Positions 1 to 64,000 of a stretch of 64,000 bases of DNA are shown here, piece by piece. Made by a program: the position numbers and the translations under genes. Position 1 is the stretch's first letter, and the number at the start of each line of letters is the position of its first letter. Location: assembly GCA_020632535.1 (NCBI GenBank), contig JACKFJ010000001.1, positions 346,890 through 410,889 on the forward strand, read 5' to 3'. This stretch comes from Candidatus Omnitrophota bacterium. Lineage in GTDB: Bacteria > Omnitrophota > Gorgyraeia > Zapsychrales > JANLHA01. A model generated the notes under the pieces. The model was not told the DNA's origin and made no database searches. It saw only the letters and a program-made list of their open reading frames with translations.

Positions 1-500
1 AGAAATACGTTGAAATTCCTTCAGATAAAATCCGTTTTGATCAGGCGCCGCGCATGAAAGCCGACGAGATTACCGACGCCACAATGCAACTTCTACAATC
101 CGGAGAATTCAAATTTGGTCGTCTCAATTATCCCAACGGTGATATGGTCGGCCATACGGGCGTTCCCGCCGCGATTATTACATCTGTTGAAGCGGTTGAT
201 GAAGGTCTTACAAAACTTGTTAAAGTTGTTTCAGATCTTAAAGGAATTTGTGTCATTCTTGCCGATCACGGGAATGCGGATGAAATGTTTACTGTTAAGA
301 ACGGGAAGAAAATTGTTAGTACCGCGCATTCGCTTAATCCGGTTCCTTTTATTATTGTTGATCCGCAATATCAGGGGGAGTATGAAATTGCCGATCTTAA
401 GGAGCGTGGTCTCGCTAATGTCGCTGCGACGTTATTTAATTTGCTCGGTTATGAACAGCCCAAAGATTATGCGCCATCATTAATTCGGTTTAAATCTTAG
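1..500 (+). CDS. gpmI: 2,3-bisphosphoglycerate-independent phosphoglycerate mutase, C-terminal fragment (5' end outside window; codon phase enters at nt 3)
   Basis: Frame is open from the window edge. C-terminal iPGM signatures ILADHGNADEM and TAHSLNPVPFII. Stop at 498-500. Confidence 0.8.
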   Translation, partial: KYVEIPSDKIRFDQAPRMKADEITDATMQLLQSGEFKFGRLNYPNGDMVGHTGVPAAIITSVEAVDEGLTKLVKVVSDLKGICVILADHGNADEMFTVKNGKKIVSTAHSLNPVPFIIVDPQYQGEYEIADLKERGLANVAATLFNLLGYEQPKDYAPSLIRFKS

Positions 501-616
501 TTTTTTCTCGCCAGTTTTGTTCTTTCAAAAGCTTTTAATTCCGTTTTAGTCGTTCGTTGCGTACGCTCTGTGTATATGCTATTCTTTATCTGTGTTTCCA
601 ATTATAAGGAGAAGAT

Positions 617-3600
617 ATGCCAACTAAGAAATTCGTCTATGTGTTTGTTGTTTTGTCTTTTGTTATTAATTTAATATCTCCAACATTTTCATTCGCCCAA
701 GAAATTGATTTAAAACTCCCGCCTCCATCCAAAATCAAACCGATCAGTAAAGTTTACGCGCCGGCGATGATTAAAGCGGTTACGGTTAATCCGAAAGATC
801 CGTTTCTTTTTGATTTCATTATTGATCGTGGGGATAGTGATCTGAGCGACGAGGCTTTTGAAGTTGAGACACAGAAACTTGTTAAATATTTTTTAGCTGC
901 GTTAACAATTCCGGAAAGTGATTTGTGGGTCAATCTTTCTCCGTACGAAAAAGATGCGATGGTGCCGCAAGTTTTGGGCGTGACGGAATTAGGCAAGGAC
1001 TTGCTGGTTGAAGACTATTATTTAAAGCAAGTCACGGCCGCGATGACGAATCCCAATACACCGACGGGTAAGAAGTTTTGGTCCTTGGCATACGCGAAAG
1101 CGCAAGAACTTTATGGAACGAAGCAAGTTCCGATTAATACTTTTAGCAAGGTGTGGATTGTCCCAGATCAGGCAACTGTCCTTGAAAAAGACGGCAGCGC
1201 CTTTATCGCCGACAGTCATTTGAAGGTTTTTCTTGATCAGGATTATTTAGCAATTACAAAGAATTTGGATAATAAGGAGATTGGTACAGACAAACTGGGG
1301 ACAGCTAAAACACAGGATATTAATGGTTTTTCGTCGGCGATTATTCGTGACGTTGTTTTACCCGAAATTGAAAAAGAAGTTAATGCCGGCGAGAATTTTG
1401 CCACGGTTCGGCAGATTTACAGTTCAGCAATTTTAGCCGCGTGGTACAAAAAGCGTTTGAAGGAAAGCCTTCTTGGTAAACTTTACGCGGATCAAGGCAA
1501 AGTCGCGGGTGTCAACGCGGCAGACATGGATTCAGGGGACAAGATTTTTGAGAAATACACGGCGGCCTTAAAGACTGGTGCGTATAACATTATCAAACAG
1601 GATTTTGATCTTTCGACGCAAAAAATTTTACAGCGTAAATATTTTTCTGGCGGTGTCAAAATGGCTCCGACCGCGAGTACGGCAATTAAGCAATGGACTC
1701 CACAAGTAGTTGAGACATTGAATCCGGCAGCCAAGCTCGCTGTCTCGTCAGCGGTTGCAAGTATTCAAAGAGCTTCCTCTGGCGCGGTAGGTCAAGCAAA
1801 AGTACCTTCGCGTTTTTCTGTCGCTAGTGTTCGTGTCGCAAATGCTTCCGCGGCTGTTACCGAGCGTGTAAATGCAAGAGTGCAAAATAATCAATCGTTT
1901 CGATCCACAGGAGCATGGGACAGTGCTGAAATTGCTCGTACACTTTTAGAGAGATTGCAAGAAGCCCCTGCTCAAGATTCAAGTGTGATTGAAGATCTTG
2001 CGATTCGTGCCGCATTAACAACAACTCCTGCTAATTTATCAACTGCTCTCAATTTGAATTCTACTTTGCAAGGCCTTCCAGAGAATACGAAAAATAGTAT
2101 GCGTGATGGGTTGGCAAATGTTAAACCAGAAATGATTGGGAACCCCGGGTTAGTTAATGGAACTTCGCCGGTACGGACATTGATCGAAGTTGCTAAGAGA
2201 AATCCAAGTGATATGTTAGATAGTCTTGGAATGGGATCAGCGGAATTGGCGATGTATCTCGTTGCAAAGGAAGGCCCCCAATCCGATAGTCAATTAGAAA
2301 AAATTGGTTTTACTCCGGAGCAAGTATCACGTATTCAAGGGTATGTTAGTCGTTTGGAGGAAACAGCTCCCGCTAAATGGACCGAACTTAAAACACATGT
2401 TAATAATCCCGGGATTTTTGCAAATGAAGCAAATAATCTCTTGGCTAATGCGCATCAATTGGATGCGACGGGAAGAACAGAAAGTTTTCAGCAGTTTAAG
2501 CAACAAATGCCAAGAGCGATTGCGGACTTAAGTGGGACACAGGCAGTTTCATCAAGCAGTGCTTTACAAGAGCGCAATGATTTGCAAGCGGTTATTTTAA
2601 TTAACAGTGTACAGCAAGCAGGTCTTGCAAATTATTATGAGCAAAGTTCTAATCCGCAAATTCGAGATAATGCGTCAAAAATTAGTGCTGCAATGGTAAA
2701 AGTTGCAGAAAATCCAAATAATTTCCGAAATCCATCAGCGCTCGTTATGGCTTTGGAATCTACCGACAGAAGCTTGTCTCCAGAGGTGATCTTGGCTGTT
2801 TCGAATGCCCCGGCAATTGCTGAACTTGCCAATGTGCAGCGGACTTCTTTTTCAAATCAGCAAAATGCTTTGAGTGCATTGCCATTTGCTGATGAAGCAA
2901 CGATTAGTCAGGCTTTGTCTGCCGCTGGTGTTGCAAACGCGCCACAAGTGGCAAAAAATTTTACGACATTTCGTAACGAAAATCCGACAGCCGCGAGAAA
3001 TACATCCACACTCGCAAGTGCTAATCAAAGTGAAATGGCCGGTGCTTTCGAGCAAGCCGCAACAACTTCAGGTTTTCAGCAAGCGATGACGCCGTATGTC
3101 GCGACAAATTCGGATCCGCAATGGAGTGTGTTAGCTTTTGCTCCAGAGAATGACGTAGCGGAAGCGATTAGAGTTTCGGCAAAAAAGACAATGACCGAAG
3201 CACGTGCGGCTGCAAAACAAATTGCAGATGTTCGTCGCAAAAATCCAAGCGCATTGCGCAATGCTGATACGTTCAGGGCTGCTGTTGAAGCTCCTGTGGC
3301 AGAGGACATAGGGAATTTGGTTGCGCAAAATGCTTTTGTCGGGCTAGTCAATAGATATTCACCACCGACAGCCGCGATTAACAAAGCCAATATTAATGTT
3401 GTTGCGCATCAGCTGTACGGCGCGATGTCAGAAAAAGATCGAAGTGATTTGCGTCTTACAAGCGTTGCACAGGTCGGAAGATTATTGGCGTCGGCGCAGG
3501 GAAGTGGCGCTTTGAATGATGCGGATAAACTCGCGAGTACGCGTAAACTTAATACTCTTTTGACATTGCCAAGTGTTCAACCCGTAGCGAGAAATCTGTT

Positions 3601-4132
3601 GGGGGAAGGACCCACAACAGCATCTTCAACTATTAATTACATCCAAAATGTTTTAGCTCCTAATGTTAATGACGCGACATTAGTAAAATCTATTAATGAT
3701 TCCTTACCTAAAAAATTCACTGCGCCACAAAAAGGTTTAGTCGCAGAGGGGTTTTCGACAATTAAGCAAACTGCTGCTGAAAATCCGGCTTTAGCGGCAA
3801 GAATTGCTGAGGTGGCAACGGTTAGTCAACTTATGGCCGTCATAGAAAGTGACGCTTCTTTGTCGGGAAAGATTAGTGGAGCGCAAATAGCCCAGATGCA
3901 ACGGGTAGAAGATCGTGATATTCAGAAACTCGGTGGTATCGATTTAAGTGCGGAGCGTATGGACTTGCAGATTAATCGCGACGGAAATGGTGTGGTCTTG
4001 CCGATTTCTGATCAAGACCTTAAAGATTTAAAAATTGATGGTTTAGCTCCAATTATTCTTGGTGTTGAGCCAGCAACGCCGGCTAGCGTGCCGTTCTTGA
4101 TGAATTTGTCTGGTGGAACGACCGGTAAATAA
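617..4132 (+). CDS. large secreted/surface protein of unknown function (1171 aa)
   Basis: RBS aaggagaag precedes the ATG. N-terminal signal-like segment VYVFVVLSFVINLISPTFSFAQE. Ordered-looking N-terminal (~330 aa) and C-terminal (~90 aa) regions flank ~750 aa of Cys-free Ala/Ser/Asn/Gln-rich sequence with recurring NP-x-A and FRN motifs. A hairpin terminator follows. Confidence 0.75.
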   Translation: MPTKKFVYVFVVLSFVINLISPTFSFAQEIDLKLPPPSKIKPISKVYAPAMIKAVTVNPKDPFLFDFIIDRGDSDLSDEAFEVETQKLVKYFLAALTIPESDLWVNLSPYEKDAMVPQVLGVTELGKDLLVEDYYLKQVTAAMTNPNTPTGKKFWSLAYAKAQELYGTKQVPINTFSKVWIVPDQATVLEKDGSAFIADSHLKVFLDQDYLAITKNLDNKEIGTDKLGTAKTQDINGFSSAIIRDVVLPEIEKEVNAGENFATVRQIYSSAILAAWYKKRLKESLLGKLYADQGKVAGVNAADMDSGDKIFEKYTAALKTGAYNIIKQDFDLSTQKILQRKYFSGGVKMAPTASTAIKQWTPQVVETLNPAAKLAVSSAVASIQRASSGAVGQAKVPSRFSVASVRVANASAAVTERVNARVQNNQSFRSTGAWDSAEIARTLLERLQEAPAQDSSVIEDLAIRAALTTTPANLSTALNLNSTLQGLPENTKNSMRDGLANVKPEMIGNPGLVNGTSPVRTLIEVAKRNPSDMLDSLGMGSAELAMYLVAKEGPQSDSQLEKIGFTPEQVSRIQGYVSRLEETAPAKWTELKTHVNNPGIFANEANNLLANAHQLDATGRTESFQQFKQQMPRAIADLSGTQAVSSSSALQERNDLQAVILINSVQQAGLANYYEQSSNPQIRDNASKISAAMVKVAENPNNFRNPSALVMALESTDRSLSPEVILAVSNAPAIAELANVQRTSFSNQQNALSALPFADEATISQALSAAGVANAPQVAKNFTTFRNENPTAARNTSTLASANQSEMAGAFEQAATTSGFQQAMTPYVATNSDPQWSVLAFAPENDVAEAIRVSAKKTMTEARAAAKQIADVRRKNPSALRNADTFRAAVEAPVAEDIGNLVAQNAFVGLVNRYSPPTAAINKANINVVAHQLYGAMSEKDRSDLRLTSVAQVGRLLASAQGSGALNDADKLASTRKLNTLLTLPSVQPVARNLLGEGPTTASSTINYIQNVLAPNVNDATLVKSINDSLPKKFTAPQKGLVAEGFSTIKQTAAENPALAARIAEVATVSQLMAVIESDASLSGKISGAQIAQMQRVEDRDIQKLGGIDLSAERMDLQINRDGNGVVLPISDQDLKDLKIDGLAPIILGVEPATPASVPFLMNLSGGTTGK

Positions 4133-4155
4133 AAAAGTTTTACGAGGTAAATTCT

Positions 4156-4190
4156 AAGGGAATCAGCTTAAAACTGATTCCCTTTTTATT
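4156..4190 (+). terminator. rho-independent terminator after the large secreted protein gene
   Basis: aagggaatcag / ctgattccctt stem followed by a T-run (tttttatt). Confidence 0.6.
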
Positions 4191-4250
4191 TGTAAAAAAG
4201 CGATATTTTATGCCTAAACGACTTAAATTTCGATAAAATACAGACTAAAT

Positions 4251-5930
4251 ATGCGCTTGAAAGAACTTCATAATTATTCCCACGTACAACTTCTTTTATT
4301 CCTTTTTATTTTGAGTTTTATTTTCTTGATGATGGGTAATGGGACTTTGAGTTTAACGCATCCGGATGAGGTGTTTTATATTCAAACCGCTAAGGAAATG
4401 ATTCAAAAGCATAGTTGGATGACGCCGTATATTTTTGACGCTCCGCAATTTGAAAAGCCAATATTTGCGTATTGGCTTTTTATTATCGCCATTAAAATTT
4501 TTGGGCTAACATCGTTTGCTGGTCGTTTTGCTCCTTCTTTGTTTGGAATGTTGGCGATACCAGTAATTTATGGTGTGGCTTGGGTTTTATTCAAAAATAA
4601 GCGCTTGTCCTTTTTGTCCAGCTTAATTTTAATGACGAGCGTTATTCATATTGCCTTATCGCGCGCGGTCTTGACTGATATGATTTTTTCAGTTTGGGTG
4701 ACACTTGCGATTGGCGCTTTTTATTGGGGATATCAAAATCAACAGAATAAAAATAAAAGTTTACTTCTTTGTGGGGTGTTTTGTGGGTTTGCGGTTTTGA
4801 CGAAGGGGTTATTGGGGATTTGTTTTCCCTTTGGAGCAATCGCCTTATTTCTATTATTTAAAAAAGATGTTCAGTTTTTAAAAAGTTGGTACACATTATT
4901 TGCTAGTATTGTGATCCTTGTGATTGCTTTACCTTGGCATATTGTGATGTTTCATCTTTATGGTCAGCCCTTTCTTCATGAATATTTTCAAAATGTCCAT
5001 TTTCGCCGTATTCTGGAAGCTGAGCATGCAAGAGCGAATACTTGGTATTTTTATCCTTTTACCGTCGTTATGGGTGTCATGCCGTGGACGGTATTTTTGT
5101 TTTCTGCGATAGGTGCTTTTATCGCGGGGTTAAAAGCGAAGGGTAAGGACCAACAGCCATTATTATTTCTTTTGGCGTGGGTGATCTCGATGTTCATTTT
5201 TGTTCAACCGGCCGCTTCAAAACTAGCGAGTTATATTCTTCCAATCTTTCCGGCAATGGCAATTATCTTAGCTTATTACTTGGATAAAGTTATTTGGGGT
5301 TCGACGGCAAATCTCTCTTCGGGTTTTCGAAGATCGGGGTATTTTTGGGTTGTGATGCTATTTTTAGCGGCGATTGCGATTCCATTTGCGGCTCAAAAAT
5401 ACAGTTCGTATATTCCAACATATGTTCCGGTATGGTTCTTGATTTTTGCGCTCATTGCGACGGGGACTATTCTTTTTGTGAACTTGCGACGAAATAAATT
5501 CATTCGAGTTATAGGGATTATCCCCGTTATACCATTTGTGATAATCATGACATGCGCTTTAATTTATAAGCATGCCGAAATTTGGGTGTCATGTAAAACG
5601 GTTTCCGAGGAATTAAAAAAATATGATCAAAGTAACAGTACAGTATTAACCAGTAAATTCTATGTTCGTGGTGTGCGTTATTATACAGATCGTCCAGTTG
5701 CCGTTATCGATCTTGCTGGCGCGCCATTCTTTAGTCATCATCCGATCCCTTTTTTGGATGAGGATAATAAAGTCTTAAAATTCTTAAACACGCAAGCAGT
5801 CACGTTTTGTATTGTTAAAAAATCAAGTTTTGAGAATTTAGAGCGTATCATTTTGCGCGGCAATTTTAAATTGACGGTTTTGTCCAGTCGGGGAGGGAAA
5901 TACCTTTTAAAAATTATTCGGCCAAATTAG
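4251..5930 (+). CDS. GT-C membrane glycosyltransferase, ArnT/PMT (GT39/GT83) family
   Basis: Many hydrophobic helices. The first periplasmic loop has HPDEVFYIQTAKEM (a DE-x-x-Y type motif of ArnT/PMT_2 enzymes). Confidence 0.75.
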   Translation: MRLKELHNYSHVQLLLFLFILSFIFLMMGNGTLSLTHPDEVFYIQTAKEMIQKHSWMTPYIFDAPQFEKPIFAYWLFIIAIKIFGLTSFAGRFAPSLFGMLAIPVIYGVAWVLFKNKRLSFLSSLILMTSVIHIALSRAVLTDMIFSVWVTLAIGAFYWGYQNQQNKNKSLLLCGVFCGFAVLTKGLLGICFPFGAIALFLLFKKDVQFLKSWYTLFASIVILVIALPWHIVMFHLYGQPFLHEYFQNVHFRRILEAEHARANTWYFYPFTVVMGVMPWTVFLFSAIGAFIAGLKAKGKDQQPLLFLLAWVISMFIFVQPAASKLASYILPIFPAMAIILAYYLDKVIWGSTANLSSGFRRSGYFWVVMLFLAAIAIPFAAQKYSSYIPTYVPVWFLIFALIATGTILFVNLRRNKFIRVIGIIPVIPFVIIMTCALIYKHAEIWVSCKTVSEELKKYDQSNSTVLTSKFYVRGVRYYTDRPVAVIDLAGAPFFSHHPIPFLDEDNKVLKFLNTQAVTFCIVKKSSFENLERIILRGNFKLTVLSSRGGKYLLKIIRPN

Positions 5931-5993
5931 AGTGATTTTGTTGCGATCTGCAGTATGACGGGCATTCTGCAGAACATGAACAGGAGGAAACTC

Positions 5994-6200
5994 ATGGTCA
6001 AAGGGAAGATCAAATGGTTTAATAATAAAAAAGGTTTTGGATTCATTGTTGGAGAAGGCGGGAATGATGTTTTCGTGCATTTTTCCGCGATTAAACAAGA
6101 TGGTTACAAAACCCTTACAACCGATGATCAAGTTGAATATGAGTTAATTAAAAGCGATAAGGGCGATCAGGCTCAGAATGTGAGAAAAATCAGCGTCTGA
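5994..6200 (+). CDS. cold-shock protein (CspA family)
   Basis: [15 protein letters not shown] and DVFVHFSAI (RNP1/RNP2 motifs). RBS aggagg lies 7 nt upstream of ATG 5994, so the longer ORF from 5955 is probably an N-terminal over-extension. Confidence 0.9.
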
Positions 6201-6284
6201 TTTGGATAATCTTTGAGGATTAAGCGCCAGGATCTCCGTCAATAACGATGGGTTTCTGGCGTTTTAACAGAAAGCCAATTCCAC

Positions 6285-7166
6285 ATGAATGTTAAGTTGA
6301 ATTCGAATAAAGTCTGGCAATTTTCCTGCTGTTTGGCAAATCGTGATTCGTTGACGGGAGAACTTCTTTATGGTGTCTTATTGCAGGCAGGGATTAAGCC
6401 GGAGGAAATTGTTGAAATAAAGCAAAAAAAACAGCATAAAATTATTGTTTATTTTTCTTTAAAGAATTTTGCGCAAAAACTAGTGACACGTATTGCTAAG
6501 CTCAATTTGCGTGGTGTTGTGATGTCACTGAAAATTTTAAGAAAGAGTGATTGGCAGGATCGTTGGAAAAAGGGAATTAAGCCATTTGCGCTTACAAAGC
6601 GTATCGATATCGTTCCTCGTTGGGCGGCAAAGCAATATCGAAAAACAAAAAAGATCCCGATTTATATTGATACCAATTTAGCTTTTGGAACAGGGCTGCA
6701 TGAGACGACACGATTTATGGCGCAATTGATCGAAAAGAGTCGCGCTAATTTTCAATCTTTTCTTGATGTGGGCACCGGCAGTGGAATTTTGTCCATTGTC
6801 GCGCATATTAGTGGAGCAGAGAGCATTGTGGCCATGGATATTGATAGGCAAAGTATCGGCGTGGCTAAATCCAACTTTGCCGCGAACAATGTCATGAATA
6901 TCAAAATTTTTTGTGCCGATTTACAAAAATGGAAGAAGCAAGCAAAATATGATATTGTCGCTGCGAATCTTGTCAGCAATGATCTTATTGCATTTGGCAA
7001 TAAACTTGTTGCTGTGGTCAAATCACAAAAGTATTTAGCGGTTTCGGGGATTTCTCTAAAGAATTTGGCATTAGTACGAAAATCTTTTGCTAAACTTGCT
7101 TTGAGTGAAGTAAAGATTTTACGCGGCAAAATGTGGGCGGCGATATTGTATCAAAGGAAAAGTTGA
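6285..7166 (+). CDS. prmA: ribosomal protein L11 methyltransferase
   Basis: LAFGTGLHETTRFMAQLIE and FLDVGTGSGILSI (SAM-binding motif) in the PrmA arrangement. Confidence 0.85.
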   Translation: MNVKLNSNKVWQFSCCLANRDSLTGELLYGVLLQAGIKPEEIVEIKQKKQHKIIVYFSLKNFAQKLVTRIAKLNLRGVVMSLKILRKSDWQDRWKKGIKPFALTKRIDIVPRWAAKQYRKTKKIPIYIDTNLAFGTGLHETTRFMAQLIEKSRANFQSFLDVGTGSGILSIVAHISGAESIVAMDIDRQSIGVAKSNFAANNVMNIKIFCADLQKWKKQAKYDIVAANLVSNDLIAFGNKLVAVVKSQKYLAVSGISLKNLALVRKSFAKLALSEVKILRGKMWAAILYQRKS

Positions 7167-7167
7167 A

Positions 7168-7584
7168 ATGATCCCTGCCGGGAATTCAAAATATACTAAA
7201 ATAATTGCTTGGATGCGAGTGCTTGGTGTCGTTGAGAAGGATTTTTGTGAACAATTTTTATGTTCACCGGGCAAGGGTGGACAAAACGTCAATAAAGTTG
7301 AAACAGCCGTATATTTGACGCATGCCCCAACCAGCTTGAGTGTCAAGTGTCACAGTCAACGCACGCAAGGCGCGAATCGCCTTGAAGCTTGGTTAACCCT
7401 TTTAGGAAAAATCGAAAAGGAGCAGAAGCGTCGTCGACAAGTTGAAGTTGCGAAAAGAGAAAAACTACGGCGACAAAAGCGCGGCCGGAGTTCTTTGGGT
7501 AAGGAAAGAATGCTAGCGAATAAAAAACTGCATGCGCGTAAGAAACTTGAACGTAGTCAAAAGTTTCACCGTCACGAGACTTAA
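7168..7584 (+). CDS. GGQ-domain peptidyl-tRNA hydrolase, ArfB/ICT1-like ribosome rescue factor (start uncertain; alternative ATG at 7213)
   Basis: GKGGQNVNKVETAVYLTHAPTSLSVKCHSQRTQ (release-factor GGQ domain) followed by a long Arg/Lys-rich C-terminal tail. No codon-recognition domain is present. Confidence 0.7.
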   Translation: MIPAGNSKYTKIIAWMRVLGVVEKDFCEQFLCSPGKGGQNVNKVETAVYLTHAPTSLSVKCHSQRTQGANRLEAWLTLLGKIEKEQKRRRQVEVAKREKLRRQKRGRSSLGKERMLANKKLHARKKLERSQKFHRHET

Positions 7585-7585
7585 T

Positions 7586-8344
7586 ATGAATAAAATTTTT
7601 GGTATTATAATAAGTTTTATTCTCGTTTTAGGGATGTCTTCATCAGTTTACTCTCGTGAACCGCTTATGGTTTTCGCGGCCGCGAGTTTGAGTGACGCGC
7701 TTAAGGAGCTGGGAATTATTTTTGAAAAGGAATATAAAGTTCCTGTTCGTTTTAATCTTGGCGGGTCTTTATCTTTGCGTTTGCAGATTGAGAATGGATC
7801 GCCGTGTGATGTGTTTTTAGCGGCCGATCAAGCGAGTATGTCTAAGTTGGTCGCAAAGAAAATGATTGAAGAAAAGGACTCCGTGAATTTGCTTCGTAAT
7901 CGACTGGTCATTGTTGCGGATACGGATTATGAGGAGAATTTTAGCAGTTTATATGATTTACATCTGAATGCTGGCGATAATCTCGCGATCGCGGATCCCA
8001 AGATCGCGCCTGCGGGTGTTTACGCGATGCAGGCACTCACTAAGGCGGGATTAAAGGATAAGTATCAGGATTTTATTGTACCGGCGCTTGATGTGCGTGC
8101 GGCTTTAGCGCTTGTTCAAAGTGGGAACGCAAAATATGCGATTGTTTATTCTTCGGATGCCCGCCTTGTGCGACATGTCAAAGTCATTTATCAAGTTCCT
8201 AGTCAATTACATGACCCCATTATTTATACGGCTACGACTTTGAAGTCGATTATTAACCCGGTCCCGAGTCGTAATTTTTTGACCTTTTTGCAGACTAATG
8301 AGAGTAAAATGATATTTCAAAAATATGGTTTTCAATCTTTTTAA
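7586..8344 (+). CDS. modA: molybdate ABC transporter substrate-binding protein
   Basis: Signal peptide, then VFAAASLSDALKEL and IADPKIAPAGVYA motifs typical of ModA. ATG 7586 sits directly after the upstream stop. Followed by modB and modC. Confidence 0.85.
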   Translation: MNKIFGIIISFILVLGMSSSVYSREPLMVFAAASLSDALKELGIIFEKEYKVPVRFNLGGSLSLRLQIENGSPCDVFLAADQASMSKLVAKKMIEEKDSVNLLRNRLVIVADTDYEENFSSLYDLHLNAGDNLAIADPKIAPAGVYAMQALTKAGLKDKYQDFIVPALDVRAALALVQSGNAKYAIVYSSDARLVRHVKVIYQVPSQLHDPIIYTATTLKSIINPVPSRNFLTFLQTNESKMIFQKYGFQSF

Positions 8345-9020
8345 TACTGAACTCTGGTCGGCCGTAGGATTATCTTTGCTGTGCGGTTTATTAAGCGCCT
8401 TGCTAAGTATTCCGTGGGGTATCTTTTGGGGTTGGATTTTTGCTCGAAAAGATTTTACCGGCAAAATCATTCTTCAGACTTTGATTTATTTACCGCTGGT
8501 ATTGCCGCCAGTATTGACAGGGTATGTTTTGTTAATGCTTCTGGGACGCAATGCCATCGTTGGAAAATGGCTATTTGATATTTTTCATTTGAGTTTTGTC
8601 TTAAATTGGAAGGGCGCGCTTTTGGCGTCTGTTGTTGTGGGTTCACCATTTATGGTTGAAGCGATGCGACAGTCTTTTAAAAATATTGATGAACGATTGG
8701 AAATGGTTGCCCGTGGATTAGGCGCGGATTCTTGGAAAGCTTTTGCGACGATCACGATGCCTTTGGCGCGCAATGGCTTGATCGGCGGTTTCTTTTTGGT
8801 TTTCGCGCGCAGTATTGGTGAATTTGGAGCTACGATTATTATTGCTGGAAATATTCCAAATAAGACGCAGACGATCCCTTTAGCAATCTTTTCAAGTATT
8901 CTCAATGGGGAGGAAAGTCGCCTGTGGCCGTTGGTGCTATTTGCTGTCATTTTTTCATATGCCGGATTAGCTCTAAATAATTTTTATCATCGTCAGGCTG
9001 AGAAGGGGCACAGAGATTAA
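8325..9020 (+). CDS. modB: molybdate ABC transporter permease
   Basis: Multi-TM protein with an EAA-loop-like MVEAMRQSFKNIDERLEMVARGLGA. Sits between modA and modC. Confidence 0.85.
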   Translation: MVFNLFNTELWSAVGLSLLCGLLSALLSIPWGIFWGWIFARKDFTGKIILQTLIYLPLVLPPVLTGYVLLMLLGRNAIVGKWLFDIFHLSFVLNWKGALLASVVVGSPFMVEAMRQSFKNIDERLEMVARGLGADSWKAFATITMPLARNGLIGGFFLVFARSIGEFGATIIIAGNIPNKTQTIPLAIFSSILNGEESRLWPLVLFAVIFSYAGLALNNFYHRQAEKGHRD

Positions 9021-10084
9021 TGTTTGTCCGCTTTAATATTCAAACGACCCTTAATTCTTTTGAGCTCCATGTCTCGGGAGAATTTCGAAATGGCATTACC
9101 GGTATTTATGGTCCGTCGGGGAGTGGAAAAACAACGCTTTTAAAATGTTTGGCGGGCTTTATTACACCTAATTCCGGCCAAATCACTGTTAATGAGCAAG
9201 TTTATTTTTCATCGGACACTAGTGTTGTCGTGCCGCTTGAAAATCGTCGTATCGCAATGGTGTGGCAAGATACGCTGCTTTTCCCACACATGACGGTTGA
9301 ACAAAATATTTTTTATGGACGGGGTAAGGACTGTTTAGCGTCTTTTTGTACCGGCGTTATTGATATTTTAGCGATTAAACCGCTTCTAAACCGTAAGCCT
9401 ATTAATCTTTCCGGTGGAGAAAAGCAACGAGTCGCGATTGCTCGTGCGCTTTTGCATGAGCCGGAGTTACTGCTTTTGGATGAACCTGTCTCGTCGCTTG
9501 ATCAAGCCTCACGTGAGAAGATACTGTCGTATTTGATAGTTATTAATCAGGAATTTAAAATTCCAATTTGTTATGTGAGTCACTCGATTTCGGAGTTAAT
9601 GTTTTTGTGCCATGAAGTTTTAACCATCGAGAGGGGCCATCGGGTACGTTTTGACAATCCAGAAAAAGTTTTTATTAATGAAAAAGAACTTTCGCAAATG
9701 GATGAGGATTTCGAAAATATTCTTGAGCTTCCTGTTCGGAATGTGCGTCGTGATGAAAGAATAGCGGAGTTAAACTTTGGTGGTGGGGTTTTAGTCGCGA
9801 CGTATCACCATTTAGCTGGATCCGCAGTTTTAAAGATCGGCCTTAAAGCCAAGGATATTTTAATTGCTCTTGAACCAATCACTGGTATTAGTGCGCGAAA
9901 TAAGATTCCTGCTGTAATCGAAAAAATTCAGTCGACGGCAGATATGGTTATGTTGTGCTGCCGCGTTAATAATTGTCGCTTGTGGGTTGAAGTCACGCCT
10001 GCTTCGTTTCGCGAACTCGGGTTACATATTTCACAAACGGTGTATTTAATTATCAAGACACGTTCGATACGTATTTTGGATTAA
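9020..10084 (+). CDS. modC: molybdate ABC transporter ATP-binding protein with C-terminal TOBE/Mop-like domain
   Basis: Walker A GPSGSGKTT, ABC signature LSGGEKQRVAIARAL, Walker B LLLLDEP, and a C-terminal beta-rich extension. Confidence 0.85.
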   Translation: MFVRFNIQTTLNSFELHVSGEFRNGITGIYGPSGSGKTTLLKCLAGFITPNSGQITVNEQVYFSSDTSVVVPLENRRIAMVWQDTLLFPHMTVEQNIFYGRGKDCLASFCTGVIDILAIKPLLNRKPINLSGGEKQRVAIARALLHEPELLLLDEPVSSLDQASREKILSYLIVINQEFKIPICYVSHSISELMFLCHEVLTIERGHRVRFDNPEKVFINEKELSQMDEDFENILELPVRNVRRDERIAELNFGGGVLVATYHHLAGSAVLKIGLKAKDILIALEPITGISARNKIPAVIEKIQSTADMVMLCCRVNNCRLWVEVTPASFRELGLHISQTVYLIIKTRSIRILD

Positions 10085-10101
10085 AATCTCAGGGGGATTG
10101 T

Positions 10102-10569
10102 ATGAAAGTCAAGGTCATTAAGAAATCGGATGGAATGGTTGATATTAGTGGCAAAAGCGTTACGGCGCGGATGTCCATTGCGACGGGTACTATTCGTTTA
10201 AGTAAAAAGGCTTTTGGCATTTTGTTGTCAGCGGGTTCGCCCAAGGGTGATGTTTTTGAGACGGCGAAAGTAGCCGCGATTATGGCGGCAAAAGCTACGC
10301 CGAGCATCATTCCGTTATGTCATCCGCTTGTGCTCAATAAAGTTAATATAGGCTTTGAATCTCATTTAAAAAGCTCTATGATAACTGTCATTGCAAAAGT
10401 CAAGTCCGACGGTAAGACGGGAGTGGAAATGGAAGCTTTGACGGCCGTGAGCGCGGCTTGCTTAACGATTTATGACATGATGAAATGGGCGGACAAGACA
10501 ATGGTTATTTCGGATATTCAGGTTATTGAGAAGCGTGGTGGCAAAAGCGGTGATTTTATTAAGAGTTAA
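10102..10569 (+). CDS. moaC: cyclic pyranopterin monophosphate synthase
   Basis: IIPLCHPL, GVEMEALTAVSAACLTIYDM and VIEKRGGKSG motifs typical of MoaC. Confidence 0.9.
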   Translation: MKVKVIKKSDGMVDISGKSVTARMSIATGTIRLSKKAFGILLSAGSPKGDVFETAKVAAIMAAKATPSIIPLCHPLVLNKVNIGFESHLKSSMITVIAKVKSDGKTGVEMEALTAVSAACLTIYDMMKWADKTMVISDIQVIEKRGGKSGDFIKS

Positions 10570-10570
10570 A

Positions 10571-10701
10571 GCGAGACTGTTGAAAGGAACTTTCTTGTTC
10601 AAACAGTCCTCGCGCTAGCCGCTTTATAAAATTTTAAAAGCTTTTATAGGAAAGCGGCTAGACTGCGGAACTCGCCAGAAAGTTCCTTTCAACAGTCTCG
10701 C
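10571..10701. repeat. 131-nt nested inverted repeat (long hairpin) between moaC and the GT2 gene
   Basis: Perfect 25-nt arms: gcgagactgttgaaaggaactttct (10571-10595) pairs with agaaagttcctttcaacagtctcgc (10677-10701). An inner perfect 11-bp pair is ctagccgcttt (10615-10625) with aaagcggctag (10651-10661). Confidence 0.85.
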
Positions 10702-10710
10702 CATAAACAT

Positions 10711-11427
10711 ATGATGAAAAAATATCTCGTTGGCATTTGCGCTTATAATGAAGGAGATAAGATTCGCCGCGTTATGCAAAAATTTTGCGATGATACGGTT
10801 TATGATCTTGTTATCGTTGACGATGCTTCAACGGATGGCGCATTGCAAAATATTCCAGCAGATCGACCGATTACGATTATTCGTAATGAAATACAAAAGG
10901 GCGCGGGGTATGGTGTCCGGAAGATTTTTGAATATGCGCGCGCCAAGGGCTATGACGCTTTATTTTTTGTTTCCGGAAATGATAAAGACGATCCAGCAGA
11001 TATTGTCAAACTCAAGGATGCGATTGAGCGCGGGTATGATCTGGTGCAAGGATCGCGGTATTTGCCGGGTGGTCAGCACGGGCATATGCCATTATACCGT
11101 CGGGTGGCGACGCAATTTATGCATCCGCTTCTTTTTTCCTTTTTTAGTGGGAAAAAAATAACCGATAGTACCAATGGTTTTCGCGCGGTAAGGTTATCGC
11201 TTTTGGATGATACGCGGATCAATTTGAATCAAGATTGGCTTAATGAATATGAGCTAGAACCATATCTTTTTTTTAAGGCGATTCGGCTGGGTTTTAAAGT
11301 GACAGAAGTTCCGGTTACAAAAATTTATCCGCTCAAGATTGAAGGGTATACCAAAATGAAACCATTTTCAGGGTGGTGGAGTATTTTACGACCGCTTTTT
11401 TATTTAGGTTTTGGATTTAAGAAATGA
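10711..11427 (+). CDS. family 2 glycosyltransferase (polyprenol-phosphate sugar synthase / DPM1-ArnC-like)
   Basis: ICAYNEGDKI ... VIVDDASTDG ... FVSGNDKDDP ... GSRY, the GT-A DxD-type architecture. Confidence 0.8.
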   Translation: MMKKYLVGICAYNEGDKIRRVMQKFCDDTVYDLVIVDDASTDGALQNIPADRPITIIRNEIQKGAGYGVRKIFEYARAKGYDALFFVSGNDKDDPADIVKLKDAIERGYDLVQGSRYLPGGQHGHMPLYRRVATQFMHPLLFSFFSGKKITDSTNGFRAVRLSLLDDTRINLNQDWLNEYELEPYLFFKAIRLGFKVTEVPVTKIYPLKIEGYTKMKPFSGWWSILRPLFYLGFGFKK

Positions 11428-13055
11428 ATTATGAAAGTCTAAAAATTCACAAATACTTGCCTCTTGCCGCCGCTTTAATTATCTTTCTGGGCATCCTTTT
11501 TCGTTTTCATCACATTACTGCGAATGATTTCGTCTTTTATGACGAAGGATATTATTTGAATTGGAATCGTCCTCTTGGTGAAGCATTGAGTCATCATCGA
11601 TTCACCGGTTTTGAAGAAATTGTTAAGGCTGTTGATGCCTATAGCCGTCGGAGTTTGGCGAGTGGAAAGGCGCTGTGGTTTATGCTTGTTGATGCGCGTT
11701 TTTTCTTTGCGGATGTTTCAGAATGGTTTATTGCCAGACTTTGGGCGGCATTTTTAGGTGTTGTGACGCTTGGGTTGACATTCTTGTTTGCGCGCAAATT
11801 CTTTAATAATAACAGGATTGCGTGGTTGGCAACGGCTCTTTTGGCCGTTTTACCAAGCCACGTTTTTTATTCGCGAATTGGAATGCAGGAATCGTTAAGT
11901 ACGGTTTTAGTGCTCGCGGGTTTTTATTTTTATCTTTTGCCGTCAACTTTTAAATTCAGGCGCATCATTCTTGCTGGAGTTTTTTGGGGATTGGCGTATT
12001 TTTCAAACTATCGTTTGATTATGCTCCCAGTTTTGATCACATTTTGCGAATTGTATTTAGCGATTTCGTTGAAGCGTTGGCCTGATTTTCGTCGCTGGCT
12101 TTGGGCAATTGTGGCTTTTTTAGCGTGTCTTGTTATCGGTGGAAACTTAAATAATGGACAAAATTCTGTCGTGATCTTTTCGTGGGTATTCCATCAGGCG
12201 AGTATGGCGACGCAGCAGCGTGATTGGCTAAATATATTTTCTTACCCATACTATCTTTTTCGTTTAGAAACTTTTCTTTTTGCTGTGTTCTTTTTTGCAA
12301 ATTTTTATTTGTTCTTAAAGAGAGATCGACAAGTGTTATTGCCCTTTGCGCTTGTTTTAGTACAAATGGCGGTTTTTACATGTGCGAGCGAGAAGGGTGC
12401 TAGGTATGTTGGTGTTGTATTACCTTTTATGGCTATGGCGGTGGCATATCTTATTCACAATTTATTCGTGCATTCCAAAGATAAGGTTTTTCGCCTGACG
12501 ATTTTTGTGCTATCGGGCACAATGATGGTCATGATGGTTCATAAATCTTTGCTTCTTGTTATCAGTCAATCTGCGTACCGGAGTTCGGCAGCCGACATTT
12601 CTGCATTAGATTCAAATGCCAAATTTATGTCCAGCCAGAATTATATTCAAAGTCTTTACGCAGCAAAGGAAGCGGATGTTCATGCTGTGCCGTCTAGCTT
12701 TGAGGTTTTAATCAATGAATACAAGGATGGATATCGGTATTTGATTCTTTGTCCGCAAGCTTATATCTCGCTGACGGAAGATAAACAGCGCTTTACACCA
12801 GTGTTGCGGGGATATTTGGGATTTTTAGTTGCGCGGTTTGAGCCAAAAAAGGTTTACGAGAATTTTAGTCCAGAATTATTGGAGCGCTTTGTTCTTGAGC
12901 ACAATGAAAATTTACCCCGATCGATCCGTTTTTTAAATTCTGCGAAGCGTCAGCATTTTGGGGTTTTACGTGTTTACGATCTTGATAAAATTATTCCGCC
13001 GATGCTTGCCGCGATTGCGAAAGCTCAAGTGAATACGACAGAGAAATCACCATAA
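11424..13055 (+). CDS. multi-pass membrane protein, probable GT-C glycosyltransferase (PMT_2/ArnT-like)
   Basis: Start overlaps the GT2 stop (ATGA). FYDEGYY loop motif follows the first TM helix. About 10 or more hydrophobic helices and a soluble C-terminal domain. Confidence 0.6.
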   Translation: MNYESLKIHKYLPLAAALIIFLGILFRFHHITANDFVFYDEGYYLNWNRPLGEALSHHRFTGFEEIVKAVDAYSRRSLASGKALWFMLVDARFFFADVSEWFIARLWAAFLGVVTLGLTFLFARKFFNNNRIAWLATALLAVLPSHVFYSRIGMQESLSTVLVLAGFYFYLLPSTFKFRRIILAGVFWGLAYFSNYRLIMLPVLITFCELYLAISLKRWPDFRRWLWAIVAFLACLVIGGNLNNGQNSVVIFSWVFHQASMATQQRDWLNIFSYPYYLFRLETFLFAVFFFANFYLFLKRDRQVLLPFALVLVQMAVFTCASEKGARYVGVVLPFMAMAVAYLIHNLFVHSKDKVFRLTIFVLSGTMMVMMVHKSLLLVISQSAYRSSAADISALDSNAKFMSSQNYIQSLYAAKEADVHAVPSSFEVLINEYKDGYRYLILCPQAYISLTEDKQRFTPVLRGYLGFLVARFEPKKVYENFSPELLERFVLEHNENLPRSIRFLNSAKRQHFGVLRVYDLDKIIPPMLAAIAKAQVNTTEKSP

Positions 13056-13056
13056 T

Positions 13057-14085
13057 ATGGTCAAGACATTGTTGTTTTCAGACGCTTTAAATCAACTGAA
13101 TCTTCCCGGATTAAAAAGAAATCTTTTTTCATCGGACGATTGGACAAATATTATTTTAAAAACATACAATGCGAAGATATTTATTAAATATATTGAGCGG
13201 AGCAATGAGGTCGTCAGTTATATTATTTATGCTGCTGTTAAGAACTTTCTTGAGTGGAAAATTTGTATTCTTTCGTATTCAGATTATTGTGATGGGTATG
13301 TTGAAACCCTTGAAGATTGGAAGCAGTTTTTTTCTTCGTTACGGGCGGAGTATCCTCAATACCGTTTAGCTTTGCGCAATCTTCGTGATCCCTTGCCTTT
13401 GCAGATGCCTGAATTCAAACGTTTGAGTCAAGAAAAGTTTCACAGTCTAGATTTGCGTCCTGACTTGCGGCAAATTTGGAAGAATACGCATGATTCATTT
13501 AAATCAGCGGTTAAACAATCCGAAAAAAGTGGTGTTCGTGTTCGAAGGTGTGAAAAAAAGGAATTGCGAAATTTTTACAGCTTGCATTTAAATGTTAGGA
13601 AAGTAAAGTATAAAATATTTCCGCAGCCCTATCGTTTTTTTGAAGTCATTTGGGATGAAATGATCGCTAAAGGAAAAGGCGCTTTACTTGGAGCGTATTC
13701 GCCTCAGGGAGAGTTTATTGGTGGAAATATTTATTTATTGTGTGGGGACACTTTTTATTATAAGTTTAATACTTCGTCAATGTCCGCGCTTAAGTACCGT
13801 CCTAATAATCTTTTGTTTTGGGAAGGGATTAAGTATGCCAAAGCCCTCAAGTGCGCGTCACTGGACTTGGGTTCGAGTGGTAGTGAACAAAAGGGCTTAA
13901 TACTTTTTAAAGATCATACTGGTGCCGTGGCCAGTGAAATCCAGCATTTGGGTTTTGAACCTCCGGATTATAAATTTAGTCAAAAGCGTATTCTCAAATT
14001 TATGACAAAAGCGTTTACACTTCCTTTTATTCCTAACAGTATGGTTCGATGGGGGAGTTCAATGATTTATCCTTATTTGGCGTGA
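13057..14085 (+). CDS. FemAB / GNAT-fold (Acetyltransf_6-like) aminoacyl- or acyl-transferase
   Basis: YYKFNTSSMSALKYRPNNLLFWEGIKYAK ... LDLGSSG ... GLILFKDHTGA resembles FemAB-family / BioF2-like acetyltransferase domains. Assignment is from memory of the family pattern. Confidence 0.5.
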   Translation: MVKTLLFSDALNQLNLPGLKRNLFSSDDWTNIILKTYNAKIFIKYIERSNEVVSYIIYAAVKNFLEWKICILSYSDYCDGYVETLEDWKQFFSSLRAEYPQYRLALRNLRDPLPLQMPEFKRLSQEKFHSLDLRPDLRQIWKNTHDSFKSAVKQSEKSGVRVRRCEKKELRNFYSLHLNVRKVKYKIFPQPYRFFEVIWDEMIAKGKGALLGAYSPQGEFIGGNIYLLCGDTFYYKFNTSSMSALKYRPNNLLFWEGIKYAKALKCASLDLGSSGSEQKGLILFKDHTGAVASEIQHLGFEPPDYKFSQKRILKFMTKAFTLPFIPNSMVRWGSSMIYPYLA

Positions 14086-14089
14086 TCTT

Positions 14090-14830
14090 ATGAATATGGA
14101 TTTGCAAAAATTATTTGAGTCATGGGGCGATACGGCAAAAGGTGAATATATTGATCAGCAGTGGCTTTTAAGTAAATGGGAAGTTGTTGAGGGCGTTGTC
14201 TGGCCGATTGAAAAAATTAATTTAATGACGCAGACGATTGTCGATGGCATCGAATTGAAAAAAACCGACACATTGGCCGATCTGGGATGTGGTGGCGGTT
14301 GGATCCTAAAGCAACTTAAGCCATATAGCAAAAGTGTTGTTGGTTTAGATTTTTCACAATCGATGCTGCGTAAGGCTGTGGAATTTTGTCCTTCTGAAAA
14401 ACTTGTTTGCGGTGAGATTGGTCGATTGCCTTTTCATGAAGCCAGTTTTGACTGTGCGATAAGTTATTTTGTTTTCTTAAACTTTCTTGATGATGACTTT
14501 GTTGAGCAGGGTTTGATCGATGTATTAAGGATTTTGAAAAGGGGAGGGCGAGCTTTGATTGGTCAACTGCCCGATCAGTCGCGTTCGCAAGATTATGATC
14601 GAGCTAAAAGCGAGTATTTTGCGTACTGTGCAAAGACTTTTAAGTTAGGAGAGAGTCATCGTGAGGTTTGTCAGGCGCCACAAAAACTTTTTGATATTGA
14701 GAAATTGCGGAATTTTCTCCAGCGTGAGGGCATTACGTACGAGTTAAAGAAATCCTTTAATCCGTTTTATTGCCCGGGAGCAGAGCCAGTTGTTGATTGG
14801 CGTTTTGATTTAGTTTTGCATAAGACGTAA
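14090..14830 (+). CDS. class I SAM-dependent methyltransferase
   Basis: Motif I LADLGCGGGW, then VVGLDFS and ILKRGGRALI. Confidence 0.75.
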   Translation: MNMDLQKLFESWGDTAKGEYIDQQWLLSKWEVVEGVVWPIEKINLMTQTIVDGIELKKTDTLADLGCGGGWILKQLKPYSKSVVGLDFSQSMLRKAVEFCPSEKLVCGEIGRLPFHEASFDCAISYFVFLNFLDDDFVEQGLIDVLRILKRGGRALIGQLPDQSRSQDYDRAKSEYFAYCAKTFKLGESHREVCQAPQKLFDIEKLRNFLQREGITYELKKSFNPFYCPGAEPVVDWRFDLVLHKT

Positions 14831-14846
14831 TAAGAATGTTTGAAAA

Positions 14847-14876
14847 TTGATCTATAAAAAGTTTTTCTGATATAAT
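14847..14876 (+). promoter_or_regulatory. candidate sigma70-type promoter with extended -10, upstream of glgP
   Basis: TTGATC (14847-14852), 18 nt spacer, TGaTATAAT (14868-14876). The glgP TTG start at 14912 is preceded by gggaga. Confidence 0.5.
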
Positions 14877-14911
14877 GTCGGCAACTTTAATCAATACATT
14901 GGGAGAAGATA

Positions 14912-16939
14912 TTGAACGCTAAGAAATCATCCGCTATTTTTGGTTTTGAAGAATTGTCCGCAGCTATCGAAAATTATTCTGGCAAATATGGGGAGGATGT
15001 TACTGATACCTCCTATTTTGGATTTCCTGTTGATGCTGTTTTAAACGCCGAAAAAAAGTTGCTTTCCTCAACGGATAAATCGGTCGCGTATTTTTCGATG
15101 GAATACGGTTTGGCACCAAGCATTTATAATACGTTCCAATTGACGCGTCCTATGAGCGAGAAAAATCAATTTTTTCGTCACGAAGTTTTTTCAAACAATT
15201 GGATGTGTGATTATCTTTTCAAAATTGAAATTGATAAAATGTTGGATATTCCCATTTATGGTGGCGGTTTGGGAGTTCTTGCTGGGGACACAATCAAAAG
15301 TGCCGCCGATCTCGGCGTTTCTTTCGTTGGGATAGGCATTTTATGGAACAAAGGGTATTTTAAACAGAATTTTTGGTATAAGCACGGTCAAGTTCCCGAG
15401 GAGATGCAGTGGGATCCGTATTCGTATCCGGGATTGATTCCGCTTAAGAATATTGTCACCATTGATACGAAAGAAGGACCACTCGCTTTGCGTCTTTGGA
15501 AATACTATGTTTATAGTTATGATAAAAAATTTTCTTGCCCACTTATTCTTTTGGATTCCAATTTGCCGCAGAATTCGCCGCATTTTCAAAAATTGACGGA
15601 TCAGCTCTATCGCAGTGATGATGTTTGGTGGAAAATTTTTCAGCGTTCTTTACTCGGCATCGGTGGTATGAAGGCCTTGAGAAGCTTAGGTTACAACATT
15701 GATTGCTATCATCTCAATGAAGGCCACGCCGCGTGCGCGCTGTTGGAGCAATATGTTTCATTAGAAGATAAAGGCCAGATGGAGGATTTTAAAAACAAAT
15801 TTGTTTTTACATGTCACACGCCAGTTGAGGCAGGTCATGATAAATTTAATGTCAGCGATATGGCGAAGGTCTTAAACAAAGAATATATCGATGCCGCGGA
15901 AATGTTCGGCAAAGCAACTCCGGAGTCGACGCAGGTTAATTTTACGATTATGGCACTTAACAATTGCCGTCATGCGAATGCCGTCGCGCAAAAGCATGGA
16001 GAAGTTATGCGTTATCAATTTCCGAAATATGCATCAAAAATTGACGCGATCACAAACGGGATACATTCGCACACATGGGTTTCGGAAAGCTTTAGTAAAT
16101 TATTTGATCAATATCACAATGTGATTGGGGATTGGCGTAAGGAACCGGAAGCTTTGGTTAAAGTTAAGAATTTGATTCGGGACGAGAACTTCCGTCGTGA
16201 TACTTTTGCCGCTCATCAGATTAATAAGAAGAATCTTATTGATATCATTCGGCATTGGCAATTGCGTGATGATGTTTTTACGATTGGTTGGGCTAGGCGG
16301 ATTGCGGGTTATAAGCGACCGGCATTGATTTTTCATGATATTCGAAAAATTATTGAATTGGCACAGGATATTGGTCCGATTCAGATTATTCTGGCTGGGA
16401 AAGCACATCCCAATGATAATATCGGGGCCGCGCATATTGACGATATTCTTGATCACATTGATGAGTTAAACAGTCATAAAGATTTGATCAAGGTTTTGAT
16501 TCTTGAGAATTATGATACATTTTTTGGTAAACTTTTGACCAATTCCGTTGATGTGTGGCTGAATAATCCTTTGCCTCCGTTTGAAGCTTCGGGAACAAGC
16601 GGGATGAAGGCAATTATTAACGGTGTTGTACAAATGACAACGCTCGACGGGTGGGTTGTGGAAGCGGTCAATGATGATATTGGCTGGATTTTTGGGTATC
16701 AGCACTCTGGTGAAAATATTGGAACTGAAAGCGATTTGCGTTTGGACGAAGATTCTAAGGCACTTGTGCAAACTTTGAAAGCGGCAATGATTTTGTATTA
16801 TGAGACTTTAAAAGCTGGTAATCTTAATGTCAACAGTCCGTGGATTGACAAGATGATTCATTGCGTTGAACGTAGCGCATTTTTTAATACACAGCGCATG
16901 GTTAAGGAATACCGCGAAAAAATGTGGCAAATTCGTTAG
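14912..16939 (+). CDS. glgP: alpha-glucan phosphorylase (GT35)
   Basis: GGLGVLAGD near the N-terminus and EASGTSGMK (PLP-lysine motif). TTG start. Confidence 0.85.
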
Positions 16940-16946
16940 AGAATAT

Positions 16947-17762
16947 ATGCGTCAATATTTGGAATTATGCAAGTATATCCTCGAGCACGGGGAAAAGAAA
17001 GAAGATCGAACTGGGACTGGAACATTGTCAGTTTTTGGTCATCAATCCCGTTATGATTTGCGTGATGGCTTTCCCATTATAACGACAAAAAAAATTCTTT
17101 TTAGTGCGGTTGTTCGGGAACTTTTATGGTTTTTAAAGGGTTCAACAAATATCAATGACGGTTTGAAAGAATTTACACCCATTTGGAACGCGTGGGCTAA
17201 AGAGGATGGTGAGCTTGGCCCAATTTATGGGTATCAATGGCGCAAGTGGGAAAAGTTTGTTCGTGATGAGAGTCGCGGGGATTATCGCAAAGAGTATGTT
17301 GATCAGATCTCGCAAGTGATAGAACAAATCAAAAAGAATCCCAATTCTCGTCGGCATATTGTCAGCGCGTGGAATGTCGCGGATATTGATCGAATGGCAT
17401 TGCCACCGTGCCATACATTTTTTCAGTTTTATGTTTGCAGCGGTCGGCTTGATTGTCAATTATATCAGCGTTCTGCGGACGTGGCTTTGGGGGTGCCATT
17501 TAATATTTCCAGTTATGCTTTGCTTTTGAGTATGGTTGCCGCTGAATGTGATTTGACTCCTGGGATCTTTGTCCACACTCTCGGGGACGCACACATCTAT
17601 CTTAATCACGTCGAGGGAATTCAAACACAGCTGACACGTTCTTGTAAACCGCTGCCACGCTTACAGCTTCCACGAAAGAAAGTTTTGGATTATGTTTTTG
17701 AAGATATTGAGCTTATAGATTATCAGCATGATGCGTTTATCAAATTCCCCATCGCAGTATGA
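16947..17762 (+). CDS. thyA: thymidylate synthase
   Basis: [43 protein letters not shown] (catalytic Cys) and DAHIYLNH. The ORF extension from 16866 overlaps glgP and is not used. Confidence 0.95.
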
Positions 17763-18295
17763 TCCCATTTAGCATTATTGTAGCCGTCGATAGTAAGTTG
17801 GGCATTGGTAAAAGTGGTGGTTTGCCTTGGCATTTACCCGCGGATTTAAAGTATTTCAAAATGATTACAACAGCGACATCTTTACCAGAAAAAATAAACG
17901 CGGTTGTGATGGGTCGCAAAACATGGGAGTCTATTCCCATGCAATTTCGTCCTTTGCCAAAACGACTTAATGTTGTGATTTCAAGGCAAAAGAATTTACC
18001 TCTGCCCGACAATGCGATTCATGCGCAAAGTTTAGACGGCGCCTTAAGTTTTCTCAGAAACGAGGAAAGTCGTTTGGGGGAAATTTTTGTGATTGGTGGA
18101 GCGCAGATTTTTAATGAAGCGATAAAAAATCCATATTGTCAAAAAATTTATTTAACACGAGTTGAAAGTGAGTTTGTCTGCGACACATTTTTCCCCGATT
18201 TCCACGCGCAATTCTCTCAAGTTGCTTGTTCATCGCCTGTGCTTGACGAGGGGGTTACTCTAGTCTTTTGTCAATATGAGCGAAAAACGAAATAG
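17759..18295 (+). CDS. folA: dihydrofolate reductase
   Basis: [40 protein letters not shown] and VIGGAQIF. Start overlaps the thyA stop (ATGA). Confidence 0.9.
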
Positions 18296-18511
18296 CTGAT
18301 TTTTGCCTGCCAAAACAGTGAGCGCTTCCTTTTGATATACTAAACACATCCTAAGTCTATTAATGTCAAGTATTTATATACGTGCGGATTCTTTTAATTT
18401 CTTTTAAAACTTAACTGCGCGCTATAGGCAAAGATCACATTTGATTTTATACTTAGTGTATTACTTTCGATGATCTTCGACATGTGGAGATAGTCTTACG
18501 AAAGGTGGCGT

Positions 18512-19705
18512 ATGCAGCAGAATATGTCCCCGTCAAAATATGTTCTTCTTGTTGATGATGAAAAGCCGCAGGCACGTATTTTAAGCATGCTTTTGGAAAC
18601 GAGAGGATATGATGTTGAAACTGCTTTTTCGGGTGTAGAAGCATTTAAGAAAATTTCTCCTGACTGCGATATTGTGATCCTTGATCTTATCCTTCCCGAT
18701 ATTAATGGTTTTGAAATTTGCCGCCGACTTAAACAAGATAAAGAATTAAAGCATATTCCGGTTATTATTTTGAGTGCTTATTCCGTTACCGAGGATAAAT
18801 TAAAGAGCTTTTATCTTGGAGCTGACGATTTTATAGCAAAACCTTGTGAACATGAAGAGTTATTCGCGCGTATGGATGCGATTCTGCGTCGTCATGATGG
18901 AGGTATTCTTCCCGCGGAAGACAAAATTGTAACTGAACTGCATCGTATTTTGAGTAATCGTGATGTTGTTTCGTATTATCAGCCTATTTATCAATTGCAG
19001 CCTTTTGAACTTTTGGGATTTGAAACTTTAACTCGTCCAGTTACGACTGGTCATATGCAGAATCCCGAGCAGTTTTTTAAAATGGCATTGCAGTATGGTG
19101 TGTATCCGGAAATGGAGCTTATGGCATGGGCTAATGCGTTTGCGGCAATTGCTGAAACAAAGTTTACTGGAAAAGTTTTTCTAAATTGTAATCCCTATTT
19201 TATTGAATCGGTGTCCTTTGCACGGGTGCGGACTTTGCTTGAACGATTTAAAATCGATCCCAATAATGTGATCCTTGAAATTACGGAAATGTCCGCGATT
19301 CCTGATTTCGCGCTTTTTTATCAACATCTTAAACCATATAAAGAATATGGCCTTTCTTTTGCGATTGATGATTTGGGTCGTGGTTACGCGAGTTTAGAAT
19401 CGCTTGTTGAAATTCATCCGAATTATGTCAAGATTGACGGCTATATAATTCGCGATTTATATCGTGATGATTTGAAACGGAGCATCGTTGAATTTGTGGT
19501 CGGTTTTTGCAAACAACACGGAATTCTTGTTGTGGCAGAAGGGATTGAAACCCAAAGAGATCTTGACGCGGCTCGCAATCTCGGACTGAAAGCCGGACAA
19601 GGGTATTATTTTTGTAAGCCACAAAGTCAGCTTTCTTTGCAGAATTTTAATGCTTTGGCACAATTAGCCAAATTCCAACCTAATGGGAATCTCTATAGTA
19701 TTTAA
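18512..19705 (+). CDS. response regulator with receiver domain and EAL (c-di-GMP phosphodiesterase) domain
   Basis: REC: LVDDEKPQARIL ... DIVILDLILPDINGFE ... ADDFIAKP. EAL: YYQPIY, GFETLTRP, LEITE, AIDDLGRGYASL, VKIDG, VAEGIETQ, GQGYYF. Confidence 0.85.
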   Translation: MQQNMSPSKYVLLVDDEKPQARILSMLLETRGYDVETAFSGVEAFKKISPDCDIVILDLILPDINGFEICRRLKQDKELKHIPVIILSAYSVTEDKLKSFYLGADDFIAKPCEHEELFARMDAILRRHDGGILPAEDKIVTELHRILSNRDVVSYYQPIYQLQPFELLGFETLTRPVTTGHMQNPEQFFKMALQYGVYPEMELMAWANAFAAIAETKFTGKVFLNCNPYFIESVSFARVRTLLERFKIDPNNVILEITEMSAIPDFALFYQHLKPYKEYGLSFAIDDLGRGYASLESLVEIHPNYVKIDGYIIRDLYRDDLKRSIVEFVVGFCKQHGILVVAEGIETQRDLDAARNLGLKAGQGYYFCKPQSQLSLQNFNALAQLAKFQPNGNLYSI

Positions 19706-19782
19706 TTTCCGCGTTAATAGTAATCAAACAAATCCTATCTGTTGTATTTCGAGTTGTTTATAAATATTTTAAGAAAAATATT

Positions 19783-19810
19783 TTGGCAATCAAAAGGCTT
19801 TATGTATAAT
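19783..19810 (+). promoter_or_regulatory. candidate sigma70-type promoter for glgB
   Basis: TTGGCA (19783-19788), 16 nt spacer, TGtATAAT (19803-19810). The predicted transcription start falls downstream of the 19815 ORF start, which favours ATG 19845. Confidence 0.5.
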
Positions 19811-19844
19811 ACCTTTGCGTATAAAACCCAGCCAAAGGAGCCCA

Positions 19845-21824
19845 ATGCCAAAGCTCAAAGAAAATCTTACTCGCAAATTGAAGGTCCCCGCAATGCAAAA
19901 TATTTATCATGATGTTTCGCGGTTTGCCGAACAAGATAGTTATCTTTTTAAGGAGGGTAATCACTTTCAGCTTTATGAAAAGCTTGGCGCGCATCAAATG
20001 CAGCGCGACGGTGTCGATGGTATTTATTTTGCGGTTTGGGCTCCAAACGCTCAATGGGTTTCTGTCATTGGTGATTTTAATGGATGGAACAATCAGACTC
20101 ATAAGCTAGCCAATCGCTGGGATAGTTCAGGTATTTGGGAGGGGTTTATTCCGCATTTAGCTCACGGTGAAGTTTATAAATATCATATTGCCTCTCGACA
20201 CAATGGTTTTCAAGCTGAAAAAGCTGATCCTTTCGCATTTGCTACAGAAGTCCCGCCTCGAACTGCTTCAAAAGTTTGGAACATCGATTATCAATGGCAA
20301 GATCAACAATGGATGAAAAGTCGCGGTCCAAAGAACGCGGCGCAGGCGCCGTATTCGGTTTATGAAGTGCATTTGGGTTCATGGCGGCGTGTTCCAGAAG
20401 ATGGCAATCGTTCATTAACATATCGTGAGCACGCAAATTATCTTGTTGATTATGTCAAGAAAATGGGATTTACGCATGTGGAATTGATGCCGATTATGGA
20501 ACATCCTTTTTATGGGTCGTGGGGGTATCAATGTTTGGGATATTTTTCGCCGACGAGCCGTTACGGTGATCCGCAAGACTTAATGTTTTTGATTGATTCT
20601 TTTCATCAAAATGGAATTGGCGTTATTTTGGATTGGGTGCCGTCGCATTTTCCGGGTGATGGCCATGGTTTGGCTTATTTTGACGGGACACATCTCTTTG
20701 AACATAGTGATCCTCAAAAAGGCTTTCATCCCGATTGGAAAAGTTATATTTTTAATATGGGTCGCAGTGAAGTCAAAGAATTCTTGATTTCGAGCGCGCT
20801 TTTTTGGTTTGATAAATATCATGTGGATGGTTTGCGCGTTGACGCTGTGGCGTCGATGCTGTATTTAGATTATTCACGAAAAGAGGGGGAGTGGATTCCC
20901 AATGTTTATGGCGGTCGTGAAAACTTAGAAGCGATTGGGTTTTTGCGGCAAATGAATGAAGTCATTTATCAGAAATTTCCTGACGTGCAGATGATCGCGG
21001 AAGAGTCTACGGCTTGGGGGGGTGTTTCCCGTCCGACGAATTATGGTGGATTAGGATTTGGCATGAAATGGAACATGGGTTGGATGCATGATACGCTCGA
21101 GTATTTTACGAAAGAGCCGGTTTTTCGTAAATTTCATCACAGTGAATTGACATTTAGCATGTTATACGCGTTTACGGAAAATTTTACTTTGTCACTGTCC
21201 CACGATGAAGTTGTTCATGGGAAGGGGTCAATTTTTTCTCGAATGCCGGGGGACGATTGGCAGCGATGGGCGAATATGCGACTTTTGTATGCGTATATGT
21301 TTGCTCATCCGGGTAAAAAATTGCTTTTTATGGGTAATGAATTTGGGCAGTGGGCGGAATGGAAGCACGAGGAAAGTCTTGATTGGCACGTGATGCAATA
21401 TTCTCAGCATGGTGGTATTCAGAGTTTGGTTCGCGATCTTAATAGACTCATTATTAAAGAGCCGGCGCTGCATACTTTTGATTTTGAAGGAAATGGTTTT
21501 GAGTGGGTTGATCATAGTGATTGGCAAAGTAGTATTCTTGCCTTTTTACGTAAAGGTTCTTCGCCGGATGATACGGTTATGATCATTTGTAATTTTACAC
21601 CTGTTGTGCGTCATGATTATCGAATTGGTGCTCCCGCTGATGGATTTTGGCAAGAAATTTTTAACAGCGACGCGCAATTTTACGGCGGTGTTAATCTTGG
21701 GAATTGTGGCGGGGTGCAGGCTGATCCCATACCGTGGCATGGCCGAGAATTTTCAGTTTTGCTCACATTGCCACCATTAGGTGTTGTATACCTTAAAAGG
21801 TCGTTAAAAAAGATTGCAAAATAG
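19845..21824 (+). CDS. glgB: 1,4-alpha-glucan branching enzyme (GH13)
   Basis: RBS aaaggag precedes ATG 19845. YEVHLGSW, GVILDWVPSHF, DGLRVDAVASMLY, IAEESTAW and SHDEVVHGK (GH13 conserved regions I-IV). Confidence 0.9.
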   Translation: MPKLKENLTRKLKVPAMQNIYHDVSRFAEQDSYLFKEGNHFQLYEKLGAHQMQRDGVDGIYFAVWAPNAQWVSVIGDFNGWNNQTHKLANRWDSSGIWEGFIPHLAHGEVYKYHIASRHNGFQAEKADPFAFATEVPPRTASKVWNIDYQWQDQQWMKSRGPKNAAQAPYSVYEVHLGSWRRVPEDGNRSLTYREHANYLVDYVKKMGFTHVELMPIMEHPFYGSWGYQCLGYFSPTSRYGDPQDLMFLIDSFHQNGIGVILDWVPSHFPGDGHGLAYFDGTHLFEHSDPQKGFHPDWKSYIFNMGRSEVKEFLISSALFWFDKYHVDGLRVDAVASMLYLDYSRKEGEWIPNVYGGRENLEAIGFLRQMNEVIYQKFPDVQMIAEESTAWGGVSRPTNYGGLGFGMKWNMGWMHDTLEYFTKEPVFRKFHHSELTFSMLYAFTENFTLSLSHDEVVHGKGSIFSRMPGDDWQRWANMRLLYAYMFAHPGKKLLFMGNEFGQWAEWKHEESLDWHVMQYSQHGGIQSLVRDLNRLIIKEPALHTFDFEGNGFEWVDHSDWQSSILAFLRKGSSPDDTVMIICNFTPVVRHDYRIGAPADGFWQEIFNSDAQFYGGVNLGNCGGVQADPIPWHGREFSVLLTLPPLGVVYLKRSLKKIAK

Positions 21825-21835
21825 CTCTGTCAATA

Positions 21836-24271
21836 ATGGCCGATAATAATAAAAAATATATTTGTCTTCACGGCCATTTCTATCAGCCTCCTCGGGAAAA
21901 TCCTTGGCTTGAGGAAATTGAAATCCAGGACTCCGCTCATCCGTACCGCAATTGGAATGAACGTATTACCGCTGAATGTTACGCGCCGAATTCTGCTTCT
22001 CGTATTCTTGATGATAAGGGTCATATTCGCGACATCATCAATAATTATTCGAAAATGAGTTTTAACTTTGGCCCGACTTTATTGGCGTGGCTCGAGCGTT
22101 TTTCTCCTTTGGTATACAATGCCATTCTTGAAGCTGATAAGATCAGTCTTGGTAACTTTTCTGGACATGGGGCCGCCATTGCGCAAGCGTATAATCATAT
22201 GATTTTGCCGTTATGCAATGAGCGTGACCGACGCACGCAGGTGGCATGGGGCATAGCCGATTTCGAGGCGCGTTTTAAGCGCAAACCGGAGGGGATGTGG
22301 CTTCCCGAAACAGCCGTGAACACCGCGTCATTGGAAATGCTCGCTGAATTTGGAATTCAGTTTACGATTCTCGCGCCACGTCAGGCGAAGAGAATAAGAA
22401 GAAAAGGTGAGAAAAGTTGGCACAATATTAAAGATGCTAATATTGATTCACAGCAGGCATATGATTGTCATTTGCCTTCGGGAAAATCAATTGTGCTCTT
22501 TTTTTATGATGGGCCAATATCCCATGATATTGCTTTCGCGGGATTATTGAATAATGGTGAGAATTTTGCGGCACGATTGATTAATTCTTTCCCAAAGGAT
22601 TCGGGGCAATCTCGGCTTGTCACGGCGGCAACCGATGGTGAAACGTTTGGACATCATCATCGTTTTGGAAATATGGCATTATCATATTGTTTGCATTTGC
22701 TTGAGTCTAACAAATCAATATCCAACACGATTTATGGGGAATATTTGAGTCAAAATGCTCCTGCTTTTGAAGTTGAGATTTTTGAGGATTCGTCGTGGAG
22801 TTGTGCCCATGGCGTTGAACGTTGGAGAAGTGATTGTGGCTGTAAAGTTGGGAATAATCAATGGCAGCAAAAATGGCGCGCGCCATTGCGTGAATCTTTA
22901 GACTGGCTGCGTGATACAACAGCCCATCACTTTGAAAATGGGATGGCGGGGTTTTGTCAGGATCCGTGGCAGGCTCGTGATCAGTATATTTCCGTGCTCC
23001 TTGATCGTTCGCAATTATCGATTGAAAAATATTTTGCAAATTATTTTCGAGCGACATTGGCGAAAGAGGAGAAAGTGAGAGCTTTAAAGCTTTTGGAATT
23101 AGAGCGCCACGCGATGTTTATGTATACAAGCTGTGGCTGGTTTTTTGATGAGATTTCTGGCATTGAGACGGTGCAGATTTTGCGTTACGCGGCACGCGTG
23201 ATTCAATTGACGAGGGAAGTTGTCGGCATCGATCTTGAAGACGAATTTATTCGTCGTCTGGAACTTGCGCCAAGTAATATGACGGATGTTAAAAACGGGG
23301 CAGATGTTTATCGTCGATATGTTAAGCCGTCGAGTATCAGCCTTTTAAATGTGGGTGTTCATTTCGCGATATTATCTGCTTTTGAAAAATTTCCGGAAAC
23401 AGCCCATATCTATTGTTATACGATTCGTACGCTAGTTTCTCATGAATATGAGATCGGTAAACAAAGACTTTCAATTGGACGTGTTCTTATTCGTTCCTTA
23501 ATCACATGGGAAGAGGTTGAAGTCGATTTTTCGGTTTTGTATTTTGGTGAGTACAATTTAAACGGCGGTGTTCGTTATCATGTTAATTCCGACGCATTTA
23601 AGGCAATGCATGATGATTTGCATCATTGTTTTATCAAAAGCGATATTACGCAAGTCATTACATTGATGAATAAATATTTCGATAAAGATAATTATTCATT
23701 GTGGGATTTATTTAAGAACGAACAGGGCAAGGTTCTCAATCAAATTTTTGAATCGACAATGGATGTCATTTCGGCAAATTTTCGTGAAATTTATGAACAT
23801 TACTATCCTTTGATGCGGATTAGGTCGGATATCAAAGTTTCGCTGCCTAAGGCTTTGGCCATGACGGTGGAATTTGTTTTAACGCGCGACATGACGATGG
23901 TACTCGAAAATGATTTTCTGGATTTAGATAAATTGGAGCGTCTCGCGCAGGAAATGCGGCTTTGGACATTTACCCGTGATAAAGAAAACTTGGGGTTTGT
24001 CGCAGGAAAGAGAGTGGAGAAATTGATGGCGCATTTTTACGCTAATCCGCATGACATTGATGTCGGCCGATCAATCGCGACCGTTTTGCGTATTTTGCGA
24101 ACATTGTCATTAGATATTGATTTATGGAAAACACAGAATTATTATTTTGCAATGTTTAAGAGTATTTACCCTATTATGAACGAGAAGAAAAAGCAGGGCG
24201 AGGAATCCGCGCATCACTGGGTCGCTGGATTTGAAAACTTAGGGCGTTACTTAAAAGTCGCATTATCGTAG
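21836..24271 (+). CDS. glycoside hydrolase family 57 protein with long C-terminal helical (DUF3536-like) region
   Basis: CLHGHFYQPPRENPW, GAAIAQAYNHMILPL, WLPETAV and TDGETFGHHH match GH57 conserved blocks. Confidence 0.8.
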   Translation: MADNNKKYICLHGHFYQPPRENPWLEEIEIQDSAHPYRNWNERITAECYAPNSASRILDDKGHIRDIINNYSKMSFNFGPTLLAWLERFSPLVYNAILEADKISLGNFSGHGAAIAQAYNHMILPLCNERDRRTQVAWGIADFEARFKRKPEGMWLPETAVNTASLEMLAEFGIQFTILAPRQAKRIRRKGEKSWHNIKDANIDSQQAYDCHLPSGKSIVLFFYDGPISHDIAFAGLLNNGENFAARLINSFPKDSGQSRLVTAATDGETFGHHHRFGNMALSYCLHLLESNKSISNTIYGEYLSQNAPAFEVEIFEDSSWSCAHGVERWRSDCGCKVGNNQWQQKWRAPLRESLDWLRDTTAHHFENGMAGFCQDPWQARDQYISVLLDRSQLSIEKYFANYFRATLAKEEKVRALKLLELERHAMFMYTSCGWFFDEISGIETVQILRYAARVIQLTREVVGIDLEDEFIRRLELAPSNMTDVKNGADVYRRYVKPSSISLLNVGVHFAILSAFEKFPETAHIYCYTIRTLVSHEYEIGKQRLSIGRVLIRSLITWEEVEVDFSVLYFGEYNLNGGVRYHVNSDAFKAMHDDLHHCFIKSDITQVITLMNKYFDKDNYSLWDLFKNEQGKVLNQIFESTMDVISANFREIYEHYYPLMRIRSDIKVSLPKALAMTVEFVLTRDMTMVLENDFLDLDKLERLAQEMRLWTFTRDKENLGFVAGKRVEKLMAHFYANPHDIDVGRSIATVLRILRTLSLDIDLWKTQNYYFAMFKSIYPIMNEKKKQGEESAHHWVAGFENLGRYLKVALS

Positions 24272-24279
24272 GAGTTGAA

Positions 24280-25776
24280 ATGTTTCAGAGATCAAGCGGA
24301 ATCCTTTTGCATATAACATCATTGCCGTCCTTGGGTGGAATTGGTGATTTTGGACCGGCGGCGTATGATTTTGCGGATTTTTTGCATGCGTCTGGACAAA
24401 AGTATTGGCAAATTCTGCCGTTAAATCCGACAGATTTTGTATATGGGAATTGTCCCTATAGCAGTCCATCCGCGTTTGCCATGAATATGCTTTTTATCAG
24501 TCCGGAGTTGCTTGTCAATGATGGATTGTTAAAAAAGGATGAATTAAGTACGTTGCCGACCCCCTTAGTCGCGGATAAGGTCGATTACAATACAGTTATT
24601 GATAAAAAAATTAAACTTTTGGATCAAGCGTTTGGGCGATTTAAGAATAGTGAGCAGGAAAATAATGATTTTGTCACGTTTTGTGAAAGAAATAGTTTTT
24701 GGCTTGAGACGTATGCCGCGTTTGTGATTTTTAAAAAACGCTTTAATGGCATGATTTGGAGTGATTGGCCGGATGACATTCGGGCGGGACGAGAGGCGAT
24801 TTTGAAGGAATTTCGTGCGAAATTTGTCGAGGATATCAAGCGCGTCAAGTTTTTTCAGTACATTGCTTTTAAGCAATGGGCTTTGCTTCGTGAATATTGC
24901 CTGCAAAAGGGGATTTCTTTTATTGGTGATATTCCAATTTATGTCAATGAGGATAGTGCCGATGTTTGGGGGAATCCGTACTTTTTTAAGTTAAGCGCGG
25001 CATTCAAACCCGTCTTTGTTGCCGGAGTTCCACCAGACTATTTTAGTAAAACTGGTCAGCGTTGGGGCAATCCGATTTATGATTGGGAGCGTATTAAAGC
25101 TTCGAATTATGAGTGGTGGATGCAGCGTATCCGTCATAATTTGAATTTATTTGATGTGATTCGTATTGATCATTTTCGGGGCTTAATGGGGTATTGGGAA
25201 ATTCCGGCTGATGAAAAAACGGCAGTCAATGGGCACTGGACAAAAGGGCCGGGAGAGAATTTTCTCGCGCATTTGCGAAAAGAGTATCCTAATCTTCCAA
25301 TTATCGCTGAAGATTTGGGTCTTATTACGGCGGATGTTAGTGAGGCGATGCAAAAATTTAATTTGCCCGGAATGAAAGTTCTCCATTTCGCGTTTGGTGG
25401 CGATCTCAAACATCCCTATTTGCCGGAGAATTATCCCGAGCAATGTATTGTTTATACGGGTACGCATGATAATAATACGACGAGAGGTTGGTTTAATTGT
25501 GATGCTTTACCGCAGGAAAAGGAATTTTTAAAGACGTATTTGAAAAAAGAAGTACGTGAGGAAACGATCGCAACGGATCTTATTGATGTGGCATTAAAAT
25601 CGCGCGCGGTTTTATCAATCGTGCCCATGCAGGATGTTCTTAATCTCAATGAAAAGAGTCGCATGAATACTCCGGGTACGGTCTTGGATAATTGGGAATG
25701 GCGTCTCGTTACCGGCAGTCTTACAAAGAACCTTTCGCAGATGTTGCGGCAACTAATTAAGAAGAGCAATCGCTAA
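24280..25776 (+). CDS. malQ: 4-alpha-glucanotransferase (amylomaltase, GH77)
   Basis: RSSGILLHITSLPS, GDIPIYV, GQRWGNPIYDW, IRIDHFRG, IIAEDLG and TGTHDNNT. Confidence 0.9.
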   Translation: MFQRSSGILLHITSLPSLGGIGDFGPAAYDFADFLHASGQKYWQILPLNPTDFVYGNCPYSSPSAFAMNMLFISPELLVNDGLLKKDELSTLPTPLVADKVDYNTVIDKKIKLLDQAFGRFKNSEQENNDFVTFCERNSFWLETYAAFVIFKKRFNGMIWSDWPDDIRAGREAILKEFRAKFVEDIKRVKFFQYIAFKQWALLREYCLQKGISFIGDIPIYVNEDSADVWGNPYFFKLSAAFKPVFVAGVPPDYFSKTGQRWGNPIYDWERIKASNYEWWMQRIRHNLNLFDVIRIDHFRGLMGYWEIPADEKTAVNGHWTKGPGENFLAHLRKEYPNLPIIAEDLGLITADVSEAMQKFNLPGMKVLHFAFGGDLKHPYLPENYPEQCIVYTGTHDNNTTRGWFNCDALPQEKEFLKTYLKKEVREETIATDLIDVALKSRAVLSIVPMQDVLNLNEKSRMNTPGTVLDNWEWRLVTGSLTKNLSQMLRQLIKKSNR

Positions 25777-25841
25777 ATTCTAAAATAGATAATGGCCTTT
25801 ATTCCCTTGAGGGAAGTGAGTGGCTGTGTTAGAATTTTTCC

Positions 25842-26396
25842 ATGAAGCGTGTGTATGTCTTTCTTTTATTTTTCCTGGTTGTAAATTCCGTAGGTTGCAG
25901 TAGTCACCGTCGTGACAGTGTCACTTCGGGTGCGGCTCTTTCGCCTTTGAAGGAAGCCCGCATTTTTCAAAAAGATCAGTTTGCTAAAGGTGGGAATATT
26001 CTAATTGTTCCTTTTAGCGCTGGTGAAAATGTGTCGGCGAGTGATGATTTGGATCATGTTGCGCTCATGATTGTCAGAGGTATTGCCGATGTTTTGGGTT
26101 CAGAGCAAAAGCCTTTCAAGGTTCTTGTTCGTCAAGATGCTCAAGAAGCTGATATTGTGATTAAGGGTCGCATTTTGCAAATGGATTTAAAGAAAAATCT
26201 TAAAAAACCTTGGGCCCAACGTGTACGAAAGCTGACCCTTGAAATTGAAGGATCGGTGCTCGCGGTTGAGCCGGAGGAAATTTTAGCTAAGTTTTCGCAG
26301 ATTAAAAAAAGCAAGAGTCGAGCCGATAGTCTTGAGTCTATGGGATACGTGATGGGGACTGAAATTGGGCAATTTTTGCTGTCGAATGCTCGATAA
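25842..26396 (+). CDS. lipoprotein, function unknown
   Basis: Signal peptide with lipobox-like VNSVGC. No recognisable domain. Confidence 0.6.
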   Translation: MKRVYVFLLFFLVVNSVGCSSHRRDSVTSGAALSPLKEARIFQKDQFAKGGNILIVPFSAGENVSASDDLDHVALMIVRGIADVLGSEQKPFKVLVRQDAQEADIVIKGRILQMDLKKNLKKPWAQRVRKLTLEIEGSVLAVEPEEILAKFSQIKKSKSRADSLESMGYVMGTEIGQFLLSNAR

Positions 26397-26420
26397 AATA
26401 TTTGTTATGGGAGTACGTGC

Positions 26421-27389
26421 GTGATTGTTGTTACTGGCGGTGCCGGATTTATTGGGAGTTGTATTATTGCGCGACTAAATTCGTTCGGGTGGAGTGAGAT
26501 TATTGTCGTCGATCATCTTCCCAATGGCGTTGAAAGCAGTGAAAACCTTAAGAAAAAGAAATACGTCCAATATCTGGATAAAGCCGATTTTTTAAAAGCC
26601 GTTGAATCGGACACCGTTGACGCAAAAGTTGAAATTGTGATTCACATGGGCGCGTGCAGTGACACCACGGGAACAGACGCCAAGTATTATGAGGAAAACA
26701 ACTTTTTGTATACTAAGCGTTTGGCGCAGTGGTGTTTAAAAAAGAATGTGCGCTTTATTTATGCCAGTTCCGCCGCGACGTATGGTGATGGGCAGCAGGG
26801 GTATTGTGATGACGAGGCGACGATACGGAAATTAAAGCCGTTGAATTTGTACGGTGAGTCTAAACACAAGTTTGATCTTTGGGCTTTAGATCAGAAAGTC
26901 ACTGATCGCATGGTGGGTCTTAAATTCTTTAATGTTTTTGGCCCTAATGAATATCATAAGGGTCAGATGCGCAGCGTCGTTGCCAAGTCATACACCACAT
27001 TACAGAAGGAAGGTCATATATCGCTTTTTAAATCCTATCGCCCAGAATTCAAAGACGGTGAGCAAAAGCGGGATTTTATTTATGTGAAGGACGCGGTGGA
27101 TGTCGTTGTTTATTTTATGGAAAATCCGCAAATCAATGGGATTTTTAATTTAGGAACAGGGCAAGCACAAACGTGGAATGATTTGGCCAAAGCTCTTTTT
27201 GCCAGCGTTGGTCGGGAATTAAAAATCGAGTACATTGAAATGCCCGAACAGTTGCGTTCACAATACCAATACTTTACTCAAGCGGACATGGACAAGCTTC
27301 GACGCAGCGGATATACAAAGTCATTTATGAGCCTTAATGATGCCGTCAAAGATTATGTTGGATATTTAAAAAACAACAGTACTTATTAA
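26421..27389 (+). CDS. hldD: ADP-L-glycero-D-manno-heptose 6-epimerase
   Basis: VTGGAGFIGS, YASSAATYG, LNLYGESK, FFNVFGPNEYHKG, KRDFIYVKD and GIFNLGTG are collinear with HldD/RfaD. GTG start. Confidence 0.85.
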   Translation: MIVVTGGAGFIGSCIIARLNSFGWSEIIVVDHLPNGVESSENLKKKKYVQYLDKADFLKAVESDTVDAKVEIVIHMGACSDTTGTDAKYYEENNFLYTKRLAQWCLKKNVRFIYASSAATYGDGQQGYCDDEATIRKLKPLNLYGESKHKFDLWALDQKVTDRMVGLKFFNVFGPNEYHKGQMRSVVAKSYTTLQKEGHISLFKSYRPEFKDGEQKRDFIYVKDAVDVVVYFMENPQINGIFNLGTGQAQTWNDLAKALFASVGRELKIEYIEMPEQLRSQYQYFTQADMDKLRRSGYTKSFMSLNDAVKDYVGYLKNNSTY

Positions 27390-27391
27390 CT

Positions 27392-28291
27392 ATGTCAGCA
27401 TTGATTCTTATAATCGCGTTTTTTGTTATCCTCACTTTTGTGATTGGCGCGTCACTTCTTTTTCGGGGATACGAAAACATCGCCTCTGGAGAGATCGCGC
27501 CGGCCGGCGAATTAAAAAAGACGCAGGCAGATTTAAAACTTTCTAAAGATGAAACTGAGAAATTACGTGTTCAAGCAAATAGTTTGGCGGTTGGTCTTGA
27601 GGAAATGAAGAGCAAGTTGGCGTGGGCACAAGGCAATGTTAAAACGTTAGAGGAGACCATTGGCAAAGCGGCCGAAACACAAGCGCGTCTTAATCAAATT
27701 GAGATGGATTTGAATTTTCTTTCACAAAAAGCTGATTCGCAGGCGCGTGAGGCCATTGACGTTATTACCCGACTGGCAGCCGAGAGGGATGCTTTACAGA
27801 AAACGATTACCGAAAAAACTGCAACCACTAACACGGCGCAGGTCACGCAGTTAACCGATGAAAATAGTAAGCTCAAGATTCAAATTGACGGGTATGCCAG
27901 CAAGGTTAAAGATTTAGAAGCGGTTGTGAAATCGGCGCAAGATGCCGCAAGTCAAGTTGCCGTAGCCGAAGAGGAATTGAAGAAAGTGCGTTTACAAAAT
28001 GAGGAGCGTGTGGTTCAGGCCAATGCCGCGCTTGTTAAGATAAACAGCGAAGTTGAATTATTAAACAGTCAGATTATGGAAAAGGATCAGCGTATTAAGA
28101 AATTTACCGAGGAAGCTTTCTCGATTAAAGATAAAGAAGATTTGCAAAAACGTCTCGATGATATGCAGGCTGCGAATCAACATTTGCGGGATAAGGAAAA
28201 AGTGCTCACGTATAAGCTTGCTCAATCGCGCGCGCAAGCCATGACTTTGGAAAAGATTTGTGAAGAGTTTAAGCAGCAGGTTGGCGGTTAG
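27392..28291 (+). CDS. membrane-anchored coiled-coil protein, function unknown
   Basis: N-terminal TM helix ALILIIAFFVILTFVIGASLLF, then ~260 aa of heptad-like Glu/Lys/Gln/Ala-rich sequence. Confidence 0.6.
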   Translation: MSALILIIAFFVILTFVIGASLLFRGYENIASGEIAPAGELKKTQADLKLSKDETEKLRVQANSLAVGLEEMKSKLAWAQGNVKTLEETIGKAAETQARLNQIEMDLNFLSQKADSQAREAIDVITRLAAERDALQKTITEKTATTNTAQVTQLTDENSKLKIQIDGYASKVKDLEAVVKSAQDAASQVAVAEEELKKVRLQNEERVVQANAALVKINSEVELLNSQIMEKDQRIKKFTEEAFSIKDKEDLQKRLDDMQAANQHLRDKEKVLTYKLAQSRAQAMTLEKICEEFKQQVGG

Positions 28292-28308
28292 GCTATGGAG
28301 GAAGGGTT

Positions 28309-28728
28309 GTGATTGTTGCCGGTGATATTATGTCTGAAGATGTTATCGATGTTTCGGGGACGATGTTGATTCGACAAGTCGCGCATTTGATGTTGCGCAA
28401 GCGCGTTTCCGCTTTTCCGGTCGTGGACAAAAAGGATGGACTGGTTGGGATTATTTCGATGACGGATCTTTTTATGATGATCAATAAAGCTTTTATAAAA
28501 AATACTGACGCGGAGTTTCACAAGCGTTTGGCGATGTTTCGGGATATGACCGTCAGTGATATTATGACCAGAAAAGTCATTTCGATTCTGCCTGAAACAA
28601 CGCTTGATGAAATTGTCAATTTGGTTGCGAAAAAGAAGGTCCATGTTTTTCCGGTTATGTCAAAGAAGAAAATTGTTGGGATTGTTAGCCGTCACGATAT
28701 TCTTAACGCGGTCTTTTCGTACGATTAA
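28309..28728 (+). CDS. CBS-domain pair protein
   Basis: Two CBS repeats: IMSEDVIDV...SAFPVVDKKDGLVGIISMTDL and IMTRKVISI...HVFPVMSKKKIVGIVSRHDIL. Confidence 0.8.
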   Translation: MIVAGDIMSEDVIDVSGTMLIRQVAHLMLRKRVSAFPVVDKKDGLVGIISMTDLFMMINKAFIKNTDAEFHKRLAMFRDMTVSDIMTRKVISILPETTLDEIVNLVAKKKVHVFPVMSKKKIVGIVSRHDILNAVFSYD

Positions 28729-28741
28729 CAGGAGGTTGGTT

Positions 28742-29185
28742 ATGAGCTTAAATGTTGTGGAAAGTTTTTTACTTCGTCAGGAAACTGTTTTGCATGCCTT
28801 AGAGCAACTGCAGTCTCTGCGCAATAATTATCGGGAAGCGCGTAAAATTTCGGGGGAATGCCGTGAAAAGATGTTTTATTATTTTCGCGTGCAAGATGAG
28901 AAATTTTATAAAAGTCTTGAGGACTTTTTTGCTGAAAATCGCCCAGCATTAAAAATGATTGAATTTTTAACTCTTGATCTTAAGGAAGTGAAAGTTAAAA
29001 CATTTAATTTCTTTGTGAAGTATGGCGTTGATAATCCTTTGGAACAAGGGCGGAATTTCGCGCGTGATTTGCGTGTTTATCGTCAGGAGATTTTGCATAG
29101 GTTTCGCGTCGAGGAAAGTTATCTTCTTCCGCTTTTAAAGAGGATGTCTGAGGAAAGTGGTCATTGGCTGGCAGGTAAATCATGA
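28742..29185 (+). CDS. hypothetical helical protein
   Basis: ATG 28742 is preceded by caggagg. The longer ORF from 28604 overlaps the CBS gene in another frame. No motif recognised. Confidence 0.5.
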   Translation: MSLNVVESFLLRQETVLHALEQLQSLRNNYREARKISGECREKMFYYFRVQDEKFYKSLEDFFAENRPALKMIEFLTLDLKEVKVKTFNFFVKYGVDNPLEQGRNFARDLRVYRQEILHRFRVEESYLLPLLKRMSEESGHWLAGKS

Positions 29186-29691
29186 TTAAAATGGTACTAG
29201 GTTTATTTTTGGCTTCATTGCTTTCCATGACGGGTTGCTCTCTGATGCAGGAGGAGGCGAAAGTTTTGTGGGGATCAAGCACGAAGGCCCTGGAAGATGC
29301 CAGAGGAGAAGCGGTTAAAAAGATTTTTGCTTGTCATCCGGACGAATGCTTTGATCGGATTATTCAATATTGCAATATTGAAACTGAAATGACCAAACAA
29401 GACGCGGATGGTTTTGAAAGGATCAATCCTGAGCAACTTTCGCGTTTGGATGATGATAAAACGATAAAAGTTAAAAATTTGGAAGTTTTTATAAAGGATC
29501 GTAAAAATAAAAAAATTGTTGTTATGGGGATTCCGGGGCACGTCAATACAACAGAAGCCGGAATTTTCTTTACTACGATTGAAGGCAAGGGAACATCCGT
29601 TGAAGTCGTATCTTTGAGTACCGCGGCTAAAATCAAAGCTGCAAATTTGATTTTTGCGGCTTTAGGTAAGGACTTTAAAGAAATTCAGTAA
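29182..29691 (+). CDS. lipoprotein, function unknown
   Basis: Lipobox LLSMTGCS. Start overlaps the upstream stop. Confidence 0.6.
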   Translation: MIKMVLGLFLASLLSMTGCSLMQEEAKVLWGSSTKALEDARGEAVKKIFACHPDECFDRIIQYCNIETEMTKQDADGFERINPEQLSRLDDDKTIKVKNLEVFIKDRKNKKIVVMGIPGHVNTTEAGIFFTTIEGKGTSVEVVSLSTAAKIKAANLIFAALGKDFKEIQ

Positions 29692-29692
29692 A

Positions 29693-30250
29693 ATGATTGA
29701 ACATGAAATGCTTTTTCTTGGGCTTTTAGTTGACGGTCCCAAGCATGGGTACGAGATTAAGCGCAAAATTGACGAGGAACTTTTTCCGTTTGTCGGGTTG
29801 AAAGTCAAGTCGATTTACTATCCATTAAAAAAAATGGAGCAGTTGAAATTAATTCACAAAGATGTTGGTCGTGAAGGAAAGTATCCCGAAAAGTTTGTTT
29901 ACAGTATCACGCCGCAGGGTCGTAAAATCTTTGATCATCTAATCACCGATAGTTTTGTTTCGATTGAGCGGCCTTTCTTTAATATTGATCTTTCTTTGTA
30001 TTTTTTGCCTTATGTCGATCAGAAAATTGCGCATAAGAAGTTGCGGGGGCGCGTTATTTTTTTGAAGCGAATCAAGCGTGACTTGACCGTTTTGCATCAC
30101 AAGCACTCGCCGAATCTTGAGCAACATTTGTCCATTATTCTTGAGCATGATTTAGACCTTGTCGAAGCTGAAATCAAGTCTTTGACCCGCCTGTTGGACA
30201 TGCTGCAAGTCCCACCTAAATCTCCCAAATCTGACCGAAGAAGTGCTTGA
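29693..30250 (+). CDS. PadR-family transcriptional regulator (long form with C-terminal domain)
   Basis: LLVDGPKHGYEIKRKI ... SIYYPLKKMEQLKLI ... KFVYSITPQGRK, the winged-helix PadR signature. Confidence 0.8.
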   Translation: MIEHEMLFLGLLVDGPKHGYEIKRKIDEELFPFVGLKVKSIYYPLKKMEQLKLIHKDVGREGKYPEKFVYSITPQGRKIFDHLITDSFVSIERPFFNIDLSLYFLPYVDQKIAHKKLRGRVIFLKRIKRDLTVLHHKHSPNLEQHLSIILEHDLDLVEAEIKSLTRLLDMLQVPPKSPKSDRRSA

Positions 30251-30274
30251 CAACAAAGTATTTTTTACTAAAAT
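30247..30274 (+). promoter_or_regulatory. candidate sigma70-type promoter of the accessory locus, overlapping the PadR stop codon
   Basis: TTGACA (30247-30252; the PadR TGA is 30248-30250), 16 nt spacer, TAAAAT (30269-30274). An AT-rich 150-nt leader follows. Confidence 0.45.
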
Positions 30275-30404
30275 CAAAGTATTAAAATTTTACTAGTATT
30301 GTGCTTTCTTTCTAATTGTAATTTGATTTAAGAGAGAAAGCATCATGCTGTACCACAATCATTTTAATCAGGCTGTAATGACTCAATTACTATAAGTACT
30401 ACAT

Positions 30405-31928
30405 ATGAATACATTTGCAATTCTTCAAGAAAATGCCGCAAAGTATGGAAATAAGCCAGCTCTTATTTTTCATGATCATATTGTGACGTTTGCTGATCTT
30501 CCGGCTAAGGTTTTTCGCTTGGCGAATGCTTTGCAGAAGGCGGGATTGCAAAAAGGCGACCGTCTTGGGATTTGTCTTGCGAATGGCCCTGAATTTGTTT
30601 ATGCGTATTTAGCGGGCTTTATTTGTGGCGCGGTGGTTGTTCCGCTTGACTTTATGCTTAAAAGTGATGAGATTTCTTCATGTTTAACGCACTCGGAAGC
30701 AAAAATTTTTATTGCTGCTGATCGTCCTGATCTTAATCTTTCTGTTATTCGTGACACAATTCCAACTCTCAGAGAAACGATTGTTTTTAATCGTGAAAAA
30801 GGCGCGGCCAATCCATTTCAACAATGTCTCGACGCCTCTTTTGAATCACCATTAAAAGTTGAAGTCAATGACACTGATCCTGCTTTAATTATGTATACAT
30901 CGGGAACAACTGGAAGCCCCAAGGGGATTTTGCTTAACTATCAGCATCTAAAGGGTTCGCCGGAAGCGATGAAGTACTTTGTCGATTTAACGGATAAAGA
31001 CATTAAGCTTGCCGCGATTCCCTTTAGTCATGTTGCTGGGTTTATTTATATTCAAAACTGCATCATTTTTGGTATTACGCTCGTGATTATGGACCGTTTT
31101 AACCCGTATGAATTTTTGCGGCTTGTTCAGGAGCATAAGGTGAGCTGTTTTCACATTGTTCCGGCGATGTATACAGCACTTTTGTCGTTAAAACAGATTG
31201 AAAAATTTGATTTGTCATCATTGCGATGGGTTGTGGTTTTTGGCGCTCCAAGCTCGCCTGAAATTATGGAGCGTTTTCATAAATATTGTCCTAACGCGCA
31301 ATTGCTTAATGGTTGGGGCATGACCGAAACTTGTCCGCCTAACACGGTGACACCTTTAGGCAGTCGCAATATCGCCAGCGTCGGCAAACCTTCACCATTA
31401 TCTGAAATCAAGATTGTTGATGAAGAGGATCGTGAAGTTGCCGTGGGGAAAATCGGTGAGATTTTGATACGTGGCTGGATTGTGATGAAGGAATATTATA
31501 AAGATCCCGAAAGCACTGCGCAGATGAAGCGCAATGGGTGGCTTTATACGGGTGATATTGGTCGTAAAGATGAGGAAGGGTTCATTTATATCGTCGGACG
31601 TAAAAAAGAAATGATCAAAGTCGCGGGGCAAATTGTTTACGCGCCAGAAGTTGAGTCTGCTTTTTACAAGCATGAATCTGTTCTTGAAGCCGCAGTTATT
31701 GGTGTGGCTGATGATATGCGCGGGGAGGTCGTTAAAGCTTTTATTGTTCTAAAGCAAGGACAGCACGTCTCTCCGGAAGATTTGCGCTATTTTGCTCGTG
31801 AGCATTTGGCGAATTTTAAAGTTCCACAAACGATCGAAATACGCGGTCAATTGCCTAAGAATCGTACGGGGAAAATTGATAAAGAAATTTTAAAATGCGA
31901 AAGGAAAAGCGATGCAAAATATGCGTAA
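30405..31928 (+). CDS. acyl-CoA synthetase / AMP-dependent ligase (ANL superfamily)
   Basis: MYTSGTTGSPKG (A3), GWGMTE, YTGDIGRKDEEGFIYIVGRKKEMIK and PKNRTGKI (A10 Lys). Confidence 0.85.
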   Translation: MNTFAILQENAAKYGNKPALIFHDHIVTFADLPAKVFRLANALQKAGLQKGDRLGICLANGPEFVYAYLAGFICGAVVVPLDFMLKSDEISSCLTHSEAKIFIAADRPDLNLSVIRDTIPTLRETIVFNREKGAANPFQQCLDASFESPLKVEVNDTDPALIMYTSGTTGSPKGILLNYQHLKGSPEAMKYFVDLTDKDIKLAAIPFSHVAGFIYIQNCIIFGITLVIMDRFNPYEFLRLVQEHKVSCFHIVPAMYTALLSLKQIEKFDLSSLRWVVVFGAPSSPEIMERFHKYCPNAQLLNGWGMTETCPPNTVTPLGSRNIASVGKPSPLSEIKIVDEEDREVAVGKIGEILIRGWIVMKEYYKDPESTAQMKRNGWLYTGDIGRKDEEGFIYIVGRKKEMIKVAGQIVYAPEVESAFYKHESVLEAAVIGVADDMRGEVVKAFIVLKQGQHVSPEDLRYFAREHLANFKVPQTIEIRGQLPKNRTGKIDKEILKCERKSDAKYA

Positions 31929-32676
31929 AGAAATACATATGACAGGTCAAGATTTGATGGGTATGGTGCAATTGCGGCCGGAAGATTTGGGTGGGTATGC
32001 CTTAGTGCCGGGTCCCAAGGAACGCCTTGACGCGATTGTTAAGAAATTAGCAAATCCGGTTAAGAATTTTTCGTTTATGGAATACAACATGTTTACCGGT
32101 GATTATAATGGCACAAAAGTTACCGCGATTAATGGGGGACGTTTTGCGGCGGATACTGGGATCACGACGGAAATCCTTTGCAACGCGCAGGCAAAAGTTA
32201 TGATTCGCTTAGGTAGTTGCGGGGCTTTGCGCGAAGACATTAAGGTCGGAGATTTGATCGTTGTTGAAAGCACATTTAGCGGTGAGGGGGTAACGCCGTA
32301 TTATGTCGATAAAAATTTTAAAACCGTATCCGATAAGAAATTATCTGACGATCTTGTCGGCATCGCTCGAAAATCTGGCAATACTGTTCACGTCGGAAAA
32401 TGCTGGTCAACCGACGCAATTTTGAGGGAAACCCGTGAGAATGTCGGTAAAGCTGTGGCGGAAGGCGCGATTGCGGTTGATATGGTCAGTTCAGTTTTTT
32501 TAACGATTTGCCAACTTTATAAAATACCTGCCGCAGTTATTTTGGCGGTCAGTGATAATGTAATTACGGGTGAAATGGGATTTTTAAACACGGATTATTA
32601 TATGGCAGAAGGAACGATGATCAATGTCGTCTTTGACTTGATTAAACAACGGGAAGCGGCAAAAACGGGAGTTTAG
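31912..32676 (+). CDS. nucleoside phosphorylase, PNP_UDP_1 (hexameric NP-I) family; substrate unknown
   Basis: ALVPGPKERLDAI, FTGDYNGTKVTAINGG, VMIRLGSCGAL, VGDLIV and AIAVDMVSS are collinear with DeoD/Udp/MTA-phosphorylase-type enzymes. Alternative starts at 31921 and 31939. Confidence 0.75.
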   Translation: MQNMRKEIHMTGQDLMGMVQLRPEDLGGYALVPGPKERLDAIVKKLANPVKNFSFMEYNMFTGDYNGTKVTAINGGRFAADTGITTEILCNAQAKVMIRLGSCGALREDIKVGDLIVVESTFSGEGVTPYYVDKNFKTVSDKKLSDDLVGIARKSGNTVHVGKCWSTDAILRETRENVGKAVAEGAIAVDMVSSVFLTICQLYKIPAAVILAVSDNVITGEMGFLNTDYYMAEGTMINVVFDLIKQREAAKTGV

Positions 32677-32679
32677 GTT

Positions 32680-33651
32680 TTGAAAAAAGAGTCACCATTG
32701 TTTTGGCCAGCATATTTAAAGGGCGATATTCTTTTTGTCCTCGATGAGACGCTTGTCCCGAAGCAGTTAAAATACGTCAAGGTCAGGAATATCGACGAAG
32801 CGGTCGCGGTTATTTGTGAAATGAAGACGCGCGCTTTTGGACAGTTTCTTGTTGTTTTGAGTACTTTTCTTTTAGAGTTTAATCGTCAGCCGCAGTTAAA
32901 CGGTGAAGAATTGCTCGAGAAAATCCGCAATGTCGCGCACGCGCTTAATCATAGTCGTCCGACTTTTCCATTTAGTGAAGTCACGAGCGTTGTGGTACAT
33001 TGGGCGCATGGCGCTTTGGATGCAGGGCAGGATGTTCGCGCCATTGTTATAAAAAATGTGAATGGGTATTTGCAGGGGATTCGCCATCGGCGTTTGGATC
33101 GCGTGGCAAAAATTGCGGCAAATATCAAGGATGGTGATAGTGTTTTAACTCATTGTAATGTGAGCGGCGAATTGGCTATGGCCGCCGCGATATGTCGTGA
33201 ACAAAAAAAGGATGTTCAATTTTATTGCACAGAAACCCGTCCTTATTTTCAAGGCGCAAAATTGACATATTGGGAATTAAAGCAAATGGGTGCAGATGTT
33301 ACGCTCGTCGCTGATAATGCGATTGCGACATTGATGGCTGACAAAATGGTCAATAAGGTTATCGTCGGTTCGGATCGCAATTGCGCCAATGGAGACTTTG
33401 CAAATAAAATCGGGACATATCAAATTGCCGTATTGGCAAACGAGTTTAAGGTTCCGATGCTTGTTTTGACGCAACCATCACAAAAAATTAAATCAGGTGC
33501 TGATATTCCCGTTGAGATTCGTGATGAAAGTGAGTTGTTGCAGTTTAATGGTCGCAAAGTTTTTAGCAGTAAGGTCAAAGGACTTTATCCGGGTTTTGAT
33601 GTTGTTCCGCACCATTACGTGAGAAAAGAGATTGCAATCGATGTCCACTGA
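32680..33651 (+). CDS. eIF-2B alpha/beta/delta-like sugar-phosphate isomerase (MtnA / ribose-1,5-bisphosphate isomerase family)
   Basis: VLTHCNVSG, CTETRPYFQGAKLTYWELKQMGADVTLVADNA, VIVGSDRNCANGDFANKIGTYQIA. TTG start. Confidence 0.8.
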   Translation: MKKESPLFWPAYLKGDILFVLDETLVPKQLKYVKVRNIDEAVAVICEMKTRAFGQFLVVLSTFLLEFNRQPQLNGEELLEKIRNVAHALNHSRPTFPFSEVTSVVVHWAHGALDAGQDVRAIVIKNVNGYLQGIRHRRLDRVAKIAANIKDGDSVLTHCNVSGELAMAAAICREQKKDVQFYCTETRPYFQGAKLTYWELKQMGADVTLVADNAIATLMADKMVNKVIVGSDRNCANGDFANKIGTYQIAVLANEFKVPMLVLTQPSQKIKSGADIPVEIRDESELLQFNGRKVFSSKVKGLYPGFDVVPHHYVRKEIAIDVH

Positions 33652-34201
33652 GATTAAAAATGTCACGCTCATTTACGGGGCTTTTAAGGAAGATTTTTTT
33701 ACGGCTTTAAAAAAATGTCAAGTTAAGGATATTGTTGTCCTCGAAGGTCGTCCGACTTTGGAATCGAGTCGCCATGCCGTTTTGAATTTAAAAAAGATTG
33801 GAATTATTCCGACGATTATCGCGGACAATATGGCGGGTTATTTGTTTTCGAAAGGATTGGTTAAAGAAACTTGGTTAGCAAGTCAGGCGGAAGATAAGGC
33901 GGGGGCGATGTGTGAGATTGGGGCTTTGATTTTGGCTGTTTTGGCAAAAAATCATCAAATCCCGGTTTTTACATATGCCGCCGAAAAAAAGCGCAAGCCA
34001 TTGGGCAAGCCGGCCGATTTACAGAAATTTAATGGTCAAAGTGTTGTTACTGGCAAAATCAAAGCGTTCGTACCGTTGATCGAATGGGTTCCGGCAAAAT
34101 ATTTGCGCTCATTGCGAAAAAATGCAGGGCGTAAAGCCATTTCGCCGAGATTGTTGCGTCGTCCGAACGAACTCCTTGCAATAGGAGGTGCAAATGAATA
34201 A
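33641..34201 (+). CDS. short eIF-2B-like paralogue (C-terminal Rossmann-like half only)
   Basis: DIVVLEGRPTLESSRHAVLNLKKIGIIPTIIADNMAGYL ... CEIGALILAVLAKNHQIPVF mirrors the second half of the MtnA family. The N-terminal domain is absent, and both ends overlap the neighbouring genes. Confidence 0.55.
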   Translation: MSTEIKNVTLIYGAFKEDFFTALKKCQVKDIVVLEGRPTLESSRHAVLNLKKIGIIPTIIADNMAGYLFSKGLVKETWLASQAEDKAGAMCEIGALILAVLAKNHQIPVFTYAAEKKRKPLGKPADLQKFNGQSVVTGKIKAFVPLIEWVPAKYLRSLRKNAGRKAISPRLLRRPNELLAIGGANE

Positions 34202-35300
34202 TGACATTATTTTGAGTTTAAAACGAAACATCGAAGCCATTGGACGTTTGCTCTGGGAAAAAGATCTTGTTACAGGTTTGAATGGAAATATCAGCACGCG
34301 TTTGAGTGATGAAAATATTTTAATTACCGCAACCAAAACGTGTTTAGGCCTATTGCAGGAAAATGACATTGTTGAATTAGACTTGGAAGGCAATGTTGTT
34401 GGCGATGGTCAGGCTTCTAGTGAGCGCCTGTTGCATGTCGCAATTTATAAGGCATTTCCAGAAATGAGCGCGGTGGTGCATACGCACACGGCGTATACCA
34501 ATGCTTATTTTCTTGAGAATGACAGTTTGACGCCGCGGATTTTTGAATCCAAATTGTATTTAGGTGATGTCAGCGCGGTCCCGCAATTGACGCCCGCTGT
34601 TTCGGATGTTGGGCCGGTTCTTGAAGCTCTTAAGTCCAACAGTATTGTTGTGTTAAAAAATCATGGTGTTGTCGCGATGGGAAAAGATTTGTTTGATTGT
34701 TTTCTTCTTGTGCAGTGCTTGGAAGAGGCGGTCAAGATTGACGCGATTAGCCGTTTGTATCATCGTTTTACAGATGTCAATGATTTGAAACCTTCTTTGA
34801 AGATCGGGAAACCTGAAGTCGCCAGCAAAAAAGTTGAACCTAAGGTTAAGAAATTGCCAGATTCTTTCTCGCAAGAGGAGCTTGATTCAACTGCAAAGAT
34901 TTCAGAAAGTCCGGTGGTGCCTAAAAAATTTAAACTTTTTTCGGGTGAACAGATTGGTGAAATTGTCCGTTTGGTTAATGCTGATGTGCAAATGCAAGAT
35001 CTCGGCAAGAAGACAAAAATGACGATGTCTTTGGCCGTTAAACTCAATGAGACCGGTGAGGTGTTTTGTTTTCATTTTGAAGATGGGCAGATTATTGAAA
35101 TTGATAAAGACAAAGAGCCCGAATTTTTAATTTCCGCGCCCGAAAATATTTGGCGCGCGGTGTTTAATCGGCAAATTGATCCATTTGTCGCGACAACGCA
35201 AAAGAAAATGCACTTGCAGGGCGATTTCGCTAAGATTTCCAAATGGTATGCGCCGTGCAGTCGTATTTTTGAACTTTGGGCACAGGTTCCAATCGAATAA
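34188..35300 (+). CDS. class II aldolase/adducin-domain protein fused to a C-terminal SCP2-like lipid-binding domain
   Basis: N-terminal part: GLNGNISTRL, ASSERLLHVAIY, AVVHTHT (Zn His ligands), LKNHGVVAMG. C-terminal part: EFLISAPENIWRAVFNRQIDPFVATTQKKMHLQGDFAKISKW resembles the SCP2 C-terminal pattern. Confidence 0.75.
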   Translation: MQMNNDIILSLKRNIEAIGRLLWEKDLVTGLNGNISTRLSDENILITATKTCLGLLQENDIVELDLEGNVVGDGQASSERLLHVAIYKAFPEMSAVVHTHTAYTNAYFLENDSLTPRIFESKLYLGDVSAVPQLTPAVSDVGPVLEALKSNSIVVLKNHGVVAMGKDLFDCFLLVQCLEEAVKIDAISRLYHRFTDVNDLKPSLKIGKPEVASKKVEPKVKKLPDSFSQEELDSTAKISESPVVPKKFKLFSGEQIGEIVRLVNADVQMQDLGKKTKMTMSLAVKLNETGEVFCFHFEDGQIIEIDKDKEPEFLISAPENIWRAVFNRQIDPFVATTQKKMHLQGDFAKISKWYAPCSRIFELWAQVPIE

Positions 35301-36803
35301 ATGACAACGATCAAAACACAAATTCAGGAATTTAAGTTTTCTGTCAACGGCAATTTACGCCATGGCCGTGACGGAAAGTTCTTTGACTGTGTCAATCCTT
35401 CGACGGGTGACGTGTTTGCGAAAGTCGCGGATGCTAGCGTAGAAGACATGAAAGACGCGATCGCCAGCGCGCGTTACGCTTTTGACTGTGGCGAGTGGTC
35501 GGGTTTCAAACCCGAGGACCGTGGAAAATATTTAGCACAATTTGCAAATTTGATCCGGGAGAACGCCAAACTTCTCGCGGAATTAGAAATGCTTTCGACC
35601 GGCAAGACTTTAAAGCACACGACCTTTATCGACGTGCCGACTTGCGCGGATACATTTGAGTATTTTGCTGGTGCCGGTGCTCTTTTAAATGATGTGCCCA
35701 ATCCCGTTTCGGGTCCGGTTAAAAGTGTGACAGCGTATGAGCCGATGGGTGTTGTTGGGAGTATTATTCCGTGGAATTATCCCCTGATTATGCTGGCGTG
35801 GAAAATCGCGCCGGCACTTTTAGCAGGCAATACCGTTGTGTTAAAACCGTCGTCGTTGGCGAGTGTGTCGATCGCAAAATTTGCCGAAATCATTGAGCAA
35901 GCCGGTTTACCCAAGGGCGTTTTAAACATCGTAACAACAAGTCGCCACGAAGTGGCTGAAGTACTCGTGAAAAGTAAAAGTGTTGATATGATTAGTTTTA
36001 CCGGCGGCACCGAGACAGGTAAAGAGATCATGAAAATGTGCAGTGAGACGACAAAAAAACTTTCTTTAGAGCTCGGCGGGAAATCGCCGACAATTATTTT
36101 TGAAGATTGTGACTTAGAAACCGCTGTCGGCGGCACAATGTCCGCGATTTTTATTAATCAAGGACAAATGTGCACGGCGGGTTCACGACTTTTGATTGAT
36201 GAAAAGATTGCCGAGCCATTTTTGCGGCTGCTTGTCGAGAAGACAAAAAGTTTAAAAATCGGCCCCGCGACGAGTTACGAAACGGATTTTGGCCCATTAA
36301 TTAACGTCGCGCATCGCGATAAAGTTTTAGAGTGTATTAAAAAAGGTATCAAAGAAGGCGCGGTGGTTTTGTGCGGCGGTAAAATTCCCGAATCGGAAGA
36401 ATTAAAAAGTGGTGCGTACATTGAACCGACGATTTTAAGCAAAGTCAATAATCAAATGACCGTCGCGCGGGAAGAAATTTTCGGACCGGTTTTGGTGGTC
36501 ATGAAATTTAAGGATGAGGACGAAGCTGTTTTGGTCGCCAATGATTCCTCATACGGTTTGGCGGCGTCAGTATGGAGTAAGGATTTAGTAAAGGCAAATC
36601 GTGTCGCGAAAAAATTGCAGTGCGGCACTGTGTGGATCAATACATACGGCGCATTTTTTAATGAAGCCCCTTTTGGGGGATATAAGCAAAGTGGATTTGG
36701 GCGGCAATTGGGTCTTGAGGGTTTGTTGGCCTACACACAATCCAAACATATCTGCATTGATCAAACTCCGGGAGGTCGTCCGCTTGTTGCGGCATGGTTC
36801 TGA
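35301..36803 (+). CDS. NAD(P)+-dependent aldehyde dehydrogenase
   Basis: PWNYPL, FTGGTETGK, LELGGKSP (catalytic Glu), NQGQMCTAGSR (catalytic Cys) and EEIFGPV. Confidence 0.9.
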   Translation: MTTIKTQIQEFKFSVNGNLRHGRDGKFFDCVNPSTGDVFAKVADASVEDMKDAIASARYAFDCGEWSGFKPEDRGKYLAQFANLIRENAKLLAELEMLSTGKTLKHTTFIDVPTCADTFEYFAGAGALLNDVPNPVSGPVKSVTAYEPMGVVGSIIPWNYPLIMLAWKIAPALLAGNTVVLKPSSLASVSIAKFAEIIEQAGLPKGVLNIVTTSRHEVAEVLVKSKSVDMISFTGGTETGKEIMKMCSETTKKLSLELGGKSPTIIFEDCDLETAVGGTMSAIFINQGQMCTAGSRLLIDEKIAEPFLRLLVEKTKSLKIGPATSYETDFGPLINVAHRDKVLECIKKGIKEGAVVLCGGKIPESEELKSGAYIEPTILSKVNNQMTVAREEIFGPVLVVMKFKDEDEAVLVANDSSYGLAASVWSKDLVKANRVAKKLQCGTVWINTYGAFFNEAPFGGYKQSGFGRQLGLEGLLAYTQSKHICIDQTPGGRPLVAAWF

Positions 36804-36900
36804 CTAAAACATCCTCGGACTATCGCGATTTTTCTTATGACAAAAATCATCAGTTGGTTGAAAAAGTAATTTTAAAAACAGTAAATAAGGAGCAAGCACA

Positions 36901-38388
36901 ATGAAAGTTCTATTTTTAACACCACCGCTAAAAGCTTGGGATTCACATGGAGATCACAAAGCCGCCAATCAAATGCACGCGCAGCTTGCCGCCTATTTAC
37001 GTGAAAAAAAATTAGCTGAGGTTGCTGCTTTGGATTGCCGCGCCTTGGACATGACATGGGAAGACATGATTAAGGAAGTTGCTAAAATCAAGCCGGGTCT
37101 CGTTTTTGTCGGAGAGCTTTTGCATTCGACATGCGGGGCGGCCGTTATTGGTTATTTTAACGATGCTTTAAAGTTAATAAAAGAGTACGACAAAAATATT
37201 AAAACAGTGGCTGGCGGACTTTGGTATTCGGGCGACTATGATCGGCAAATGCGTTTAAATCCGTGGATCGATTATATCATGATCGGTGAAGCCGAATTGA
37301 CATTAGAGGATCTCTTGATCAATTTTCGTGATCAGAAAAAAGATGAAAAGGACATTCCCGGCCTTGTTCATCGCGATGCTCAGGGAACGATCGTAGTTGG
37401 GCCGCATCGGGACATGATTCCTGATCTCAATGTTTTGCCGATGCCAGCTTATGATCTTTTTCCGATGGAAAAATACGTTGGCCATACGTATTGGAAACCA
37501 TTCGCGGAGCTTATGACATCGCGCGGCTGTCCGGGCAAATGCCATTTTTGTTACGAATGGGCTTTGTATGATTCGCGCACGGCCGCAAAAGATTTTACAT
37601 CATGGCGCGGATTAAAAGGTAAGCGCATTGTTGATGAATTAGATCTTCTCGAAAAAACTTACGGTGTGACAACAATCGTCTTTCAAGATGACGCCTTTAA
37701 CACCGACACCGCGGCGATGATTGAGTTCTGCGAAGAAAAATTAAAACGTGGTAATAAAATTGACTGGGTGTGTTTAGGTCGTGCGGATCAATGGATTCTT
37801 CAGCAAGACATTTTGCCACTCATGAAAAAGGCGGGACTATTTCTTGCCTTGACCGGCGTTGAGGTTGAGGACGATTTGAGTTTACACAAAAGTGGAAAAG
37901 GGATAACGATTGCGCAGATTAAAAAAACCGTCGATATCTTGCGACAAAACGATATTGGATCCGTCGGAACAGTTTTGATTGGGCTTAAGGAGGACACCGA
38001 AGCAAAAATTAAAGAGCGTTTGCGAATTGCTGATGAAATTGACCCCGATGTGTTCGCGCTTGATTATTTAACACCAGTTCCTAATTCACCGGACTGGAGA
38101 TACGGGATTAAAAAGGGTTGGTTTGATCCCGAAAAAATTGATCTAAAGACTTGGGATTTTCAACATCCGGTTATCCCGACTGACTTTTTAACAGTTGAAG
38201 AAGTCGGACGTTTAGGGGCGTGGTGTATGCGTGAATATTATTCCAAGCCAGAGAGAATTCATCGCATTTTTTCCAGCAACTATGACGAAAAAGTCAAGTT
38301 ATGCGTTAAGGACTTCATGGCGAATATTGCCAAATGGGAAGCTAACTCGCGCATGCCAGCGACAACAGGCATCGCCGTAAATAAGTAA
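36901..38388 (+). CDS. B12-binding-domain radical SAM enzyme (class B rSAM)
   Basis: N-terminal cobalamin-binding-like domain (MKVLFLTPP...). Radical SAM cluster motif SRGCPGKCHFCYEW (CxxxCxxC). RBS aaggag. Confidence 0.85.
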   Translation: MKVLFLTPPLKAWDSHGDHKAANQMHAQLAAYLREKKLAEVAALDCRALDMTWEDMIKEVAKIKPGLVFVGELLHSTCGAAVIGYFNDALKLIKEYDKNIKTVAGGLWYSGDYDRQMRLNPWIDYIMIGEAELTLEDLLINFRDQKKDEKDIPGLVHRDAQGTIVVGPHRDMIPDLNVLPMPAYDLFPMEKYVGHTYWKPFAELMTSRGCPGKCHFCYEWALYDSRTAAKDFTSWRGLKGKRIVDELDLLEKTYGVTTIVFQDDAFNTDTAAMIEFCEEKLKRGNKIDWVCLGRADQWILQQDILPLMKKAGLFLALTGVEVEDDLSLHKSGKGITIAQIKKTVDILRQNDIGSVGTVLIGLKEDTEAKIKERLRIADEIDPDVFALDYLTPVPNSPDWRYGIKKGWFDPEKIDLKTWDFQHPVIPTDFLTVEEVGRLGAWCMREYYSKPERIHRIFSSNYDEKVKLCVKDFMANIAKWEANSRMPATTGIAVNK

Positions 38389-38398
38389 AGGGAATGTA

Positions 38399-38686
38399 AT
38401 GACAACGACATTTATCAAAATGCATTGGGATCCAAAAACCGAAGAATTGTTTTTGGCCACGATCAAAAAGATTCCGCTTTTTCATCGGGACATCGCCCGC
38501 GAAGTTGTGGAAAAAAAGGCACAGATTAACGCGCAGGCGCGAGGATCGACTTCGGTCGAAGAAAGCGATGTCGTCGATGCGTTTTTCTCGGAAGTTCCCA
38601 AAGCATTCTATAGTTTAATGGTCCGAATTTTAGATGAGGCAGGTTTAGATTATGGCAAGCATATTTCCGCGCAAGGCAAAAAGTAA
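38399..38686 (+). CDS. small PCP_red-like (protochlorophyllide-reductase C-terminal-domain-like) protein
   Basis: W-x5-E-x8-KIPLFHRDIAREVVEKKAQINAQARGSTSVEESDV follows the pattern I recall for PF08369 proteins that accompany BchE-type rSAM enzymes. Confidence 0.45.
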   Translation: MTTTFIKMHWDPKTEELFLATIKKIPLFHRDIAREVVEKKAQINAQARGSTSVEESDVVDAFFSEVPKAFYSLMVRILDEAGLDYGKHISAQGKK

Positions 38687-39143
38687 AGACACGATTCTTC
38701 ACGAGTTTATGTTTTTGGAAGCACCAATTGAGGCTGTTTCCGCAGAACTGATCGCATGGGGCGAATCTACTTGGTGGCCGCAAGATTCATTGTGGAAATA
38801 TATTCGTCAGACCGACGGACCTGTCGCGGTTGGGACGCAATATGTAATTAAGATTAACAAAAAGTCCGCACCGGATTGGGCCGCGGAAGTCACTCAGCTT
38901 TTACCAAATCGTGTGATTGAAAGGACTTTTACCAAGGGTCTTTTTAAAGGTTTTGAACGCATCATGATGGAAGAGCGCGCCAACGGAACGCGTGTTGATT
39001 ATGAATTGCATTTTCAAATTCGCGGTCCGTTAAATCTGATTCTTTGGCCTTTGGTTTTGCGAAAGCAGTATGTCTCAACGATTAAGACAACACTTGACGC
39101 GTTGCGAAATTTTTTAATTGCGGAAGCCAAAAAGCATTTGTAA
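38652..39143 (+). CDS. SRPBCC/START-fold protein (polyketide_cyc2-like); start uncertain (alternative ATG 38709)
   Basis: About 150 aa in the alpha/beta pattern of the SRPBCC superfamily (IEAPIEAV...W...TQYVIKI...RVIERT...VDYELHF). Start 38652 overlaps the upstream gene by 35 nt. Confidence 0.55.
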   Translation: MASIFPRKAKSKDTILHEFMFLEAPIEAVSAELIAWGESTWWPQDSLWKYIRQTDGPVAVGTQYVIKINKKSAPDWAAEVTQLLPNRVIERTFTKGLFKGFERIMMEERANGTRVDYELHFQIRGPLNLILWPLVLRKQYVSTIKTTLDALRNFLIAEAKKHL

Positions 39144-39160
39144 AGTTGGAGTCATTCAAA

Positions 39161-40159
39161 ATGAAAATTGCTGTGATCGGAGCCGGAGCCATTGGATCAG
39201 TTGTCGCCGCGGGATTGTTCAAATCCAACGTCGACGTTCTGCTGGTTGGACGGGCTGATCAAGTCGCAGCCATTAAGGAACGGGGACTGACAATAAAGCG
39301 TTTTGATGGCACTGAAACGCTTAATGTTCCGGTAGCAGAGCGCTTGGATCGTGAATTTGATCTGGTGATTTTTACGACAAAAACGCAGGATGTTGATGAT
39401 GCGTACATGCAAAATTCAGAGTTTATGGAAAATTGTCTGGTGTTGGCGACACAAAACGGGGTGCAGGGAGACAATATTTTAAGTCCACATTTTTTCCCGG
39501 AACGCGTGATAAGCAGTATTGTGATGTTTGGCGCGACCTATGTTAAGCCCGGCGAAGTCACTTACAATTTTCCGGGTGACTGGATTATTGGCAAACGTTT
39601 TGTGATGAATGATATTAAAGTCCATGAGATTGCGGACATTTTAAAGAAAAGTTTTTCGGTTGAAGTGACTGACAATATATTAGGGATGAAATGGTTAAAG
39701 CTTTTCGTTAATTTTAATAATTGTATTCCGGCCTTGATCGGCAAGTCGATGCAGGAAACTTTTACCGATATGGATTTGTGCCGCTTGAGCGTCTCACTTT
39801 TAAAGGAAGCCTTGCCGATTGTACAGAGCGCTAATATCAAACTTGTGTCATTGCCGCAATTTCCTGTTGAGCGGGTGCAAGGCTTAGCGGCCATGCCATT
39901 AGAACAAGGCGCTGGCATTATGAATAAGACATTGACGGGATTAAGCAAAGAGCCGCTTTATGGGTCAATTCTACAAAGTATTTTGCGTGGCAAGACCAGT
40001 GAAATTGATTTTATTAATGGGGAAGTTGTGGCAATCGCATCAGGAATGAGAATGGATGCTCCACTTAATCGTAAAGTTGTGCGTATGGTTCACACCGTTG
40101 AAGAGACGGGAAAGTTTTTTTCAGCAGAAGAAGTTAAAAAGGAATTTAGTTTGGTCTAA
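39161..40159 (+). CDS. 2-dehydropantoate 2-reductase family (ApbA/PanE-like) NAD(P)H oxidoreductase
   Basis: MKIAVIGAGAIGS Rossmann start. LVLATQNG, KLFVNFNNCI and EIDFINGEV match the KPR family. Confidence 0.8.
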   Translation: MKIAVIGAGAIGSVVAAGLFKSNVDVLLVGRADQVAAIKERGLTIKRFDGTETLNVPVAERLDREFDLVIFTTKTQDVDDAYMQNSEFMENCLVLATQNGVQGDNILSPHFFPERVISSIVMFGATYVKPGEVTYNFPGDWIIGKRFVMNDIKVHEIADILKKSFSVEVTDNILGMKWLKLFVNFNNCIPALIGKSMQETFTDMDLCRLSVSLLKEALPIVQSANIKLVSLPQFPVERVQGLAAMPLEQGAGIMNKTLTGLSKEPLYGSILQSILRGKTSEIDFINGEVVAIASGMRMDAPLNRKVVRMVHTVEETGKFFSAEEVKKEFSLV

Positions 40160-40163
40160 TAAT

Positions 40164-40251
40164 CTGTCATCCCCGAATGTTCGTATCGGGGATCTATAGT
40201 TTATGGATTCCCGCTTAAAGATAGTAGCCTTCGGCTATAGGCGGGAATGAC
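40164..40251. repeat. family-A palindromic repeat element, copy 1 (inverted orientation)
   Basis: ctgtcatccccga...tcggggatc hairpin plus ggattcccgc...gcgggaatgac hairpin. Termini are tgtcat.../...atgac. Confidence 0.8.
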
Positions 40252-40270
40252 CTGAGGGATGGAGTTTTAT

Positions 40271-41527
40271 ATGGCACGACGAGTCGTAGTTACTGGTATC
40301 GGAATTGTTTCACCCAATGGCGTCGGTAAAGAAGCCTGTTGGAAAAGTATGATCAATGGCGTGTCGGCGGTTAAACGTGTGACCGAGTTTGATGTGACAC
40401 CTTTTAATACCAAAATTGCCGCGCAGGTCAGAGATTTTGATCCTGTCATGTTGGGCTTGACGTGGGAAGAAAGTATGCGCATGGATCGCTATGTGCAGTT
40501 TGCGGTTGTCAGCGCGCGTATGGCCCTAGAAGATTCCCATTTGAATTTGAGCAAAGTTAATCCCCAGCGAATTGGTGTTTCTCTTGCCAACGCGATTTGC
40601 GGGACCAAATATATGGAAGAGGAATTTGCGCTTGTGACCGACAGCGGCAAAAATCCAATTAATCCCGCGATTGTTCGCCCTGATCTTTATGACGCGGCGA
40701 TGTTTAATACACCGTCGAGCGAAATTTCCGCGAAGTATGGACTTAAAGGTGTTTGCAATACGATCTCGACGGGTTGTACTGCGGGAACTGATTCGGTAGG
40801 GTTTTCGTTTGAAACGATTATGGATGGCGATGCGGATATTATGGTGACCGGTGCGGCCGAAGCCCCGATTACCCCGATCACATTTGGCGCGTTTGATACC
40901 GTCAATGTTCTTTCAGCGATGAATGAATTTCCAGAAAAAGCGTCTCGTCCTTTTGATGCGAAGCGCAATGGTTTTGTCATTTCTGAAGGCGCAGGTGTTC
41001 TCATTCTCGAAGAATTACAACATGCCAAGAAGCGTGGCGCACGGATTTATTGTGAAGTCGTTGGTTTTGGGACGACCAACAATGCTTTTCATATGACGGA
41101 TTTACCTCCGGATGGCGACGCGATGGCCGATTGCATTAATATTGCGATGGATGAAGCAAAAGTCAAGCCACAAGACATCGATTATCTTAATGCCCACGGT
41201 TCCTCGACGAGGCAGAATGATGTTTTTGAAACGAGCGCGTATAAAATGGCTTTAGGAGATCACGCGTACAAAATTCCAATCAGTTCGCTTAAGTCGATGA
41301 TTGGCCATCCCTTGGCTGGCGCCAATGGTTTGGAACTTGCCGTTGGATGTATGATTTTTGAACGTAATATTTTGCCGCCGACAATCAATCAAGAATTTCC
41401 AGATCCACAATGTGATTTAGATTATATCCCCAACGTGAGTCGTGAAAAGAAAGTTAATGTCATGTTAAAAACTTCGAGCGGTTTTTCGGGGATCCACTCG
41501 GCCATGGTGTTAAGAAGATTTGAATAA
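40271..41527 (+). CDS. type II polyketide synthase ketosynthase alpha (KS-alpha)
   Basis: RRVVVTGIGIVSPNG. TISTGCTAGTDSVG with the Cys codon at 40775-40777. EAPITPITFGAFD, ASRPFD, FHMTD, NAHGSST, PDPQCDLDYIP and SSGFSGIHSAMVLRR. Collinear with actinorhodin-type KS-alpha as I remember it. Confidence 0.9.
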   Translation: MARRVVVTGIGIVSPNGVGKEACWKSMINGVSAVKRVTEFDVTPFNTKIAAQVRDFDPVMLGLTWEESMRMDRYVQFAVVSARMALEDSHLNLSKVNPQRIGVSLANAICGTKYMEEEFALVTDSGKNPINPAIVRPDLYDAAMFNTPSSEISAKYGLKGVCNTISTGCTAGTDSVGFSFETIMDGDADIMVTGAAEAPITPITFGAFDTVNVLSAMNEFPEKASRPFDAKRNGFVISEGAGVLILEELQHAKKRGARIYCEVVGFGTTNNAFHMTDLPPDGDAMADCINIAMDEAKVKPQDIDYLNAHGSSTRQNDVFETSAYKMALGDHAYKIPISSLKSMIGHPLAGANGLELAVGCMIFERNILPPTINQEFPDPQCDLDYIPNVSREKKVNVMLKTSSGFSGIHSAMVLRRFE

Positions 41528-41561
41528 AATGAGCGATATATTTTATAAAATGGAGTTTTAA

Positions 41562-42794
41562 ATGCAGCCTATTGCGATTACCGGTATCGGTTTAGTTACA
41601 CCCAGCGGGATTGATAAAAGAAAGTTTTGGTCGAATATTGTCCATGGCCGATCCGTCATTAAGAAAATTGATCGTTTTGACGCATCATTATATGAATCTC
41701 ATATTGCCGGACAAGTGCATGAATTAGACGCATACAGCAATGTCTCCTCGCGGCTTTTAAAAAAGATCGATTTATTTTCGCATATGGGTTTGGTCGCCTC
41801 CGAAATCGCGATCACTGACGCTAAGCTAGATCTTGCGCAAGAGAACTTGAAACGCGCTGGTATTTTTATGGGTAATGCCATTGGCGGTTGGCTCTACGCC
41901 GAAACCGAATTGCGTGATTTGTATCTAGAGGGAAGAGAAGGCGTAAGCCCATTTATGGCCTCCGCGTGGTTTCCCGCCGCGCCGCAAGGTCAAATTTCCA
42001 TTCATTACGGCATTAAGGGCTACAGCAAAACCATCGTCGCTGATCGAGCGAGTTCTCTGATGGCCATCGGCTATGGCGCAAAAAATTTATTGCGCGGCAA
42101 AAACGACTTTATTCTTGCCGGCGGCATGGAGGCGCCTGTCACACCGTACGCGCTTTTGTGTTGCAACACATCGGGGTGTCTTTCTTCTAATAATGACGAA
42201 GCCGAAACCGCGTATCGGCCGTTTGATAAACAACGTGACGGGTTTGCCATTGCTGAGGGCGCGGGAATTTTGATTTTAGAACCACAAGAGCGTGTCAAAT
42301 CGCGCGGTGCACATGTGTATGGCAATATTATTGGTTTTGCGACGACGACAGATGGTGTGAATCGTATTGAACCTGCGACGGACGGTGTGGAATTGGCCCG
42401 CGCGATCAAAATGGCTTTGGATGATGCCGGCCTTGCGCAGAAAGATATTGATTATATTTGTGCCGACGGTGCGGGCGGACTTTTAAGCGATATTTCTGAA
42501 ACCAAGGCGATCAAATTAGTCTTTGGTGATTACGCTAAAAAGATCCCAATTTCAGCGCCCAAAGCCGTTTTCGGAAATATGTTAGGCGCGTGCGGCGCGC
42601 TTGATGTGATAACGACATTGTTGGCGATGGAGCATGACCTTATTCCACCGACGATTAATCTCAAAATGCCTGACCCACAATGTGATTTAGATTATGTTCC
42701 CAATGAAGCGCGTGCCAAAGTTATAAAAAATGCGATGGTCATCAATCGCGGCCGCGGCGGCATCAATTGCGTTTTAGTTTTGCAGAAACCTTAA
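41562..42794 (+). CDS. type II PKS ketosynthase beta / chain-length factor-like subunit (catalytic triad absent)
   Basis: KS fold (IAITGIGLVTPSG, AWFPAAPQGQISIHYG). TIVADRASSLMAIG replaces the Cys motif, with Arg codon CGA at 42045-42047. TTDGV replaces HMTD and CADGAGG replaces NAHGSST. PDPQCDLDYVP is retained. Confidence 0.85.
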   Translation: MQPIAITGIGLVTPSGIDKRKFWSNIVHGRSVIKKIDRFDASLYESHIAGQVHELDAYSNVSSRLLKKIDLFSHMGLVASEIAITDAKLDLAQENLKRAGIFMGNAIGGWLYAETELRDLYLEGREGVSPFMASAWFPAAPQGQISIHYGIKGYSKTIVADRASSLMAIGYGAKNLLRGKNDFILAGGMEAPVTPYALLCCNTSGCLSSNNDEAETAYRPFDKQRDGFAIAEGAGILILEPQERVKSRGAHVYGNIIGFATTTDGVNRIEPATDGVELARAIKMALDDAGLAQKDIDYICADGAGGLLSDISETKAIKLVFGDYAKKIPISAPKAVFGNMLGACGALDVITTLLAMEHDLIPPTINLKMPDPQCDLDYVPNEARAKVIKNAMVINRGRGGINCVLVLQKP

Positions 42795-42800
42795 CGTGTT

Positions 42801-42865
42801 TGTCATTCCCGCGAAAGCGGGAATCCATAGAAGCGGATCCCCGATACAAGCGCTCTGGGATGACA
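42801..42865. repeat. family-A palindromic repeat element, copy 2
   Basis: tgtcattcccgcgaaagcgggaatcc hairpin, then a degenerate ggatccccga...ctgggatgaca hairpin. Lies between the CLF and ACP genes. Confidence 0.8.
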
Positions 42866-42884
42866 TGATTATTAGGAGGAGTGT

Positions 42885-43115
42885 ATGTCAGTTGAAGAGC
42901 AAGTCAAAGCTGTTTTTAAAAAAGTCCTTGATATCAATCCATCCGAAATCAAACCCAATGAACAGTTAGGCGCGTCATTAGGCATTGATTCAACGGAATT
43001 AGTTGAGATTTCCGTCGGGATCAAAAAGGAAATTGGAGTTGCGTTAGCGGATAGCGAACTTAAAAAATCACACACATTTAACGAAATCATCAAAATCATT
43101 GAGTCAAAGAAATAA
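42885..43115 (+). CDS. acyl carrier protein (PKS-associated)
   Basis: 76 aa, four-helix pattern, phosphopantetheine-attachment motif LGIDSTELVE. RBS aggagga. Confidence 0.85.
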   Translation: MSVEEQVKAVFKKVLDINPSEIKPNEQLGASLGIDSTELVEISVGIKKEIGVALADSELKKSHTFNEIIKIIESKK

Positions 43116-43123
43116 TAAAAACA

Positions 43124-43232
43124 CTGTCATTCCCGGGACCTTTGGGAGTACCCGGTACGAGGGTGCAATCTCTTAGCGGGAATCCATTATTTTAAAGTTA
43201 TGGATCCCCGATTAAAGCATTCGGGGATGACA
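43124..43232. repeat. family-A palindromic repeat element, copy 3 (first hairpin carries a ~40-nt insertion)
   Basis: ctgtcattcccg[ggacc...ctctta]gcgggaatcc, then ggatccccgattaaagcattcggggatgaca. Confidence 0.8.
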
Positions 43233-43245
43233 AAAGCAGGTAATT

Positions 43246-44043
43246 ATGATCATCGACCTTTCCTTACCTATCGACGACAAACTCGTCGAAACCCATGATG
43301 CCAAAATCGACCGCATTTCGCATGCACAAGGTGTTGAGCATTTTAATTGGGTTGTTATGAAAAATCAGCCCGGCGGTCAAGAACGTTTTGACAAAGGCGA
43401 GCGCGTCGCGACCAAAGAAGAAATTCCTGACGGCGAAATGTTATCACTCGAAATCGTTCATTCATCCGTTCATATGGGTAGTCACGTTGACGCGCCGTTT
43501 CATTATGGCAGCACATGCGAAGGCAAGCCTGCCAAGCAAATTATGGATGTTCCGCTTGAGTGGTGTCTTGGTCCCGGTGTTGTTTTAGATTTTACCCACA
43601 TTCAATTTCCCGCCGCAATTGGCAAAAAAGATGTACAAGACGCTTTAGCAAAAATCAATTACAAACTAAAACCGATGGATATTGTTTTGCTTTATACTGG
43701 CGGTGACAAGTTGCTCGGCACAGATGATTATGTTAATAAATATGTCGGTTGCACAGTAGACGCGATTGAATATTTGCTGGATCAGGGTATCAAGATGATG
43801 GGTGTGGACACGATTGGTTTAGATCGGCCATGCTTTTTGATGTTTAAGGAATTTTTGACGACGAAAGATAAGAGTAAGATTTGGCCATGCCATTTCTTGG
43901 GTCGTCGTAGGGAATATTGTCACATGGAGCGCTTGGGAAATTTGGGCGCGATACCCAAACCATTTGGTTTTACGGTTTCTTGTTTGCCGGTTAAAGTTAG
44001 AAATGCCGGAGCGGGATGGAGCCGCGTTGTCGCGATTGTTTAA
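43246..44043 (+). CDS. cyclase-family protein (PF04199; kynurenine-formamidase / putative polyketide cyclase fold)
   Basis: The family motif HxGTHxDxPxH is present as HMGSHVDAPFH. Also MGVDTIGLD. Confidence 0.75.
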   Translation: MIIDLSLPIDDKLVETHDAKIDRISHAQGVEHFNWVVMKNQPGGQERFDKGERVATKEEIPDGEMLSLEIVHSSVHMGSHVDAPFHYGSTCEGKPAKQIMDVPLEWCLGPGVVLDFTHIQFPAAIGKKDVQDALAKINYKLKPMDIVLLYTGGDKLLGTDDYVNKYVGCTVDAIEYLLDQGIKMMGVDTIGLDRPCFLMFKEFLTTKDKSKIWPCHFLGRRREYCHMERLGNLGAIPKPFGFTVSCLPVKVRNAGAGWSRVVAIV

Positions 44044-44061
44044 TTTATGGAGGATTCGCTG

Positions 44062-44565
44062 ATGTTTAAAAAATTAATATTAGGTATGTTTATTTTTCTT
44101 TTGACGAGTGTAGCGTCGGCGGATGTTTTGGTGTTTAAATCAGGAAAGACTGTTGAAGGACTTATCACTAAAGTCACCGAAACAGGTATTACCTTTCAAT
44201 CAGGGAATGATACTTTAGGCGTAAGCTATACGCAAATCAAGGATATCCGTGAATCGACTGGGCCGAATGCAAGAAATAGTCCCCATATCGCGATAGCCCG
44301 AGGAGACGGTGTTTCGCAAGCGAGTGCTGGGACTCAAACAAAAAAAGTGGTTGTGTATATGACAAGTTGGTGTGGGTATTGTCGAAAAATGACCGCTTTT
44401 TTAAAGCAAAATGGAATAGCTTACACTGCGCATGATATTGAAAAGAATGATATGGCCAAGAAGATGTATCAAAAGTATGGTGGACAGGGTGTTCCTCTTG
44501 TCATTGTTGGCGAGAAGGTCATTCGTGGTTATAATCCTGATGGCGTTGTTGCCGCGTTGCGATAA
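44062..44565 (+). CDS. exported glutaredoxin/thioredoxin-fold protein
   Basis: Signal peptide MFKKLILGMFIFLLTSVASA. C-terminal VVVYMTSWCGYCRKM (CxxC) ... GVPLVIVGEKVIRGYNP. An alternative upstream start exists at 44047. Confidence 0.7.
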   Translation: MFKKLILGMFIFLLTSVASADVLVFKSGKTVEGLITKVTETGITFQSGNDTLGVSYTQIKDIRESTGPNARNSPHIAIARGDGVSQASAGTQTKKVVVYMTSWCGYCRKMTAFLKQNGIAYTAHDIEKNDMAKKMYQKYGGQGVPLVIVGEKVIRGYNPDGVVAALR

Positions 44566-44573
44566 AGATAATT

Positions 44574-44852
44574 GTGAGTGAAGAAAATTATAAATTTAAT
44601 ATTCCTGACGAAATTTACGGTCAAGTCATCGATGGCATTGATTTGCAGATTTTAAGCTCGGACTCGGTGCGGATTATCGAAGCGTATGTAAAGCAGGAAG
44701 GGGAGCTAAGCGAAATTCAAGAACGGGTTTTACATCAATGCGAGCGTGAGCTTCAGGTAGTTATTCTTAAGACTGAAGGTAAGCTTCGTGAATATTTTAA
44801 GCAGGTTTTGCACGGCATCATGGATGTCATTAAAAAGTTGAAGCATATATAA
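44574..44852 (+). CDS. hypothetical protein (92 aa, GTG start)
   Basis: ORF only. Helical, acidic, no motif recognised. Confidence 0.4.
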   Translation: MSEENYKFNIPDEIYGQVIDGIDLQILSSDSVRIIEAYVKQEGELSEIQERVLHQCERELQVVILKTEGKLREYFKQVLHGIMDVIKKLKHI

Positions 44853-44867
44853 ACATTCGGAGGTCAG

Positions 44868-44907
44868 TTATGGGACACACACGTAATTCAATTGTTATCA
44901 GTGCACC
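44868..44907 (+). repeat. 40-bp direct repeat, upstream copy (duplicated RBS-proximal 5' end of the aromatase/cyclase gene)
   Basis: ttatgggacacacacgtaattcaattgttatcagtgcacc is identical to 45452-45491. Weaker similarity extends ~10 nt further upstream (cggag..ag). Creates a 16-codon stub ORF, 44870-44920. Confidence 0.9.
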
Positions 44908-44949
44908 TGATCGATTTTAATTTAGAACTATACCTCGAAAGGACATAAA

Positions 44950-45135
44950 ATGATATCTCCCAAAAAAGAAATGACAAAAATTATTGAACGACAGCCAGAG
45001 GACAGCTCGTATGACGAAATCCTTCGTGAACTTGCTTTTGCCCGAATGATTGACCGTGGACTAAGCGACTCCAAGGCTAAGCGTACAATTAGTAATGCGC
45101 AAATGAAACAAAGGATTGTTAAGTGGCAGAAATAA
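44950..45135 (+). CDS. type II antitoxin (ParD/RelB-like addiction-module component)
   Basis: 61 aa. SYDEILRELAFARMIDRGLSDSKAKRTISNAQMKQRI is the pattern of small antitoxins paired with ParE/RelE toxins. Overlaps the toxin start by 13 nt. Confidence 0.65.
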   Translation: MISPKKEMTKIIERQPEDSSYDEILRELAFARMIDRGLSDSKAKRTISNAQMKQRIVKWQK

Positions 45136-45425
45136 AGTGGACCAAAGAAGCGCAAACTTGGCTTAAGGATATCCATGATTATATCGCGCTTGAAAATGCG
45201 AAGGCAGCAGCCAAAATTATTGAAGAAATTTTTCAGAGGGCACAGATTTTAAAACGTTTGCCGGAGATTGGTTACAAATATGATCGTTACCCCAATGTTA
45301 ATATCCGTATTTTGCTTTACGGGCATTATCGTATCGCGTATTTGATTAAAAGGGATCACAATATTGATATTTTGGGTGTTTTTCATGGCGCGTTAGATAT
45401 TGATCGGTACATTCAAAAATCGTAA
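45123..45425 (+). CDS. type II toxin, RelE/ParE family
   Basis: 100 aa. IKWTKEAQTWLKDIHDYIA ... GHYRIAYLIKRDHNIDILGVFHGALD is the typical ParE/plasmid-stabilisation toxin layout. GTG start. Confidence 0.75.
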   Translation: MAEIKWTKEAQTWLKDIHDYIALENAKAAAKIIEEIFQRAQILKRLPEIGYKYDRYPNVNIRILLYGHYRIAYLIKRDHNIDILGVFHGALDIDRYIQKS

Positions 45426-45451
45426 TAATATAAATTAAAACGGAGATAAGT

Positions 45452-45491
45452 TTATGGGACACACACGTAATTCAATTGTTATCAGTGCACC
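45452..45491 (+). repeat. 40-bp direct repeat, downstream copy (authentic 5' end of the aromatase/cyclase gene)
   Basis: Identical to 44868-44907. Confidence 0.9.
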
Positions 45492-45909
45492 GTATAGTTT
45501 GGTTTTCGACATTTCCAATAAGATTGAACGTTGGACAGAATTGTTCGGCGATGAATATGTGAGCGCCGAAGTTTTGGAACGCAAGGACAATGAAATTGTT
45601 TTTCGCTTAACCGACGACGAAAAAAAGTCGTGGGTTTCCAAACGATGGCTTTTTAAGGAACACAATCTCGCGTATGCGTCACGGTATGAGCCGATGTTTC
45701 CGTTTCGCTATATGAAAATTATCTGGCTGTATAACGAAACTTCCGAAGGCACGGAAATGATTTGGATGCAGGATTTTGCGATGGATGAAAAATTTACCAA
45801 ATTCACAGAGACACAGATTGAAGGCTTTATTAATGAGCATTCACAGCATAATATGAAAATATTTAAAAAGGTCATTGAGGCTGAGGCTAAAGTAACAGTG
45901 GACAAATAG
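45454..45909 (+). CDS. SRPBCC aromatase/cyclase (TcmN N-terminal-domain / WhiE-ORFVI-like ARO/CYC)
   Basis: TRNSIVISAPYSLVFDISNKIERWTELFGDEY ... SWVSKR ... FRYMKIIWLY ... GTEMIWMQDFAMDE parallels the TcmN ARO/CYC sequence as I recall it ([30 protein letters not shown] ... MRWVQEFDM). Confidence 0.8.
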   Translation: MGHTRNSIVISAPYSLVFDISNKIERWTELFGDEYVSAEVLERKDNEIVFRLTDDEKKSWVSKRWLFKEHNLAYASRYEPMFPFRYMKIIWLYNETSEGTEMIWMQDFAMDEKFTKFTETQIEGFINEHSQHNMKIFKKVIEAEAKVTVDK

Positions 45910-45910
45910 T

Positions 45911-46100
45911 CCTGTCATTCCTGCAATCTTTTATCGGGAATCCATGAATATAAGTAATCCTGTCATTCCCGCAATCTTTTAGCGGGAATCCATGAATATA
46001 AGTGGATCCCCGATAGTAACATTCGGGGATGACATGTTGAATCATTCGGGGATGACATGTTGAATCATTCGGGGATGACATGTTGAATCATTGGGGATGA
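45911..46100. repeat. family-A repeat cluster, copy 4: a 48-nt unit x2, then a 23-nt unit x3.5
   Basis: cctgtcattcc(t/c)gcaatctttta(t/g)cgggaatccatgaatataagt at 45911-45958 and 45959-46003. attcggggatgacatgttgaatc at 46021-46043, 46044-46066 and 46067-46089, plus a partial attggggatga at 46090-46100. Confidence 0.9.
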
Positions 46101-47245
46101 GAAGGCTGGGAGTTTGTATTAGTAGTCGCAAAGTCACGTTTTTTCTTTTTTGTCTGGCGAATGTAACAATTTCGTTTAATTTTGCGGCTTTGGCTGCAGC
46201 AGTACCTCTGATGAGCAAGGGACTGCAGCAAAGCGAAAATGTTGTTTCTCAGATTTCCGCGTATTACATGATTCCATATGGAATCGGCGCGCTTATCTAC
46301 GCGCCTTTAGCGCGAATGATAAGCGTAAAGTGGATTCTCGCGGTCGCGATGGCGGTGTATGGAATTTTAAGTTTTGTTTGCGCGCTAAATTCGTCAATTA
46401 CGATCATTCTCGGAACTCGAGTTGTGATGGGTTTAGCGGCAGCGTGCGTAATTCCTTTATGTTTGATTTCAGTGGGAAGCATATTTGAAAAAGATGTTCG
46501 TGGCCGCATGGTCGGTTTATTTTTCTCGACGAGCTTTATCGCGTCTGTTGCCGGCATAGCTGTTAGTGGATTGTGTGATTGGCGCTGGCTGTTTATTGTG
46601 CCGGGCATTTTGGGTATTGTGACTGCCATTTTTATGGTATATGGCGCCCAAGCCATTCTAAAAGTAGGGCAGCTGCCCCCAGTTGATTATTTGCGAGTTT
46701 GGCGACAAAAGAGTGTCAGAAATATTTTGTTGTTTATTTTTGTGTTGAGCTTTTTGTATCACGGGATTCATAAATGGCTCGCGGTTTATTTACATCGTCA
46801 ATACGGATTAGAGCAGTGGGCCATTAGCGCGCTTTTTATTCTCATCGCGTTGACCGGCGCGGTTGGGCAAAATGTGGGCGGATATATCACGGATCATCTT
46901 GGCCGTCGTGTGGCGTGTTATTGGGGTGTGATGATTTTAGCGGCGGCGACCGTATTACTCTTCGGAAAATATTCTTTATTTATTTTAGCGGGTATTTTAG
47001 CGGTATTTTCGATGGGTTGGGCGCTTGGGCATAATGGGATTTCAACGGTTTTGACGGACTTTCCCGACGAGAACCGCAGCGAAATCGCCGGATTGAACTC
47101 CGCGATACGCTTTTTTAGCGGCGGCTTAGGGTTTTTTGTTGGTGGGCCGTTTGTCGAAAGGAACATTGCGCTCACGTTTTGTGGATTTGGCATTGTCATG
47201 TTTTTGTCTTCGTTTTTTGTTAAGAAAATTATACCGAAATCATAA
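46097..47245 (+). CDS. MFS transporter
   Basis: About 12 TM helices. MFS loop motif-like GRMVGLFF. The start (ATG 46097 or TTG 46091) lies inside the last degenerate 23-nt repeat. Confidence 0.8.
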   Translation: MRRLGVCISSRKVTFFLFCLANVTISFNFAALAAAVPLMSKGLQQSENVVSQISAYYMIPYGIGALIYAPLARMISVKWILAVAMAVYGILSFVCALNSSITIILGTRVVMGLAAACVIPLCLISVGSIFEKDVRGRMVGLFFSTSFIASVAGIAVSGLCDWRWLFIVPGILGIVTAIFMVYGAQAILKVGQLPPVDYLRVWRQKSVRNILLFIFVLSFLYHGIHKWLAVYLHRQYGLEQWAISALFILIALTGAVGQNVGGYITDHLGRRVACYWGVMILAAATVLLFGKYSLFILAGILAVFSMGWALGHNGISTVLTDFPDENRSEIAGLNSAIRFFSGGLGFFVGGPFVERNIALTFCGFGIVMFLSSFFVKKIIPKS

Positions 47246-47257
47246 AGGGGGAATGAA

Positions 47258-48031
47258 ATGGTTAATCTCAAGGGAAAGAACGCGATTATTACCGGAGCCA
47301 GCAAAGGGATTGGTAAGGCGGTGGCGATGCGCTTGGCCGAGAATGGAATTAATATTGCCATTGCTGCGCGTACCAAAGGACCGCTGGATGAAGCGGTCGC
47401 TGATATCAAAAGCAAGACTGGTGTTAAGGTTATTGGCATTGTGACCGATGTTGCCAAAATGGCAGATTTAGAAAATTTGGTAAATACAGCGATGAAAGAG
47501 TTTGGGCATATTGATATTCTTGTTAATAATGCGGGAGTTTCTAGCCAATATCTTTTCGAGAAGCAGCCGATCGAAGAATTTGAAAAACTTGTATACACCA
47601 ATTATCTTGGATATATCCGCATGATCAAATTGCTTATCGATCATTTTGTTGCCCGTAAAGGCGGCTCGATTATCAATATGGTTTCTGGATCGACGTTGGT
47701 TGATCCGATTCCGCGAACATTTTTAGTTTACAGTTCGCTAAAAGTTGGTTTGCGGGCGTTTTTAAAAGGCCTGTTTTGGGAAATGCGTGATAAGGGCATT
47801 AAGGTTACATCCATTTTGCCCGGTGTTGTCGATAGTGATTTGACGGGGCATTTGCAGGATATTACGACGGAACAAAAAGACCGGCTTATGTCGCCGCAAG
47901 CCGTCGCGGATATGGTGATGTTCGCTTTATCATGTCCGGCCAACAGTTGTCCACTGGAGCTTGCTGTCATTAATCAGCAGACGCCGTGGACCAAGCCCGT
48001 GATTGACTATGCTCAGGCACAGGCTAAATGA
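47258..48031 (+). CDS. short-chain dehydrogenase/reductase (possible polyketide ketoreductase)
   Basis: TGASKGIGKAVA (TGxxxGxG), NNAG, S...YSSLK (Ser-Tyr-Lys triad). RBS aaggggg. Confidence 0.85.
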   Translation: MVNLKGKNAIITGASKGIGKAVAMRLAENGINIAIAARTKGPLDEAVADIKSKTGVKVIGIVTDVAKMADLENLVNTAMKEFGHIDILVNNAGVSSQYLFEKQPIEEFEKLVYTNYLGYIRMIKLLIDHFVARKGGSIINMVSGSTLVDPIPRTFLVYSSLKVGLRAFLKGLFWEMRDKGIKVTSILPGVVDSDLTGHLQDITTEQKDRLMSPQAVADMVMFALSCPANSCPLELAVINQQTPWTKPVIDYAQAQAK

Positions 48032-48113
48032 GCACATGATTTACACGCGATAGCGACGTAAATCAGTAGTGCGAATTTATGCCGCCTAATTGGCGGCCAA
48101 ATAGGAGAGGGAC

Positions 48114-48347
48114 ATGGACAAAACCGTATTCGTATTTCCAAAAAACAAGTTTCAAGAAATTCGTGTCGGCATCCGCGAGTATAAGGGAAATGATTTGATT
48201 GATATCCGCACTTGGACGCTGACGCAGGGATCGGAAGAAATGGTTCCGACGGCAAAAGGTGTTTCGATTAATGTAAACCTGATCGCGGATTTAAAAAAGG
48301 CTTTAGAAGAAGTTGAGAGCGAACTAAAAAAGAATAAGTTGATCTAA
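48114..48347 (+). CDS. PC4/YdbC-like ssDNA-binding family protein
   Basis: 77 aa. EIRVGIREYKGNDLIDIRTW ... PTAKGVSI resembles bacterial PC4-fold (YdbC-type) proteins. Confidence 0.5.
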   Translation: MDKTVFVFPKNKFQEIRVGIREYKGNDLIDIRTWTLTQGSEEMVPTAKGVSINVNLIADLKKALEEVESELKKNKLI

Positions 48348-48350
48348 ATT

Positions 48351-49253
48351 ATGTCAGGTATTATTGATACCCATAGTCACTATTTTCCGCCAAAAATCGC
48401 GGAGAACACCGCCTTTTTTAAAGTCGGCTGGTCTGATCTTGATCGTCAGCTTTCGATGATGGATCAATGCGGTATCGAAAAAGCTGTTCTCCTTTATCCG
48501 ACGAGTGACGCGCATTTGAATATGGGCGGGTGGGGGAATTTAGCAAAGATTTATAATGAAGCGATTGGGTCGGTTGTTAAAAAATATCCCGATCGATTTG
48601 TCGGCGCGGGTATTTTGCCGCCGGACAATGTTGGTGAAGGTTTAAAGAATGTGATGGATTTGAATTTGAAAGTGTTGTCTTTAGCGTCGAGCTATGATGG
48701 AAAATATTTAGATGATGAAAAGTTTTTTTCTGTTTATGATTTTGCCGCAAAGGAAAATGTTGCCATTCATGTGCATCCGCAAATTATAAATCCTATTGGT
48801 GATGATCGTTTGCGTGATCCATTACTTACGCCTGTTTTGGGATATGTTTTTGACGTTTCGGTGTGTTTGGGAAAGATGATGATGGCGGGTATTTTTGACA
48901 CGTTTCCAAAAGCGAAATTTATCTTTGCGCATTATGGTGGTGTCCTTCCGGTGGTCAAAGAACGTTTTGACAACACATACCAGATGCTGCGTAAGCGCAA
49001 TTATGTTAAGGACTTAGGTCGCACTCCGGGTGAGATCTTTAAGAATTTGTATTTTGACACAAGCGGGTCAAAATCATTGGCTTCGTTACTTTGCAGCTTG
49101 GAAGTCACTGATAGTCAACACATTTTGTTCGGGAGCGATTATCCCGCCAATCAGGGTTTGGGCGAGTCAATTGATGTGATTCAAAATTCGGCGATTGCCG
49201 CAAGTGCGAAGAGTCAGATTTTACGTGATAACGTCGCGCAGATTATTAAATAA
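48351..49253 (+). CDS. amidohydrolase-2 (ACMSD-type metal-dependent hydrolase/decarboxylase) family protein
   Basis: IIDTHSHYFP (HxH), HVHP, FAHYGG and FGSDYP (terminal Asp) are typical of PF04909. Confidence 0.75.
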   Translation: MSGIIDTHSHYFPPKIAENTAFFKVGWSDLDRQLSMMDQCGIEKAVLLYPTSDAHLNMGGWGNLAKIYNEAIGSVVKKYPDRFVGAGILPPDNVGEGLKNVMDLNLKVLSLASSYDGKYLDDEKFFSVYDFAAKENVAIHVHPQIINPIGDDRLRDPLLTPVLGYVFDVSVCLGKMMMAGIFDTFPKAKFIFAHYGGVLPVVKERFDNTYQMLRKRNYVKDLGRTPGEIFKNLYFDTSGSKSLASLLCSLEVTDSQHILFGSDYPANQGLGESIDVIQNSAIAASAKSQILRDNVAQIIK

Positions 49254-49425
49254 TAAAATTGCGCGGAATTAATTTGTTTTTAAGATATTTAATTTTCTGC
49301 ATTTGTTGGTCGTTTATAATTCGTGAATATTTCGATCAAATCCTCGACGGAGAACGACAGGATATAAAATATTTTCCGCAAATATAAATGTTTTAAATTT
49401 TTCTAAAATTCGTAGAAAAAAATAG

Positions 49426-49453
49426 TTGACAAAAATATTTACTCTGCTATTCT
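49426..49453 (+). promoter_or_regulatory. candidate rRNA operon promoter with A/T-rich UP-like region
   Basis: TTGACA (49426-49431), 16 nt spacer, TATTCT (49448-49453). Preceded by ttttaaatttttctaaaattcgtagaaaaaaata. Confidence 0.45.
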
Positions 49454-49458
49454 TATTG

Positions 49459-49502
49459 AACCTTTGGGAACGCCTAAAGGTTTGTTATTCGATCTTTGAC
49501 AT
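49459..49502 (+). promoter_or_regulatory. rRNA leader antitermination-like elements: boxB-like hairpin plus boxA-like sequence
   Basis: Hairpin aaccttt/aaaggtt (49459-49482), then gatctttgacat (49491-49502). This shares TCTTTGACA with the 16S-23S spacer element at 51593-51604. Confidence 0.5.
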
Positions 49503-49548
49503 CTTTTTATCATGCATTACCCGAAGATTTAATTGATTTAGCCAAAGT

Positions 49549-51095
<1,547 letters not shown>

Positions 51096-51285
51096 CTTTT
51101 TTTTATCGTCGCAAGGCGAGAGAGAAGGAAAACCAGTCTTATGTGTACGGACAAACCATCAGTCAATTGATGGGAGTTTTAATTGAGTAAATGAAAGAGC
51201 GTTTTGGAGCAAATTGCTTCAAAACACTTGGCTAGTTTTATTTGGTAATGCAAAATCATGGGTTAGTTAGGGCCAAAATTTTCGG

Positions 51286-51362
51286 GGGCCCATAGCTCAG
51301 TTGGTTAGAGCACCGTCTTGATAAGGCGGGTGTCAGTGGTTCAACTCCACTTGGGCCCACCA
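51286..51362 (+). tRNA. tRNA-Ile (anticodon GAT), CCA encoded
   Basis: Cloverleaf by hand: acceptor gggccca/tgggccc, D arm gctc..gagc, anticodon loop ttGATaa, T arm agtgg ttcaact ccact, then a-cca. Confidence 0.95.
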
Positions 51363-51441
51363 ATTTTTCAGCGGTGATCGTTGCATATGTCGTGGTAATG
51401 CATTGCCCCACTGGAGAATCAACTTCACGTTGAAATAACTT

Positions 51442-51514
51442 GGGGCTGTAGCTCACCTGGTAGAGCACCTGCTTTGCAAGCAGGGGGTAAGGAGTTCGAT
51501 CCTCCTCAGCTCCA
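51442..51514 (+). tRNA. tRNA-Ala (anticodon TGC), CCA not encoded
   Basis: Acceptor ggggctg/cagctcc with the G3:U70 identity pair, anticodon loop ttTGCaa, T arm aggag ttcgatc ctcct. Confidence 0.95.
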
Positions 51515-51567
51515 CTTTTTCTATCAGTTAAGCTATAAAAATGATAAAAAGATCAATATAGAATTTT

Positions 51568-51638
51568 GGGACTACCGTAAGGTAGTCCCACTTGTTCTTT
51601 GACAGTTATGGAATAAAAGGGTAACAATGAATCGAGAA
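51568..51638 (+). promoter_or_regulatory. spacer boxB-like hairpin, boxA-like element and the 5' strand of the 23S processing stem
   Basis: gggactacc gtaa ggtagtccc (51568-51589). tgttctttgaca (51593-51604). cagttatggaataaaagggtaa (51603-51624) is perfectly complementary to 55354-55375, and gaatcgagaa (51629-51638) pairs with ttcttgattc (55341-55350). Confidence 0.7.
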
Positions 51639-53628
51639 TGGTTTACCATAGTTTGTGATCAAATTATTAAGAGTATACGATGAATGACTTGGCAGACTAA
51701 GGCGATGAAGGACGTGATAAGCAGCGATATGCTTCGGGGAGCCGCAAATAGGCTTTGATCCGGAGATTTCCGAATGGGGCAACCCCGTTAGGGTTATACC
51801 TAACGATGGCTCTCTGAATACATAGGAGAGATCAAGCGAAACGCTGAGAATTGAAACATCTAAGTATCAGCAGGAATAGAAACCGAAAGGGATTCCCCCA
51901 GTAGCGGCGAGCGAAAAGGGAAAAGGCTAAACCTTACAGTTTACTGTGAGGGGTTGTGGGGCCTCAATATGGGATTGTTTAGTGGTAGGCGAAGCGGCTG
52001 GAAAACCGCACCATAGGAAGTGAAAGTCTTGTAGCCGAAATTACTAAGCACCTTAGAGGTACCCCAAGTACTACGGGGCACGGGAAATTCCGTAGGAATC
52101 TGGCCCGACCATGGGCTAAGCCTAAATACTAAAGTCTGACCGAAAGGGAACTAGTACCGTGAGGGAACGTTGAAAAGAACCCCGGCGAGGGGAGTGAAAT
52201 AGAACCTGAAATTGTATACTTACAAGCTGTCAGAGGCCTATGCATACCTTCGGGTATGAATGGCTGATGGCGTACCTTTTGCATAATGGACCGACGAGTT
52301 ATTATATCGTGCAAGCTTAAAGGCTTATGGCCTGTAGGCGCAGCGAAAGCGAGTCTGATAAGGGCGACAATAAGTACGATATAACAGACCCGAAACCAGG
52401 TGATCTATCCATGGCCAGGTTGAAGCTGTGAGAAATCTCAGTGGAGGACCGAACCCATAAACGTTGAAAAGTTTAGGGATGAGCTGTGGATCGGAGTGAA
52501 AGGCTAATCAAACTTGGAAATTGCTGGTTCTCCCCGAAATAGTTCTAGGACTAGCCTCGGGAAATATCATGATAGGGGTAGAGTTACTGAATAGGCTAGG
52601 GGGCTTACCAGCCTGCCAAACCTAACCAAACTCCAAATACTATCATGTTTTAACCGGGAGTTAGACATTGGGGGCTAAGCTTCAATGTCGAGAGGGAAAC
52701 AGCCCAGACCATCGACTAAGGTCCCAAATATCATCTAAGTGGTAAAGGAAGTGGAATCACATAAACAGCCAGGATGTTGGCTCAGAGGCAGCCATCATTT
52801 AAAGAGTGCGTAACAGCTCACTGGTCGAGTGACTTCGCGCCTAAAATGAACGGGGCTCAAGATGATAACCGAAGTCATGGCTTTTATCTTTCTTCGGAAA
52901 GAAAAGGGGTAGGGGAGCGTAACGTCAAGCGTTGAAGGTGTACCGTAAGGAGCACTGGAGTAGACGTTAGTGATACTGTCGGTATGAGTAGCGAAAACTA
53001 TGGCGAGAAACCATAGCGTCGAAAATCTAAGGTTTCCTGGGGAAGGTTAATCCACCCAGGGTTAGTCGATCCTAAGTTGAGGCCGAAAGGCGTAAGCGAT
53101 GGATATCTGGTTAATATTCCAGAACCGGCTATGAACGTTATCAGCTTAGTGTGACGCAGTGGGCTAGTTACGCGGGGTGTTGGATGTCCCCGTTTGGGCT
53201 AATAGTCCTGTTTAATCGCAGGATGAGGAGCTTGACAACCTGCGGCTACGGCCAAAGGAATGGTAATGAGGCTAGGCTGTCAAGAAAAACCACTAAGTGA
53301 GTATCATAGCTGATCGTACCGTAACCCGACACAGGTAGATGATCATAGAATGATAAGACGCTCGAGAGAAATGTCTCTAAGGAACTAGGCAAAATGACCC
53401 CGTAACTTCGGGAAATGGGGTGCCTGATTGGTCAAGTCCCTCGCGGATGTAGCCATGATGGTCACAGTAAAGAGGCCCGGTCGACTGTTTAGTAAAAACA
53501 CATCACTTTGCTAACTCGAAAGAGAACGTATAAGGTGAGACACCTGCCCAGTGCTGGAAGGTTAACGGGAGAGGTCAGCGCAAGCGAAGCTTCGAACCGA
53601 AGCCCCAGTAAACGGCGGCCGTAACTAT

Positions 53629-54341
53629 AGACAAGACCAACTGTAGTTGTAAAATTTGGCTATATGCTGGAACGTCCTGTTAAGCTGATCGTACGCGCCT
53701 TCATTGAAAGGATGCGTGACAATCGATTAGATAGGGATAATCAGCAGGAAAGGTCTGAAAATGAATCCAGAAATCGGATATTACCTTGCCGGTTTTGCGG
53801 ATGGAGAAGGAAGTTTTAATATTTCTTTTCGCCGCAGGCAAGATTATAAAATTCCATGGAAAATTTCTCTGTGTTTTAATATTTCCCAAAAAGATAAAGT
53901 TATCTTGGCTTTATACAAACATCATTTAGGATGCGGTACGTTACGCGGTAGGCCTGACGGTGTTTGGTATTATGAGGTCAATAACTTCAATGCCATCCGA
54001 GAAAAGGTAATACCTTTTTTCAAAAAATATCATTTTCTTTCTGCAAAGAAGAAACGCGATTTTGCGAAATTCTGCCAAGCCGTAGAAATGATAGAACAAG
54101 GCAAACATCTGCACTATGAAGGTATAAAGGAAGTATTAGAATTACGAAGAGAAATGAACGACGGAGGGAAACGCAAATTCAGTGAAAATGATATCCTCCG
54201 CGCTTTTCAGAAATCCTCAGAGACTATACGCCAAATCCCATCGCAAGATGGGAATGATATAGTCCGATCTTCAGAGAAATCTGAAGTCATCAAAGTAAGA
54301 ATTGATGAGCAGGGTTAAAAGTAACCTTGTTAACATAAATG
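53629..54341 (+). mobile_element. group I intron at the 23S U1917 (E. coli numbering) site
   Basis: The 5' exon ends in U (53628) and the intron ends in G (54341). Removing 53629-54341 restores ccgtaactataacggtcctaaggtagcg. A candidate internal guide gtagttgt (53643-53650) pairs with exon gtaactat (53621-53628), giving a U:G pair at the splice site. Carries a LAGLIDADG ORF. Confidence 0.85.
53761..54318 (+). CDS. LAGLIDADG homing endonuclease (single-motif, I-CreI-like size)
   Basis: YLAGFADGEGSFNISF motif at residues 8-23. 185 aa, with a basic C-terminal half. Located entirely within the 23S intron. Confidence 0.85.
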   Translation: MNPEIGYYLAGFADGEGSFNISFRRRQDYKIPWKISLCFNISQKDKVILALYKHHLGCGTLRGRPDGVWYYEVNNFNAIREKVIPFFKKYHFLSAKKKRDFAKFCQAVEMIEQGKHLHYEGIKEVLELRREMNDGGKRKFSENDILRAFQKSSETIRQIPSQDGNDIVRSSEKSEVIKVRIDEQG

Positions 54342-55397
54342 AACGGTCCTAAGGTAGCGAAATTCCTTGTGGGGTAAGTTCCCACGCGCACGAATGGTGT
54401 AACGAATTGGGCGCTGTCTCGGAGACATACTCGGTGAAATTGTAGCGGCGGTGAAGATGCCGTCTACCCGCACCAAGACGAAAAGACCCCAGAACCTTTA
54501 CTGCATTCTGGTATTGAGTTTTGGTCCTATTTGTGTAGGATAGGTGGGAGGCTTTGAAGCTCGGGCGCTAGCTCGGGCAGAGCCAACGGTGAAATACCAC
54601 CCTGATAGTATTAGAATTCTAATCCTGTCCCGTGAAACCGGGCAGGCAACAGTGCCAGATGGGCAGTTTGACTGGGGCGGTTCCCTTCTAAAGAATAACG
54701 AAGGGGTTCAAAGGTCTCCTCATGACGGTTGGCAATCGTCAGTAGAGTGTAAAGGCATAAGGAGGCTTAACTGCGAGTCCGACAGGACGAGCAGATACGA
54801 AAGTAGGACTTAGTGATCCGGTGGTTGGTCATGGGACTGCCATCGCTCAACGAACAATAGGTACTCTGGGGATAACAGGCTGATCGCGCTCGAGAGTTCA
54901 TATCGACAGCGCGGATTGGCACCTCGATGTCGGCTCATCCTATCCTGGGGCTGTATAAGGTCCCAAGGGTCCGGCTGTTCGCCGGTTAAAAGGGTACGTG
55001 AGCTGGGTTTAGAACGTCGTGAGACAGTTCGGTCTCTATCTGGTGTGGGCGTGTGATACTTGAAGGGGAGATCTTCTTAGTACGAGAGGACCGGAAGATA
55101 CGAACCACTGGTGTTCCAGTTATCCTGCCAAGGGTAATGGCTGGGTAGCCAAGTTCGGAATGGATAAGCGCTGAATGCATATAAGTGCGAAACCAACCCC
55201 AAGATAAGGTATCGATTCTGCGTAAGCAGAGAGAGGCTCCTTGTAGACTACAAGGTTGATAGGCTGCGAGTGTAAGTTCTGAAAGGAATTCAGCTAAGCA
55301 GTACTAATAAGCCGAGAGTTTGATCACTTAAAAAAGCTTTTTCTTGATTCGTTTTACCCTTTTATTCCATAACTGAAAATTTCATGAAACGGAATTT

Positions 55398-55459
55398 TCA
55401 TTGCAAAGTTAAAGTGTGTAGCAATCTAAATTGCTTCGTCATTTCGTTCTTCGCAATGA
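55398..55459 (-). repeat. family-B repeat element in the 23S-5S spacer
   Basis: The reverse complement reads cattgcgaagaac..gacgaagcaa..ttagattgctac. The same three blocks occur in forward orientation at 62665-62717. Termini tcattgca / tcgcaatga are inverted. Confidence 0.65.
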
Positions 55460-55467
55460 TAGATATA

Positions 55468-55584
55468 TTCCGGTAACATTGCTGAAGGGGCAACACCCGT
55501 TCCCATACCGAATACGGAAGTTAAGCCCTTCGAGGTCGATGGTACTTTAGTCGCAAGGCTACGGGAGAGTAGAACGTTACCGGT
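55468..55584 (+). rRNA. rrf: 5S ribosomal RNA
   Basis: ccggtaac...gttaccgg terminal helix. cccgttcccataccgaatacggaagttaagc and ggtactttagtcgcaaggctacgggagagtag match conserved 5S blocks. Confidence 0.9.
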
Positions 55585-55591
55585 TTAATTT

Positions 55592-55625
55592 AACCCTGCA
55601 TCAGAAATGATGCAGGGTTTTTTAT
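55592..55625. terminator. bidirectional rho-independent terminator (rRNA operon and the convergent minus-strand gene)
   Basis: aaccctgcatc agaaa gatgcagggtt stem-loop, flanked by a T-run on the + strand and an A-rich stretch upstream. Confidence 0.7.
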
Positions 55626-55631
55626 TTGTAT

Positions 55632-56129
55632 TTAGGAACTTGTTTGCGGTAAAGTTGGTTGACGAAACGCGTAGAGAAATGTGGTGATATAAGAGGGTAA
55701 ATGCAAAATCAGGATAATGTTAATGACAGATAAAGCAATTCGGATATCTGTATGGAACAGTGCTTGTATTTGTTTGACATCAAAGTTGTGGCCAACAAAG
55801 ATTAAAATGATTCGAAACAGAAAAAACCATTGCCATGTTTTGCGAGAAAAAAATCGCTCGATATGTACCGCGTGAGTGGGTTTGAGAAAACAATAAAAGG
55901 GGATAATCGCGAGGATGTCAAAAAGCACTGCGACGATATTGAGCAAATACCCGACGAGAAAAACCGAATCAAAACTGATTAAGATCGTGTAGTAGAGCCG
56001 AGGTGGTGAGCTGGGTTGAAGAAAGTAAAACCCTCCGCTTACACAAGCAAAAACATATAGCAGTAAAAAAATGGTCCAGAACCAACTTGGCTTTTTTTGC
56101 ATGCGGTATATTAGCATAAAAAAGTTCAA
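55632..56129 (-). CDS. small integral membrane protein, function unknown
   Basis: The only convincing minus-strand gene in the window. Has 4-5 hydrophobic helices. Its 3' end abuts the bidirectional terminator. Confidence 0.6.
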   Translation of the reverse strand: MNFFMLIYRMQKKPSWFWTIFLLLYVFACVSGGFYFLQPSSPPRLYYTILISFDSVFLVGYLLNIVAVLFDILAIIPFYCFLKPTHAVHIERFFSRKTWQWFFLFRIILIFVGHNFDVKQIQALFHTDIRIALSVINIILILHLPSYITTFLYAFRQPTLPQTSS

Positions 56130-56173
56130 ATTTTTCTTTGCGAAAAATAAATTGTTTGTGGTACTATTAAACC

Positions 56174-56566
56174 ATGCAACAGGAGTTAGATAATATCATT
56201 ATGAGCATCTGTGAGAAAGATTCCCGCTACAATGAGGACGCATACGAATTTGTCCTTGAATCCTTAGCCTATACCCAAAAGAAATTTAAGCGTCCAAAGC
56301 ATGTCAGCGGCAAGGAGCTTTTGGATGGTATTAAGGAACTCATGATGGAGCAGTACGGGCCGATGACTCTGCCTGTTCTAAAGCATTGGGGCATTAAGAG
56401 TACCGAGGATTTTGGCCATATTGTTTTTAACCTTCTGGAAAACAAAGTTCTCAGCAAGACGGAAGAGGACAATCTCGAAGATTTCAAAAATGTTTATGAT
56501 TTTGATGTTGTTTTTGACAAAGGTTATCGCCACAAATTAAACCGCAAGATTAGCCGTTTGCGTTAA
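56174..56566 (+). CDS. conserved hypothetical protein (resembles the Planctomycetes/Verrucomicrobia-restricted Minf_1886-type family)
   Basis: DSRYNEDAYEFVLESL ... HVSGKELLDGIKELMMEQYGPM ... WGIKSTEDFGHIVFNLLENKVLSKTEEDNLEDF matches the pattern I recall for that family. Confidence 0.55.
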   Translation: MQQELDNIIMSICEKDSRYNEDAYEFVLESLAYTQKKFKRPKHVSGKELLDGIKELMMEQYGPMTLPVLKHWGIKSTEDFGHIVFNLLENKVLSKTEEDNLEDFKNVYDFDVVFDKGYRHKLNRKISRLR

Positions 56567-56593
56567 AAATAAAGGTTAAAGAGTAAATTTAAA

Positions 56594-56625
56594 GACAGGG
56601 TTGACATAACCTTGTCTTTTTCTTT
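56594..56625 (+). terminator. rho-independent terminator
   Basis: gacagggtt gacat aaccttgtc (one G:U pair) followed by ttttctttac. Confidence 0.5.
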
Positions 56626-56637
56626 ACTATTAAATTG

Positions 56638-58719
56638 ATGTCCAAACTTACCCAAACATCTGTACAATTTCTCAAGGGTGTTGGTCCTGCCCGAAAAAAG
56701 ATTCTTGAAAATCTGGGCGTCCAAAGCGTTGAAGATTTATTGTATCTTTTTCCTCGTCGTTATGAAGATCGCAGTAAAATGACGTTATTGTCACAAGTTA
56801 AGATTGGCGAATTTCAAACTGTAAGCGGAAAGGTGATTGCCCGCGGCAGTCGTCAGAGTTGGTTTACGCGTAAACATGTTTACGAAACAGTAATAGACGA
56901 CGGGACGGGCAGGATTTTTGGCGTGTGGTTTAATCAGCCGTATCTTGATAATTATTTCCAGCCCGGTACGGAGGTGGTTCTTTACGGCCAAGCCGCGCTT
57001 TATAAAAATCGTATTCAAATGATTTCACCTGAATATGAAATTATCGATAAAAGCGATAAGAGTTTGAGCATGGGTCGTATCGTTCCTATTTATCCGTTGA
57101 CCAAGGGTATTTCACAGCGCTATTTGCGTAAAATCATTCATAACTGTATTGCGACGTATTCGAGTGATCTTATCGATACATTGCCGGTTGCAACGCGCAA
57201 CAAGCATCGCTTGTTAAATATTAATGAGAGTTTGGAGAATATCCATTTTCCTGAAAATCAGATCAAGCAGGAAGAAGCTCAGAGACGAATATCATTTGAA
57301 GAATTCTTATTTTTTCATCTTTCGATTATTAAGCGTCGCATGAATGTTTTGGCGCAACCGGGTACGCAGCATGTCGTTGATGAAAAATTTCGCGCAAAAT
57401 TTAAATCTTGCTTTCCGTTCTCATTTACCAATGCGCAGAAAAGAGTTATGGAGGAGATTGTCGGCGATATGCGCAAAGCGTCGCCGATGTTGCGGCTTCT
57501 TCAGGGCGATGTGGGTTGTGGTAAAACGGTGGTGGCTTTAATGGGGTGCTTAGCCGCTATTGAAAATAAAAAGCAAAGTGTTTTTATGGCTCCGACGGAA
57601 ATATTAGCGCGACAACATTTCGAGAATATTAAAAAGATTCTTGAAAACAGTGAATTTCAAAATATCCATTGTTCGCTTTTGGTGGGGAGTTTGCCGGAAA
57701 ATGAAAAGATCGAACTGCGCAAAAAAATTAAAACTGGGACGATTGATCTTTTGATTGGAACGCACGCTCTTTTAAGCGAAGATGTTCGATTTAAAGATTT
57801 AAGCTATGTGGTTATTGACGAGCAGCATAAATTTGGCGTGCGGCAACGCGCGTTTATATCGCAAAAGGGGTTGAATCCCGACGTGCTTGTGATGACGGCA
57901 ACACCGATTCCGCGCACATTAAGTCTGACGCTTTTTGGTGATTTAGATGTTTCGACCATTGATGAATTGCCGCCGGGGCGAGGAAAAATCGGGACTAAGG
58001 TTTTGCCGCTGGAAAAAGCACCTAATGTTTATGCTTTTATTCGCGATGAAGTTGCCAAAGGAAGACAAGTGTATATTATTTATCCTCTGGTTGATGAATC
58101 CGAAGCTTTGGATTTGAAGGCCGCGCAAACGAGTTTTAAGCATTTTGAGAAAAACGAATTTAAAGGTTTAAAAGTTGGCCTCGTCCATGGGCAGATGAAA
58201 CGTGACGACGCGGATGCCGTGATGCAAAAGTTTAAAAAAGGCGAAATTCAGATTTTAGTCGCGACATCAGTACTCGAAGTTGGGGTTGATGTTCCTAATG
58301 CCACGGTGATGGTGATCGAACATGCTGAGCGCTTTGGCTTGGCACAATTGCACCAATTGCGCGGCCGTATTGGTCGCGGCAGTAAAGAAAGTTTTTGCTT
58401 TTTACTTTCTGATCCTGTAACGCCGGAGGCGATTGCTCGGCTTAAGGCGATTGTTTCAACGACGGATGGTTTTAAAATCGCGGAAGCGGATTTGATGATT
58501 CGCGGTCCCGGACAATATTTTGGCCGCCATCAACATGGACTTAATGAATTGCGCTTTGCGAATCCTTTACTACAAATCGATATTTTGCAGTTGGCACGGC
58601 TTGAAGCTGAAGATTTGACTCAAGCCGATCCAGAATTAAACGACCCCAAAAACCAAAATTTTAAGGAAATCATTCAAAAACGCTATCCCGATTACCTGAC
58701 AATGGCAACGGCAGGATAG
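56638..58719 (+). CDS. recG: ATP-dependent DNA helicase RecG
   Basis: Wedge/OB region, GDVGCGKT (Walker A), VIDEQHKFG (DEQH), MTATPIPRTL, QLHQLRGRIGRG and TDGFKIAEADL. Confidence 0.9.
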   Translation: MSKLTQTSVQFLKGVGPARKKILENLGVQSVEDLLYLFPRRYEDRSKMTLLSQVKIGEFQTVSGKVIARGSRQSWFTRKHVYETVIDDGTGRIFGVWFNQPYLDNYFQPGTEVVLYGQAALYKNRIQMISPEYEIIDKSDKSLSMGRIVPIYPLTKGISQRYLRKIIHNCIATYSSDLIDTLPVATRNKHRLLNINESLENIHFPENQIKQEEAQRRISFEEFLFFHLSIIKRRMNVLAQPGTQHVVDEKFRAKFKSCFPFSFTNAQKRVMEEIVGDMRKASPMLRLLQGDVGCGKTVVALMGCLAAIENKKQSVFMAPTEILARQHFENIKKILENSEFQNIHCSLLVGSLPENEKIELRKKIKTGTIDLLIGTHALLSEDVRFKDLSYVVIDEQHKFGVRQRAFISQKGLNPDVLVMTATPIPRTLSLTLFGDLDVSTIDELPPGRGKIGTKVLPLEKAPNVYAFIRDEVAKGRQVYIIYPLVDESEALDLKAAQTSFKHFEKNEFKGLKVGLVHGQMKRDDADAVMQKFKKGEIQILVATSVLEVGVDVPNATVMVIEHAERFGLAQLHQLRGRIGRGSKESFCFLLSDPVTPEAIARLKAIVSTTDGFKIAEADLMIRGPGQYFGRHQHGLNELRFANPLLQIDILQLARLEAEDLTQADPELNDPKNQNFKEIIQKRYPDYLTMATAG

Positions 58720-58825
58720 CTCGGGTGGCGCGATGGGGAGTTCTCTGCTCGCCCGCAGCGTTAGCGAGGACGAGTAGAGTCCCGAATCGACAGCGTAAGT
58801 TCCGCAATTTGCGGGGGACCCGAGC
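58719..58825 (+). other. GC-rich 107-nt element closed by an 8-bp stem; possible structured RNA or orphan repeat
   Basis: gctcgggt (58719-58726) pairs with acccgagc (58818-58825). Internal hairpins are ctcgc..gcgag and ccgca att tgcgg. Composition is clearly more GC-rich than the surrounding intergenic DNA. Confidence 0.3.
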
Positions 58826-58865
58826 ATGGTTTTATGAGATGCGTGCTGGTAAATAAGTTTATTTT

Positions 58866-58874
58866 TGATATAAT
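58866..58874 (+). promoter_or_regulatory. extended -10 promoter element immediately upstream of rsmD
   Basis: TGaTATAAT ends 9 nt before the rsmD ATG (58884). No Shine-Dalgarno sequence lies in between. Confidence 0.4.
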
Positions 58875-58883
58875 TTAACACTT

Positions 58884-59456
58884 ATGAGAATTCTTGGCGG
58901 AAAATTTAGAGGCAGAAACATTTATATGCCTGCCACCATACGGCCTACACAAAATGTGACCAAGCAGTCGATTTTTAATCTGCTCGGCCATGATTTGGAA
59001 GGCCAAAGCGTACTTGAACTTTTTGCCGGCAGCGGCGCCGTCGGTATTGAGGCACTGTCACGCGGCGCTAAAAGTGTAACTTTTGTTGAGCATGACCCCA
59101 AATGTGTGGACGTTATCCGTAAGAATTTAGAAATTTTGGGGTATGATTTGACCCTGCAAAGAGAACCGGTTTGTGAAGTTATTCATACCGACGCTTTCGC
59201 GGCAATCAAGGGTTTGGCCACGCGCAATCGCAAATTTGATCTTATCTTTTTTGATCCACCATATGGGCTTGATCTGGGGAAAAAAGCCTTGAAAACCCTA
59301 GGTGCCTATGATATATTACATCCCAATTGTTTTGTCGTCGTGGAATACTCTAAACGTGAGCGATTACCTGACTTAGAATCGAATTTTAATTTAGTTACCG
59401 AGCGGCAATACGGCAAATCTTATCTAGCGATTTTCCAAAGTATCACGCCAGCTTAA
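58884..59456 (+). CDS. rsmD: 16S rRNA (guanine966-N2)-methyltransferase
   Basis: RPTQNVTKQSIFN, LELFAGSGAVGIEALSRGA and FFDPPY. Confidence 0.85.
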   Translation: MRILGGKFRGRNIYMPATIRPTQNVTKQSIFNLLGHDLEGQSVLELFAGSGAVGIEALSRGAKSVTFVEHDPKCVDVIRKNLEILGYDLTLQREPVCEVIHTDAFAAIKGLATRNRKFDLIFFDPPYGLDLGKKALKTLGAYDILHPNCFVVVEYSKRERLPDLESNFNLVTERQYGKSYLAIFQSITPA

Positions 59457-59476
59457 TTTAAAAATATTGATAATTT

Positions 59477-59959
59477 ATGCCAAAAACAGCCATTTATCCG
59501 GGAAGCTTCGACCCAGTGACCAACGGTCATATTGATCTTATTACCCGGGCCGCAAGAATCTTTGATAAAGTTATTGTGGCGGTGGCGCATAATTACCACA
59601 AAAAGCCGATTTTTACCACACCTGAACGCGTAAAAATGCTTAAAGAAACAACAAAAGGCATCAAAGGTGTCACGGTGGAGAGTTTTGAAGGATTGGTTAT
59701 TGAATACGCGCACACAAAGAAAGTCAATGTCCTAATTCGCGGTTTGCGAATGATTTCAGATTTTGAATATGAATTCCAAATGGCTTTAACGAATCGTCGT
59801 TTAGCGCAAGATATTGAAACAGTTTTTTTGATGCCTTCTGAAAGTTACGCCTTTTTGTCTTCGACACTCTTAAAAGAGGCGGCAGCACTTGGCGCGGATG
59901 TGTCGCAGTTTGTTCCTAAGTCTGTTGAAAAGCCCTTAAAGGAACGATTACGTCGGTGA
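59477..59959 (+). CDS. coaD: phosphopantetheine adenylyltransferase
   Basis: AIYPGSFDPVTNGHIDLI, LIRGLR and SDFEYEFQMALTNR. Confidence 0.9.
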   Translation: MPKTAIYPGSFDPVTNGHIDLITRAARIFDKVIVAVAHNYHKKPIFTTPERVKMLKETTKGIKGVTVESFEGLVIEYAHTKKVNVLIRGLRMISDFEYEFQMALTNRRLAQDIETVFLMPSESYAFLSSTLLKEAAALGADVSQFVPKSVEKPLKERLRR

Positions 59960-60369
59960 AAATCAAGGTTAAGGAAATTCCCCGCGCGGGTCTGGAGATC
60001 AAGGACAATATCAGCGCCGACGAAATAGGGTTGACTGGCAATGAATTGAAAGTTATTGCTCCGCTTAAAGTTCGTGCTGATATTCAAAAAGCGCGTGATG
60101 TTATTAATGCCGAGATTGAGGTCACGGGAAAATATGAGTTTTCTTGCGCGCGCTGTTTAGAGGCCGTGATCGTTGACCGCAAAGATGATTTTTCGATTCA
60201 TGTTGATATAGAGCCGGCAATGGATGTCGTTGATCTTGGCGAAGAGATTCGACAGGAAATGCTTTTGGATATTTCGACGATTGTGTTGTGTAAGCAAGAT
60301 TGTAAGGGAATTTGCCCGATGTGCGGAGCGAATTTGAATTTAGAAAAGTGCAAGTGTAAAAATAAATAA
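59956..60369 (+). CDS. yceD: YceD/DUF177 family protein (large-subunit rRNA accumulation protein)
   Basis: Sits directly upstream of rpmF. C-terminal Cys cluster CKQDCKGICPMCGANLN..CKC. GTG start overlaps the coaD stop. Confidence 0.75.
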   Translation: MKIKVKEIPRAGLEIKDNISADEIGLTGNELKVIAPLKVRADIQKARDVINAEIEVTGKYEFSCARCLEAVIVDRKDDFSIHVDIEPAMDVVDLGEEIRQEMLLDISTIVLCKQDCKGICPMCGANLNLEKCKCKNK

Positions 60370-60380
60370 GGAGCATCAAA

Positions 60381-60590
60381 ATGCCATTACCAAAAAGACA
60401 ACATTCCGTCCAGCGCGGTCGCAAGCGCCGGACACATTGGAAAGCAAAGGTCGCGGGCTTAAGCGCTTGCACCAATTGCAAAAAGCCAATCATTTCTCAC
60501 CGTGTTTGCCCGTTTTGCGGTTTTTATAATGGGAAACCTGTCGTTGTTAAAGTCGCTAAAGTCAAAAAAGATAAGGGTCAGGCAAATTAA
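60381..60590 (+). CDS. rpmF: 50S ribosomal protein L32
   Basis: MPLPKRQHSVQRGRKRRTHWK and zinc ribbon CTNCKKPIISHRVCPFCG. Confidence 0.9.
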   Translation: MPLPKRQHSVQRGRKRRTHWKAKVAGLSACTNCKKPIISHRVCPFCGFYNGKPVVVKVAKVKKDKGQAN

Positions 60591-60594
60591 GGAC

Positions 60595-60652
60595 CTGAAT
60601 GCCGGCATAGTCGATCAAAATGTTGATCGCTTTGCCGGTGTTCAGTGCTTTT
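60595..60652 (+). terminator. long imperfect hairpin plus T-run between rpmF and plsX (terminator/attenuator candidate)
   Basis: ctgaa-tgccggca-..cgatcaa aat gttgatcg..-tgccggtg-ttcag, followed by tgctttt. Confidence 0.4.
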
Positions 60653-60666
60653 AAAGGGGTGCTGCT

Positions 60667-61653
60667 TTGAAAATTGTCGTAGACGCAATGGGTGGAGATC
60701 ATGCGCCGGGGGCGGTGATCGCGGGAGTTGTTGAAGCGATTAAAGAATCAGATGTTACGATTGTGCTTATCGGACGCAAACCTGACATTGAAGCGGAATT
60801 AAAAAAGTTTGAATATCCATTACAGCAAATCGAAATTGTTCACACCGATGAAGTCGTCGGTATGGATGAGCCGGCAACGACTGTTCTTCGTAAGAAAAAG
60901 AATTCTTCGATTTCCCTAGGTGTTAACCTTCTTAAAGATTCACAATATCATGCCTTTATTAGCGCTGGAAATACCGGTGCTGTTGTCGCGGCCTCGACGA
61001 TTAATCTGGGGATGTTGCCGGGAGTCGAGCGTCCCGCCATTGGTTTGACAATTCCCACTCTCAAAGGTTTTTCGTTTTTAATCGACGTCGGTGCCAACAC
61101 CGATCCTAAGCCACAGCATCTTTTGCATAATGCTCAGATGGGCGCGGTGTATGTGCGTGAAGTTTTGGATAAACCCAATCCGACGGTTGGATTACTAAAT
61201 ATCGGCGAAGAAGCGACCAAGGGCACAGATTTTGTTAAAGAGATTCACAAATTGCTTTCTGAAAAAGTTAAAAATTTTATTGGTAATACCGAAGCCAACG
61301 AGGTTTATACCGGCCGTTCGGATTGCATTGTTTGCGATGGATTTGTCGGCAATATTGTTTTGAAAGTTTCTGAAGGTTTAATGGAATCCGCCGGAACATT
61401 GATGCGCCGCGAGATTGCAAAGAGTCCGATCGCGATTTTTGGAGCGTTTTTGGTGAAATCGAAATTGATGAATGTCAAAAAACAAGTTGATTACGCGGAA
61501 TATGGTGGCGCGCCACTTTTGGGTGTTAACGGTATTGTCATGATCAGCCATGGCCGTTCCAGTCCGAAAGCGATCAAGAACGCGATTCGCGCGACGATGA
61601 GGGAAGTCGAACACGACATTATCGGCGCTTTACAAAAAGAGATTATGGCATGA
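60667..61653 (+). CDS. plsX: phosphate acyltransferase PlsX
   Basis: KIVVDAMGGDHAP, SAGNTGA and GAPLLGVNGIVMISHGRS. TTG start. Confidence 0.9.
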   Translation: MKIVVDAMGGDHAPGAVIAGVVEAIKESDVTIVLIGRKPDIEAELKKFEYPLQQIEIVHTDEVVGMDEPATTVLRKKKNSSISLGVNLLKDSQYHAFISAGNTGAVVAASTINLGMLPGVERPAIGLTIPTLKGFSFLIDVGANTDPKPQHLLHNAQMGAVYVREVLDKPNPTVGLLNIGEEATKGTDFVKEIHKLLSEKVKNFIGNTEANEVYTGRSDCIVCDGFVGNIVLKVSEGLMESAGTLMRREIAKSPIAIFGAFLVKSKLMNVKKQVDYAEYGGAPLLGVNGIVMISHGRSSPKAIKNAIRATMREVEHDIIGALQKEIMA

Positions 61654-62627
61654 GAAATGTTGGAATTATTTCCGTTGGCAGTTATGTTCCCAAAAAGGTT
61701 TTGACGAATTTGGATTTGACCAAAATGGTCGAAACAAGCGATGAGTGGATTACTTCGCGTACGGGAATCAAAGAGCGTCGTATCGCCGCGATGGGTGAGC
61801 GTACCAGCCATTTGGCAATCAACGCCGCCAAAGATGCTTTGCATCGCGCAGACTTTGACCCTGCCCATTTAGAACTTATTATTGTCGCGACAATTAGTCC
61901 GGATAGCAATTTTCCGTCGGTCGCGTGTTTAGTGCAAAAAGAATTAGGCGCGATCAATGCCACCGCTTTTGACGTGAGTGCCGCGTGCGCGGGGTATCTT
62001 TTCGCGATGACGACGGCGAAACAATATATTTTAAGTGGAATGTATAAGAATGCTTTGGTTATTGCCGCGGAAAAAATTACTTCCCTGATTGACTGGTCGG
62101 ATCGTAATACCTGTGTTCTATTTGGGGATGGCTCTGGCGCGTGTTTGTTGGGCGAAGTCGATCATGATCGCGGTATTGTTGCTGACTATTTGCATTCGCA
62201 AGGTGAGCACAATGAAATGATGAAGGTTGTCAGTGAGGATCGCGAACCTTTGAATCAAACATCAAAAACGATGCCCATGCCGTATGTTGTCATGCAGGGG
62301 CAAGAGCTTTTTAAGGTCGCGGTAAATTCTATGGCTGATGCCGTCGAGATTGTTGTCAAAAAAGCCAAGTTGCAACTTTCGGATATTGATTGTGTTGTAC
62401 CGCATCAGGCCAATGATCGGATTATTTCGGCAGTGGCAAAAAAACTCGAAATTCCAAAAGAAAAAATTTTTATTAACATTGATCGTTACGGCAACATGTC
62501 GGCGGCATCGATCGCGGTGGCATTTTTTGAAGCGATTGATCAGAAGCGCATCAAAAAAGGCAACACGGTTGTTTTGGTGGCCTTTGGTGCCGGTCTTGTC
62601 ACCGCCGCGACGGTAGTACGGTGGTAA
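61650..62627 (+). CDS. fabH: 3-oxoacyl-ACP synthase III
   Basis: DEWITSRTGIKERR, AFDVSAACAGY (catalytic Cys), VPHQAN, GNMSAASI and FGAGL. Confidence 0.9.
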   Translation: MRNVGIISVGSYVPKKVLTNLDLTKMVETSDEWITSRTGIKERRIAAMGERTSHLAINAAKDALHRADFDPAHLELIIVATISPDSNFPSVACLVQKELGAINATAFDVSAACAGYLFAMTTAKQYILSGMYKNALVIAAEKITSLIDWSDRNTCVLFGDGSGACLLGEVDHDRGIVADYLHSQGEHNEMMKVVSEDREPLNQTSKTMPMPYVVMQGQELFKVAVNSMADAVEIVVKKAKLQLSDIDCVVPHQANDRIISAVAKKLEIPKEKIFINIDRYGNMSAASIAVAFFEAIDQKRIKKGNTVVLVAFGAGLVTAATVVRW

Positions 62628-62637
62628 TAGATTTTAC

Positions 62638-62717
62638 CATTGCAAGGAGTTCTGTACTTATTCCCATTGCGAGGAGCTCCGTAGGAGCGACGAAGCAACC
62701 TCTTTTAGATTGCCACG
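62638..62717 (+). repeat. family-B repeat element between fabH and fabD
   Basis: ccattgcaaggag (62638-62650) and ccattgcgaggagc (62665-62678), then gacgaagcaac (62690-62700) and ttagattgccac (62706-62717). Same blocks as the inverted copy at 55398-55459. Confidence 0.65.
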
Positions 62718-62760
62718 TCGACCCTTAACCTCCTCGAAAGGGGATTTCAATCGATAACAT

Positions 62761-63684
62761 ATGAAACCAATAGCTCTCATTTTCCCCGGACAAGGCGCGC
62801 AAAAAGTTGGAATGGGCGCGGAGTTTTATCAAAATTCTCCTGCGGCCAAAGCCATTTTTGATGAAGCCGACAAAATTCTAAATAACGGTTTAGCCGACGT
62901 AATTTTTAACGGCCCGCAAGAAAAACTCACCACAACCGCGTATTGCCAACCCGCGATTTTGACGATGAGTGTGGCTGCTCTCAAAGCTTTCGAAGCACAT
63001 CCCAAATTTCAAAATGTTTCGGTGATGTTTACTGCCGGATTAAGTCTAGGTGAATATTCCGCCTTGGCCGCATCAGGTGCATTGTCTTTTGCCGAAGCAT
63101 TGCGCCTCGTCGAACGCCGCTCTTTTTTTATGGAAGAGGCAACCAAGTTAAATCAGGGCAAGATGGCCGCCATTATCGGTTTACAAAAAGATGCCGTCAC
63201 TAAGGTTTGTTATGAAACAGGCGCCGAGGTCGCGAATTTTAATTCACCGGAGCAGATTGTCATTACCGGTCACGGTCCCAAAGTTGAAGCCGCGTGCGAA
63301 AAACTTAAAGCCGCAGGCGCCAAAAGTGTCATCCCGCTAGATGTCAGCGGGGCGTTTCATTCAACTTTGATGCAATCCGCCGCGGACAAATTTATTGTTG
63401 AACTTCCCAAAGTTAAAATCAACACACCGCATATTCCTATCGTCAGCAATGTGGACGCTTTGCCATCCACCGATTCGGTGACAATTCAAAAAAATCTTGG
63501 GTTACAAATCACCTCATCCGTCCAATGGGTCGCCTCCGTCGAGTATATGGCGTCACAGGGCGTGGAAGATTTTGTTGAAATCGGTCCCGGCAAAGTCCTC
63601 AAAGGCCTCATTCGCCGCATCAATGCCAATCTTCGTGTCCACAATATCGAAAAACCTGAGGATATTGACGCACTTCAAATTTGA
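62761..63684 (+). CDS. fabD: malonyl-CoA:ACP transacylase
   Basis: FPGQGAQKVGMG, GLSLGEYSAL (GxSxG), VSGAFHS and QWVASV. Confidence 0.9.
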   Translation: MKPIALIFPGQGAQKVGMGAEFYQNSPAAKAIFDEADKILNNGLADVIFNGPQEKLTTTAYCQPAILTMSVAALKAFEAHPKFQNVSVMFTAGLSLGEYSALAASGALSFAEALRLVERRSFFMEEATKLNQGKMAAIIGLQKDAVTKVCYETGAEVANFNSPEQIVITGHGPKVEAACEKLKAAGAKSVIPLDVSGAFHSTLMQSAADKFIVELPKVKINTPHIPIVSNVDALPSTDSVTIQKNLGLQITSSVQWVASVEYMASQGVEDFVEIGPGKVLKGLIRRINANLRVHNIEKPEDIDALQI

Positions 63685-63719
63685 GTCATTACAATTAAGA
63701 ATTGAATTGCTTTTAGGTA

Positions 63720-63749
63720 TTGACGAGGTCAAGTCTTTGCAGGTATAGT
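63720..63749 (+). promoter_or_regulatory. candidate sigma70-type promoter for the nucleotidyltransferase gene
   Basis: TTGACG (63720-63725), 18 nt spacer, TATAGT (63744-63749). Confidence 0.4.
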
Positions 63750-63780
63750 TATAACAAAATTATGTTAAGAGGATTTAGCC

Positions 63781-64000
63781 ATGAAAACATTAAAAACGTT
63801 AAAGAGCTTGTTCGACAAAAAAAGAGAATTGTTTAAAAAAACGTATCATGTTAAGGCTCTGGGGATTTTTGGGTCATATAGCCGTGGTAAGGCAACACCG
63901 AAAAGTGACCTTGATATGCTTGTCGATTTTTCACAAACACCTACTATGTTTAAATTTATTGAGTTTGAAAGGCAGTTAAGCCAAACTTTGGGTGTCAAAG
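63781..64000 (+). CDS. MNT-type (Pol-beta superfamily) nucleotidyltransferase, probable HEPN/MNT antitoxin; 3' end outside window
   Basis: ATG 63781 is preceded by aagagga. GIFGSYSRGKATPKSDLDMLVDF is the GS-x9-11-DxD minimal nucleotidyltransferase motif. The frame stays open to the window edge. Confidence 0.7.
   Translation, partial: MKTLKTLKSLFDKKRELFKKTYHVKALGIFGSYSRGKATPKSDLDMLVDFSQTPTMFKFIEFERQLSQTLGVK

Follow-up and report, generated by a model that had tools for sequence, protein, structure and literature searches.

Four intergenic gaps of an Omnitrophota PKS cluster hold gene-less hairpin doublets, probable derivatives of a GIY-YIG nuclease cassette

The DNA analysed here (the window) is a stretch of 64,000 nucleotides from a Candidatus Omnitrophota bacterium and carries a PKS cluster in which four intergenic gaps are occupied by palindromic inserts. 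In a word search of the window (0-1 mismatch), the half-site words GTCATTCCCGC, GCGGGAATCC, GGATCCCCGA and TCGGGGATGAC occurred together only at these four sites (Table 1); shuffled-sequence controls gave 0.6-3.5 matches per word. A covariance model of the single hairpin, trained on copies from outside the window and run with filters off over all window positions, returned eight matches with E values of 3e-12 to 0.08, and across the whole window it detected no member of the family outside the four gaps. The next best match had an E value of 1.5, so the statement of an earlier note on this DNA that the rest of the window (~58 kb) holds no further copy stands, and both searches place the four inserts where that note had located them.

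Table 1. Positions of the four inserts and their component parts. Site rows give the spans holding all half-site words; covariance-model matches coincide with the listed positions unless a separate span is given.
Feature	Position	Strand	Detection	ssDNA fold
Site 1	40164..40251		half-site words	
Site 1 hairpin B, cTGTCATCCCCGA-atgttcgta-TCGGGGATC	40163..40198	+	covariance model 42.1 bits, E 2.8e-9	-7.7 kcal/mol, z -4.0
Site 1 hairpin A, GTCATTCCCGC + 26-nt loop + GCGGGAATCC	40204..40251	-	hairpin finder; covariance model (40204-40248) E 0.077	-9.7 kcal/mol, z -3.3
Site 2	42801..42865		half-site words	
Site 2 hairpin A, tGTCATTCCCGCGAAAGCGGGAATCCAt	42799..42829	+	SRM pattern match (42801); covariance model 45.7 bits	-9.0 kcal/mol, z -4.8
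Site 2 hairpin B, decayed	42832..42867	-	covariance model 28.7 bits, E 1.3e-5	not better than shuffles
Site 3	43124..43232		half-site words	
Site 3 hairpin A, 39-nt loop insertion	43123..43188	+	SRM pattern (43125); hairpin finder	
Site 3 hairpin B, GTCATCCCCGA-atgctttaa-TCGGGGATCC	43199..43234	-	covariance model 52.9 bits, E 3e-12	-7.7 kcal/mol
Site 4	45911..46100		half-site words	
Site 4 tandem repeat, 48-nt unit x 2.0	45910..46003		TRF	
Site 4 decayed hairpin A duplicate	45911..45946	+	covariance model 27 bits	
Site 4 intact hairpin A, GTCATTCCCGC-aatctttta-GCGGGAATCC, 9-nt loop	45959..45994	+	SRM pattern (45961); covariance model 48.5 bits	-8.1 kcal/mol
Site 4 hairpin B	46001..46036	-	covariance model 41.9 bits	-7.7 kcal/mol
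Site 4 tandem array, 23-nt unit x 3.6	46020..46100	.	TRF, sequence	

Each composite consists of two convergent 8-bp hairpins of the form YGTC-ATYCCCGN-loop-NCGGGRAT-C, and because one unit lies on each strand with both pointing inward, the doublet ends read YGTCAT...ATGACR. At the right end of the window doublets lies another stem subtype, ATCCCCGA, whose loop is 9 nt long and resembles ATGYTTNNA. The two hairpins are separated by spacers of 8-16 nt that are not repeated units, and since loops and spacers differ strongly, the window copies are not recent duplicates of one another; decay is evident in two of the eight hairpins. As the earlier note had recognised, the whole doublet of site 1 is reversed relative to sites 2-4. 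Its hairpin A has a loop that contains a small hairpin of its own, and the weak covariance-model E value of this hairpin reflects the penalty for so long a loop. Hairpin B of site 2 has one stem mismatch (CCCAGA vs TCGGGG). The insertion that had been noticed at site 3 does lie in the loop of the first hairpin, whose innermost pair is mismatched (one mismatch), and holds a nested mini-hairpin, GTACCCGGTACGAGGGTGC, a motif in common with position 108 of contig L072; hairpin B of the same site is the top covariance-model match of the window. Site 4 is indeed amplified: its decayed hairpin A is copy 1 of the 48-nt tandem unit, and the 23-nt units repeat TTCGGGGATGACAtgttgaatca, the outer arm of hairpin B, the final unit being degenerate and extending into the probable MFS start region.

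These hairpins show sequence identity with a motif described in Neisseria, where SsnA, a GIY-YIG site-specific ssDNA nuclease, has as its target the NTS, which contains dRS3 (Chenal et al., Nat Commun 2025, PMC11893778). Cleavage by SsnA depends on the GTC 5' of this palindrome, and the base that matters most for binding is the C immediately 3' of it; Ssn-related motifs (SRMs), the class to which the NTS/dRS3 repeat belongs, are reported from many phyla (PMC11893778). Of the 28 positions of the published NTS consensus, CGTCATTCCCGCGMAVGCGGGAATCYRG, hairpin A of site 2 shares 26, and it includes an exact dRS3, ATTCCC-N8-GGGAAT (ATTCCCGCGAAAGCGGGAAT), from which the remaining window copies depart by a longer loop or by the variant ATCCCC. 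The degenerate SRM pattern HGTCWYN(0-2)YYVSBRHN(0-5)WNVSBRGN(0-2)RNCYNB has three matches in the window, all inside the sites, where 0.05 would be expected, and type-B hairpins miss it solely by its loop-length limit. GTC directly 5' and C directly 3' of the palindrome were present in all eight window hairpins.

Other Omnitrophota and Patescibacteria-type contigs have these two hairpins immediately on either side of a single-domain GIY-YIG gene of 94-97 aa, a hairpin-gene-hairpin architecture seen with four distinct homologues (L072, L081, L082/L084 and L092-L101). Within the cassette, tGTCATTCCCGC-loop-GCGGGAATC(C/T)A precedes the gene (ATG...stop), and the hairpin downstream of the gene ends in ATGACA; in most of the four homologues it reads GGAT(C/G)CCCGN-loop-NCGGG(G/C)ATGACA. 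The flanked gene matches Pfam GIY-YIG with an E value of 7.5e-16, and in a position comparison the residues Y7, Y18 and E65, invariant among the homologues, fall one residue off the catalytic Y6, Y17 and E64 of SsnA (PMC11893778). Judging by its length, its Pfam domain and these Tyr/Tyr/Glu positions, the associated gene appears to be of the Ssn type. A deletion intermediate is present in L072, where an internally deleted cassette (1407-1577) retains a gene remnant between both hairpins, and the window is empty at the positions at which L072 has the cassette and its remnant. Hairpin copy number varies among the otherwise identical contigs L093-L101, much like amplified site 4. An ssn gene is encoded by other Omnitrophota genomes (P0121, P0136), and none was found within the 64-kb window by tblastn (E<=1) or motif scan. 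An IS110-family transposase gene lies near one hairpin-ssn unit (L095).

The earlier note had translated the hairpins as VIPAKAGI, which is correct, and SRESGNP and RGND can likewise be read from the sequence. Its statement that such repeats give rise to spurious small proteins can be matched with anecdotal cases only: the database GIY-YIG protein P0190 begins with an N-terminal extension, MSFPRRRES, that is translated hairpin, and gene callers have set 41-aa ORFs across the hairpins of L093-L097. The spurious ORF of the window, 45887-46081 on the minus strand, had no homologue in the database.

Doublets without a gene are widely dispersed, being found in at least 120 metagenome stretches, in unrelated contexts and on contigs of differing sequence composition, and a GIY-YIG gene lay near the gene-less doublet at one of the 80 metagenome loci fetched. 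This supports the earlier view of the inserts as members of a repeat class that is palindromic, MITE/REP-like, dispersed outside genes and widespread among environmental genomes. For many metagenome copies, the right hairpin together with its loop approximates the reverse complement of the left; in the fetched doublets the two differ at one stem base (ATTCCC vs ATCCCC), a difference that the search pattern required. The doublet ends were Y and R in 83 and 84 of 90 copies, respectively. No target-site duplication was found in these 90 doublets, flank matches of 2-6 nt occurring at about chance frequency, and none was seen at the four window sites. Presence/absence polymorphism is evident from L003 and L001, where gaps of 29, 8 and 1 nt stand in place of window elements. 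Hairpin-flanked genes, the deleted copy in L072 and gene-less doublets elsewhere together argue that the window elements derive from an Ssn cassette and are non-autonomous in the manner of MITEs or REPINs, and from these sequence comparisons we regard it as probable that the inserts are gene-less inverted doublets of Ssn-related hairpins that descend from a GIY-YIG nuclease cassette.

Of 312 relatives found, 80 Omnitrophota genomes were examined. The order ApbA-KS-CLF-ACP-cyclase-...-SRPBCC-MFS-SDR-amidohydrolase was kept, at least largely, in all 80, and this synteny indicates that the PKS cluster was not recently acquired. The earlier note had proposed that the concentration of repeats might mark recent acquisition or plasticity. 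Acquisition is contradicted by the synteny, by KS identities of 73-95% across relatives and by a GC content of 43.5% in the cluster vs 41.8% in the remaining window, whereas plasticity is upheld: cluster gaps range from 0 to several kb among relatives and across the phylum carry many different small inserted genes, and three doublets, a ParDE cassette and a glutaredoxin-like gene are gains peculiar to the window.

That note had further suggested that the hairpins act as intra-operon terminators or in setting KS:CLF:ACP stoichiometry, and had named beforehand, as a finding that would speak against it, relatives without the element and with no change in organisation. Such relatives are the rule: the hairpin family was absent from 74 of the 80 orthologous clusters and exceeded one copy in none, organisation being unchanged. 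As most orthologous gaps lack hairpins and no relative's cluster has more than one, the hairpins are not operon-specific regulatory parts, and the same counts leave the proposed dedicated role in stoichiometry without backing. The terminator proposal likewise finds no support, given that no T-run follows any family hairpin; terminator prediction called none of them on the plus strand, its sole call within an element being a minus-strand mini-hairpin in the loop of site 1.

Among other explanations, the one that fares best, although we think it unlikely, is that the inserts are RNA-level operon elements in a polycistronic mRNA (3' exonuclease barriers, processing sites or ribosome-stalling structures) that would set the relative output of ApbA, KS/CLF, ACP and cyclase, as E. 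coli REP sequences do. All four lie in a co-directional gene string, each beginning 3-9 nt past a stop codon and finishing before the following Shine-Dalgarno sequence, their RNA folds far better than shuffles (z -2.8 to -4.9), and a convergent doublet yields RNA hairpins in either insertion orientation; REPs near stop codons, moreover, are reported to stall ribosomes and stabilise transcripts (PMC12306157). However, besides the 74 same-order clusters without a copy and the lack of T-tracts, relatives carry at the same junctions other repeat families or 1-29 nt only. What is conserved, the stems and the GTC/C flanks, corresponds to the DNA-recognition determinants of SsnA, while loops and spacers vary freely, and the same units bracket a nuclease gene and are present in many metagenome contigs in unrelated contexts. 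An RNA-level effect of the hairpins is a possible by-product, and the evidence for it fits a side effect rather than the elements' reason to exist.

We think it very improbable that the hairpins are recombination or integration targets, as dRS3 is for the IS110-type recombinase of Neisseria filamentous phage, kept for cassette exchange in the cluster gaps, even though site 2 holds an exact dRS3, described as a phage-recombinase target (PMC11893778), small inserted genes are diverse in these gaps across the phylum, and an IS110-family transposase lies near the L095 unit. What delimits the inserted ParDE cassette of the window is a duplicated 40-bp target and not the hairpins, genes inserted in the gaps of relatives mostly lie away from the hairpin family, and no recombinase is linked to the hairpins within the window. 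Least credible is mobilisation by a DDE or RAYT (IS200/IS605-like Y1) transposase in place of a GIY-YIG nuclease, which would make the inserts classical MITEs or REP/BIME elements. It would suit their terminal inverted repeats, small size, extragenic positions, many dispersed copies and, as in REPs and IS200/IS605, missing target-site duplications, but DDE-type MITEs make such duplications (0 in 90 copies here), all full-length units examined bracket a GIY-YIG gene, the 5' flank reads GTCAT and not the GTAG typical of REPs, and beside the copies in the loci examined no transposase other than the IS110-family gene near L095 was noticed.

Under descent from an Ssn cassette, both the action of Ssn on the window copies and their way of moving are what we infer. 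The hairpins would extrude from single-stranded DNA, and an Ssn nuclease, assumed to be encoded elsewhere in the genome, would bind them and introduce a nick immediately 5' of GTC; with repair, recombination or slippage coming after it, this interaction could let the hairpins spread, amplify and decay. Tolerated spots would be intergenic, a few bases past a stop codon but still upstream of the following ribosome-binding site, with effects on mRNA arising as by-products. In Neisseria, incoming single-stranded DNA is cut at such sites (PMC11893778). By analogy it might also be cut at the window sites; both strands carry a motif at the four junctions, and the PKS core would be fragmented whichever strand entered. 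The fourfold clustering within 6 kb is left without account by the Ssn-cassette model, and we count this against it, together with the lack of an ssn gene in the window, the strong divergence of loops and spacers among the four copies and the decay of two hairpins.

More speculatively, the hairpin-ssn-hairpin unit might be a truly mobile element of a hitherto unrecognised kind, mobilised by its own ~95-aa GIY-YIG nuclease, a proposal that we hold only tentatively; mobility of Ssn cassettes was raised as a hypothesis in PMC11893778. If true, inverted hairpins would define its ends, no target-site duplication would be made, and its MITEs would be the doublets of the window. That four of these doublets are concentrated in a single conserved biosynthetic operon would then reflect local spread or selection, and under selection the doublets would fence the operon genes against replacement by transforming DNA.

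Several known systems resemble the elements in part. IS-derived MITEs such as the Correia elements also keep terminal inverted repeats, have lost the gene and exist in many dispersed copies, and the internal-deletion intermediate of L072 has its counterpart there; on the other hand, the elements described here lack target-site duplications and their parent is not an established transposon. The REPINs and BIMEs of Pseudomonas and E. coli share the two inverted hairpin repeats with a short spacer, so that the whole can fold back, as well as extragenic position, tolerated locations between operon genes, missing target-site duplications and a tie to a single-copy gene itself flanked by repeats. 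Their enzyme, however, is a Y1 (HUH) transposase (RAYT) instead of a GIY-YIG nuclease, and their conserved 5' flank is GTAG instead of GTCAT. With the dRS3/NIME repeats of Neisseria the window elements have in common the core palindrome, exact at site 2, arrangement in arrays between genes and a link to variable loci (in part PMC11893778), but NIMEs are 50-150-bp repeat units with dRS3 on either side, unlike the short, non-repeated spacers of the doublets. The closest likeness is to the NTS/SRM-SsnA system of Neisseria: the hairpin sequence is near-identical (GTCATTCCCGCGAAAGCGGGAATCC), the same GTC and C flanks orient it, and in both systems the motifs are extragenic, clustered around particular genes and placed on both sides of a ~95-aa single-domain GIY-YIG gene. 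The present case differs in its host, Omnitrophota being unnamed in PMC11893778, in having a second stem subtype at the right end, in that the window copies are tight convergent doublets without a gene, and in the deletion intermediate that joins such doublets to the full cassette, MITEs being absent from the text of PMC11893778.

The PKS-cluster genes between 39.1 and 47.2 kb of the window all lie on the plus strand, and the earlier note was right to confine the hairpins to four of their gaps (ApbA/KS, CLF/ACP, ACP/cyclase and SRPBCC/MFS), as all four half-site words co-occur nowhere else in the window. Shuffled sequence gives about 0.6-3.5 matches per word. A single-hairpin covariance model trained on 52 copies from outside the window, and run across it with filters off, returned 8 matches (E 3e-12 to 0.08), all within the four gaps, the best match in the rest of the window having an E of 1.5. 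Under a uniform model the chance of four copies in 6 kb is ~1e-3 (calculated by us from the coordinates), and the clustering may reflect local spread, permissive gaps or selection.

Coordinates of the PKS operon, its hairpin sites and repeats in orthologous cluster loci (L numbers; window positions unless a locus is named)
Feature	Position or locus	Strand
ApbA-type reductase	39146-40159	+
Hairpin site 1	40164-40251	
KS	start probably 40271, end 41527	+
Second KS-like protein (CLF)	41562-42794	+
Hairpin site 2	42801-42865	
ACP	42885-43115	+
Hairpin site 3	43124-43232	
PF04199 cyclase	43246-44043	+
Glutaredoxin-like protein, 172 aa, glutaredoxin domain	44047-44565	+
92-aa ORF, unknown	44574-44852	+
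40-bp direct repeat	44868-44907, 45452-45491	
ParD-like/ParE pair	44950-45425 (ParD-like 44950-45135, ParE 45123-45425)	+
SRPBCC cyclase	45454-45909	+
Hairpin site 4	45911-46100	
MFS transporter	from ~46097	+
23S rRNA match	51657-55327	
LAGLIDADG ORF in 23S rRNA	53761-54318	+
In-cluster hairpin site, CLF/ACP gap	L001, L067	
In-cluster hairpin site, Cyc/SRPBCC gap	L045	
In-cluster hairpin site, SRPBCC/MFS gap	L058, L060	
In-cluster hairpin site, SDR/amidohydrolase gap	L037	
Other GTCAT-ended family, at ApbA/KS and ACP/cyclase junctions (SRM doublets there in the window)	L002 ~9834-10000, ~13206-13326; L004 ~9887-10000	
Other gap repeats	L002 KS/CLF gap 11255-11652, L002 CLF/ACP gap; L001 and L005 ApbA/KS gap	

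The two hairpins of each composite proved to be one unit type on opposite strands, Y-GTC-[AT(T/C)CCCG(C/A)]-loop-[(G/T)CGGG(A/G)AT]-C, captured by the compact pattern YGTCATYCCCGN-loop-NCGGGRATC. Type A carries the stem ATTCCCGC and type B the stem ATCCCCGA with a 9-nt, ATGYTTNNA-like loop; in a doublet the two types occupy opposite strands and point inward, 8-16 nt apart, so that the doublet ends read YGTCAT...ATGACR. Folded as single-stranded DNA, 6 of the 8 hairpins form clean 8-bp stems (-7.7 to -9.7 kcal/mol, z -3 to -4.8), and two, hairpin B of site 2 and hairpin A of site 3, are decayed. The hairpins start 3-9 nt 3' of stop codons, and without its element each window gap would shrink to a plausible 20-25 nt and keep its Shine-Dalgarno sequence. 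Site 4 consists of a 48-nt unit present twice and a 23-nt unit present 3.6 times. The MFS start is uncertain at this site: the in-frame ATG at 46097 comes from the degenerate unit (TTGGGGATGAG, window 46091-46120) that closes the 23-nt array, and an alternative ATT at 46118 has a GGGAG Shine-Dalgarno sequence 5 nt upstream, a spacing that matches the other genes. At site 3 the 39-nt loop insertion of hairpin A holds a mini-hairpin, GTACCCGGTACGAGGGTGC (43148-43166; nested loop motif GTACCCGGTAYGAGGGT), which recurs as GTACCCGGTATGAGGGTAC at 108-126 of L072, another Omnitrophota locus, within the long loop that a lone hairpin forms beside an ssn cassette; these are its only two occurrences in ~2 Mb searched.

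A literature search with the translated string VIPAKAGI returned no paper, and a full-text search with DNA words led to Chenal et al. 2025, who define the Neisseria Transformation Sequence (NTS) as CGTCATTCCCGCGMAVGCGGGAATCYRG, including dRS3 (ATTCCC-N8-GGGAAT), and cover the wider class with a degenerate Ssn-related motif, SRM (PMC11893778). SsnA, a 94-aa protein with a single GIY-YIG domain, binds and cuts the NTS solely as single-stranded DNA; cleavage depends on the GTC 5' of the palindrome and binding on the C directly 3' of it, and mutants at Y6, Y17 and E64 no longer cleave (PMC11893778). SRMs commonly lie on both sides of ssnA homologues, a layout that the authors liken to an insertion sequence, and they leave the mobility of Ssn cassettes as a hypothesis (PMC11893778). 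Hairpin A of site 2, tGTCATTCCCGCGAAAGCGGGAATCCAt, shares 26 of 28 positions with the NTS; the published SRM pattern has three matches in the window, all in the hairpin sites, against 0.05 expected, and the GTC and C determinants are present in all eight window hairpins. On these sequence grounds we assign the window elements to the SRM/NTS class.

Neither a motif scan nor tblastn found a GIY-YIG gene in the 64 kb of the window, but L072 contains what looks like the parent element. There, hairpin A lies 4 nt upstream of the ATG of a 95-aa ORF (Pfam GIY-YIG, E 7.5e-16), with the inverted hairpin GATCCCCGC-cttc-GCGGGGATGACA beyond the stop codon; ~1.2 kb beyond this cassette both hairpins surround an internally deleted gene remnant, of which ~25 codons at the N-terminal side and the 3' end survive. 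Databases list at least 8,000 relatives of the L072 protein, and homologues 70-77% identical come from Omnitrophota, Patescibacteria and WS5, the identity between Omnitrophota and Patescibacteria hinting at horizontal spread of ssn. Three further homologues whose surrounding DNA was retrieved (L081, from a 1.43-Mb Omnitrophota contig; L082-L091, of Patescibacteria-type context; and L092-L101) again have hairpin A just 5' of the ATG and at least one inverted hairpin just 3' of the stop codon. Across 13 homologues Y7, Y18, R28, H32, E65 and N84 are invariant, of which Y7, Y18 and E65 are one residue off the SsnA positions Y6, Y17 and E64. Searches of PDB, NCBIfam and PADLOC with the GIY-YIG protein gave weak or generic matches only (UPF0213 structures at E 0.03 and PDC-S14 at E 8e-4) and no named Ssn model. 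Judged by this layout, the window elements are the two ends of an Ssn-type cassette minus the gene.

Among L093-L101 the number of downstream hairpins varies between otherwise identical contigs, which parallels the amplified site 4: GGATGCCCGA-cagggaatt-TCGGGCATGACA stands in 2-4 tandem copies 3' of the GIY-YIG gene (L093, L095, L098, L101), and the differing copy number beside identical upstream sequence points to an array that expands and contracts rapidly. An IS110 transposase near L095 yielded nothing informative. Gene callers translate hairpins of the family, as in the N-terminal extension MSFPRRRES of the database GIY-YIG protein P0190, and across the upstream hairpin region they predict 41-aa ORFs that match nothing in Pfam (L093 822-947, L094, L096, L097); the spurious minus-strand ORF at 45887-46081 of the window has no database homologue.

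Gene-less doublets are widespread. A scan of metagenome contigs for hairpin A followed within 30 nt by the beginning of hairpin B matched at least 120 stretches. In the 80 loci retrieved, the left and right hairpins are often reverse complements of each other, even through the loop, except for one stem base (ATTCCC versus ATCCCC), a difference that the search pattern itself demanded; the doublets thus have near-perfect terminal inverted repeats. Only one of these 80 loci has a GIY-YIG gene nearby. Among 90 distinct doublets none has a target-site duplication, and a pyrimidine precedes GTCAT in 83 and a purine follows ATGAC in 84.

We propose that an Ssn nuclease whose gene lies elsewhere in the genome would recognise the hairpins in single-stranded DNA and nick 5' of GTC, and that this interaction, combined with repair, recombination or slippage, may cause them to spread, amplify and decay. 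The Neisseria system suggests by analogy that single-stranded DNA with such hairpins would be cut when it enters the cell; with the motif on each strand at four junctions, the PKS core would fall into pieces of ~2.6, 0.3 and 2.7 kb. An RNA-level side effect on expression of the flanking genes is plausible because the hairpins lie shortly after stop codons, would be part of any operon transcript and fold strongly as RNA, and because REPs placed in this way can cause ribosome stalling or make mRNA more stable (PMC12306157). Such an effect is not why the elements exist, however, since most orthologous operons do without them and it is the DNA-recognition determinants that are conserved, the loops and spacers not. 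The intra-operon terminators suggested previously can be dismissed, as the hairpins have no T-tracts, an absence that likewise speaks against a primary role in RNA.

Of 312 KS relatives in a species-representative genome collection, the best 80 were compared, their loci being labelled Omnitrophota or generically, e.g. 'uncultured Planctomycetales'. All share the gene order of the cluster, at least in large part, with KS identities of 73-95%, which makes the cluster ancestral in the phylum; together with a GC content of 43.5% versus 41.8% in the remainder of the window and with housekeeping neighbours, this contradicts the recent acquisition that the earlier note had entertained. For a type II PKS-like system, such conservation of ApbA-KS-CLF-ACP-cyclase-SRPBCC-MFS-SDR-amidohydrolase (window 39146-49253) is unusually high. 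In these loci the hairpin family occurs rarely and patchily (~21 hairpins at ~12 sites in 10-11 loci over 1.19 Mb, all intergenic), and none of the 80 has more than one in-cluster site. L001, the closest relative (KS 95%), has only the CLF/ACP doublet in common with the window, with a different hairpin-B stem, and its ACP/cyclase gap is 1 nt versus 130 nt in the window; in L003 gaps of 29, 8 and 13 nt hold no repeat. Conversely, the window presents the empty state for the L072 insertions, with a 17-nt AMP-binding/PNP overlap versus 487 nt in L072, and a PNP/IF-2B spacing of 3 nt versus 341 nt. This comparison of filled and empty sites indicates that the elements are gained and lost at intergenic junctions.

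Cluster gaps range from 0 to ~4.9 kb over the 80 genomes. When clustered, the ORFs inserted in them were nucleotidyltransferase-like, toxin-antitoxin-like or unknown small genes, not GIY-YIG genes. L002 and L004 carry another GTCAT-ended palindromic doublet family (GTCATTGCGAG...GGCAATCT...AGATTGC...CTCGCAATGAC), whose shared ends suggest a sister family, perhaps with its own nuclease, or else GGGGTTAG-type palindromes at the same junctions as the window elements. Further repeat types in the gaps are GGGGTTAG/GGGATTAG heptamer-like arrays, which form long palindromes, and the palindrome GCTAGACG...CGTCTAAGC. None of the 80 orthologous clusters has a counterpart of the glutaredoxin gene, which in the window separates the cyclase from the 92-aa ORF; in L001-L003 the homologue of that ORF comes directly after the cyclase. 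The ParDE-like pair lies between two exact copies of a 40-bp direct repeat, TTATGGGACACACACGTAATTCAATTGTTATCAGTGCACC, which comprises the ribosome-binding region and first codons of the SRPBCC cyclase gene, so that the pair appears to have been inserted there with target duplication; neither ParD nor ParE has a match in any of the 80 loci. Elsewhere in the window the match to 23S rRNA is 3,671 nt long, versus 2,925 nt for the model, and its insertion of ~750 nt, which codes for a LAGLIDADG homing endonuclease of 185 aa (Pfam E 2.7e-21), is probably an intron inside the rRNA operon.

These findings provide an identity and a likely partner enzyme for a repeat that litters environmental genomes and is a source of spurious small ORFs, which should aid annotation of Omnitrophota and candidate-phyla genomes. 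In the PKS operon the hairpins are neither conserved regulatory parts nor a sign of a horizontally acquired cluster. Cassette, deleted cassette and gene-less doublets, with filled and empty sites, offer comparative evidence for testing the mobility of Ssn cassettes. The repeat class and its nuclease were already described in 2025, and dRS3 two decades before; new here are the presence of the class in Omnitrophota, its arrangement as tight convergent doublets, a second stem subtype, and the series from full-length through deleted to gene-less elements with its filled and empty orthologous sites.

Follow-up and report, generated by a model that had tools for sequence, protein, structure and literature searches.

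Does an arginine in the vestigial active site of a chain-length factor (CLF, or KS-beta) reveal how its type II polyketide synthase (PKS) is primed? The question is raised by a genome of Candidatus Omnitrophota, from which a stretch of 64,000 nucleotides (here, the window) was analyzed. An open reading frame (ORF) at 41562..42794 on the plus strand encodes a 410-aa thiolase-fold ketosynthase (KS) homologue that lacks the Cys-His-His triad. The original prediction held that this protein carries Arg where CLFs normally carry a decarboxylative Gln, and that priming might consequently bypass malonyl-ACP decarboxylation and use a non-acetate starter.

Identity of the chain-length factor

Both ketoacyl-synthase domains of Pfam were detected in the ORF (PF00109, 2.4e-43; PF02801, 8.4e-27), and phmmer searches with the protein as query returned full-length matches to FabF structures (1e-92) and to the actinorhodin (act) CLF (1tqy_B, 3e-73). 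The catalytic Cys is gone and the triad is broken (R162, D302, N339). The gene follows, after a gap of 34 nt, a KS-alpha gene (40271..41527, plus strand) whose triad is intact (Cys169, His309, His346). The likely start of KS-alpha is 40271, with GGAG 8 nt upstream; an earlier ATG at 40259 falls within that ribosome-binding site. An ACP gene is present in the cluster (42885..43115, plus strand), encoding 76 aa with Ser36 in 'GIDSTE' and matching NCBIfam ACP models at 6.6e-11. It was found in 77 of the best 80 loci, and the order KS-CLF-ACP was kept in 77 to 80 of these.

The Gln that marks the nucleophile position of canonical actinomycete CLFs is not found in the ORF, which has Arg162 instead. 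Since the accepted CLFs AntE (Asp) and gloCLF (Arg) also lack Gln, this residue defines an actinomycete subgroup and not the CLF family. The ORF shares with act CLF several derived motifs that are absent from KS and FabF sequences: 'ADGAG' at the first His position, 'AWF' at 135-137, 'RGR' at 396-398 and, just ahead of the nucleophile column, an acidic residue. All Cys-less homologues, act CLF included, clustered away from KS and FabF sequences in a neighbor-joining tree computed without bootstrap or other support values. The canonical, Gln-type actinorhodin KS-CLF (PDB 1TQY) agrees with it in fold and in the pairing of two subunits as a heterodimer, a predicted one in the present case; the gatekeeper positions 109/112/116 read W/A/L in this CLF and F/T/F in act CLF. 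Judged by its sequence and setting, the ORF is a genuine chain-length factor; in a minimal type II aromatic PKS it is predicted to be the catalytically inactive partner of the KS-alpha encoded next to it.

Placement of the active-site residues

Arg162 (CGA, 42045-42047, plus strand) directly follows Asp161 (GAT, 42042-42044) and shares a column with the KS Cys and with Gln161 of act CLF. Three independent alignments, each gapless at the site, agreed on this placement. Comparison with FabF structures by phmmer set 'IVADRASS' over 'VTACATA', with R162 on the nucleophile; MAFFT placed R162 opposite C169 of the adjacent KS, in 'STGCTAG'; and MAFFT L-INS-i with act CLF (PDB 1tqy_B) put Q161 and R162 in one column. 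The placement of Arg162 by sequence alignment is unambiguous, and the hand alignment that had first set Arg162 at the Cys/Gln position, with Asp161 beside it, was not shifted.

Both catalytic His residues had also been described as replaced, at 'TTDGV' and 'CADGAGG'. The replacements are real, and the second of these sites was correctly located: Asp302 (GAC, 42465..42467, plus strand), in 'CADGAGG', occupies the first catalytic His position, that of FabF 'NAHGTS', within the 'ADGAG' also present around this position in act CLF. However, 'TTDGV' is not a catalytic His site, as 'TTDGVN' aligned to FabF 'TGDAYH', whose His lies outside the triad. The second catalytic His position is held by Asn339 (AAT, 42576..42578, plus strand), in 'KAVFGNMLGA', in a column with FabF 'TGHLLG' and KS 'IGHPLA'; act CLF has Arg at this position.

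Conservation and distribution of Arg162

Species-representative genomes yielded 362 stretches with a CLF relative, and the core enzymes of the cluster were 75-85% identical over the best 80 loci. D161, R162 and D302 were invariant in 174 of 174 homologues of at least 65% identity, and N339 was replaced, by Tyr, in a single one of them. The codons for Arg162 in 80 species loci were CGC (29), CGG (24), CGA (10), CGT (9), AGA (4) and AGG (4). Because D161 and R162 are invariant in the 174 homologues and all six Arg codons are used, Arg162 is not a chance substitution but a residue conserved under purifying selection.

Arg was also the commonest residue at the nucleophile position in 105 non-actinobacterial Cys-less relatives sampled from outside the Omnitrophota, where it was present in 65 (about two thirds) and Gln in none; Asp161 was kept in 87. 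Positions 161/162/302/339 read DREH in the C. beijerinckii/puniceum CLF and in gloCLF of Gloeocapsa sp. PCC 7428, DRHH in Ktedonobacter (the CLF of Ktedonobacter racemifer), and DRDH in Archangium, Polyangia and Bacillota; a deltaproteobacterial relative, at 60% identity, has DRDN. In the Nitrospirota, which form the closest sister group (~55% identity), 13 sequences read 'DSNN', with Ser162 and Asn302 in place of Arg162 and Asp302.

The ORF carries the features of a non-actinobacterial Asp-Arg CLF group that includes the C. beijerinckii/puniceum CLF, KrCLF and gloCLF: the motifs 'AWFPAA' and 'N/S-R-G', plus an Asp-Arg dyad where KS sequences have 'G/A-Cys', membership being based on alignment blocks, residue tallies and grouping in the neighbor-joining tree without support values. 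The protein is a further member of the Arg-type CLFs, and its Arg is not peculiar to this gene. These comparisons place the PKS alongside the C. beijerinckii/puniceum, Ktedonobacter and Gloeocapsa synthases, in a FabF-like, non-actinobacterial lineage in which the KS 'G/A-Cys' appears typically to have become 'Asp-Arg', the actinomycete 'Glu-Gln' being one variant of several.

A 2023 catalogue names Candidatus Omnitrophica among the phyla with KS-CLFs; its supplements were searched for an Omnitrophica entry, and none was found. No discussion of Arg at the CLF nucleophile site or of an Omnitrophota type II PKS was found in the literature searched, and neither the Ktedonobacter paper nor a 2026 preprint on KS evolution mentions the residue at this site.

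A predicted aromatic polyketide cluster

The head of the cluster is formed by a gene for an ANL (AMP-forming) acyl ligase (30405..31928, plus strand), assigned by Pfam and a candidate starter-activating enzyme, for which the nearest NCBIfam model was the fatty-acid CoA ligase PRK06187 (456 bits versus a cutoff of 476). When metagenome loci were anchored on the ligase at 55% identity or more, 13 of 16 had the same downstream genes, and the contigs of the other 3 end at or within the ligase. The next genes (31912..36803, plus strand) encode a nucleoside phosphorylase, an MtnA-like sugar-1-phosphate isomerase, a truncated second copy of the isomerase, a class II aldolase-SCP2 fusion and a non-acylating aldehyde dehydrogenase, with order and offsets kept in 43 to 56 of the best 80 loci and in those ligase-anchored loci that are long enough. 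Between this module and KS-alpha lie genes for a B12-binding radical SAM enzyme (BchE/HpnJ-like), two ORFs of 95 and 163 aa with no significant family match, and an ApbA/PanE-family reductase (36901..40159, plus strand). An assignment of the PNP-family and radical SAM genes to a futalosine/menaquinone pathway was considered but set aside as improbable: the radical SAM enzyme is of the B12-binding BchE/HpnJ-like type, and a sugar-1-phosphate shunt would account for the IF-2B and aldolase genes.

Aromatase/cyclase and ring cyclase genes were found beside the minimal PKS. A PF04199 cyclase of the OxyN-type second-/third-ring cyclase family (43246..44043, plus strand; 2.9e-29, motif 'HMGSHVDAPFH') was present in 76 of the best 80 loci with a median identity of 85%. 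A single-domain SRPBCC aromatase/cyclase of the WhiE/TcmN type (45454..45909, plus strand) matched the polyketide cyclase structures PDB 3tl1 and 3tvr at 1e-25 and TcmN (2rer) at 6e-22 by phmmer. Genes for an MFS transporter, an SDR ketoreductase-like protein and an Amidohydro_2 protein follow (46091..49253, plus strand). The cluster adjoins an rRNA operon in this genome. From its gene content, this is predicted to be an aromatic polyketide cluster, conserved in many species of an uncultured phylum and furnished with an odd upstream gene set.

The type II PKS of the clostrubin producers C. beijerinckii and C. puniceum (ClrA/ClrB), which also comes from an anaerobic organism and likewise has an Asp-Arg CLF, was compared gene by gene. 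The C. beijerinckii orthologues were 48% (KS), 43% (CLF), 46% (cyclase), 42% (ARO/CYC) and 29% (amidohydrolase, against a 300-aa Amidohydro_2 homologue, 1.8e-45) identical, and the two clusters have in common the gene order KS-CLF, PF04199 cyclase, SRPBCC cyclase and 300-aa Amidohydro_2 protein. KSIII, two PPTases, CMD, DUF362 and DUF169 genes were found in the clostridial cluster only; conversely, the ligase, the salvage module and the radical SAM enzyme were absent from the 21 kb examined there. The clostridial CLF has Glu at 302 and still has His at 339, in contrast to the Asp and Asn of the Omnitrophota protein. ClrB has been assigned in the literature to an 'ancestral' non-actinomycete CLF clade, and the clostridial CLF compared here is probably ClrB, to judge from organism and context.

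An alternative is that the KS-alpha/CLF pair is not an aromatic PKS but a heterodimer of a FabF-like KS with a pseudo-KS that makes an unusual lipid, comparable to that of the anammox ladderane cluster. In sequence, the CLF and KS resemble FabF more than the act KS-CLF, the KS has a B12 radical SAM gene three ORFs upstream, and the anammox FabF2/FabFmut pair is a KS/CLF-like heterodimer; in addition, a metagenome study reported 'ladderane' gene clusters in Omnitrophota, a label that genome-mining tools sometimes give. However, the WhiE/TcmN-type aromatase/cyclase and the OxyN-type cyclase each have an orthologue in the aromatic PKS cluster of the clostridia, and FabZ/FabI-type genes are absent from the cluster. 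The radical SAM protein scored 65.8 bits against the ladderane-type model TIGR04072 (cutoff 360), fits BchE/HpnJ better, and is dispensable, its gene being absent from two loci. Given the aromatic cyclases and the weak TIGR04072 score, membership in a ladderane-type cluster was rejected, and we regard a lipid product as highly improbable.

Role of Arg162

Positions 162, 302 and 339 are neighbors in every thiolase-fold KS, since they form the catalytic triad. In the 105 distant relatives, Arg or Lys at 162 was accompanied by Asp or Glu at 302 in 49 sequences and by a non-acidic residue in 19, and other residues at 162 were accompanied by an acidic 302 in 9 and a non-acidic one in 28, a covariation that is confounded by phylogeny. 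As the 19 Arg/Lys sequences without an acidic 302 have A, H, N or S there, an ion pair cannot explain everything. No structure of an Arg-type CLF was found among the PDB matches.

We infer that Arg162, Asp161, Asp302 and Asn339 would fill the vestigial active-site pocket and make it rigid, as a plug of charged residues joined by hydrogen bonds; homology and covariation both suggest an Arg162-Asp302 contact and burial of the site. The CLF would serve a structural role, helping to form the heterodimer and to shape the acyl tunnel, and initiation would proceed in the intact site of KS-alpha, either by malonyl-ACP decarboxylation or with a starter from the conserved ANL ligase. That the protein is a genuine CLF of the non-actinobacterial, FabF-like aromatic PKS lineage, with an Arg162 that is structural and silent on the starter unit, is the explanation that we favor and consider rather probable.

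The absolute conservation of Arg162 under purifying selection and the almost equal retention of Asp161 in distant relatives might be expected if Arg162 were active in the CLF pocket, where it could, for instance, contact the malonyl-ACP carboxylate or that of an acidic starter, or hold a polyketide enolate, and would give the 'dead' subunit a new function; Arg is a classic carboxylate ligand. However, Ser, Ile, Thr, Ala and Lys all occur at this site in close relatives, and this CLF lacks the two His residues with which true ketosynthases position malonyl. We consider an active Arg162 quite unlikely, and a structural one remains the preferred reading.

Arg162 and chain initiation

Gln-type CLFs also occur in actinomycete systems that are not acetate-primed, and the assignment of a decarboxylase role to Gln161 has been contested since 2000. 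The only Arg-type system with in vitro data that we found was gloPKS of Gloeocapsa sp. PCC 7428, which is related to the thermorubin PKS and whose KS-CLF is, like the present one, Arg-type, FabF-like and non-actinobacterial. Its CLF reads 'FVCDRASG' (supplement of PMC11744666). Purified Gloeocapsa KS-CLF with ACP, FabD and malonyl-CoA only yielded dodeca- and tridecaketides (C24, C26) that were fully labeled from 13C3-malonyl-CoA. Since malonyl-CoA was the sole substrate and the products were fully labeled, this KS-CLF primed itself by decarboxylation, which shows that an Arg-type CLF is compatible with such priming. The same synthase also accepts a ligase-loaded starter, its native priming being with salicylate via an ANL ligase. 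This behavior may not carry over to the Omnitrophota protein, as gloCLF has E302 and H339 in place of D302 and N339; identity is about 40%, estimated from cyanobacterial DREH relatives, and the accessory genes are different.

Other CLFs and CLF-like partners point the same way. AntD-AntE, the Photorhabdus anthraquinone PKS, and the anammox pair amxFabF2/amxFabFmut also combine an active KS with a partner that lacks Gln, but in these the residue is not Arg, and the cluster that encodes the anammox pair is one for lipids. AntE, which matched the query CLF at 5e-69 by phmmer (PDB 6smo_B), carries Asp at the nucleophile position according to a published statement; amxFabFmut carries Val/Thr, and its heterodimer decarboxylates malonyl-ACP. 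Because both systems start from malonyl-ACP, Gln is not required for initiation.

Against this background we examined the proposal that Arg162 signals a lost ability of the CLF to assist malonyl-ACP decarboxylation, and that the synthase, unable to prime itself with acetate, would need a non-acetate starter activated by the ligase at 30405-31928. The ligase is fixed in the cluster, with a PadR regulator before it in many loci; the module behind it (phosphorylase, isomerase, aldolase and aldehyde dehydrogenase) could make a short acid; and the natively salicylate-primed Gloeocapsa system is itself Arg-type, although its ligase is a salicylate ligase and that of the Omnitrophota is nearest to fatty-acid CoA ligase models. 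As had been pointed out at the outset, the cluster is also without a KSIII or acyltransferase: none was present among the annotated ORFs from 29.7 to 49.3 kb, and fabH (start at 61650) and fabD (62761) lie with plsX (60667) past the rRNA operon. However, the fully malonyl-derived C24/C26 products of the Arg-type Gloeocapsa KS-CLF required no starter, Asp and Val/Thr partners still allow decarboxylative initiation, and Arg is found in CLFs of very different clusters, such as the clostridial one, where the 21 kb examined contain a KSIII gene but none for a ligase. We consider a loss of decarboxylation signaled by Arg162 to be unlikely. The step from Arg in place of Gln to priming without malonyl decarboxylation is not supported, given how common Arg is in these CLFs and that an Arg-type synthase primes itself. 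A non-acetate starter is nonetheless plausible for the Omnitrophota PKS by analogy, on the grounds of the ligase fixed in its cluster; it is not indicated by Arg162, which by itself is uninformative on the starter unit.

A more speculative combination of these observations, to which we assign a similarly low probability, is that the cluster represents a near-housekeeping pathway of the Omnitrophota rather than an antibiotic cluster of sporadic occurrence, as its spread, the identity of its core enzymes and its place beside the rRNA operon may suggest, with a polyketide primed by an unusual two-carbon acid and an Asp-Arg dyad ancestral to all CLFs, Gln being a later actinomycete invention. A phosphorylase, sugar-1-phosphate isomerase and class II aldolase, resembling a DHAP shunt, would release a C2 aldehyde from a nucleoside or radical SAM by-product; this would be oxidized by the aldehyde dehydrogenase, and the acid, for which glycolate, methylthioacetate and acetate are candidates, would be loaded by the ANL ligase.

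Implications

In textbooks the CLF is a Gln-bearing chain initiation factor, a picture drawn from actinomycetes. The FabF-like, non-actinomycete CLFs sampled here mostly carry Asp-Arg, which bears on how initiation is assigned between the two subunits, and it is KS-CLFs of this non-actinomycete kind that can be expressed in E. coli and are therefore relevant to engineering. Since Arg is the normal state in a large group of non-actinomycete synthases, it is by itself no pointer to an unusual starter, and in annotation the residue at the CLF nucleophile position is no predictor of the starter unit.

Arginine at the nucleophile position of the CLF

The CLF (KS-beta) gene (41562-42794, + strand) encodes a protein of 410 aa with both ketoacyl-synthase Pfam domains. 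FabF enzymes were its top solved-structure matches by phmmer (1e-92), ahead of the actinorhodin (act) CLF (PDB 1tqy_B; 3e-73) and AntE (6smo_B; 5e-69). The KS (KS-alpha) gene lies directly 5' (40271-41527; 418 aa, with Cys169, His309 and His346 present), and the ACP gene lies 3' (42885-43115; Ser36 in GIDSTE) and, at 76 aa, falls under the 80-aa ORF filter. The string ATGGAGTTTTA is common to the start regions of KS (40247-40270) and CLF (41540-41561), with GGAG about 8 nt upstream. In KS, GGAG stands 8 nt ahead of the ATG at 40271, and this spacing argues for a start at 40271 rather than at the first in-frame ATG, 40259.

The original prediction had aligned this CLF by hand, placing Arg at the Cys/Gln position with Asp beside it. 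Residue 162 is Arg (CGA, 42045-42047), residue 161 is Asp, and three alignments agreed on their placement. IVADRASS of the CLF lay over VTACATA of FabF with no gaps at the site (phmmer), Cys169 of the neighbouring KS fell in the column of R162 (MAFFT), and Gln161 of act CLF shared that column in a ten-sequence alignment. The act CLF sequence was matched to 1tqy_B, with complete identity over residues 10-415. Both catalytic His residues had also been described as replaced. Both are gone, and Asp302 in CADGAGG occupies the first His position (FabF NAHGTS) as proposed, but the second is Asn339 in KAVFGNMLGA (FabF TGHLLG). The motif originally named, TTDGV, pairs with FabF TGDAYH outside the triad and was ruled out. 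Thus, the Arg162 observation is real, with one His site corrected.

Conservation of Arg162 in Omnitrophota and beyond

A 100% match to an NCBI protein on a 505-kb contig places the window in a Candidatus Omnitrophota MAG. CLF relatives turned up in 362 stretches from species-representative genomes. Identity was 68-91% for the best 80, nearly all of which bore the label Omnitrophota or, in ENA bins, "uncultured Planctomycetales". Among homologues of at least 65% identity, D161, R162 and D302 were invariant (174/174), and N339 was replaced by Tyr in a single protein (1/174). All six Arg codons were in use at position 162 across the 80 loci. This codon usage, together with the invariance of the residue, indicates that R162 is under strong purifying selection.

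More distant relatives were sought among 1.8 billion cluster representatives and by profile search. Among the representatives, identity fell sharply from the Omnitrophota family to the next relatives, at 45% or less, many of which carry Asp-Arg at positions 161/162. Carriers identified by cluster look-up were Clostridium beijerinckii and C. puniceum, both known from the literature as clostrubin producers, Archangium violaceum, deltaproteobacterial MAGs and Ktedonobacter racemifer, the source of a minimal PKS already expressed in E. coli. The profile search added relatives from cyanobacteria, Polyangia, Bacillota and Nitrospirota. In 105 non-Omnitrophota Cys-less relatives, a sample that does not reach actinomycete CLFs, position 162 was R in 65, S in 14, A in 7, I in 5, T and G in 4 each and K in 3, the rest being singletons, with no Gln; position 161 was Asp in 87 of the 105. 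The CLF of Gloeocapsa sp. PCC 7428 (gloCLF) reads FVCDRASG at this site, as printed in a supplement (PMC11744666).

In a neighbour-joining tree without support values, all Cys-less proteins, act CLF among them, stood apart from KS and FabF, and the clostridial KS was the partner of the Omnitrophota KS. An acidic residue at -1, ADGAG, AWF and RGR are common to the CLF and act CLF and absent from KS and FabF, which backs CLF membership independently of Gln. Judged by sequence, the protein is a CLF of a known non-actinobacterial lineage in which Arg is the usual residue; Arg162 is a clade trait and no peculiarity of the Omnitrophota gene.

Several distant relatives of about 760-880 aa (including P0122, P0125 and P0138) naturally join a Cys-His-His KS and a Cys-less KS-like domain in one chain; the second domain of P0125 carries Asp-Arg.

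Proposed role of Arg162

Being the catalytic-triad positions, 162, 302 and 339 are close together in the fold. Nitrospirota, the nearest sister group (~55% identity), carry Ser162 and Asn302, whereas Omnitrophota carry Arg162 and Asp302. In counts confounded by phylogeny, an acidic residue 302 with Arg or Lys162 was found in 49/68, and a non-acidic 302 with other residues at 162 in 28/37. No Arg-type CLF structure was among the PDB matches by phmmer. Arg162 and its partner residues at the triad positions may form a charged plug filling a dead pocket.

Members of the sister group (P0302-P0326, from Nitrospirota MAGs or unlabelled metagenomes) have Asp-Ser and Asn at both His positions. One of them, P0308, has Asp-Cys instead, and as Asn stands at both His positions its Cys lacks the rest of the triad.

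Organization of the cluster

Gene order was taken from the 80 CLF-anchored loci and, where they reached far enough, from ligase-anchored loci with identities of 55% or more. The cluster begins with a PadR regulator, an ANL ligase, a nucleoside phosphorylase, an MtnA-like isomerase and a truncated second isomerase copy, followed by a class II aldolase fused to SCP2, a non-acylating aldehyde dehydrogenase, a BchE/HpnJ-like B12 radical SAM enzyme and a 95-aa ORF, after which the window has a less conserved 163-aa ORF. An ApbA-family reductase precedes KS, CLF and ACP, in this order, and a PF04199 cyclase, a WhiE/TcmN-type aromatase/cyclase, an MFS transporter, an SDR and an Amidohydro_2 protein complete the cluster. 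Five proteins of the type II PKS cluster of C. beijerinckii/C. puniceum are orthologous to proteins of the Omnitrophota cluster.

The truncated isomerase copy (33632-34201; 189 aa, IF-2B/MtnA-like) spans only the C-terminal half of its family. It was kept in 50 of the 80 loci at about 44% identity and is thus not a recent pseudogene. In two otherwise syntenic metagenome contigs (L093 and L098), the aldehyde dehydrogenase gene is followed by the 95-aa ORF with no radical SAM gene in between, which makes the latter an optional tailoring step. Between the ligase and radical SAM genes, a phosphorylase-isomerase-aldolase/SCP2-dehydrogenase module is conserved (31912-36803; also in loci L084-L098). 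The series resembles a DHAP shunt acting on 5'-deoxyadenosine, methylthioadenosine or ribose-1-phosphate that would run on to a carboxylic acid and, with the ligase, hypothetically to an activated C2 acid.

In the window, the cyclase is separated from the aromatase/cyclase by a block (44047-45425) of a glutaredoxin-like gene, a 92-aa ORF, a ParE toxin and, upstream of ParE, a small ORF (44950-45135). Of the 80 related loci, only one matched the glutaredoxin gene, one the ParE gene and seven the 92-aa ORF, and with this near-absence the block looks inserted and for the most part peculiar to this genome. About 300 nt past the last cluster gene begins a complete rRNA operon (16S, two tRNAs, 23S, 5S; 49549-55585). 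Its 23S match (51657-55327) is 3671 nt long, whereas the model has 2925 nt, and it encloses an ORF (53761-54318) for a LAGLIDADG homing endonuclease of 185 aa, pointing to an intron or another kind of insertion within the 23S gene.

Arg162 and priming

Arg162 had been proposed to point to non-acetate priming. A decarboxylase role for act CLF Gln161 was reportedly put forward by Bisang in 1999; the mutagenesis of Dreier and Khosla in 2000 is said to have cast doubt on it, and a 2004 structure reportedly did likewise. Gln-type CLFs also occur in non-acetate-primed systems. The Arg-type gloKS-CLF pair of Gloeocapsa, given only holo-ACP, FabD and malonyl-CoA, formed C24 and C26 products, which 13C3-malonyl-CoA made 24 and 26 mass units heavier. 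This full labelling without another starter indicates that gloKS-CLF self-primes by decarboxylation; it also accepts salicylate with its cognate ANL ligase. AntE has Asp at the CLF nucleophile site. Val or Thr stands there in the anammox FabF2/FabFmut pair, a heterodimer that decarboxylates malonyl-ACP. Collectively, these systems leave the step from Arg162 alone to a non-acetate starter unsupported, and Arg at this site is compatible with decarboxylative priming.

Consistent with the original prediction, neither a KSIII nor an acyltransferase was found in the cluster, and plsX, fabH and fabD lie beyond the rRNA operon. The case for a possible non-acetate starter of the Omnitrophota PKS lies in the conserved ligase rather than in Arg162.

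Follow-up and report, generated by a model that had tools for sequence, protein, structure and literature searches.

A predicted type II toxin-antitoxin (TA) pair of the ParE/RelE superfamily has probably entered the type II polyketide synthase (PKS) operon of an Omnitrophota metagenome-assembled genome by an ancient insertion with long target duplication, at the junction between a small conserved gene, orf92, and a cyclase gene. The mode of insertion is known, having restriction-modification (R-M) systems as its cargo; what appears to be new is a TA pair in that role. The DNA under study is a stretch of 64,000 nucleotides, referred to below as the window, which was compared with related loci from other genomes and metagenomes.

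Insertion with long target duplication has been described for R-M gene units (Nobusato et al. 2000, Gene 259:99; Furuta, Abe & Kobayashi 2010, PMC2853133). The class is defined by an insert of less than 20 kb without another mobile element, by a target duplication of more than 30 bp and of variable length, and by a single copy of the target at the empty site of a relative (PMC2853133). R-M units are flanked by repeats more often than average genes, and a repeat-driven life cycle has been proposed for them (PMC2853133). A 2013 review by Mruk & Kobayashi attributed this mode of insertion to R-M systems only (PMC3874152), and the literature that we searched, whose coverage was incomplete, yielded no report of a classical TA pair inserted with a long target duplication.

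The host locus is a type II PKS operon, all of whose genes named here lie on the forward strand. Genes for KS-alpha (40259-41527), KS-beta (41562-42794), an ACP (42885-43115), a PF04199 cyclase (43246-44043) and a glutaredoxin-like protein (44047-44565) are followed by orf92 (44574-44852), the left neighbour of the insertion site. This small gene of the PKS cluster has no family in Pfam or NCBIfam; its product shares 79% amino acid identity with the counterpart in locus L001, and its homologs lie directly 5' of the cyclase in loci that lack the insert. To the right of the insertion site stands an intact SRPBCC polyketide cyclase/aromatase gene of 151 codons (45454-45909), whose product matches PF03364 at 24.4 bits, above the cutoff, is 100% identical to an NCBI Omnitrophica protein named 'polyketide cyclase', encoded on a 505-kb contig, and has more than 1000 homologs. 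Genes for an MFS transporter (46091-47245) and an SDR/ketoreductase (47258-48031) complete this part of the operon. A scan of 44000-46200 for promoters and terminators returned counts equal to those in shuffled sequence, with none convincing around the insert, and the TA pair therefore sits in-line within the PKS operon. It would presumably be transcribed together with the PKS genes.

The insert is bracketed by two direct copies of the start of the cyclase gene. Positions 44868-44907 and 45452-45491 are identical at 40 of 40 positions, and this 40-mer, which is the start of a single-copy gene, occurs at only these two places in the 64-kb window, even when up to three mismatches are tolerated, against an expectation of none (100 shuffles). 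Ungapped extension lengthens the copies to 49 nt at 92% identity (44868-44916 and 45452-45500, both forward), the nine nucleotides past the perfect repeat (44908-44916) agreeing with the right copy at five positions; the direct repeats are 40-50 nt long and 584 nt apart. The left copy, whose upstream flank follows the empty site of L001, opens a stub ORF of 16 codons (MGHTRNSIVISAPDRF*, 44870-44920, forward). This stub is the start that the cyclase gene originally had, displaced from the gene but still behind its native ribosome-binding site (RBS). The left flank of the window tracks the empty site as far as 44907 and then diverges, and the right copy, recognised by its identity to the left one, resumes the gene and heads the intact cyclase. 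A first-pass annotation of this DNA had described a 40-nt duplication, a stub behind its left copy, a whole cyclase behind its right copy and only two ORFs, of 61 and 100 amino acids, in between; the ORFs and the repeat search confirm each of these points, and the longer of the two products belongs to PF05016. The further suggestion that the RBS regions extend the repeat to about 50 nt needs qualifying: the stretches 5' of the two ATG codons, cggaggtcagtt and cggagataagttt, are similar, but they differ by two mismatches and one indel and are not part of the perfect repeat.

Between the copies lie 544 nt (44908-45451), whose only ORFs are those of the antitoxin and the toxin, together with a leader of about 33-42 nt and a trailer of 26 nt. 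The left arm (44917-44949, forward) is a short 5' leader that carries the antitoxin RBS (TCGAAAGGA). It is conserved in relatives, namely in all six carriers of the cassette with a left arm on the contig, whatever their context (the window, L010, L009, L008, L172 and L173); L171, cut on its left side by a contig end, was left out of this comparison. The right arm (45426-45451, 26 nt, forward) is a short spacer that provides the cyclase with an RBS (GGAGATAAG); L171, too, has GGAGATAAG ahead of its cyclase ATG. This RBS of the right copy, with its GGAG, is unlike the native cggaggtcag at 44858-44867.

The TA pair itself consists of an antitoxin gene for 61 amino acids (44950-45135) and a toxin gene for 100 amino acids with a GTG start (45123-45425), both on the forward strand and overlapping by 13 nt. 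The toxin matches PF05016 (ParE_toxin) with E = 3.3e-15 and 56.8 bits, for a cutoff of 23; against TIGR02385 (RelE_StbE) it reaches 19.8 bits, under the cutoff of 27.9, and it aligns with PDB entry 6x0a, a 'plasmid stabilization system', at E = 0.0026. The antitoxin has no match in Pfam, NCBIfam or PDB and represents an unnamed family; of 86 related toxin loci, 84 encode a homolog just 5' of the toxin. A further homolog, adjoining a RelE/ParE toxin gene on a Leptospira plasmid, bears the annotation 'hypothetical'. With pN of 0.04-0.065 against pS of 0.41-0.77 for the antitoxin, and a pN/pS of about 0.1 for the toxin, both genes are under purifying selection. This selection, the small antitoxin gene overlapping a PF05016 toxin gene of about 100 codons, and a pairing that is kept across dozens of loci are features of type II modules of the ParDE/RelBE kind, from which the window pair differs in its antitoxin outside any named family and in having no recognisable promoter or operator of its own. 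From these sequence features we predict a type II TA pair of the ParE/RelE superfamily, for which a ParE-like action on gyrase and a RelE-like action through ribosome-dependent mRNA cleavage are both possible.

Close relatives preserve the empty site, in which the cyclase gene lies 17-36 nt beyond orf92, the target occurs once and the TA pair is absent. This arrangement, whose search in related genomes the first-pass annotation had recommended as a check, is found in L001, L002, L011, L012, L066 and many other loci. In L001 and L002 the cyclase is 92% identical to that of the window and lies 17 nt from orf92. When the window is aligned in the format of Furuta and colleagues, the left and right copies agree at 40 of 40 positions, and each of them agrees with the L001 target at 34 of 40. 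The relatives thus uphold the original proposals that the TA pair was inserted at the start of the cyclase gene and that the target was duplicated in a way that left the cyclase whole. Nor is the stub an independent conserved small gene, as it is present only where DNA was inserted and is absent from the empty loci.

Set beside the R-M cases, the window presents the same combination of traits: a small addiction-type unit without a mobility gene, here a complete TA unit of 544 nt free of any other mobile element; direct repeats above the 30-bp bound, of 40 nt when exact matches are counted and of 49 nt at 92% identity; and a single copy at the empty sites of L001 and L002 that aligns with both repeats. 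As with the R-M insertions, the repeats are unique in the available sequence, which here means two copies in the 64-kb window out of a 505-kb contig, the length of the duplication varies from case to case, and repeats often overlap gene ends. The window differs from them in that its cargo is a classical type II TA pair, that the duplication spans a translation start inside an operon, and that the event appears to be old, its copies having been kept alike by gene conversion.

This DNA comes from a metagenome-assembled genome in which the junctions are known from the assembly alone, and a repeat of this kind could in principle give rise to an assembly artefact. Such an origin is barely credible, because the arrangement of stub, TA pair and, in part, cyclase recurs in independent assemblies of other samples (L010 from NCBI, L009 and L171 from ENA); the 40-nt repeat is, moreover, shorter than typical reads and assembly k-mers.

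The closest relatives of the toxin, at 78-88% identity, belong to the same cassette in several states. L010 has the order stub, TA pair, cyclase, with a stub of 16 codons and a repeat that is only 39/44 identical, while L171 shows the TA pair followed by the cyclase, the contig end having cut off its left side. L008 has orf94, TA pair and cyclase without a stub. In L009 the TA pair and a stub of 27 codons, the stop of which overlaps the antitoxin ATG, lie between unrelated genes without a right-hand copy, and over 1.4 kb of context the neighbours match nothing in any cyclase locus. L173 is stub-less in an unrelated context, and L172 carries the TA pair between orf92 and a second, diverged copy of the 3' end of orf92. 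A decayed stub in L172 was hinted at by alignment, too weakly to be claimed.

These relatives bear directly on the age of the event. L010 and L009 share the stub-to-antitoxin junction of the window: in all three, 42 nt lead from ...CC to the antitoxin ATG, the segments between stub and antitoxin are homologous throughout, and similarity to the cyclase ends alike at about codon 15-16. Homologous segments of the same length with a common end point argue for a single founding junction, and the presence of that junction in two deeply diverged lineages argues that the insertion took place once, long ago. Between these lineages the TA genes and the cyclase have pS values of 0.5-0.77 and the spacers differ at 12-15 of 42 positions; as synonymous sites are near saturation, 'ancient' is meant qualitatively and not as a dS-based date. 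The original duplication appears to have reached about codon 15-16, and not to have ended at codon ~13, where the first-pass annotation had placed the breakpoint.

The perfect identity of the two copies in the window seems to have a more recent source than the duplication itself. The stub of the window shows 0 differences over 38 positions from its own cyclase, 5-9 from other cyclases and 7-8 from other stubs; in general, each stub tracks the cyclase of its own genome at synonymous sites and not the other stubs. Three synonymous states that occur only in the window (CAC at codon 3, CGT at codon 5 and AGT at codon 11) are present in both copies, which argues that these were recently homogenised by gene conversion. 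We infer that the perfect 40 nt constitute a recent conversion tract, or stem from an exchange of the same effect between the repeats, superimposed on the old duplication. Position 44907/44908 would then be the end of that tract, and 44908-44916 the part of the original duplication that escaped conversion and diverged. If the unit had recently been excised and re-integrated via the repeat, the same pattern as from gene conversion would result.

We took the first-pass annotation to mean a fresh event in this genome, and a recent lineage-specific insertion, with copies identical on account of its youth, would indeed fit the 40/40 identity, the empty sites of the closest cyclase relatives and the slightly AT-richer composition of the insert (36.8% GC, against 42.5% in its neighbours). 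We regard it as quite improbable: L010 and L009 have the homologous junction with the same spacing although, in comparison with the window, synonymous sites in their TA and cyclase genes are nearly saturated, the nine nucleotides past the perfect repeat look like the diverged remnant of a longer duplication, and the repeat of L010 is imperfect (39/44). The reading of an ancient insertion with later conversion is the one that we retain.

Conversion also bears on the possibility that the stub works as a leader or upstream ORF, kept by selection, that couples translation of the TA pair to the PKS operon. The reading frame is open in each of the three lineages with a stub, and the stop codon of the L009 stub overlaps the antitoxin start; differences in the first 13 codons are mostly synonymous, including all seven between the window and L010, with L009 differing at codons 9 and 11. 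This synonymous pattern is, however, equally explained by conversion from the cyclase copy, which is under selection. The same TA cassette exists without a stub in L008 and L173, and the tails of the stubs (DRF*, YKF*, YRFLYK...) are not conserved, all of which makes a functional stub unlikely.

Known mobility systems account poorly for the insert. It has no inverted repeats at its ends and encodes no transposase, and the duplication is both long and variable (40-49 nt in the window, 62-128 nt in other cases), so that a transposon, insertion sequence or MITE was rejected; the first-pass annotation had rightly judged the duplication too long for a transposase target-site duplication, there being no transposase, integrase or terminal inverted repeat. 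Integrase-mediated integration into a gene end was rejected as well. No recombinase was found among the scanned ORFs of the PKS cluster region, nor any recombinase or integrase in the 544-nt insert or within 4 kb of the multi-stub loci examined, and the crossover point is not constant, with breakpoints at about codons 16, 19, 28 and 31 in different cases. Integrative elements that supply a replacement copy of a gene end, such as tRNA-gene islands, do resemble the window in having a displaced fragment on one side and the restored gene on the other, and the arrays of several fragments in L019 and L029 add to the likeness; they differ from it by their integrase, and the window differs further in its variable breakpoints and an insert of only 544 nt.

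TA pairs are classic cargo of chromosomal integrons. The window pair resembles an integron TA cassette: its two genes form a compact unit of about 0.55 kb, apparently lack a promoter, point in the direction in which the neighbouring genes are transcribed and have direct repeats on both sides. The first-pass annotation had considered a cassette-type insertion. In contrast to such cassettes, the repeats of the window are target-gene sequence and not attC: between 44800 and 45560 there is no R''/R' core pair (RYYYAAC...GTTRRRY) on either strand, and no hairpin, folding being no better than in shuffled sequence (z of +0.5 to +1.5). The scanned ORFs of the PKS cluster region likewise offer no attI/intI context, none of them being a recombinase. 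The integron-like interpretation accordingly had to be given up. A site-specific insertion more broadly, whether of an integron-type gene cassette or of a decayed integrative element with its attachment site in the cyclase start, could also appeal to the reuse of that start in other species (L019, L029, L036). It is nevertheless very improbable, given that the repeat is single in empty sites, that breakpoints vary as listed above, that none of the multi-stub loci examined has an integrase within 4 kb, and that the insert holds two TA genes only.

The architecture is not confined to the window. In a sample of about 80 ParE loci from unrelated metagenomes, whose toxins are 58-70% identical, flanking direct repeats were significant in 11 of 64 testable ParE pairs, against 2 of 197 control segments, which were random segments of the same size in the same loci and whose two positives both came from one locus. 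The count of 11 excludes L167 and L140 as edge artefacts, and the Fisher p value of 4e-7 was computed before their removal. The repeats so enriched are heterogeneous, some being hairpin- or terminator-like or partial duplications of the cassette and several being clearly gene ends; among them, empty-site proof is at hand for L117 only. There the ParE pair is flanked by an 88-nt duplication of a promoter-like stretch and 17 codons of a DUF5678 gene, the left and right copies agreeing at 84/88 positions and each of them at 69/88 with the target, which is present once in each of the empty sites L175, L176 and L178. In L101 and L118, the segment duplicated beside a ParE pair is the 3' end of a gene for an Eco57I-type methylase, roughly its last 20 codons.

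Other TA families show the same organisation. L174, at the same locus as L117, has a VapB/PIN pair with a duplication of about 128 nt and a junction inside the toxin ORF, the last six codons and stop of which derive from the duplicated target. In L019, a nucleotidyltransferase/HEPN pair accompanies a cyclase stub of 92 nt (90% identical) and a second stub, and L029 and L036 have further cyclase stubs beside other small genes. Cargo that is not a TA pair occurs too: L028 has a 219-aa gene between copies of the 3' end of the PF04199 cyclase gene, and L056 a DUF5674 gene pair inside a 102-nt repeat. Addiction modules are therefore not alone in showing this architecture. The two non-TA cases came from an unbiased scan for repeats in 80 species-representative loci, which also tempered the notion of a hotspot at the cyclase start: 4 of about 20 non-paralogous repeat pairs end there, and many of the others belong to dispersed elements of hairpin or MITE-like type.

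The occupied loci do not form a single clade. The cyclase of occupied L010 is 94.8% identical in nucleotides to that of empty L011, and the window cyclase groups with that of empty L001, a distribution that takes either repeated loss or lateral gain to explain. Recombination between direct repeats would readily and precisely remove an insert that they flank, which may be why the nearest relatives are empty. Between the window and L008, the TA genes are less diverged (pS 0.53-0.62) than the host genes (pS 0.77), so that some lateral exchange of the cassette is likely and its history is not purely vertical.

Both routes would be served by a circle consisting of the TA pair and one repeat copy that is repeatedly excised and re-integrated, or moved between strains, by homologous recombination via the repeat (Campbell-type). 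The direct orientation of the repeats, their length (40-50 nt) and their distance (584 nt) would suit it; among close relatives, occupied loci alternate with empty ones; the stub has travelled with the TA pair into the non-PKS context of L009, as judged over 1.4 kb; and the lower divergence of the TA genes relative to L008, together with the repeat-driven life cycle proposed for R-M units (PMC2853133), points the same way. Against this stand the lack of any observed circular form or tandem amplification, the missing right-hand copy in L009 and the length of the repeats. Efficient homologous recombination has its lower limit close to 40-50 nt. A circle would also leave the origin of the first duplication unexplained, and on balance we find it possible but doubtful. 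As a mode of propagation it is compatible with an illegitimate founding event, and it would explain the identity of the copies and the patchy distribution.

For the ancient insertion itself, the founding event may have been illegitimate, by capture at a staggered break or by template switching, with no reaction encoded by the element. This suggestion draws on the variable length of the duplication (about 44 to 128 nt), the lack of a recombinase, the similar outcome with several TA families and the junction within the toxin ORF of L174. The founding mechanism cannot be read from junctions this old, in which microhomology is no longer assessable. Duplication of the target would have rescued expression of the cyclase, as the right copy stands behind a GGAG RBS of its own that is common to the window and L171. 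Repeat-flanked inserts being otherwise easily deleted, addictive cargo would be preferentially retained, and addiction modules may be over-represented among surviving inserts because cells that lose them are penalised. In the window the pair may, as the first-pass annotation suggested, stabilise the locus. DNA breakage by the cargo, proposed as a common cause for R-M units, cannot be general, since TA pairs with RNase-type toxins (HEPN, PIN) show the same architecture.

On this basis we tentatively propose, as an idea that could well prove too broad, that insertion with a long, variable target duplication is a general route of entry and persistence for type II TA families (ParE, VapBC, nucleotidyltransferase/HEPN) across phyla, in which the common factor is retention and not a nuclease activity of the cargo, and in which gene conversion keeps the repeats alike. 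If so, repeats of 40-130 nt would make such inserts easy to delete, mainly addictive cargo would survive, and the same repeats could mediate loss, amplification or transfer. The cases described here extend a recombinase-free and poorly understood mode of insertion from R-M systems to classical TA pairs, with at least three TA families represented and proven empty sites in two cases. They also weaken the view that the duplication results from cleavage of DNA by the cargo, and point instead to retention by addiction. For annotation, short 'stub' ORFs beside TA pairs are scars of insertion and not genes. For the organisms that harbour this biosynthetic cluster, the flanking repeats predict that the TA pair will be polymorphic for presence and absence within populations, and the duplicated gene start, RBS included, indicates how an operon may absorb foreign genes without loss of function, the downstream gene remaining intact.

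The architecture in which an insert is bracketed by direct repeats of target-gene sequence extends, among the related loci of other assemblies, to other cargo. At one of these (L174, 1369-2471) the insert is a VapB/PIN pair and the duplicated target measures ~128 nt. The PIN gene takes its final six codons and stop (KWLGD*) from the duplicated 3' end of the gene upstream, and another ~210 nt split the left repeat copy. Inserts with no toxin-antitoxin (TA) pair are bracketed in the same manner at two further loci. In L028 (2501-3486), the 3' end of the PF04199 cyclase is present twice, on either side of a gene of 219 aa. In L056 (2711-3551), the repeat is 102 nt long (98% identical), corresponds to the 3' terminus of a 78-aa gene and encloses a DUF5674 gene and a 96-aa gene. 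Adjoining the latter insert is a P-loop gene, recognized by eye, whose product is putatively zeta-toxin-like.

In another Omnitrophota species (L019, 1639-4001), an array precedes the cyclase gene: a DUF433/DUF5615 (PIN-like) pair is followed by a first displaced copy of the cyclase start (stub), two small genes, a second cyclase stub, a nucleotidyltransferase/HEPN pair and, finally, the intact cyclase.

Other repeats and inserts occur at further loci. Two copies (99% identity) of a 151-nt MITE-like element with terminal inverted repeats, at 2769-2919 and 4612-4762 of L021, bracket a nucleotidyltransferase/HepT pair, the cyclase and a duplicated fragment from the cyclase C terminus (4515-4613). 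At L108 (165-580), a truncated extra copy of the antitoxin gene, together with its leader, lies 5' of the ParE pair, and this arrangement indicates that some of the flanking repeats stem from partial tandem duplication of the TA cassette itself. A gene for a secreted protein occupies the junction of the small PKS-cluster gene orf92 and the cyclase at two loci (L172, 724-825; L010, 1-81), its start overlapping a copy of the orf92 3' end. It precedes the stub in L010 and follows the TA pair in L172, and appears to be a further small cassette at the orf92/cyclase boundary.

Within the window, REP-like hairpin repeats, with the motifs GTCATTCCCGC...GCGGGAATCC and GGATCCCCGA...TCGGGGATGAC, occupy intergenic gaps of the PKS cluster (42827-42867, 43146-43234, 45904-45999 and 46020-46096) and include a 48-nt tandem pair and three 23-nt units immediately 3' of the cyclase; a similar element is found in L025. 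Directly downstream of the cluster is a complete rRNA operon (16S, tRNA-Ile, tRNA-Ala, 23S, 5S; 49549-55585). Its 23S gene (51657-55327) measures 3671 nt against 2925 nt for the Rfam model and harbours a LAGLIDADG homing-endonuclease ORF of 185 aa (53761-54318; PF00961, E=2.7e-21), so it contains an intron or intervening sequence.

Directly 5' of KS-alpha, the interval 36901-40159 holds two genes: one (36901-38388) encodes a B12-binding radical SAM enzyme, the other (39146-40159) an ApbA-type reductase. Because this arrangement is repeated in relatives, both genes probably belong to the PKS cluster.

Follow-up and report, generated by a model that had tools for sequence, protein, structure and literature searches.

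A very probably mobile L1917 group I intron with a complete ribozyme core and a LAGLIDADG gene in its P6/P6a loop

The single 23S rRNA gene in the window (by which we mean the whole 64-kb stretch of DNA that was analysed) is interrupted in helix 69 by an insertion of 713 nt. This insertion is very likely a mobile L1917-lineage group I intron, with a complete catalytic core and a homing endonuclease gene accommodated in the loop of P6/P6a. The ribozyme has a normal size of ~257 nt and comprises P1, P3 to P9, predicted P9.1 and P9.2 hairpins and a proposed P10; it is IC1-like, its P5 domain is complex, and P2 is missing. Its core is split in two, with ~125 nt at the 5' end of the intron and ~132 nt at the 3' end.

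The rRNA operon, the only one in the window, is ordered 16S (49549-51095), tRNA-Ile, tRNA-Ala, 23S and 5S. The bacterial LSU model of Rfam covers 51657-55327 as a full 23S gene with one large gap of 714 nt, which is flanked by ...GGCCGUAACUAU and ACGGUCCUAAGG (given also as ...GGCGGCCGUAACUAU and ACGGUCCUAAGGUAGC). By direct reading, the 5' exon ends in cgtaactat at 53628 and the 3' exon restarts with aacggtcc at 54342. Excision of the insertion joins GGCCGUAACUAU to AACGGUCC and restores helix 69, which is interrupted after E. coli U1917; this position, the one that defines the L1917 lineage, is supported both by the Rfam LSU alignment and by the sequence of helix 69. The first base of the intron and the first base of the 3' exon are both A, and by sequence alone 53630-54342 would be another possible interval; we chose 53629-54341 because these boundaries satisfy the splice-site U•G and the terminal-G rule.

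The occupation of this site is not due to chance. A genome scan limited to one genome per species yielded 273 relatives, from which 80 loci were kept, and 75 of these 80 carry an insertion of 676-830 nt at the identical junction, between CGTAACTAT and AACGGTCC. The original prediction had placed an L1917 insertion in helix 69 at 53629-54341, and direct reading and the LSU alignment reproduce each of its coordinates exactly. The internal guide that it proposed, with a U:G pair at the splice site and a G at the end of the intron, can be read directly as U53628•G53643 and G54341, and bacterial introns at L1917 are, as it stated, already known (Haugen 2007, PMC1995217; Tsurumaki 2024, PMC11270868). 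The coordinates of all parts of the element are collected in Table 1.

Table 1. Features of the intron and its host gene in the window, with the basis of each assignment.
Feature	Coordinates	Strand	Basis or remark
23S rRNA host gene	51657..55327	+	Rfam RF02541, 2642.6 bits, model 1-2925 full
Group I intron, 713 nt	53629..54341	+	Direct reading, LSU alignment, covariation, custom model
5' exon strand of P1, GUAACUAU	53621..53628	+	U53628 = E. coli U1917 = 5' splice site
P10 strand (proposed), GACC in P1 loop	53635..53638	+	Predicted to pair with 3' exon GGUC 54345-54348
Internal guide sequence GUAGUUGU, P1 3' strand	53643..53650	+	Pairs with exon GUAACUAU 53621-53628, U53628•G53643
P3 5' strand UUUGGC	53655..53660	+	Pairs with GCCAAA 54230-54235; 100% paired, compensatory in 4/6 pairs
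P4-P5 domain	53666..53745	+	Covariation, Rfam on 5' half, model R1 and MFE fold agree
P4 GCUGG / UCAGC	53666-70 / 53741-45	+	100% paired
P5 UCCU / GGGA	53675-78 / 53734-37	+	100% paired; compensatory in 3/4 pairs
P5a CUGAUCG / CGAUUAG	53685-91 / 53724-30	+	Covaries
P5b hairpin	53693-53717	+	Covaries
P6 5' strand AGGA (53746-49), internal loop AAGG, P6a 5' strand UCUGAAAA (53754-61)	53746..53761	+	
LAGLIDADG homing endonuclease ORF, 185 aa, motif YLAGFADGEGSF, E16	53761..54318	+	Intron nt 133-690
Conserved endonuclease domain, aa 8-135	53782..54165	+	PDB matches, codon-position identity
P6a 3' strand UUUUCAGA (54204-11) and P6 3' strand UCCU (54214-17)	54204..54217	+	Within ORF
P7 5' strand GACUA	54222..54226	+	Pairs with UAGUC 54260-54264; pseudoknot with P3
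P3 3' strand GCCAAA	54230..54235	+	Covariation
P8 hairpin UCCCAUC-GCAA-GAUGGGA	54236..54253	+	Compensatory in 7/7 pairs
J8/7 (AUGAUA) and P7 3' strand UAGUC	54254..54264	+	Rfam alignment, covariation, conservation
P9 hairpin CUUCAGA-GAAA-UCUGAAG, GNRA loop	54269..54286	+	99.5% paired; compensatory in 6/7 pairs
P9.1 UCAUCAA/UUGAUGA	54287-54308	+	MFE fold
P9.2 CAGGGUUA/UAACCUUG	54310-54329	+	MFE fold; ORF stop UAA (54316-18) at tip
3' tail UUAACAUAAAUG, omega G54341 terminal	54330..54341	+	UAACA and last G conserved

Covariation was assessed by joining the two ribozyme halves in 30 non-redundant related introns, with 500 shuffles and slid partners as controls. In these 30 introns, 86.5% of the cells are paired, compared with 73.4% after shuffling and 35-43% with slid partners, and 421 cells are doubly changed, compared with 172 in the shuffled set; the observed values were reached by none of the 500 shuffles. 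Compensatory changes are found in P3, P4, P5, P6a, P7, P8 and P9, within a P3-P9 core with a P3/P7 pseudoknot, and in P6a (8/8) and P8 they affect every pair. Pairing is complete in P3, P4 and P5, and stands at 99.5% in P9, 98% in P6 and 95.7% in P7. P5a and P5b both covary, and their lower pairing of only ~76% is caused by slippage in the alignment.

The same core was recovered with a covariance model (R1) built from 12 ORF-less introns only, of which 11 are L1931 introns and one is an L1917 intron, with the window left out. On both strands of the 64 kb, R1 has two matches only, and these are the two halves of the intron, separated by the ORF: a 5' match at 53650-53845 (52.4 bits, E 1.8e-14), which aligns well up to ~53775, and a 3' match at 54055-54289 (48.9 bits, E 2e-13), which aligns well from ~54210. 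A scan of the whole window with Rfam at gathering thresholds reported no intron, because the ORF-containing insert of ~440 nt is more than the model can span. When RF00028 was run in E-value mode on sub-regions, the 3' half scored 30.8 bits (E 8.8e-6; gathering score 50), with P7, J8/7 and P9 aligned as in the manual assignment, and the 5' half scored 11.4 bits over model positions 42-128, with P3, P4, P5 and P6 assigned identically. An ORF-less intron of 269 nt, found at the same site in L024, has the same sequence blocks with a short loop capping P6a, and its score with RF00028, 64.2 bits, exceeds the gathering score of 50. Further, when the ORF is deleted and the remaining sequence is folded by MFE, P4, P5, P5a, P5b, P6, P6a, P7, P8, P9, P9.1 and P9.2 are recovered, including every helix outside the pseudoknot.

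With so little RNA outside the reading frame, the original prediction had held that the core must either overlap the ORF or be reduced. The overlap is there, with P6a' to part of P9.2 lying in the final 115 nt of the ORF; a reduced or minimal ribozyme is ruled out, since every core helix was located and covaries. The check that it had put forward, an RF00028 scan combined with the folding of P1 to P9, gave partial matches below the gathering score on both halves, and the full core was assembled by hand; the gathering score is an operational cut-off and does not define the structure of a group I intron.

The 8-bp P1 is 99.6% paired, with the U•G invariant in 30/30 introns. In its otherwise variable loop, a P10-type GACC is kept (often as part of GGACC or UGACC), with 90.5% of its cells paired; covariation in P10 is impossible because the exon is invariant. 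P2 is absent, the linker between P1 and P3 being AAAAU only. In most of 75 introns, the P6a duplex has an energy well under that of shuffled controls, and the sequences that form it are diverse. P7 shows compensatory changes from UA to CG and from AU to GC, is the most conserved stretch of the intron, and is the same P7 that RF00028 aligns. Two outer UA/UA pairs that were first included in this helix show no covariation and have 3-5 non-pairs, which leaves a P7 of 5 bp. P9.1 and P9.2, as predicted by the MFE fold, are present in the window and in the nearest relative (L001) and missing from many others; this region aligns poorly, with 38-52% of cells paired. The intron ends in G in most relatives and in A in a few.

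The reading frame occupies the loop closed by P6/P6a and extends from there through the 3' half of the ribozyme. The 132 nt before the ORF hold P1, the 5' strand of P3, P4, P5, P5a, P5b and the 5' strands of P6 and P6a; the ATG at 53761 begins where the P6a 5' strand ends. At the other end, the final 115 nt (aa 148-185) are at the same time P6a', P6', P7, P3', P8, P9, P9.1 and half of P9.2, in which the stop codon at 54316-18 is located. Among 74 relatives, identity to the window at the first, second and third codon positions is 0.76/0.87/0.41 in the endonuclease domain, 0.64/0.68/0.64 in the core overlap (54204-54290) and 0.92/0.95/0.87 in P6'-P3'. The relaxation of third positions in the domain indicates selection on the protein, and the loss of this pattern in the overlap indicates selection on the RNA.

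The invariant C-terminal motifs of the protein, SSETIRQ and DDIVRSSEKSEV, are ribozyme helices read as codons and not protein features. Of the ORFs in the 74 relatives, 9 stop before P7, 31 between its two strands and 34 after P7'. In the window, the last 38 codons are the 3' half of the ribozyme read as protein; this tail, which differs in length from relative to relative, is not required in one fixed form and is probably dispensable for the enzyme. The overlap may also affect translation. P6/P6a takes in both the A of the start codon and the sole Shine-Dalgarno-like sequence, AGGAAAGG (53746-53); the 3' end of the 16S rRNA reads ...CACCUCCUUUC. Ribosomes would also need to open P6' to P9, and translation and ribozyme folding would therefore be expected to be mutually exclusive in any one molecule. 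In some relatives, the ORF continues beyond the 3' splice site and enters the exon.

The 185-aa, single-motif LAGLIDADG reading frame that had been assigned to intron nt 133-690 has exactly these coordinates, and its product matches the full profile of Pfam LAGLIDADG_1 (PF00961) at aa 9-108 with 76.8 bits (cutoff 23.1). The motif, LAGFADGEGS, is present in one copy. Its glutamate, E16, lies opposite the motif glutamate in each of the two halves of the I-OnuI-family matches, and is invariant in 14 homologues; in total, the search returned 4115 protein homologues. The conserved domain ends at about aa 135-140, equivalent to about nt 54165-54180. The best PDB matches, with E 1e-37 to 1e-36, are to halves of the enzymes I-OnuI and I-SmaMI, followed by I-Vdi141I (3e54), a homodimeric enzyme of an rRNA intron (E 7e-20), and in all of them the homology spans aa 8-135 and includes the glutamate at the metal position. 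Enzymes of the I-OnuI type are two-domain monomers, whereas the protein in the window has a single domain and would, as far as its sequence indicates, need to dimerise like 3e54. A palindromic homodimer target was sought in helix-69 DNA, and only weak symmetry was found (6/11 positions, centred 2.5 bp upstream of the insertion); because helix-69 DNA is only weakly palindromic, the homodimer target is not placeable from sequence.

Together, these features suggest the following mechanism. The intron would be transcribed within the pre-23S rRNA, and P1 would arise from pairing of its guide GUAGUUGU with the exon in helix 69. The P3-P9 core, with its P3/P7 pseudoknot, would then be built from two segments joined by P6/P6a, which would close a loop of ~440 nt holding most of the gene. 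Attack by an external guanosine after U53628 would free the 5' exon, which would in turn attack after G54341 and thereby restore helix 69. The protein would most likely act as a homodimer that cleaves 23S rDNA lacking the intron, near position 1917, and repair of the break would then install a copy of the intron (homing). An additional role as a maturase that aids RNA folding is plausible by analogy, because the LAGLIDADG protein of a related L1931 intron, that of the Thermotoga neapolitana 23S rRNA, has maturase-like activity (PMC3984707).

That precedent also supports a different account, in which the ribozyme is intact, the protein serves mainly or only as a maturase, and the intron has been inherited vertically and not by homing. 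The nearest genome to the window, an Omnitrophota MAG (L001; JACKFI010000011.1) and not a member of the CPR, has the intron at the same junction, with 94-98% identity to the window in the flanking 23S gene, 85% nt identity in the intron and ~90% aa identity in the protein. An intron more diverged than the rRNA around it fits vertical descent of this pair. Over larger distances the pattern is different: the element and its relatives are hosted by Omnitrophota, Elusimicrobiota, Acidobacteriota, Bipolaricaulota, Chloroflexota, Gammaproteobacteria, Bacteroidota and others, and in other phyla the intron is 66-77% identical, near the identity of the rRNA itself, although such a comparison of exon with intron is only roughly informative for dating transfer, given that further downstream introns in many relatives distort the 3' exon. 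The occupation of one site in many phyla at such identities argues for horizontal spread by homing. The glutamate at the catalytic position is conserved, as is the whole domain, and homing and maturase roles do not exclude each other. We therefore regard a protein restricted to maturase function as unlikely, and a homing intron as the better account.

It is highly improbable that the insertion is instead an intervening sequence removed without ligation, which would leave a fragmented 23S rRNA, or that it is retained in the mature rRNA. At least one bacterial 23S group I intron, that of Simkania, is reported to remain unspliced, which speaks for retention. Helix 69 is an intersubunit bridge, however, and from general knowledge of the ribosome neither a break nor an insert of 713 nt is likely to be tolerated there. 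The element in the window has a complete, covarying group I core, the splice-site U•G, a terminal G and a guide matched to its exon, all of which argue against a mere intervening sequence. A long processing stem formed by the ends of the insert, of the type seen in intervening sequences, does not appear in the fold, in which the flanking exon bases pair with one another, as they do in helix 69. Further, the insertion sites that correspond to known intervening sequences processed by RNase III, 23IS2 and 23IS4, are distinct from position 1917, which is 23IS6 (Tsurumaki 2024, PMC11270868).

Least probable of all is an assembly artefact in which a foreign intron was joined into the rRNA operon: chimeric joins are, as is generally known, common at rRNA operons in metagenome assemblies, but the independently assembled L001 also carries this intron at this junction, and with it the P9.1/P9.2 extension, which is missing from most other relatives.

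The mobile L1917 intron favoured here has close counterparts at a second site in the same region. L1931 introns (of Thermotoga, Synechococcus and Simkania) share its scaffold, and ORF-less L1931 relatives share its P3-P9 sequence blocks; they differ in their guide, GCCUUAG as opposed to GUAGUUGU at L1917, and in their site, which is 14 nt downstream. No L1931 intron is present in the window. Three related genomes have, in an L1931 intron of the same scaffold 14 nt downstream, an enzyme that shares 79-80% identity with various L1917 enzymes, and the L1917 intron is ORF-less in the two of these three genomes in which the site can be read. The reverse arrangement, with the gene in the L1917 member of twin introns, occurs in about twenty other genomes. 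We tentatively raise the possibility, which we hold to be less likely than not, that the endonuclease lineage is not bound to one site, and that one enzyme acting on the DNA of helices 69-71 drives the homing of twin introns. If this were so, the ribozymes would switch sites by a change of guide alone, the gene would move between two P6a loops, and the window would represent a solo state with the gene at L1917.

The practical lesson concerns annotation: group I introns that carry an endonuclease gene escape rRNA and intron scanners where the ORF splits the core, and this element is a clear example. It leaves present knowledge of group I introns and homing endonucleases unchanged.

Several described introns can be set beside it. 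Coxiella burnetii reportedly has two self-splicing 23S introns around a 34-bp exon (Raghavan et al. 2007), and this spacing fits positions 1917 and 1951. The first of these, Cbu.L1917, is said to be ORF-less, to belong to another subgroup and to have no terminal G; it shares its insertion site with the intron in the window, which by contrast has both an ORF and a terminal G. In the 23S genes of CPR bacteria, position 1917 (23IS6) is among the common sites of LAGLIDADG_1 genes, in elements that resemble group I introns (Tsurumaki 2024, PMC11270868), and the enzyme characterised in that study, I-ShaI, belongs to another site, 23IS7. The 23IS6 elements share the site and the LAGLIDADG_1 ORF with the window; that survey was confined to the CPR, whereas the window element and its relatives are found in many phyla.

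The closest parallels are L1917 introns with single-motif LAGLIDADG genes, as in Synechococcus sp. C9 (743 nt, 181 aa, DQ421380) and Thermotoga subterranea (774 nt, 168 aa, AJ556793) (Haugen 2007, PMC1995217). L1917 introns are described there as IC1-like elements that have a complex P5, lack P2 and resemble L1931 introns, and the ORF of the Synechococcus C9 intron runs from P6 through P7, P3 and P8 into P9 (Haugen 2007, PMC1995217). Compared by description, the intron in the window is like these two in its site, its sizes, its single motif, the layout of its ORF, its complex P5 and its lack of P2; it differs in its Omnitrophota-like host and in an ORF that continues past P9 and P9.1 to stop in P9.2. 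The original prediction had singled out the small amount of non-coding RNA as unusual, and although the lengths that it gave are exact, the same layout was already published for this site (Haugen 2007, PMC1995217). What the element adds is an Omnitrophota host to a family spread over many phyla.

A second intron, at L1931 and thus 14 nt downstream of L1917, is present in many related 23S genes (CCTAAGGT/.../AGCGAAATTCC; slashes mark the intron ends); the window has no intron at L1931. This twin shares its ribozyme scaffold with the L1917 intron and differs from it in its guide, GCCUUAG. In the usual state of twin-intron loci, the endonuclease gene resides in the L1917 intron and the L1931 twin is an ORF-less element of 262-276 nt. 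Three loci from other genomes, L024, L054 and L072, display the reversed state, with the gene inside the L1931 intron. The L1917 introns of L024 and L054 have no ORF; that of L072 cannot be delimited because the locus is missing the 5' exon motif. Each of the three L1931-borne enzymes has its own counterpart among the L1917 enzymes, at 79-80% identity, rather than matching the other two at that level. A single enzyme lineage may serve both sites.

In some of these same genomes, L1931 is occupied by other, different intron types (see table). The larger of these carries a LAGLIDADG gene that seems to be of a different kind from that of the L1917 introns. Four further loci (L004, L023, L026, L068) yielded distinct LAGLIDADG genes, whose identity, both among themselves and with the L1917 type, is about 35-55%.

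Introns and related features in the window and in 23S loci (L handles) from other genomes
Feature	Locus	Coordinates	Size
Shine-Dalgarno-like motif and first base of start codon within P6/P6a	window	53746-53763 with 54204-54217
Twin introns	L024	2067-2335 and 2350-3076
Twin introns	L054	1913-2328 and 2343-3111
Intron of the twin set	L072	854-1593
Intron of the twin set	L035	3101-3370
Twin introns	~20 other loci
Very small group I-like intron at L1931, different scaffold	L004-L008, L018		~200 nt (about 192-204 nt)
Intron with LAGLIDADG gene at L1931	L010, L012, L050, L051		about 640-670 nt

P6/P6a of the window intron contains both the Shine-Dalgarno-like AGGAAAGG and the opening base of the start codon, a placement suggesting that translation may be gated by ribozyme folding. 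Many relatives instead have a separate GGAGG immediately past the P6a 5' strand.

At the other end of the gene, the endonuclease ORF has no in-intron stop codon in the L1917 introns of L002-L007, L009, L011, L014, L016, L021, L023, L025 and L027. These ORFs cross the 3' splice site (...AAC G/AA CGG UCC UAA) and continue to the UAA within 23S CCUAAGG, so that their proteins end in ...NERS. The complete ORF with its stop therefore exists only on the unspliced precursor RNA, and the intron, once excised, would be a message lacking a stop codon. By contrast, the window ORF stops 23 nt upstream of the splice site.

In L015, L020, L028 and L037, which belong to Fraserbacteria and Bipolaricaulota MAGs, the L1917 introns have ...GACA instead of a final G ahead of AACGGTCC, and may lack the canonical terminal G. 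They would in this respect resemble one of the two Coxiella introns, which, going by the title of the paper on them, reportedly also lacks it.
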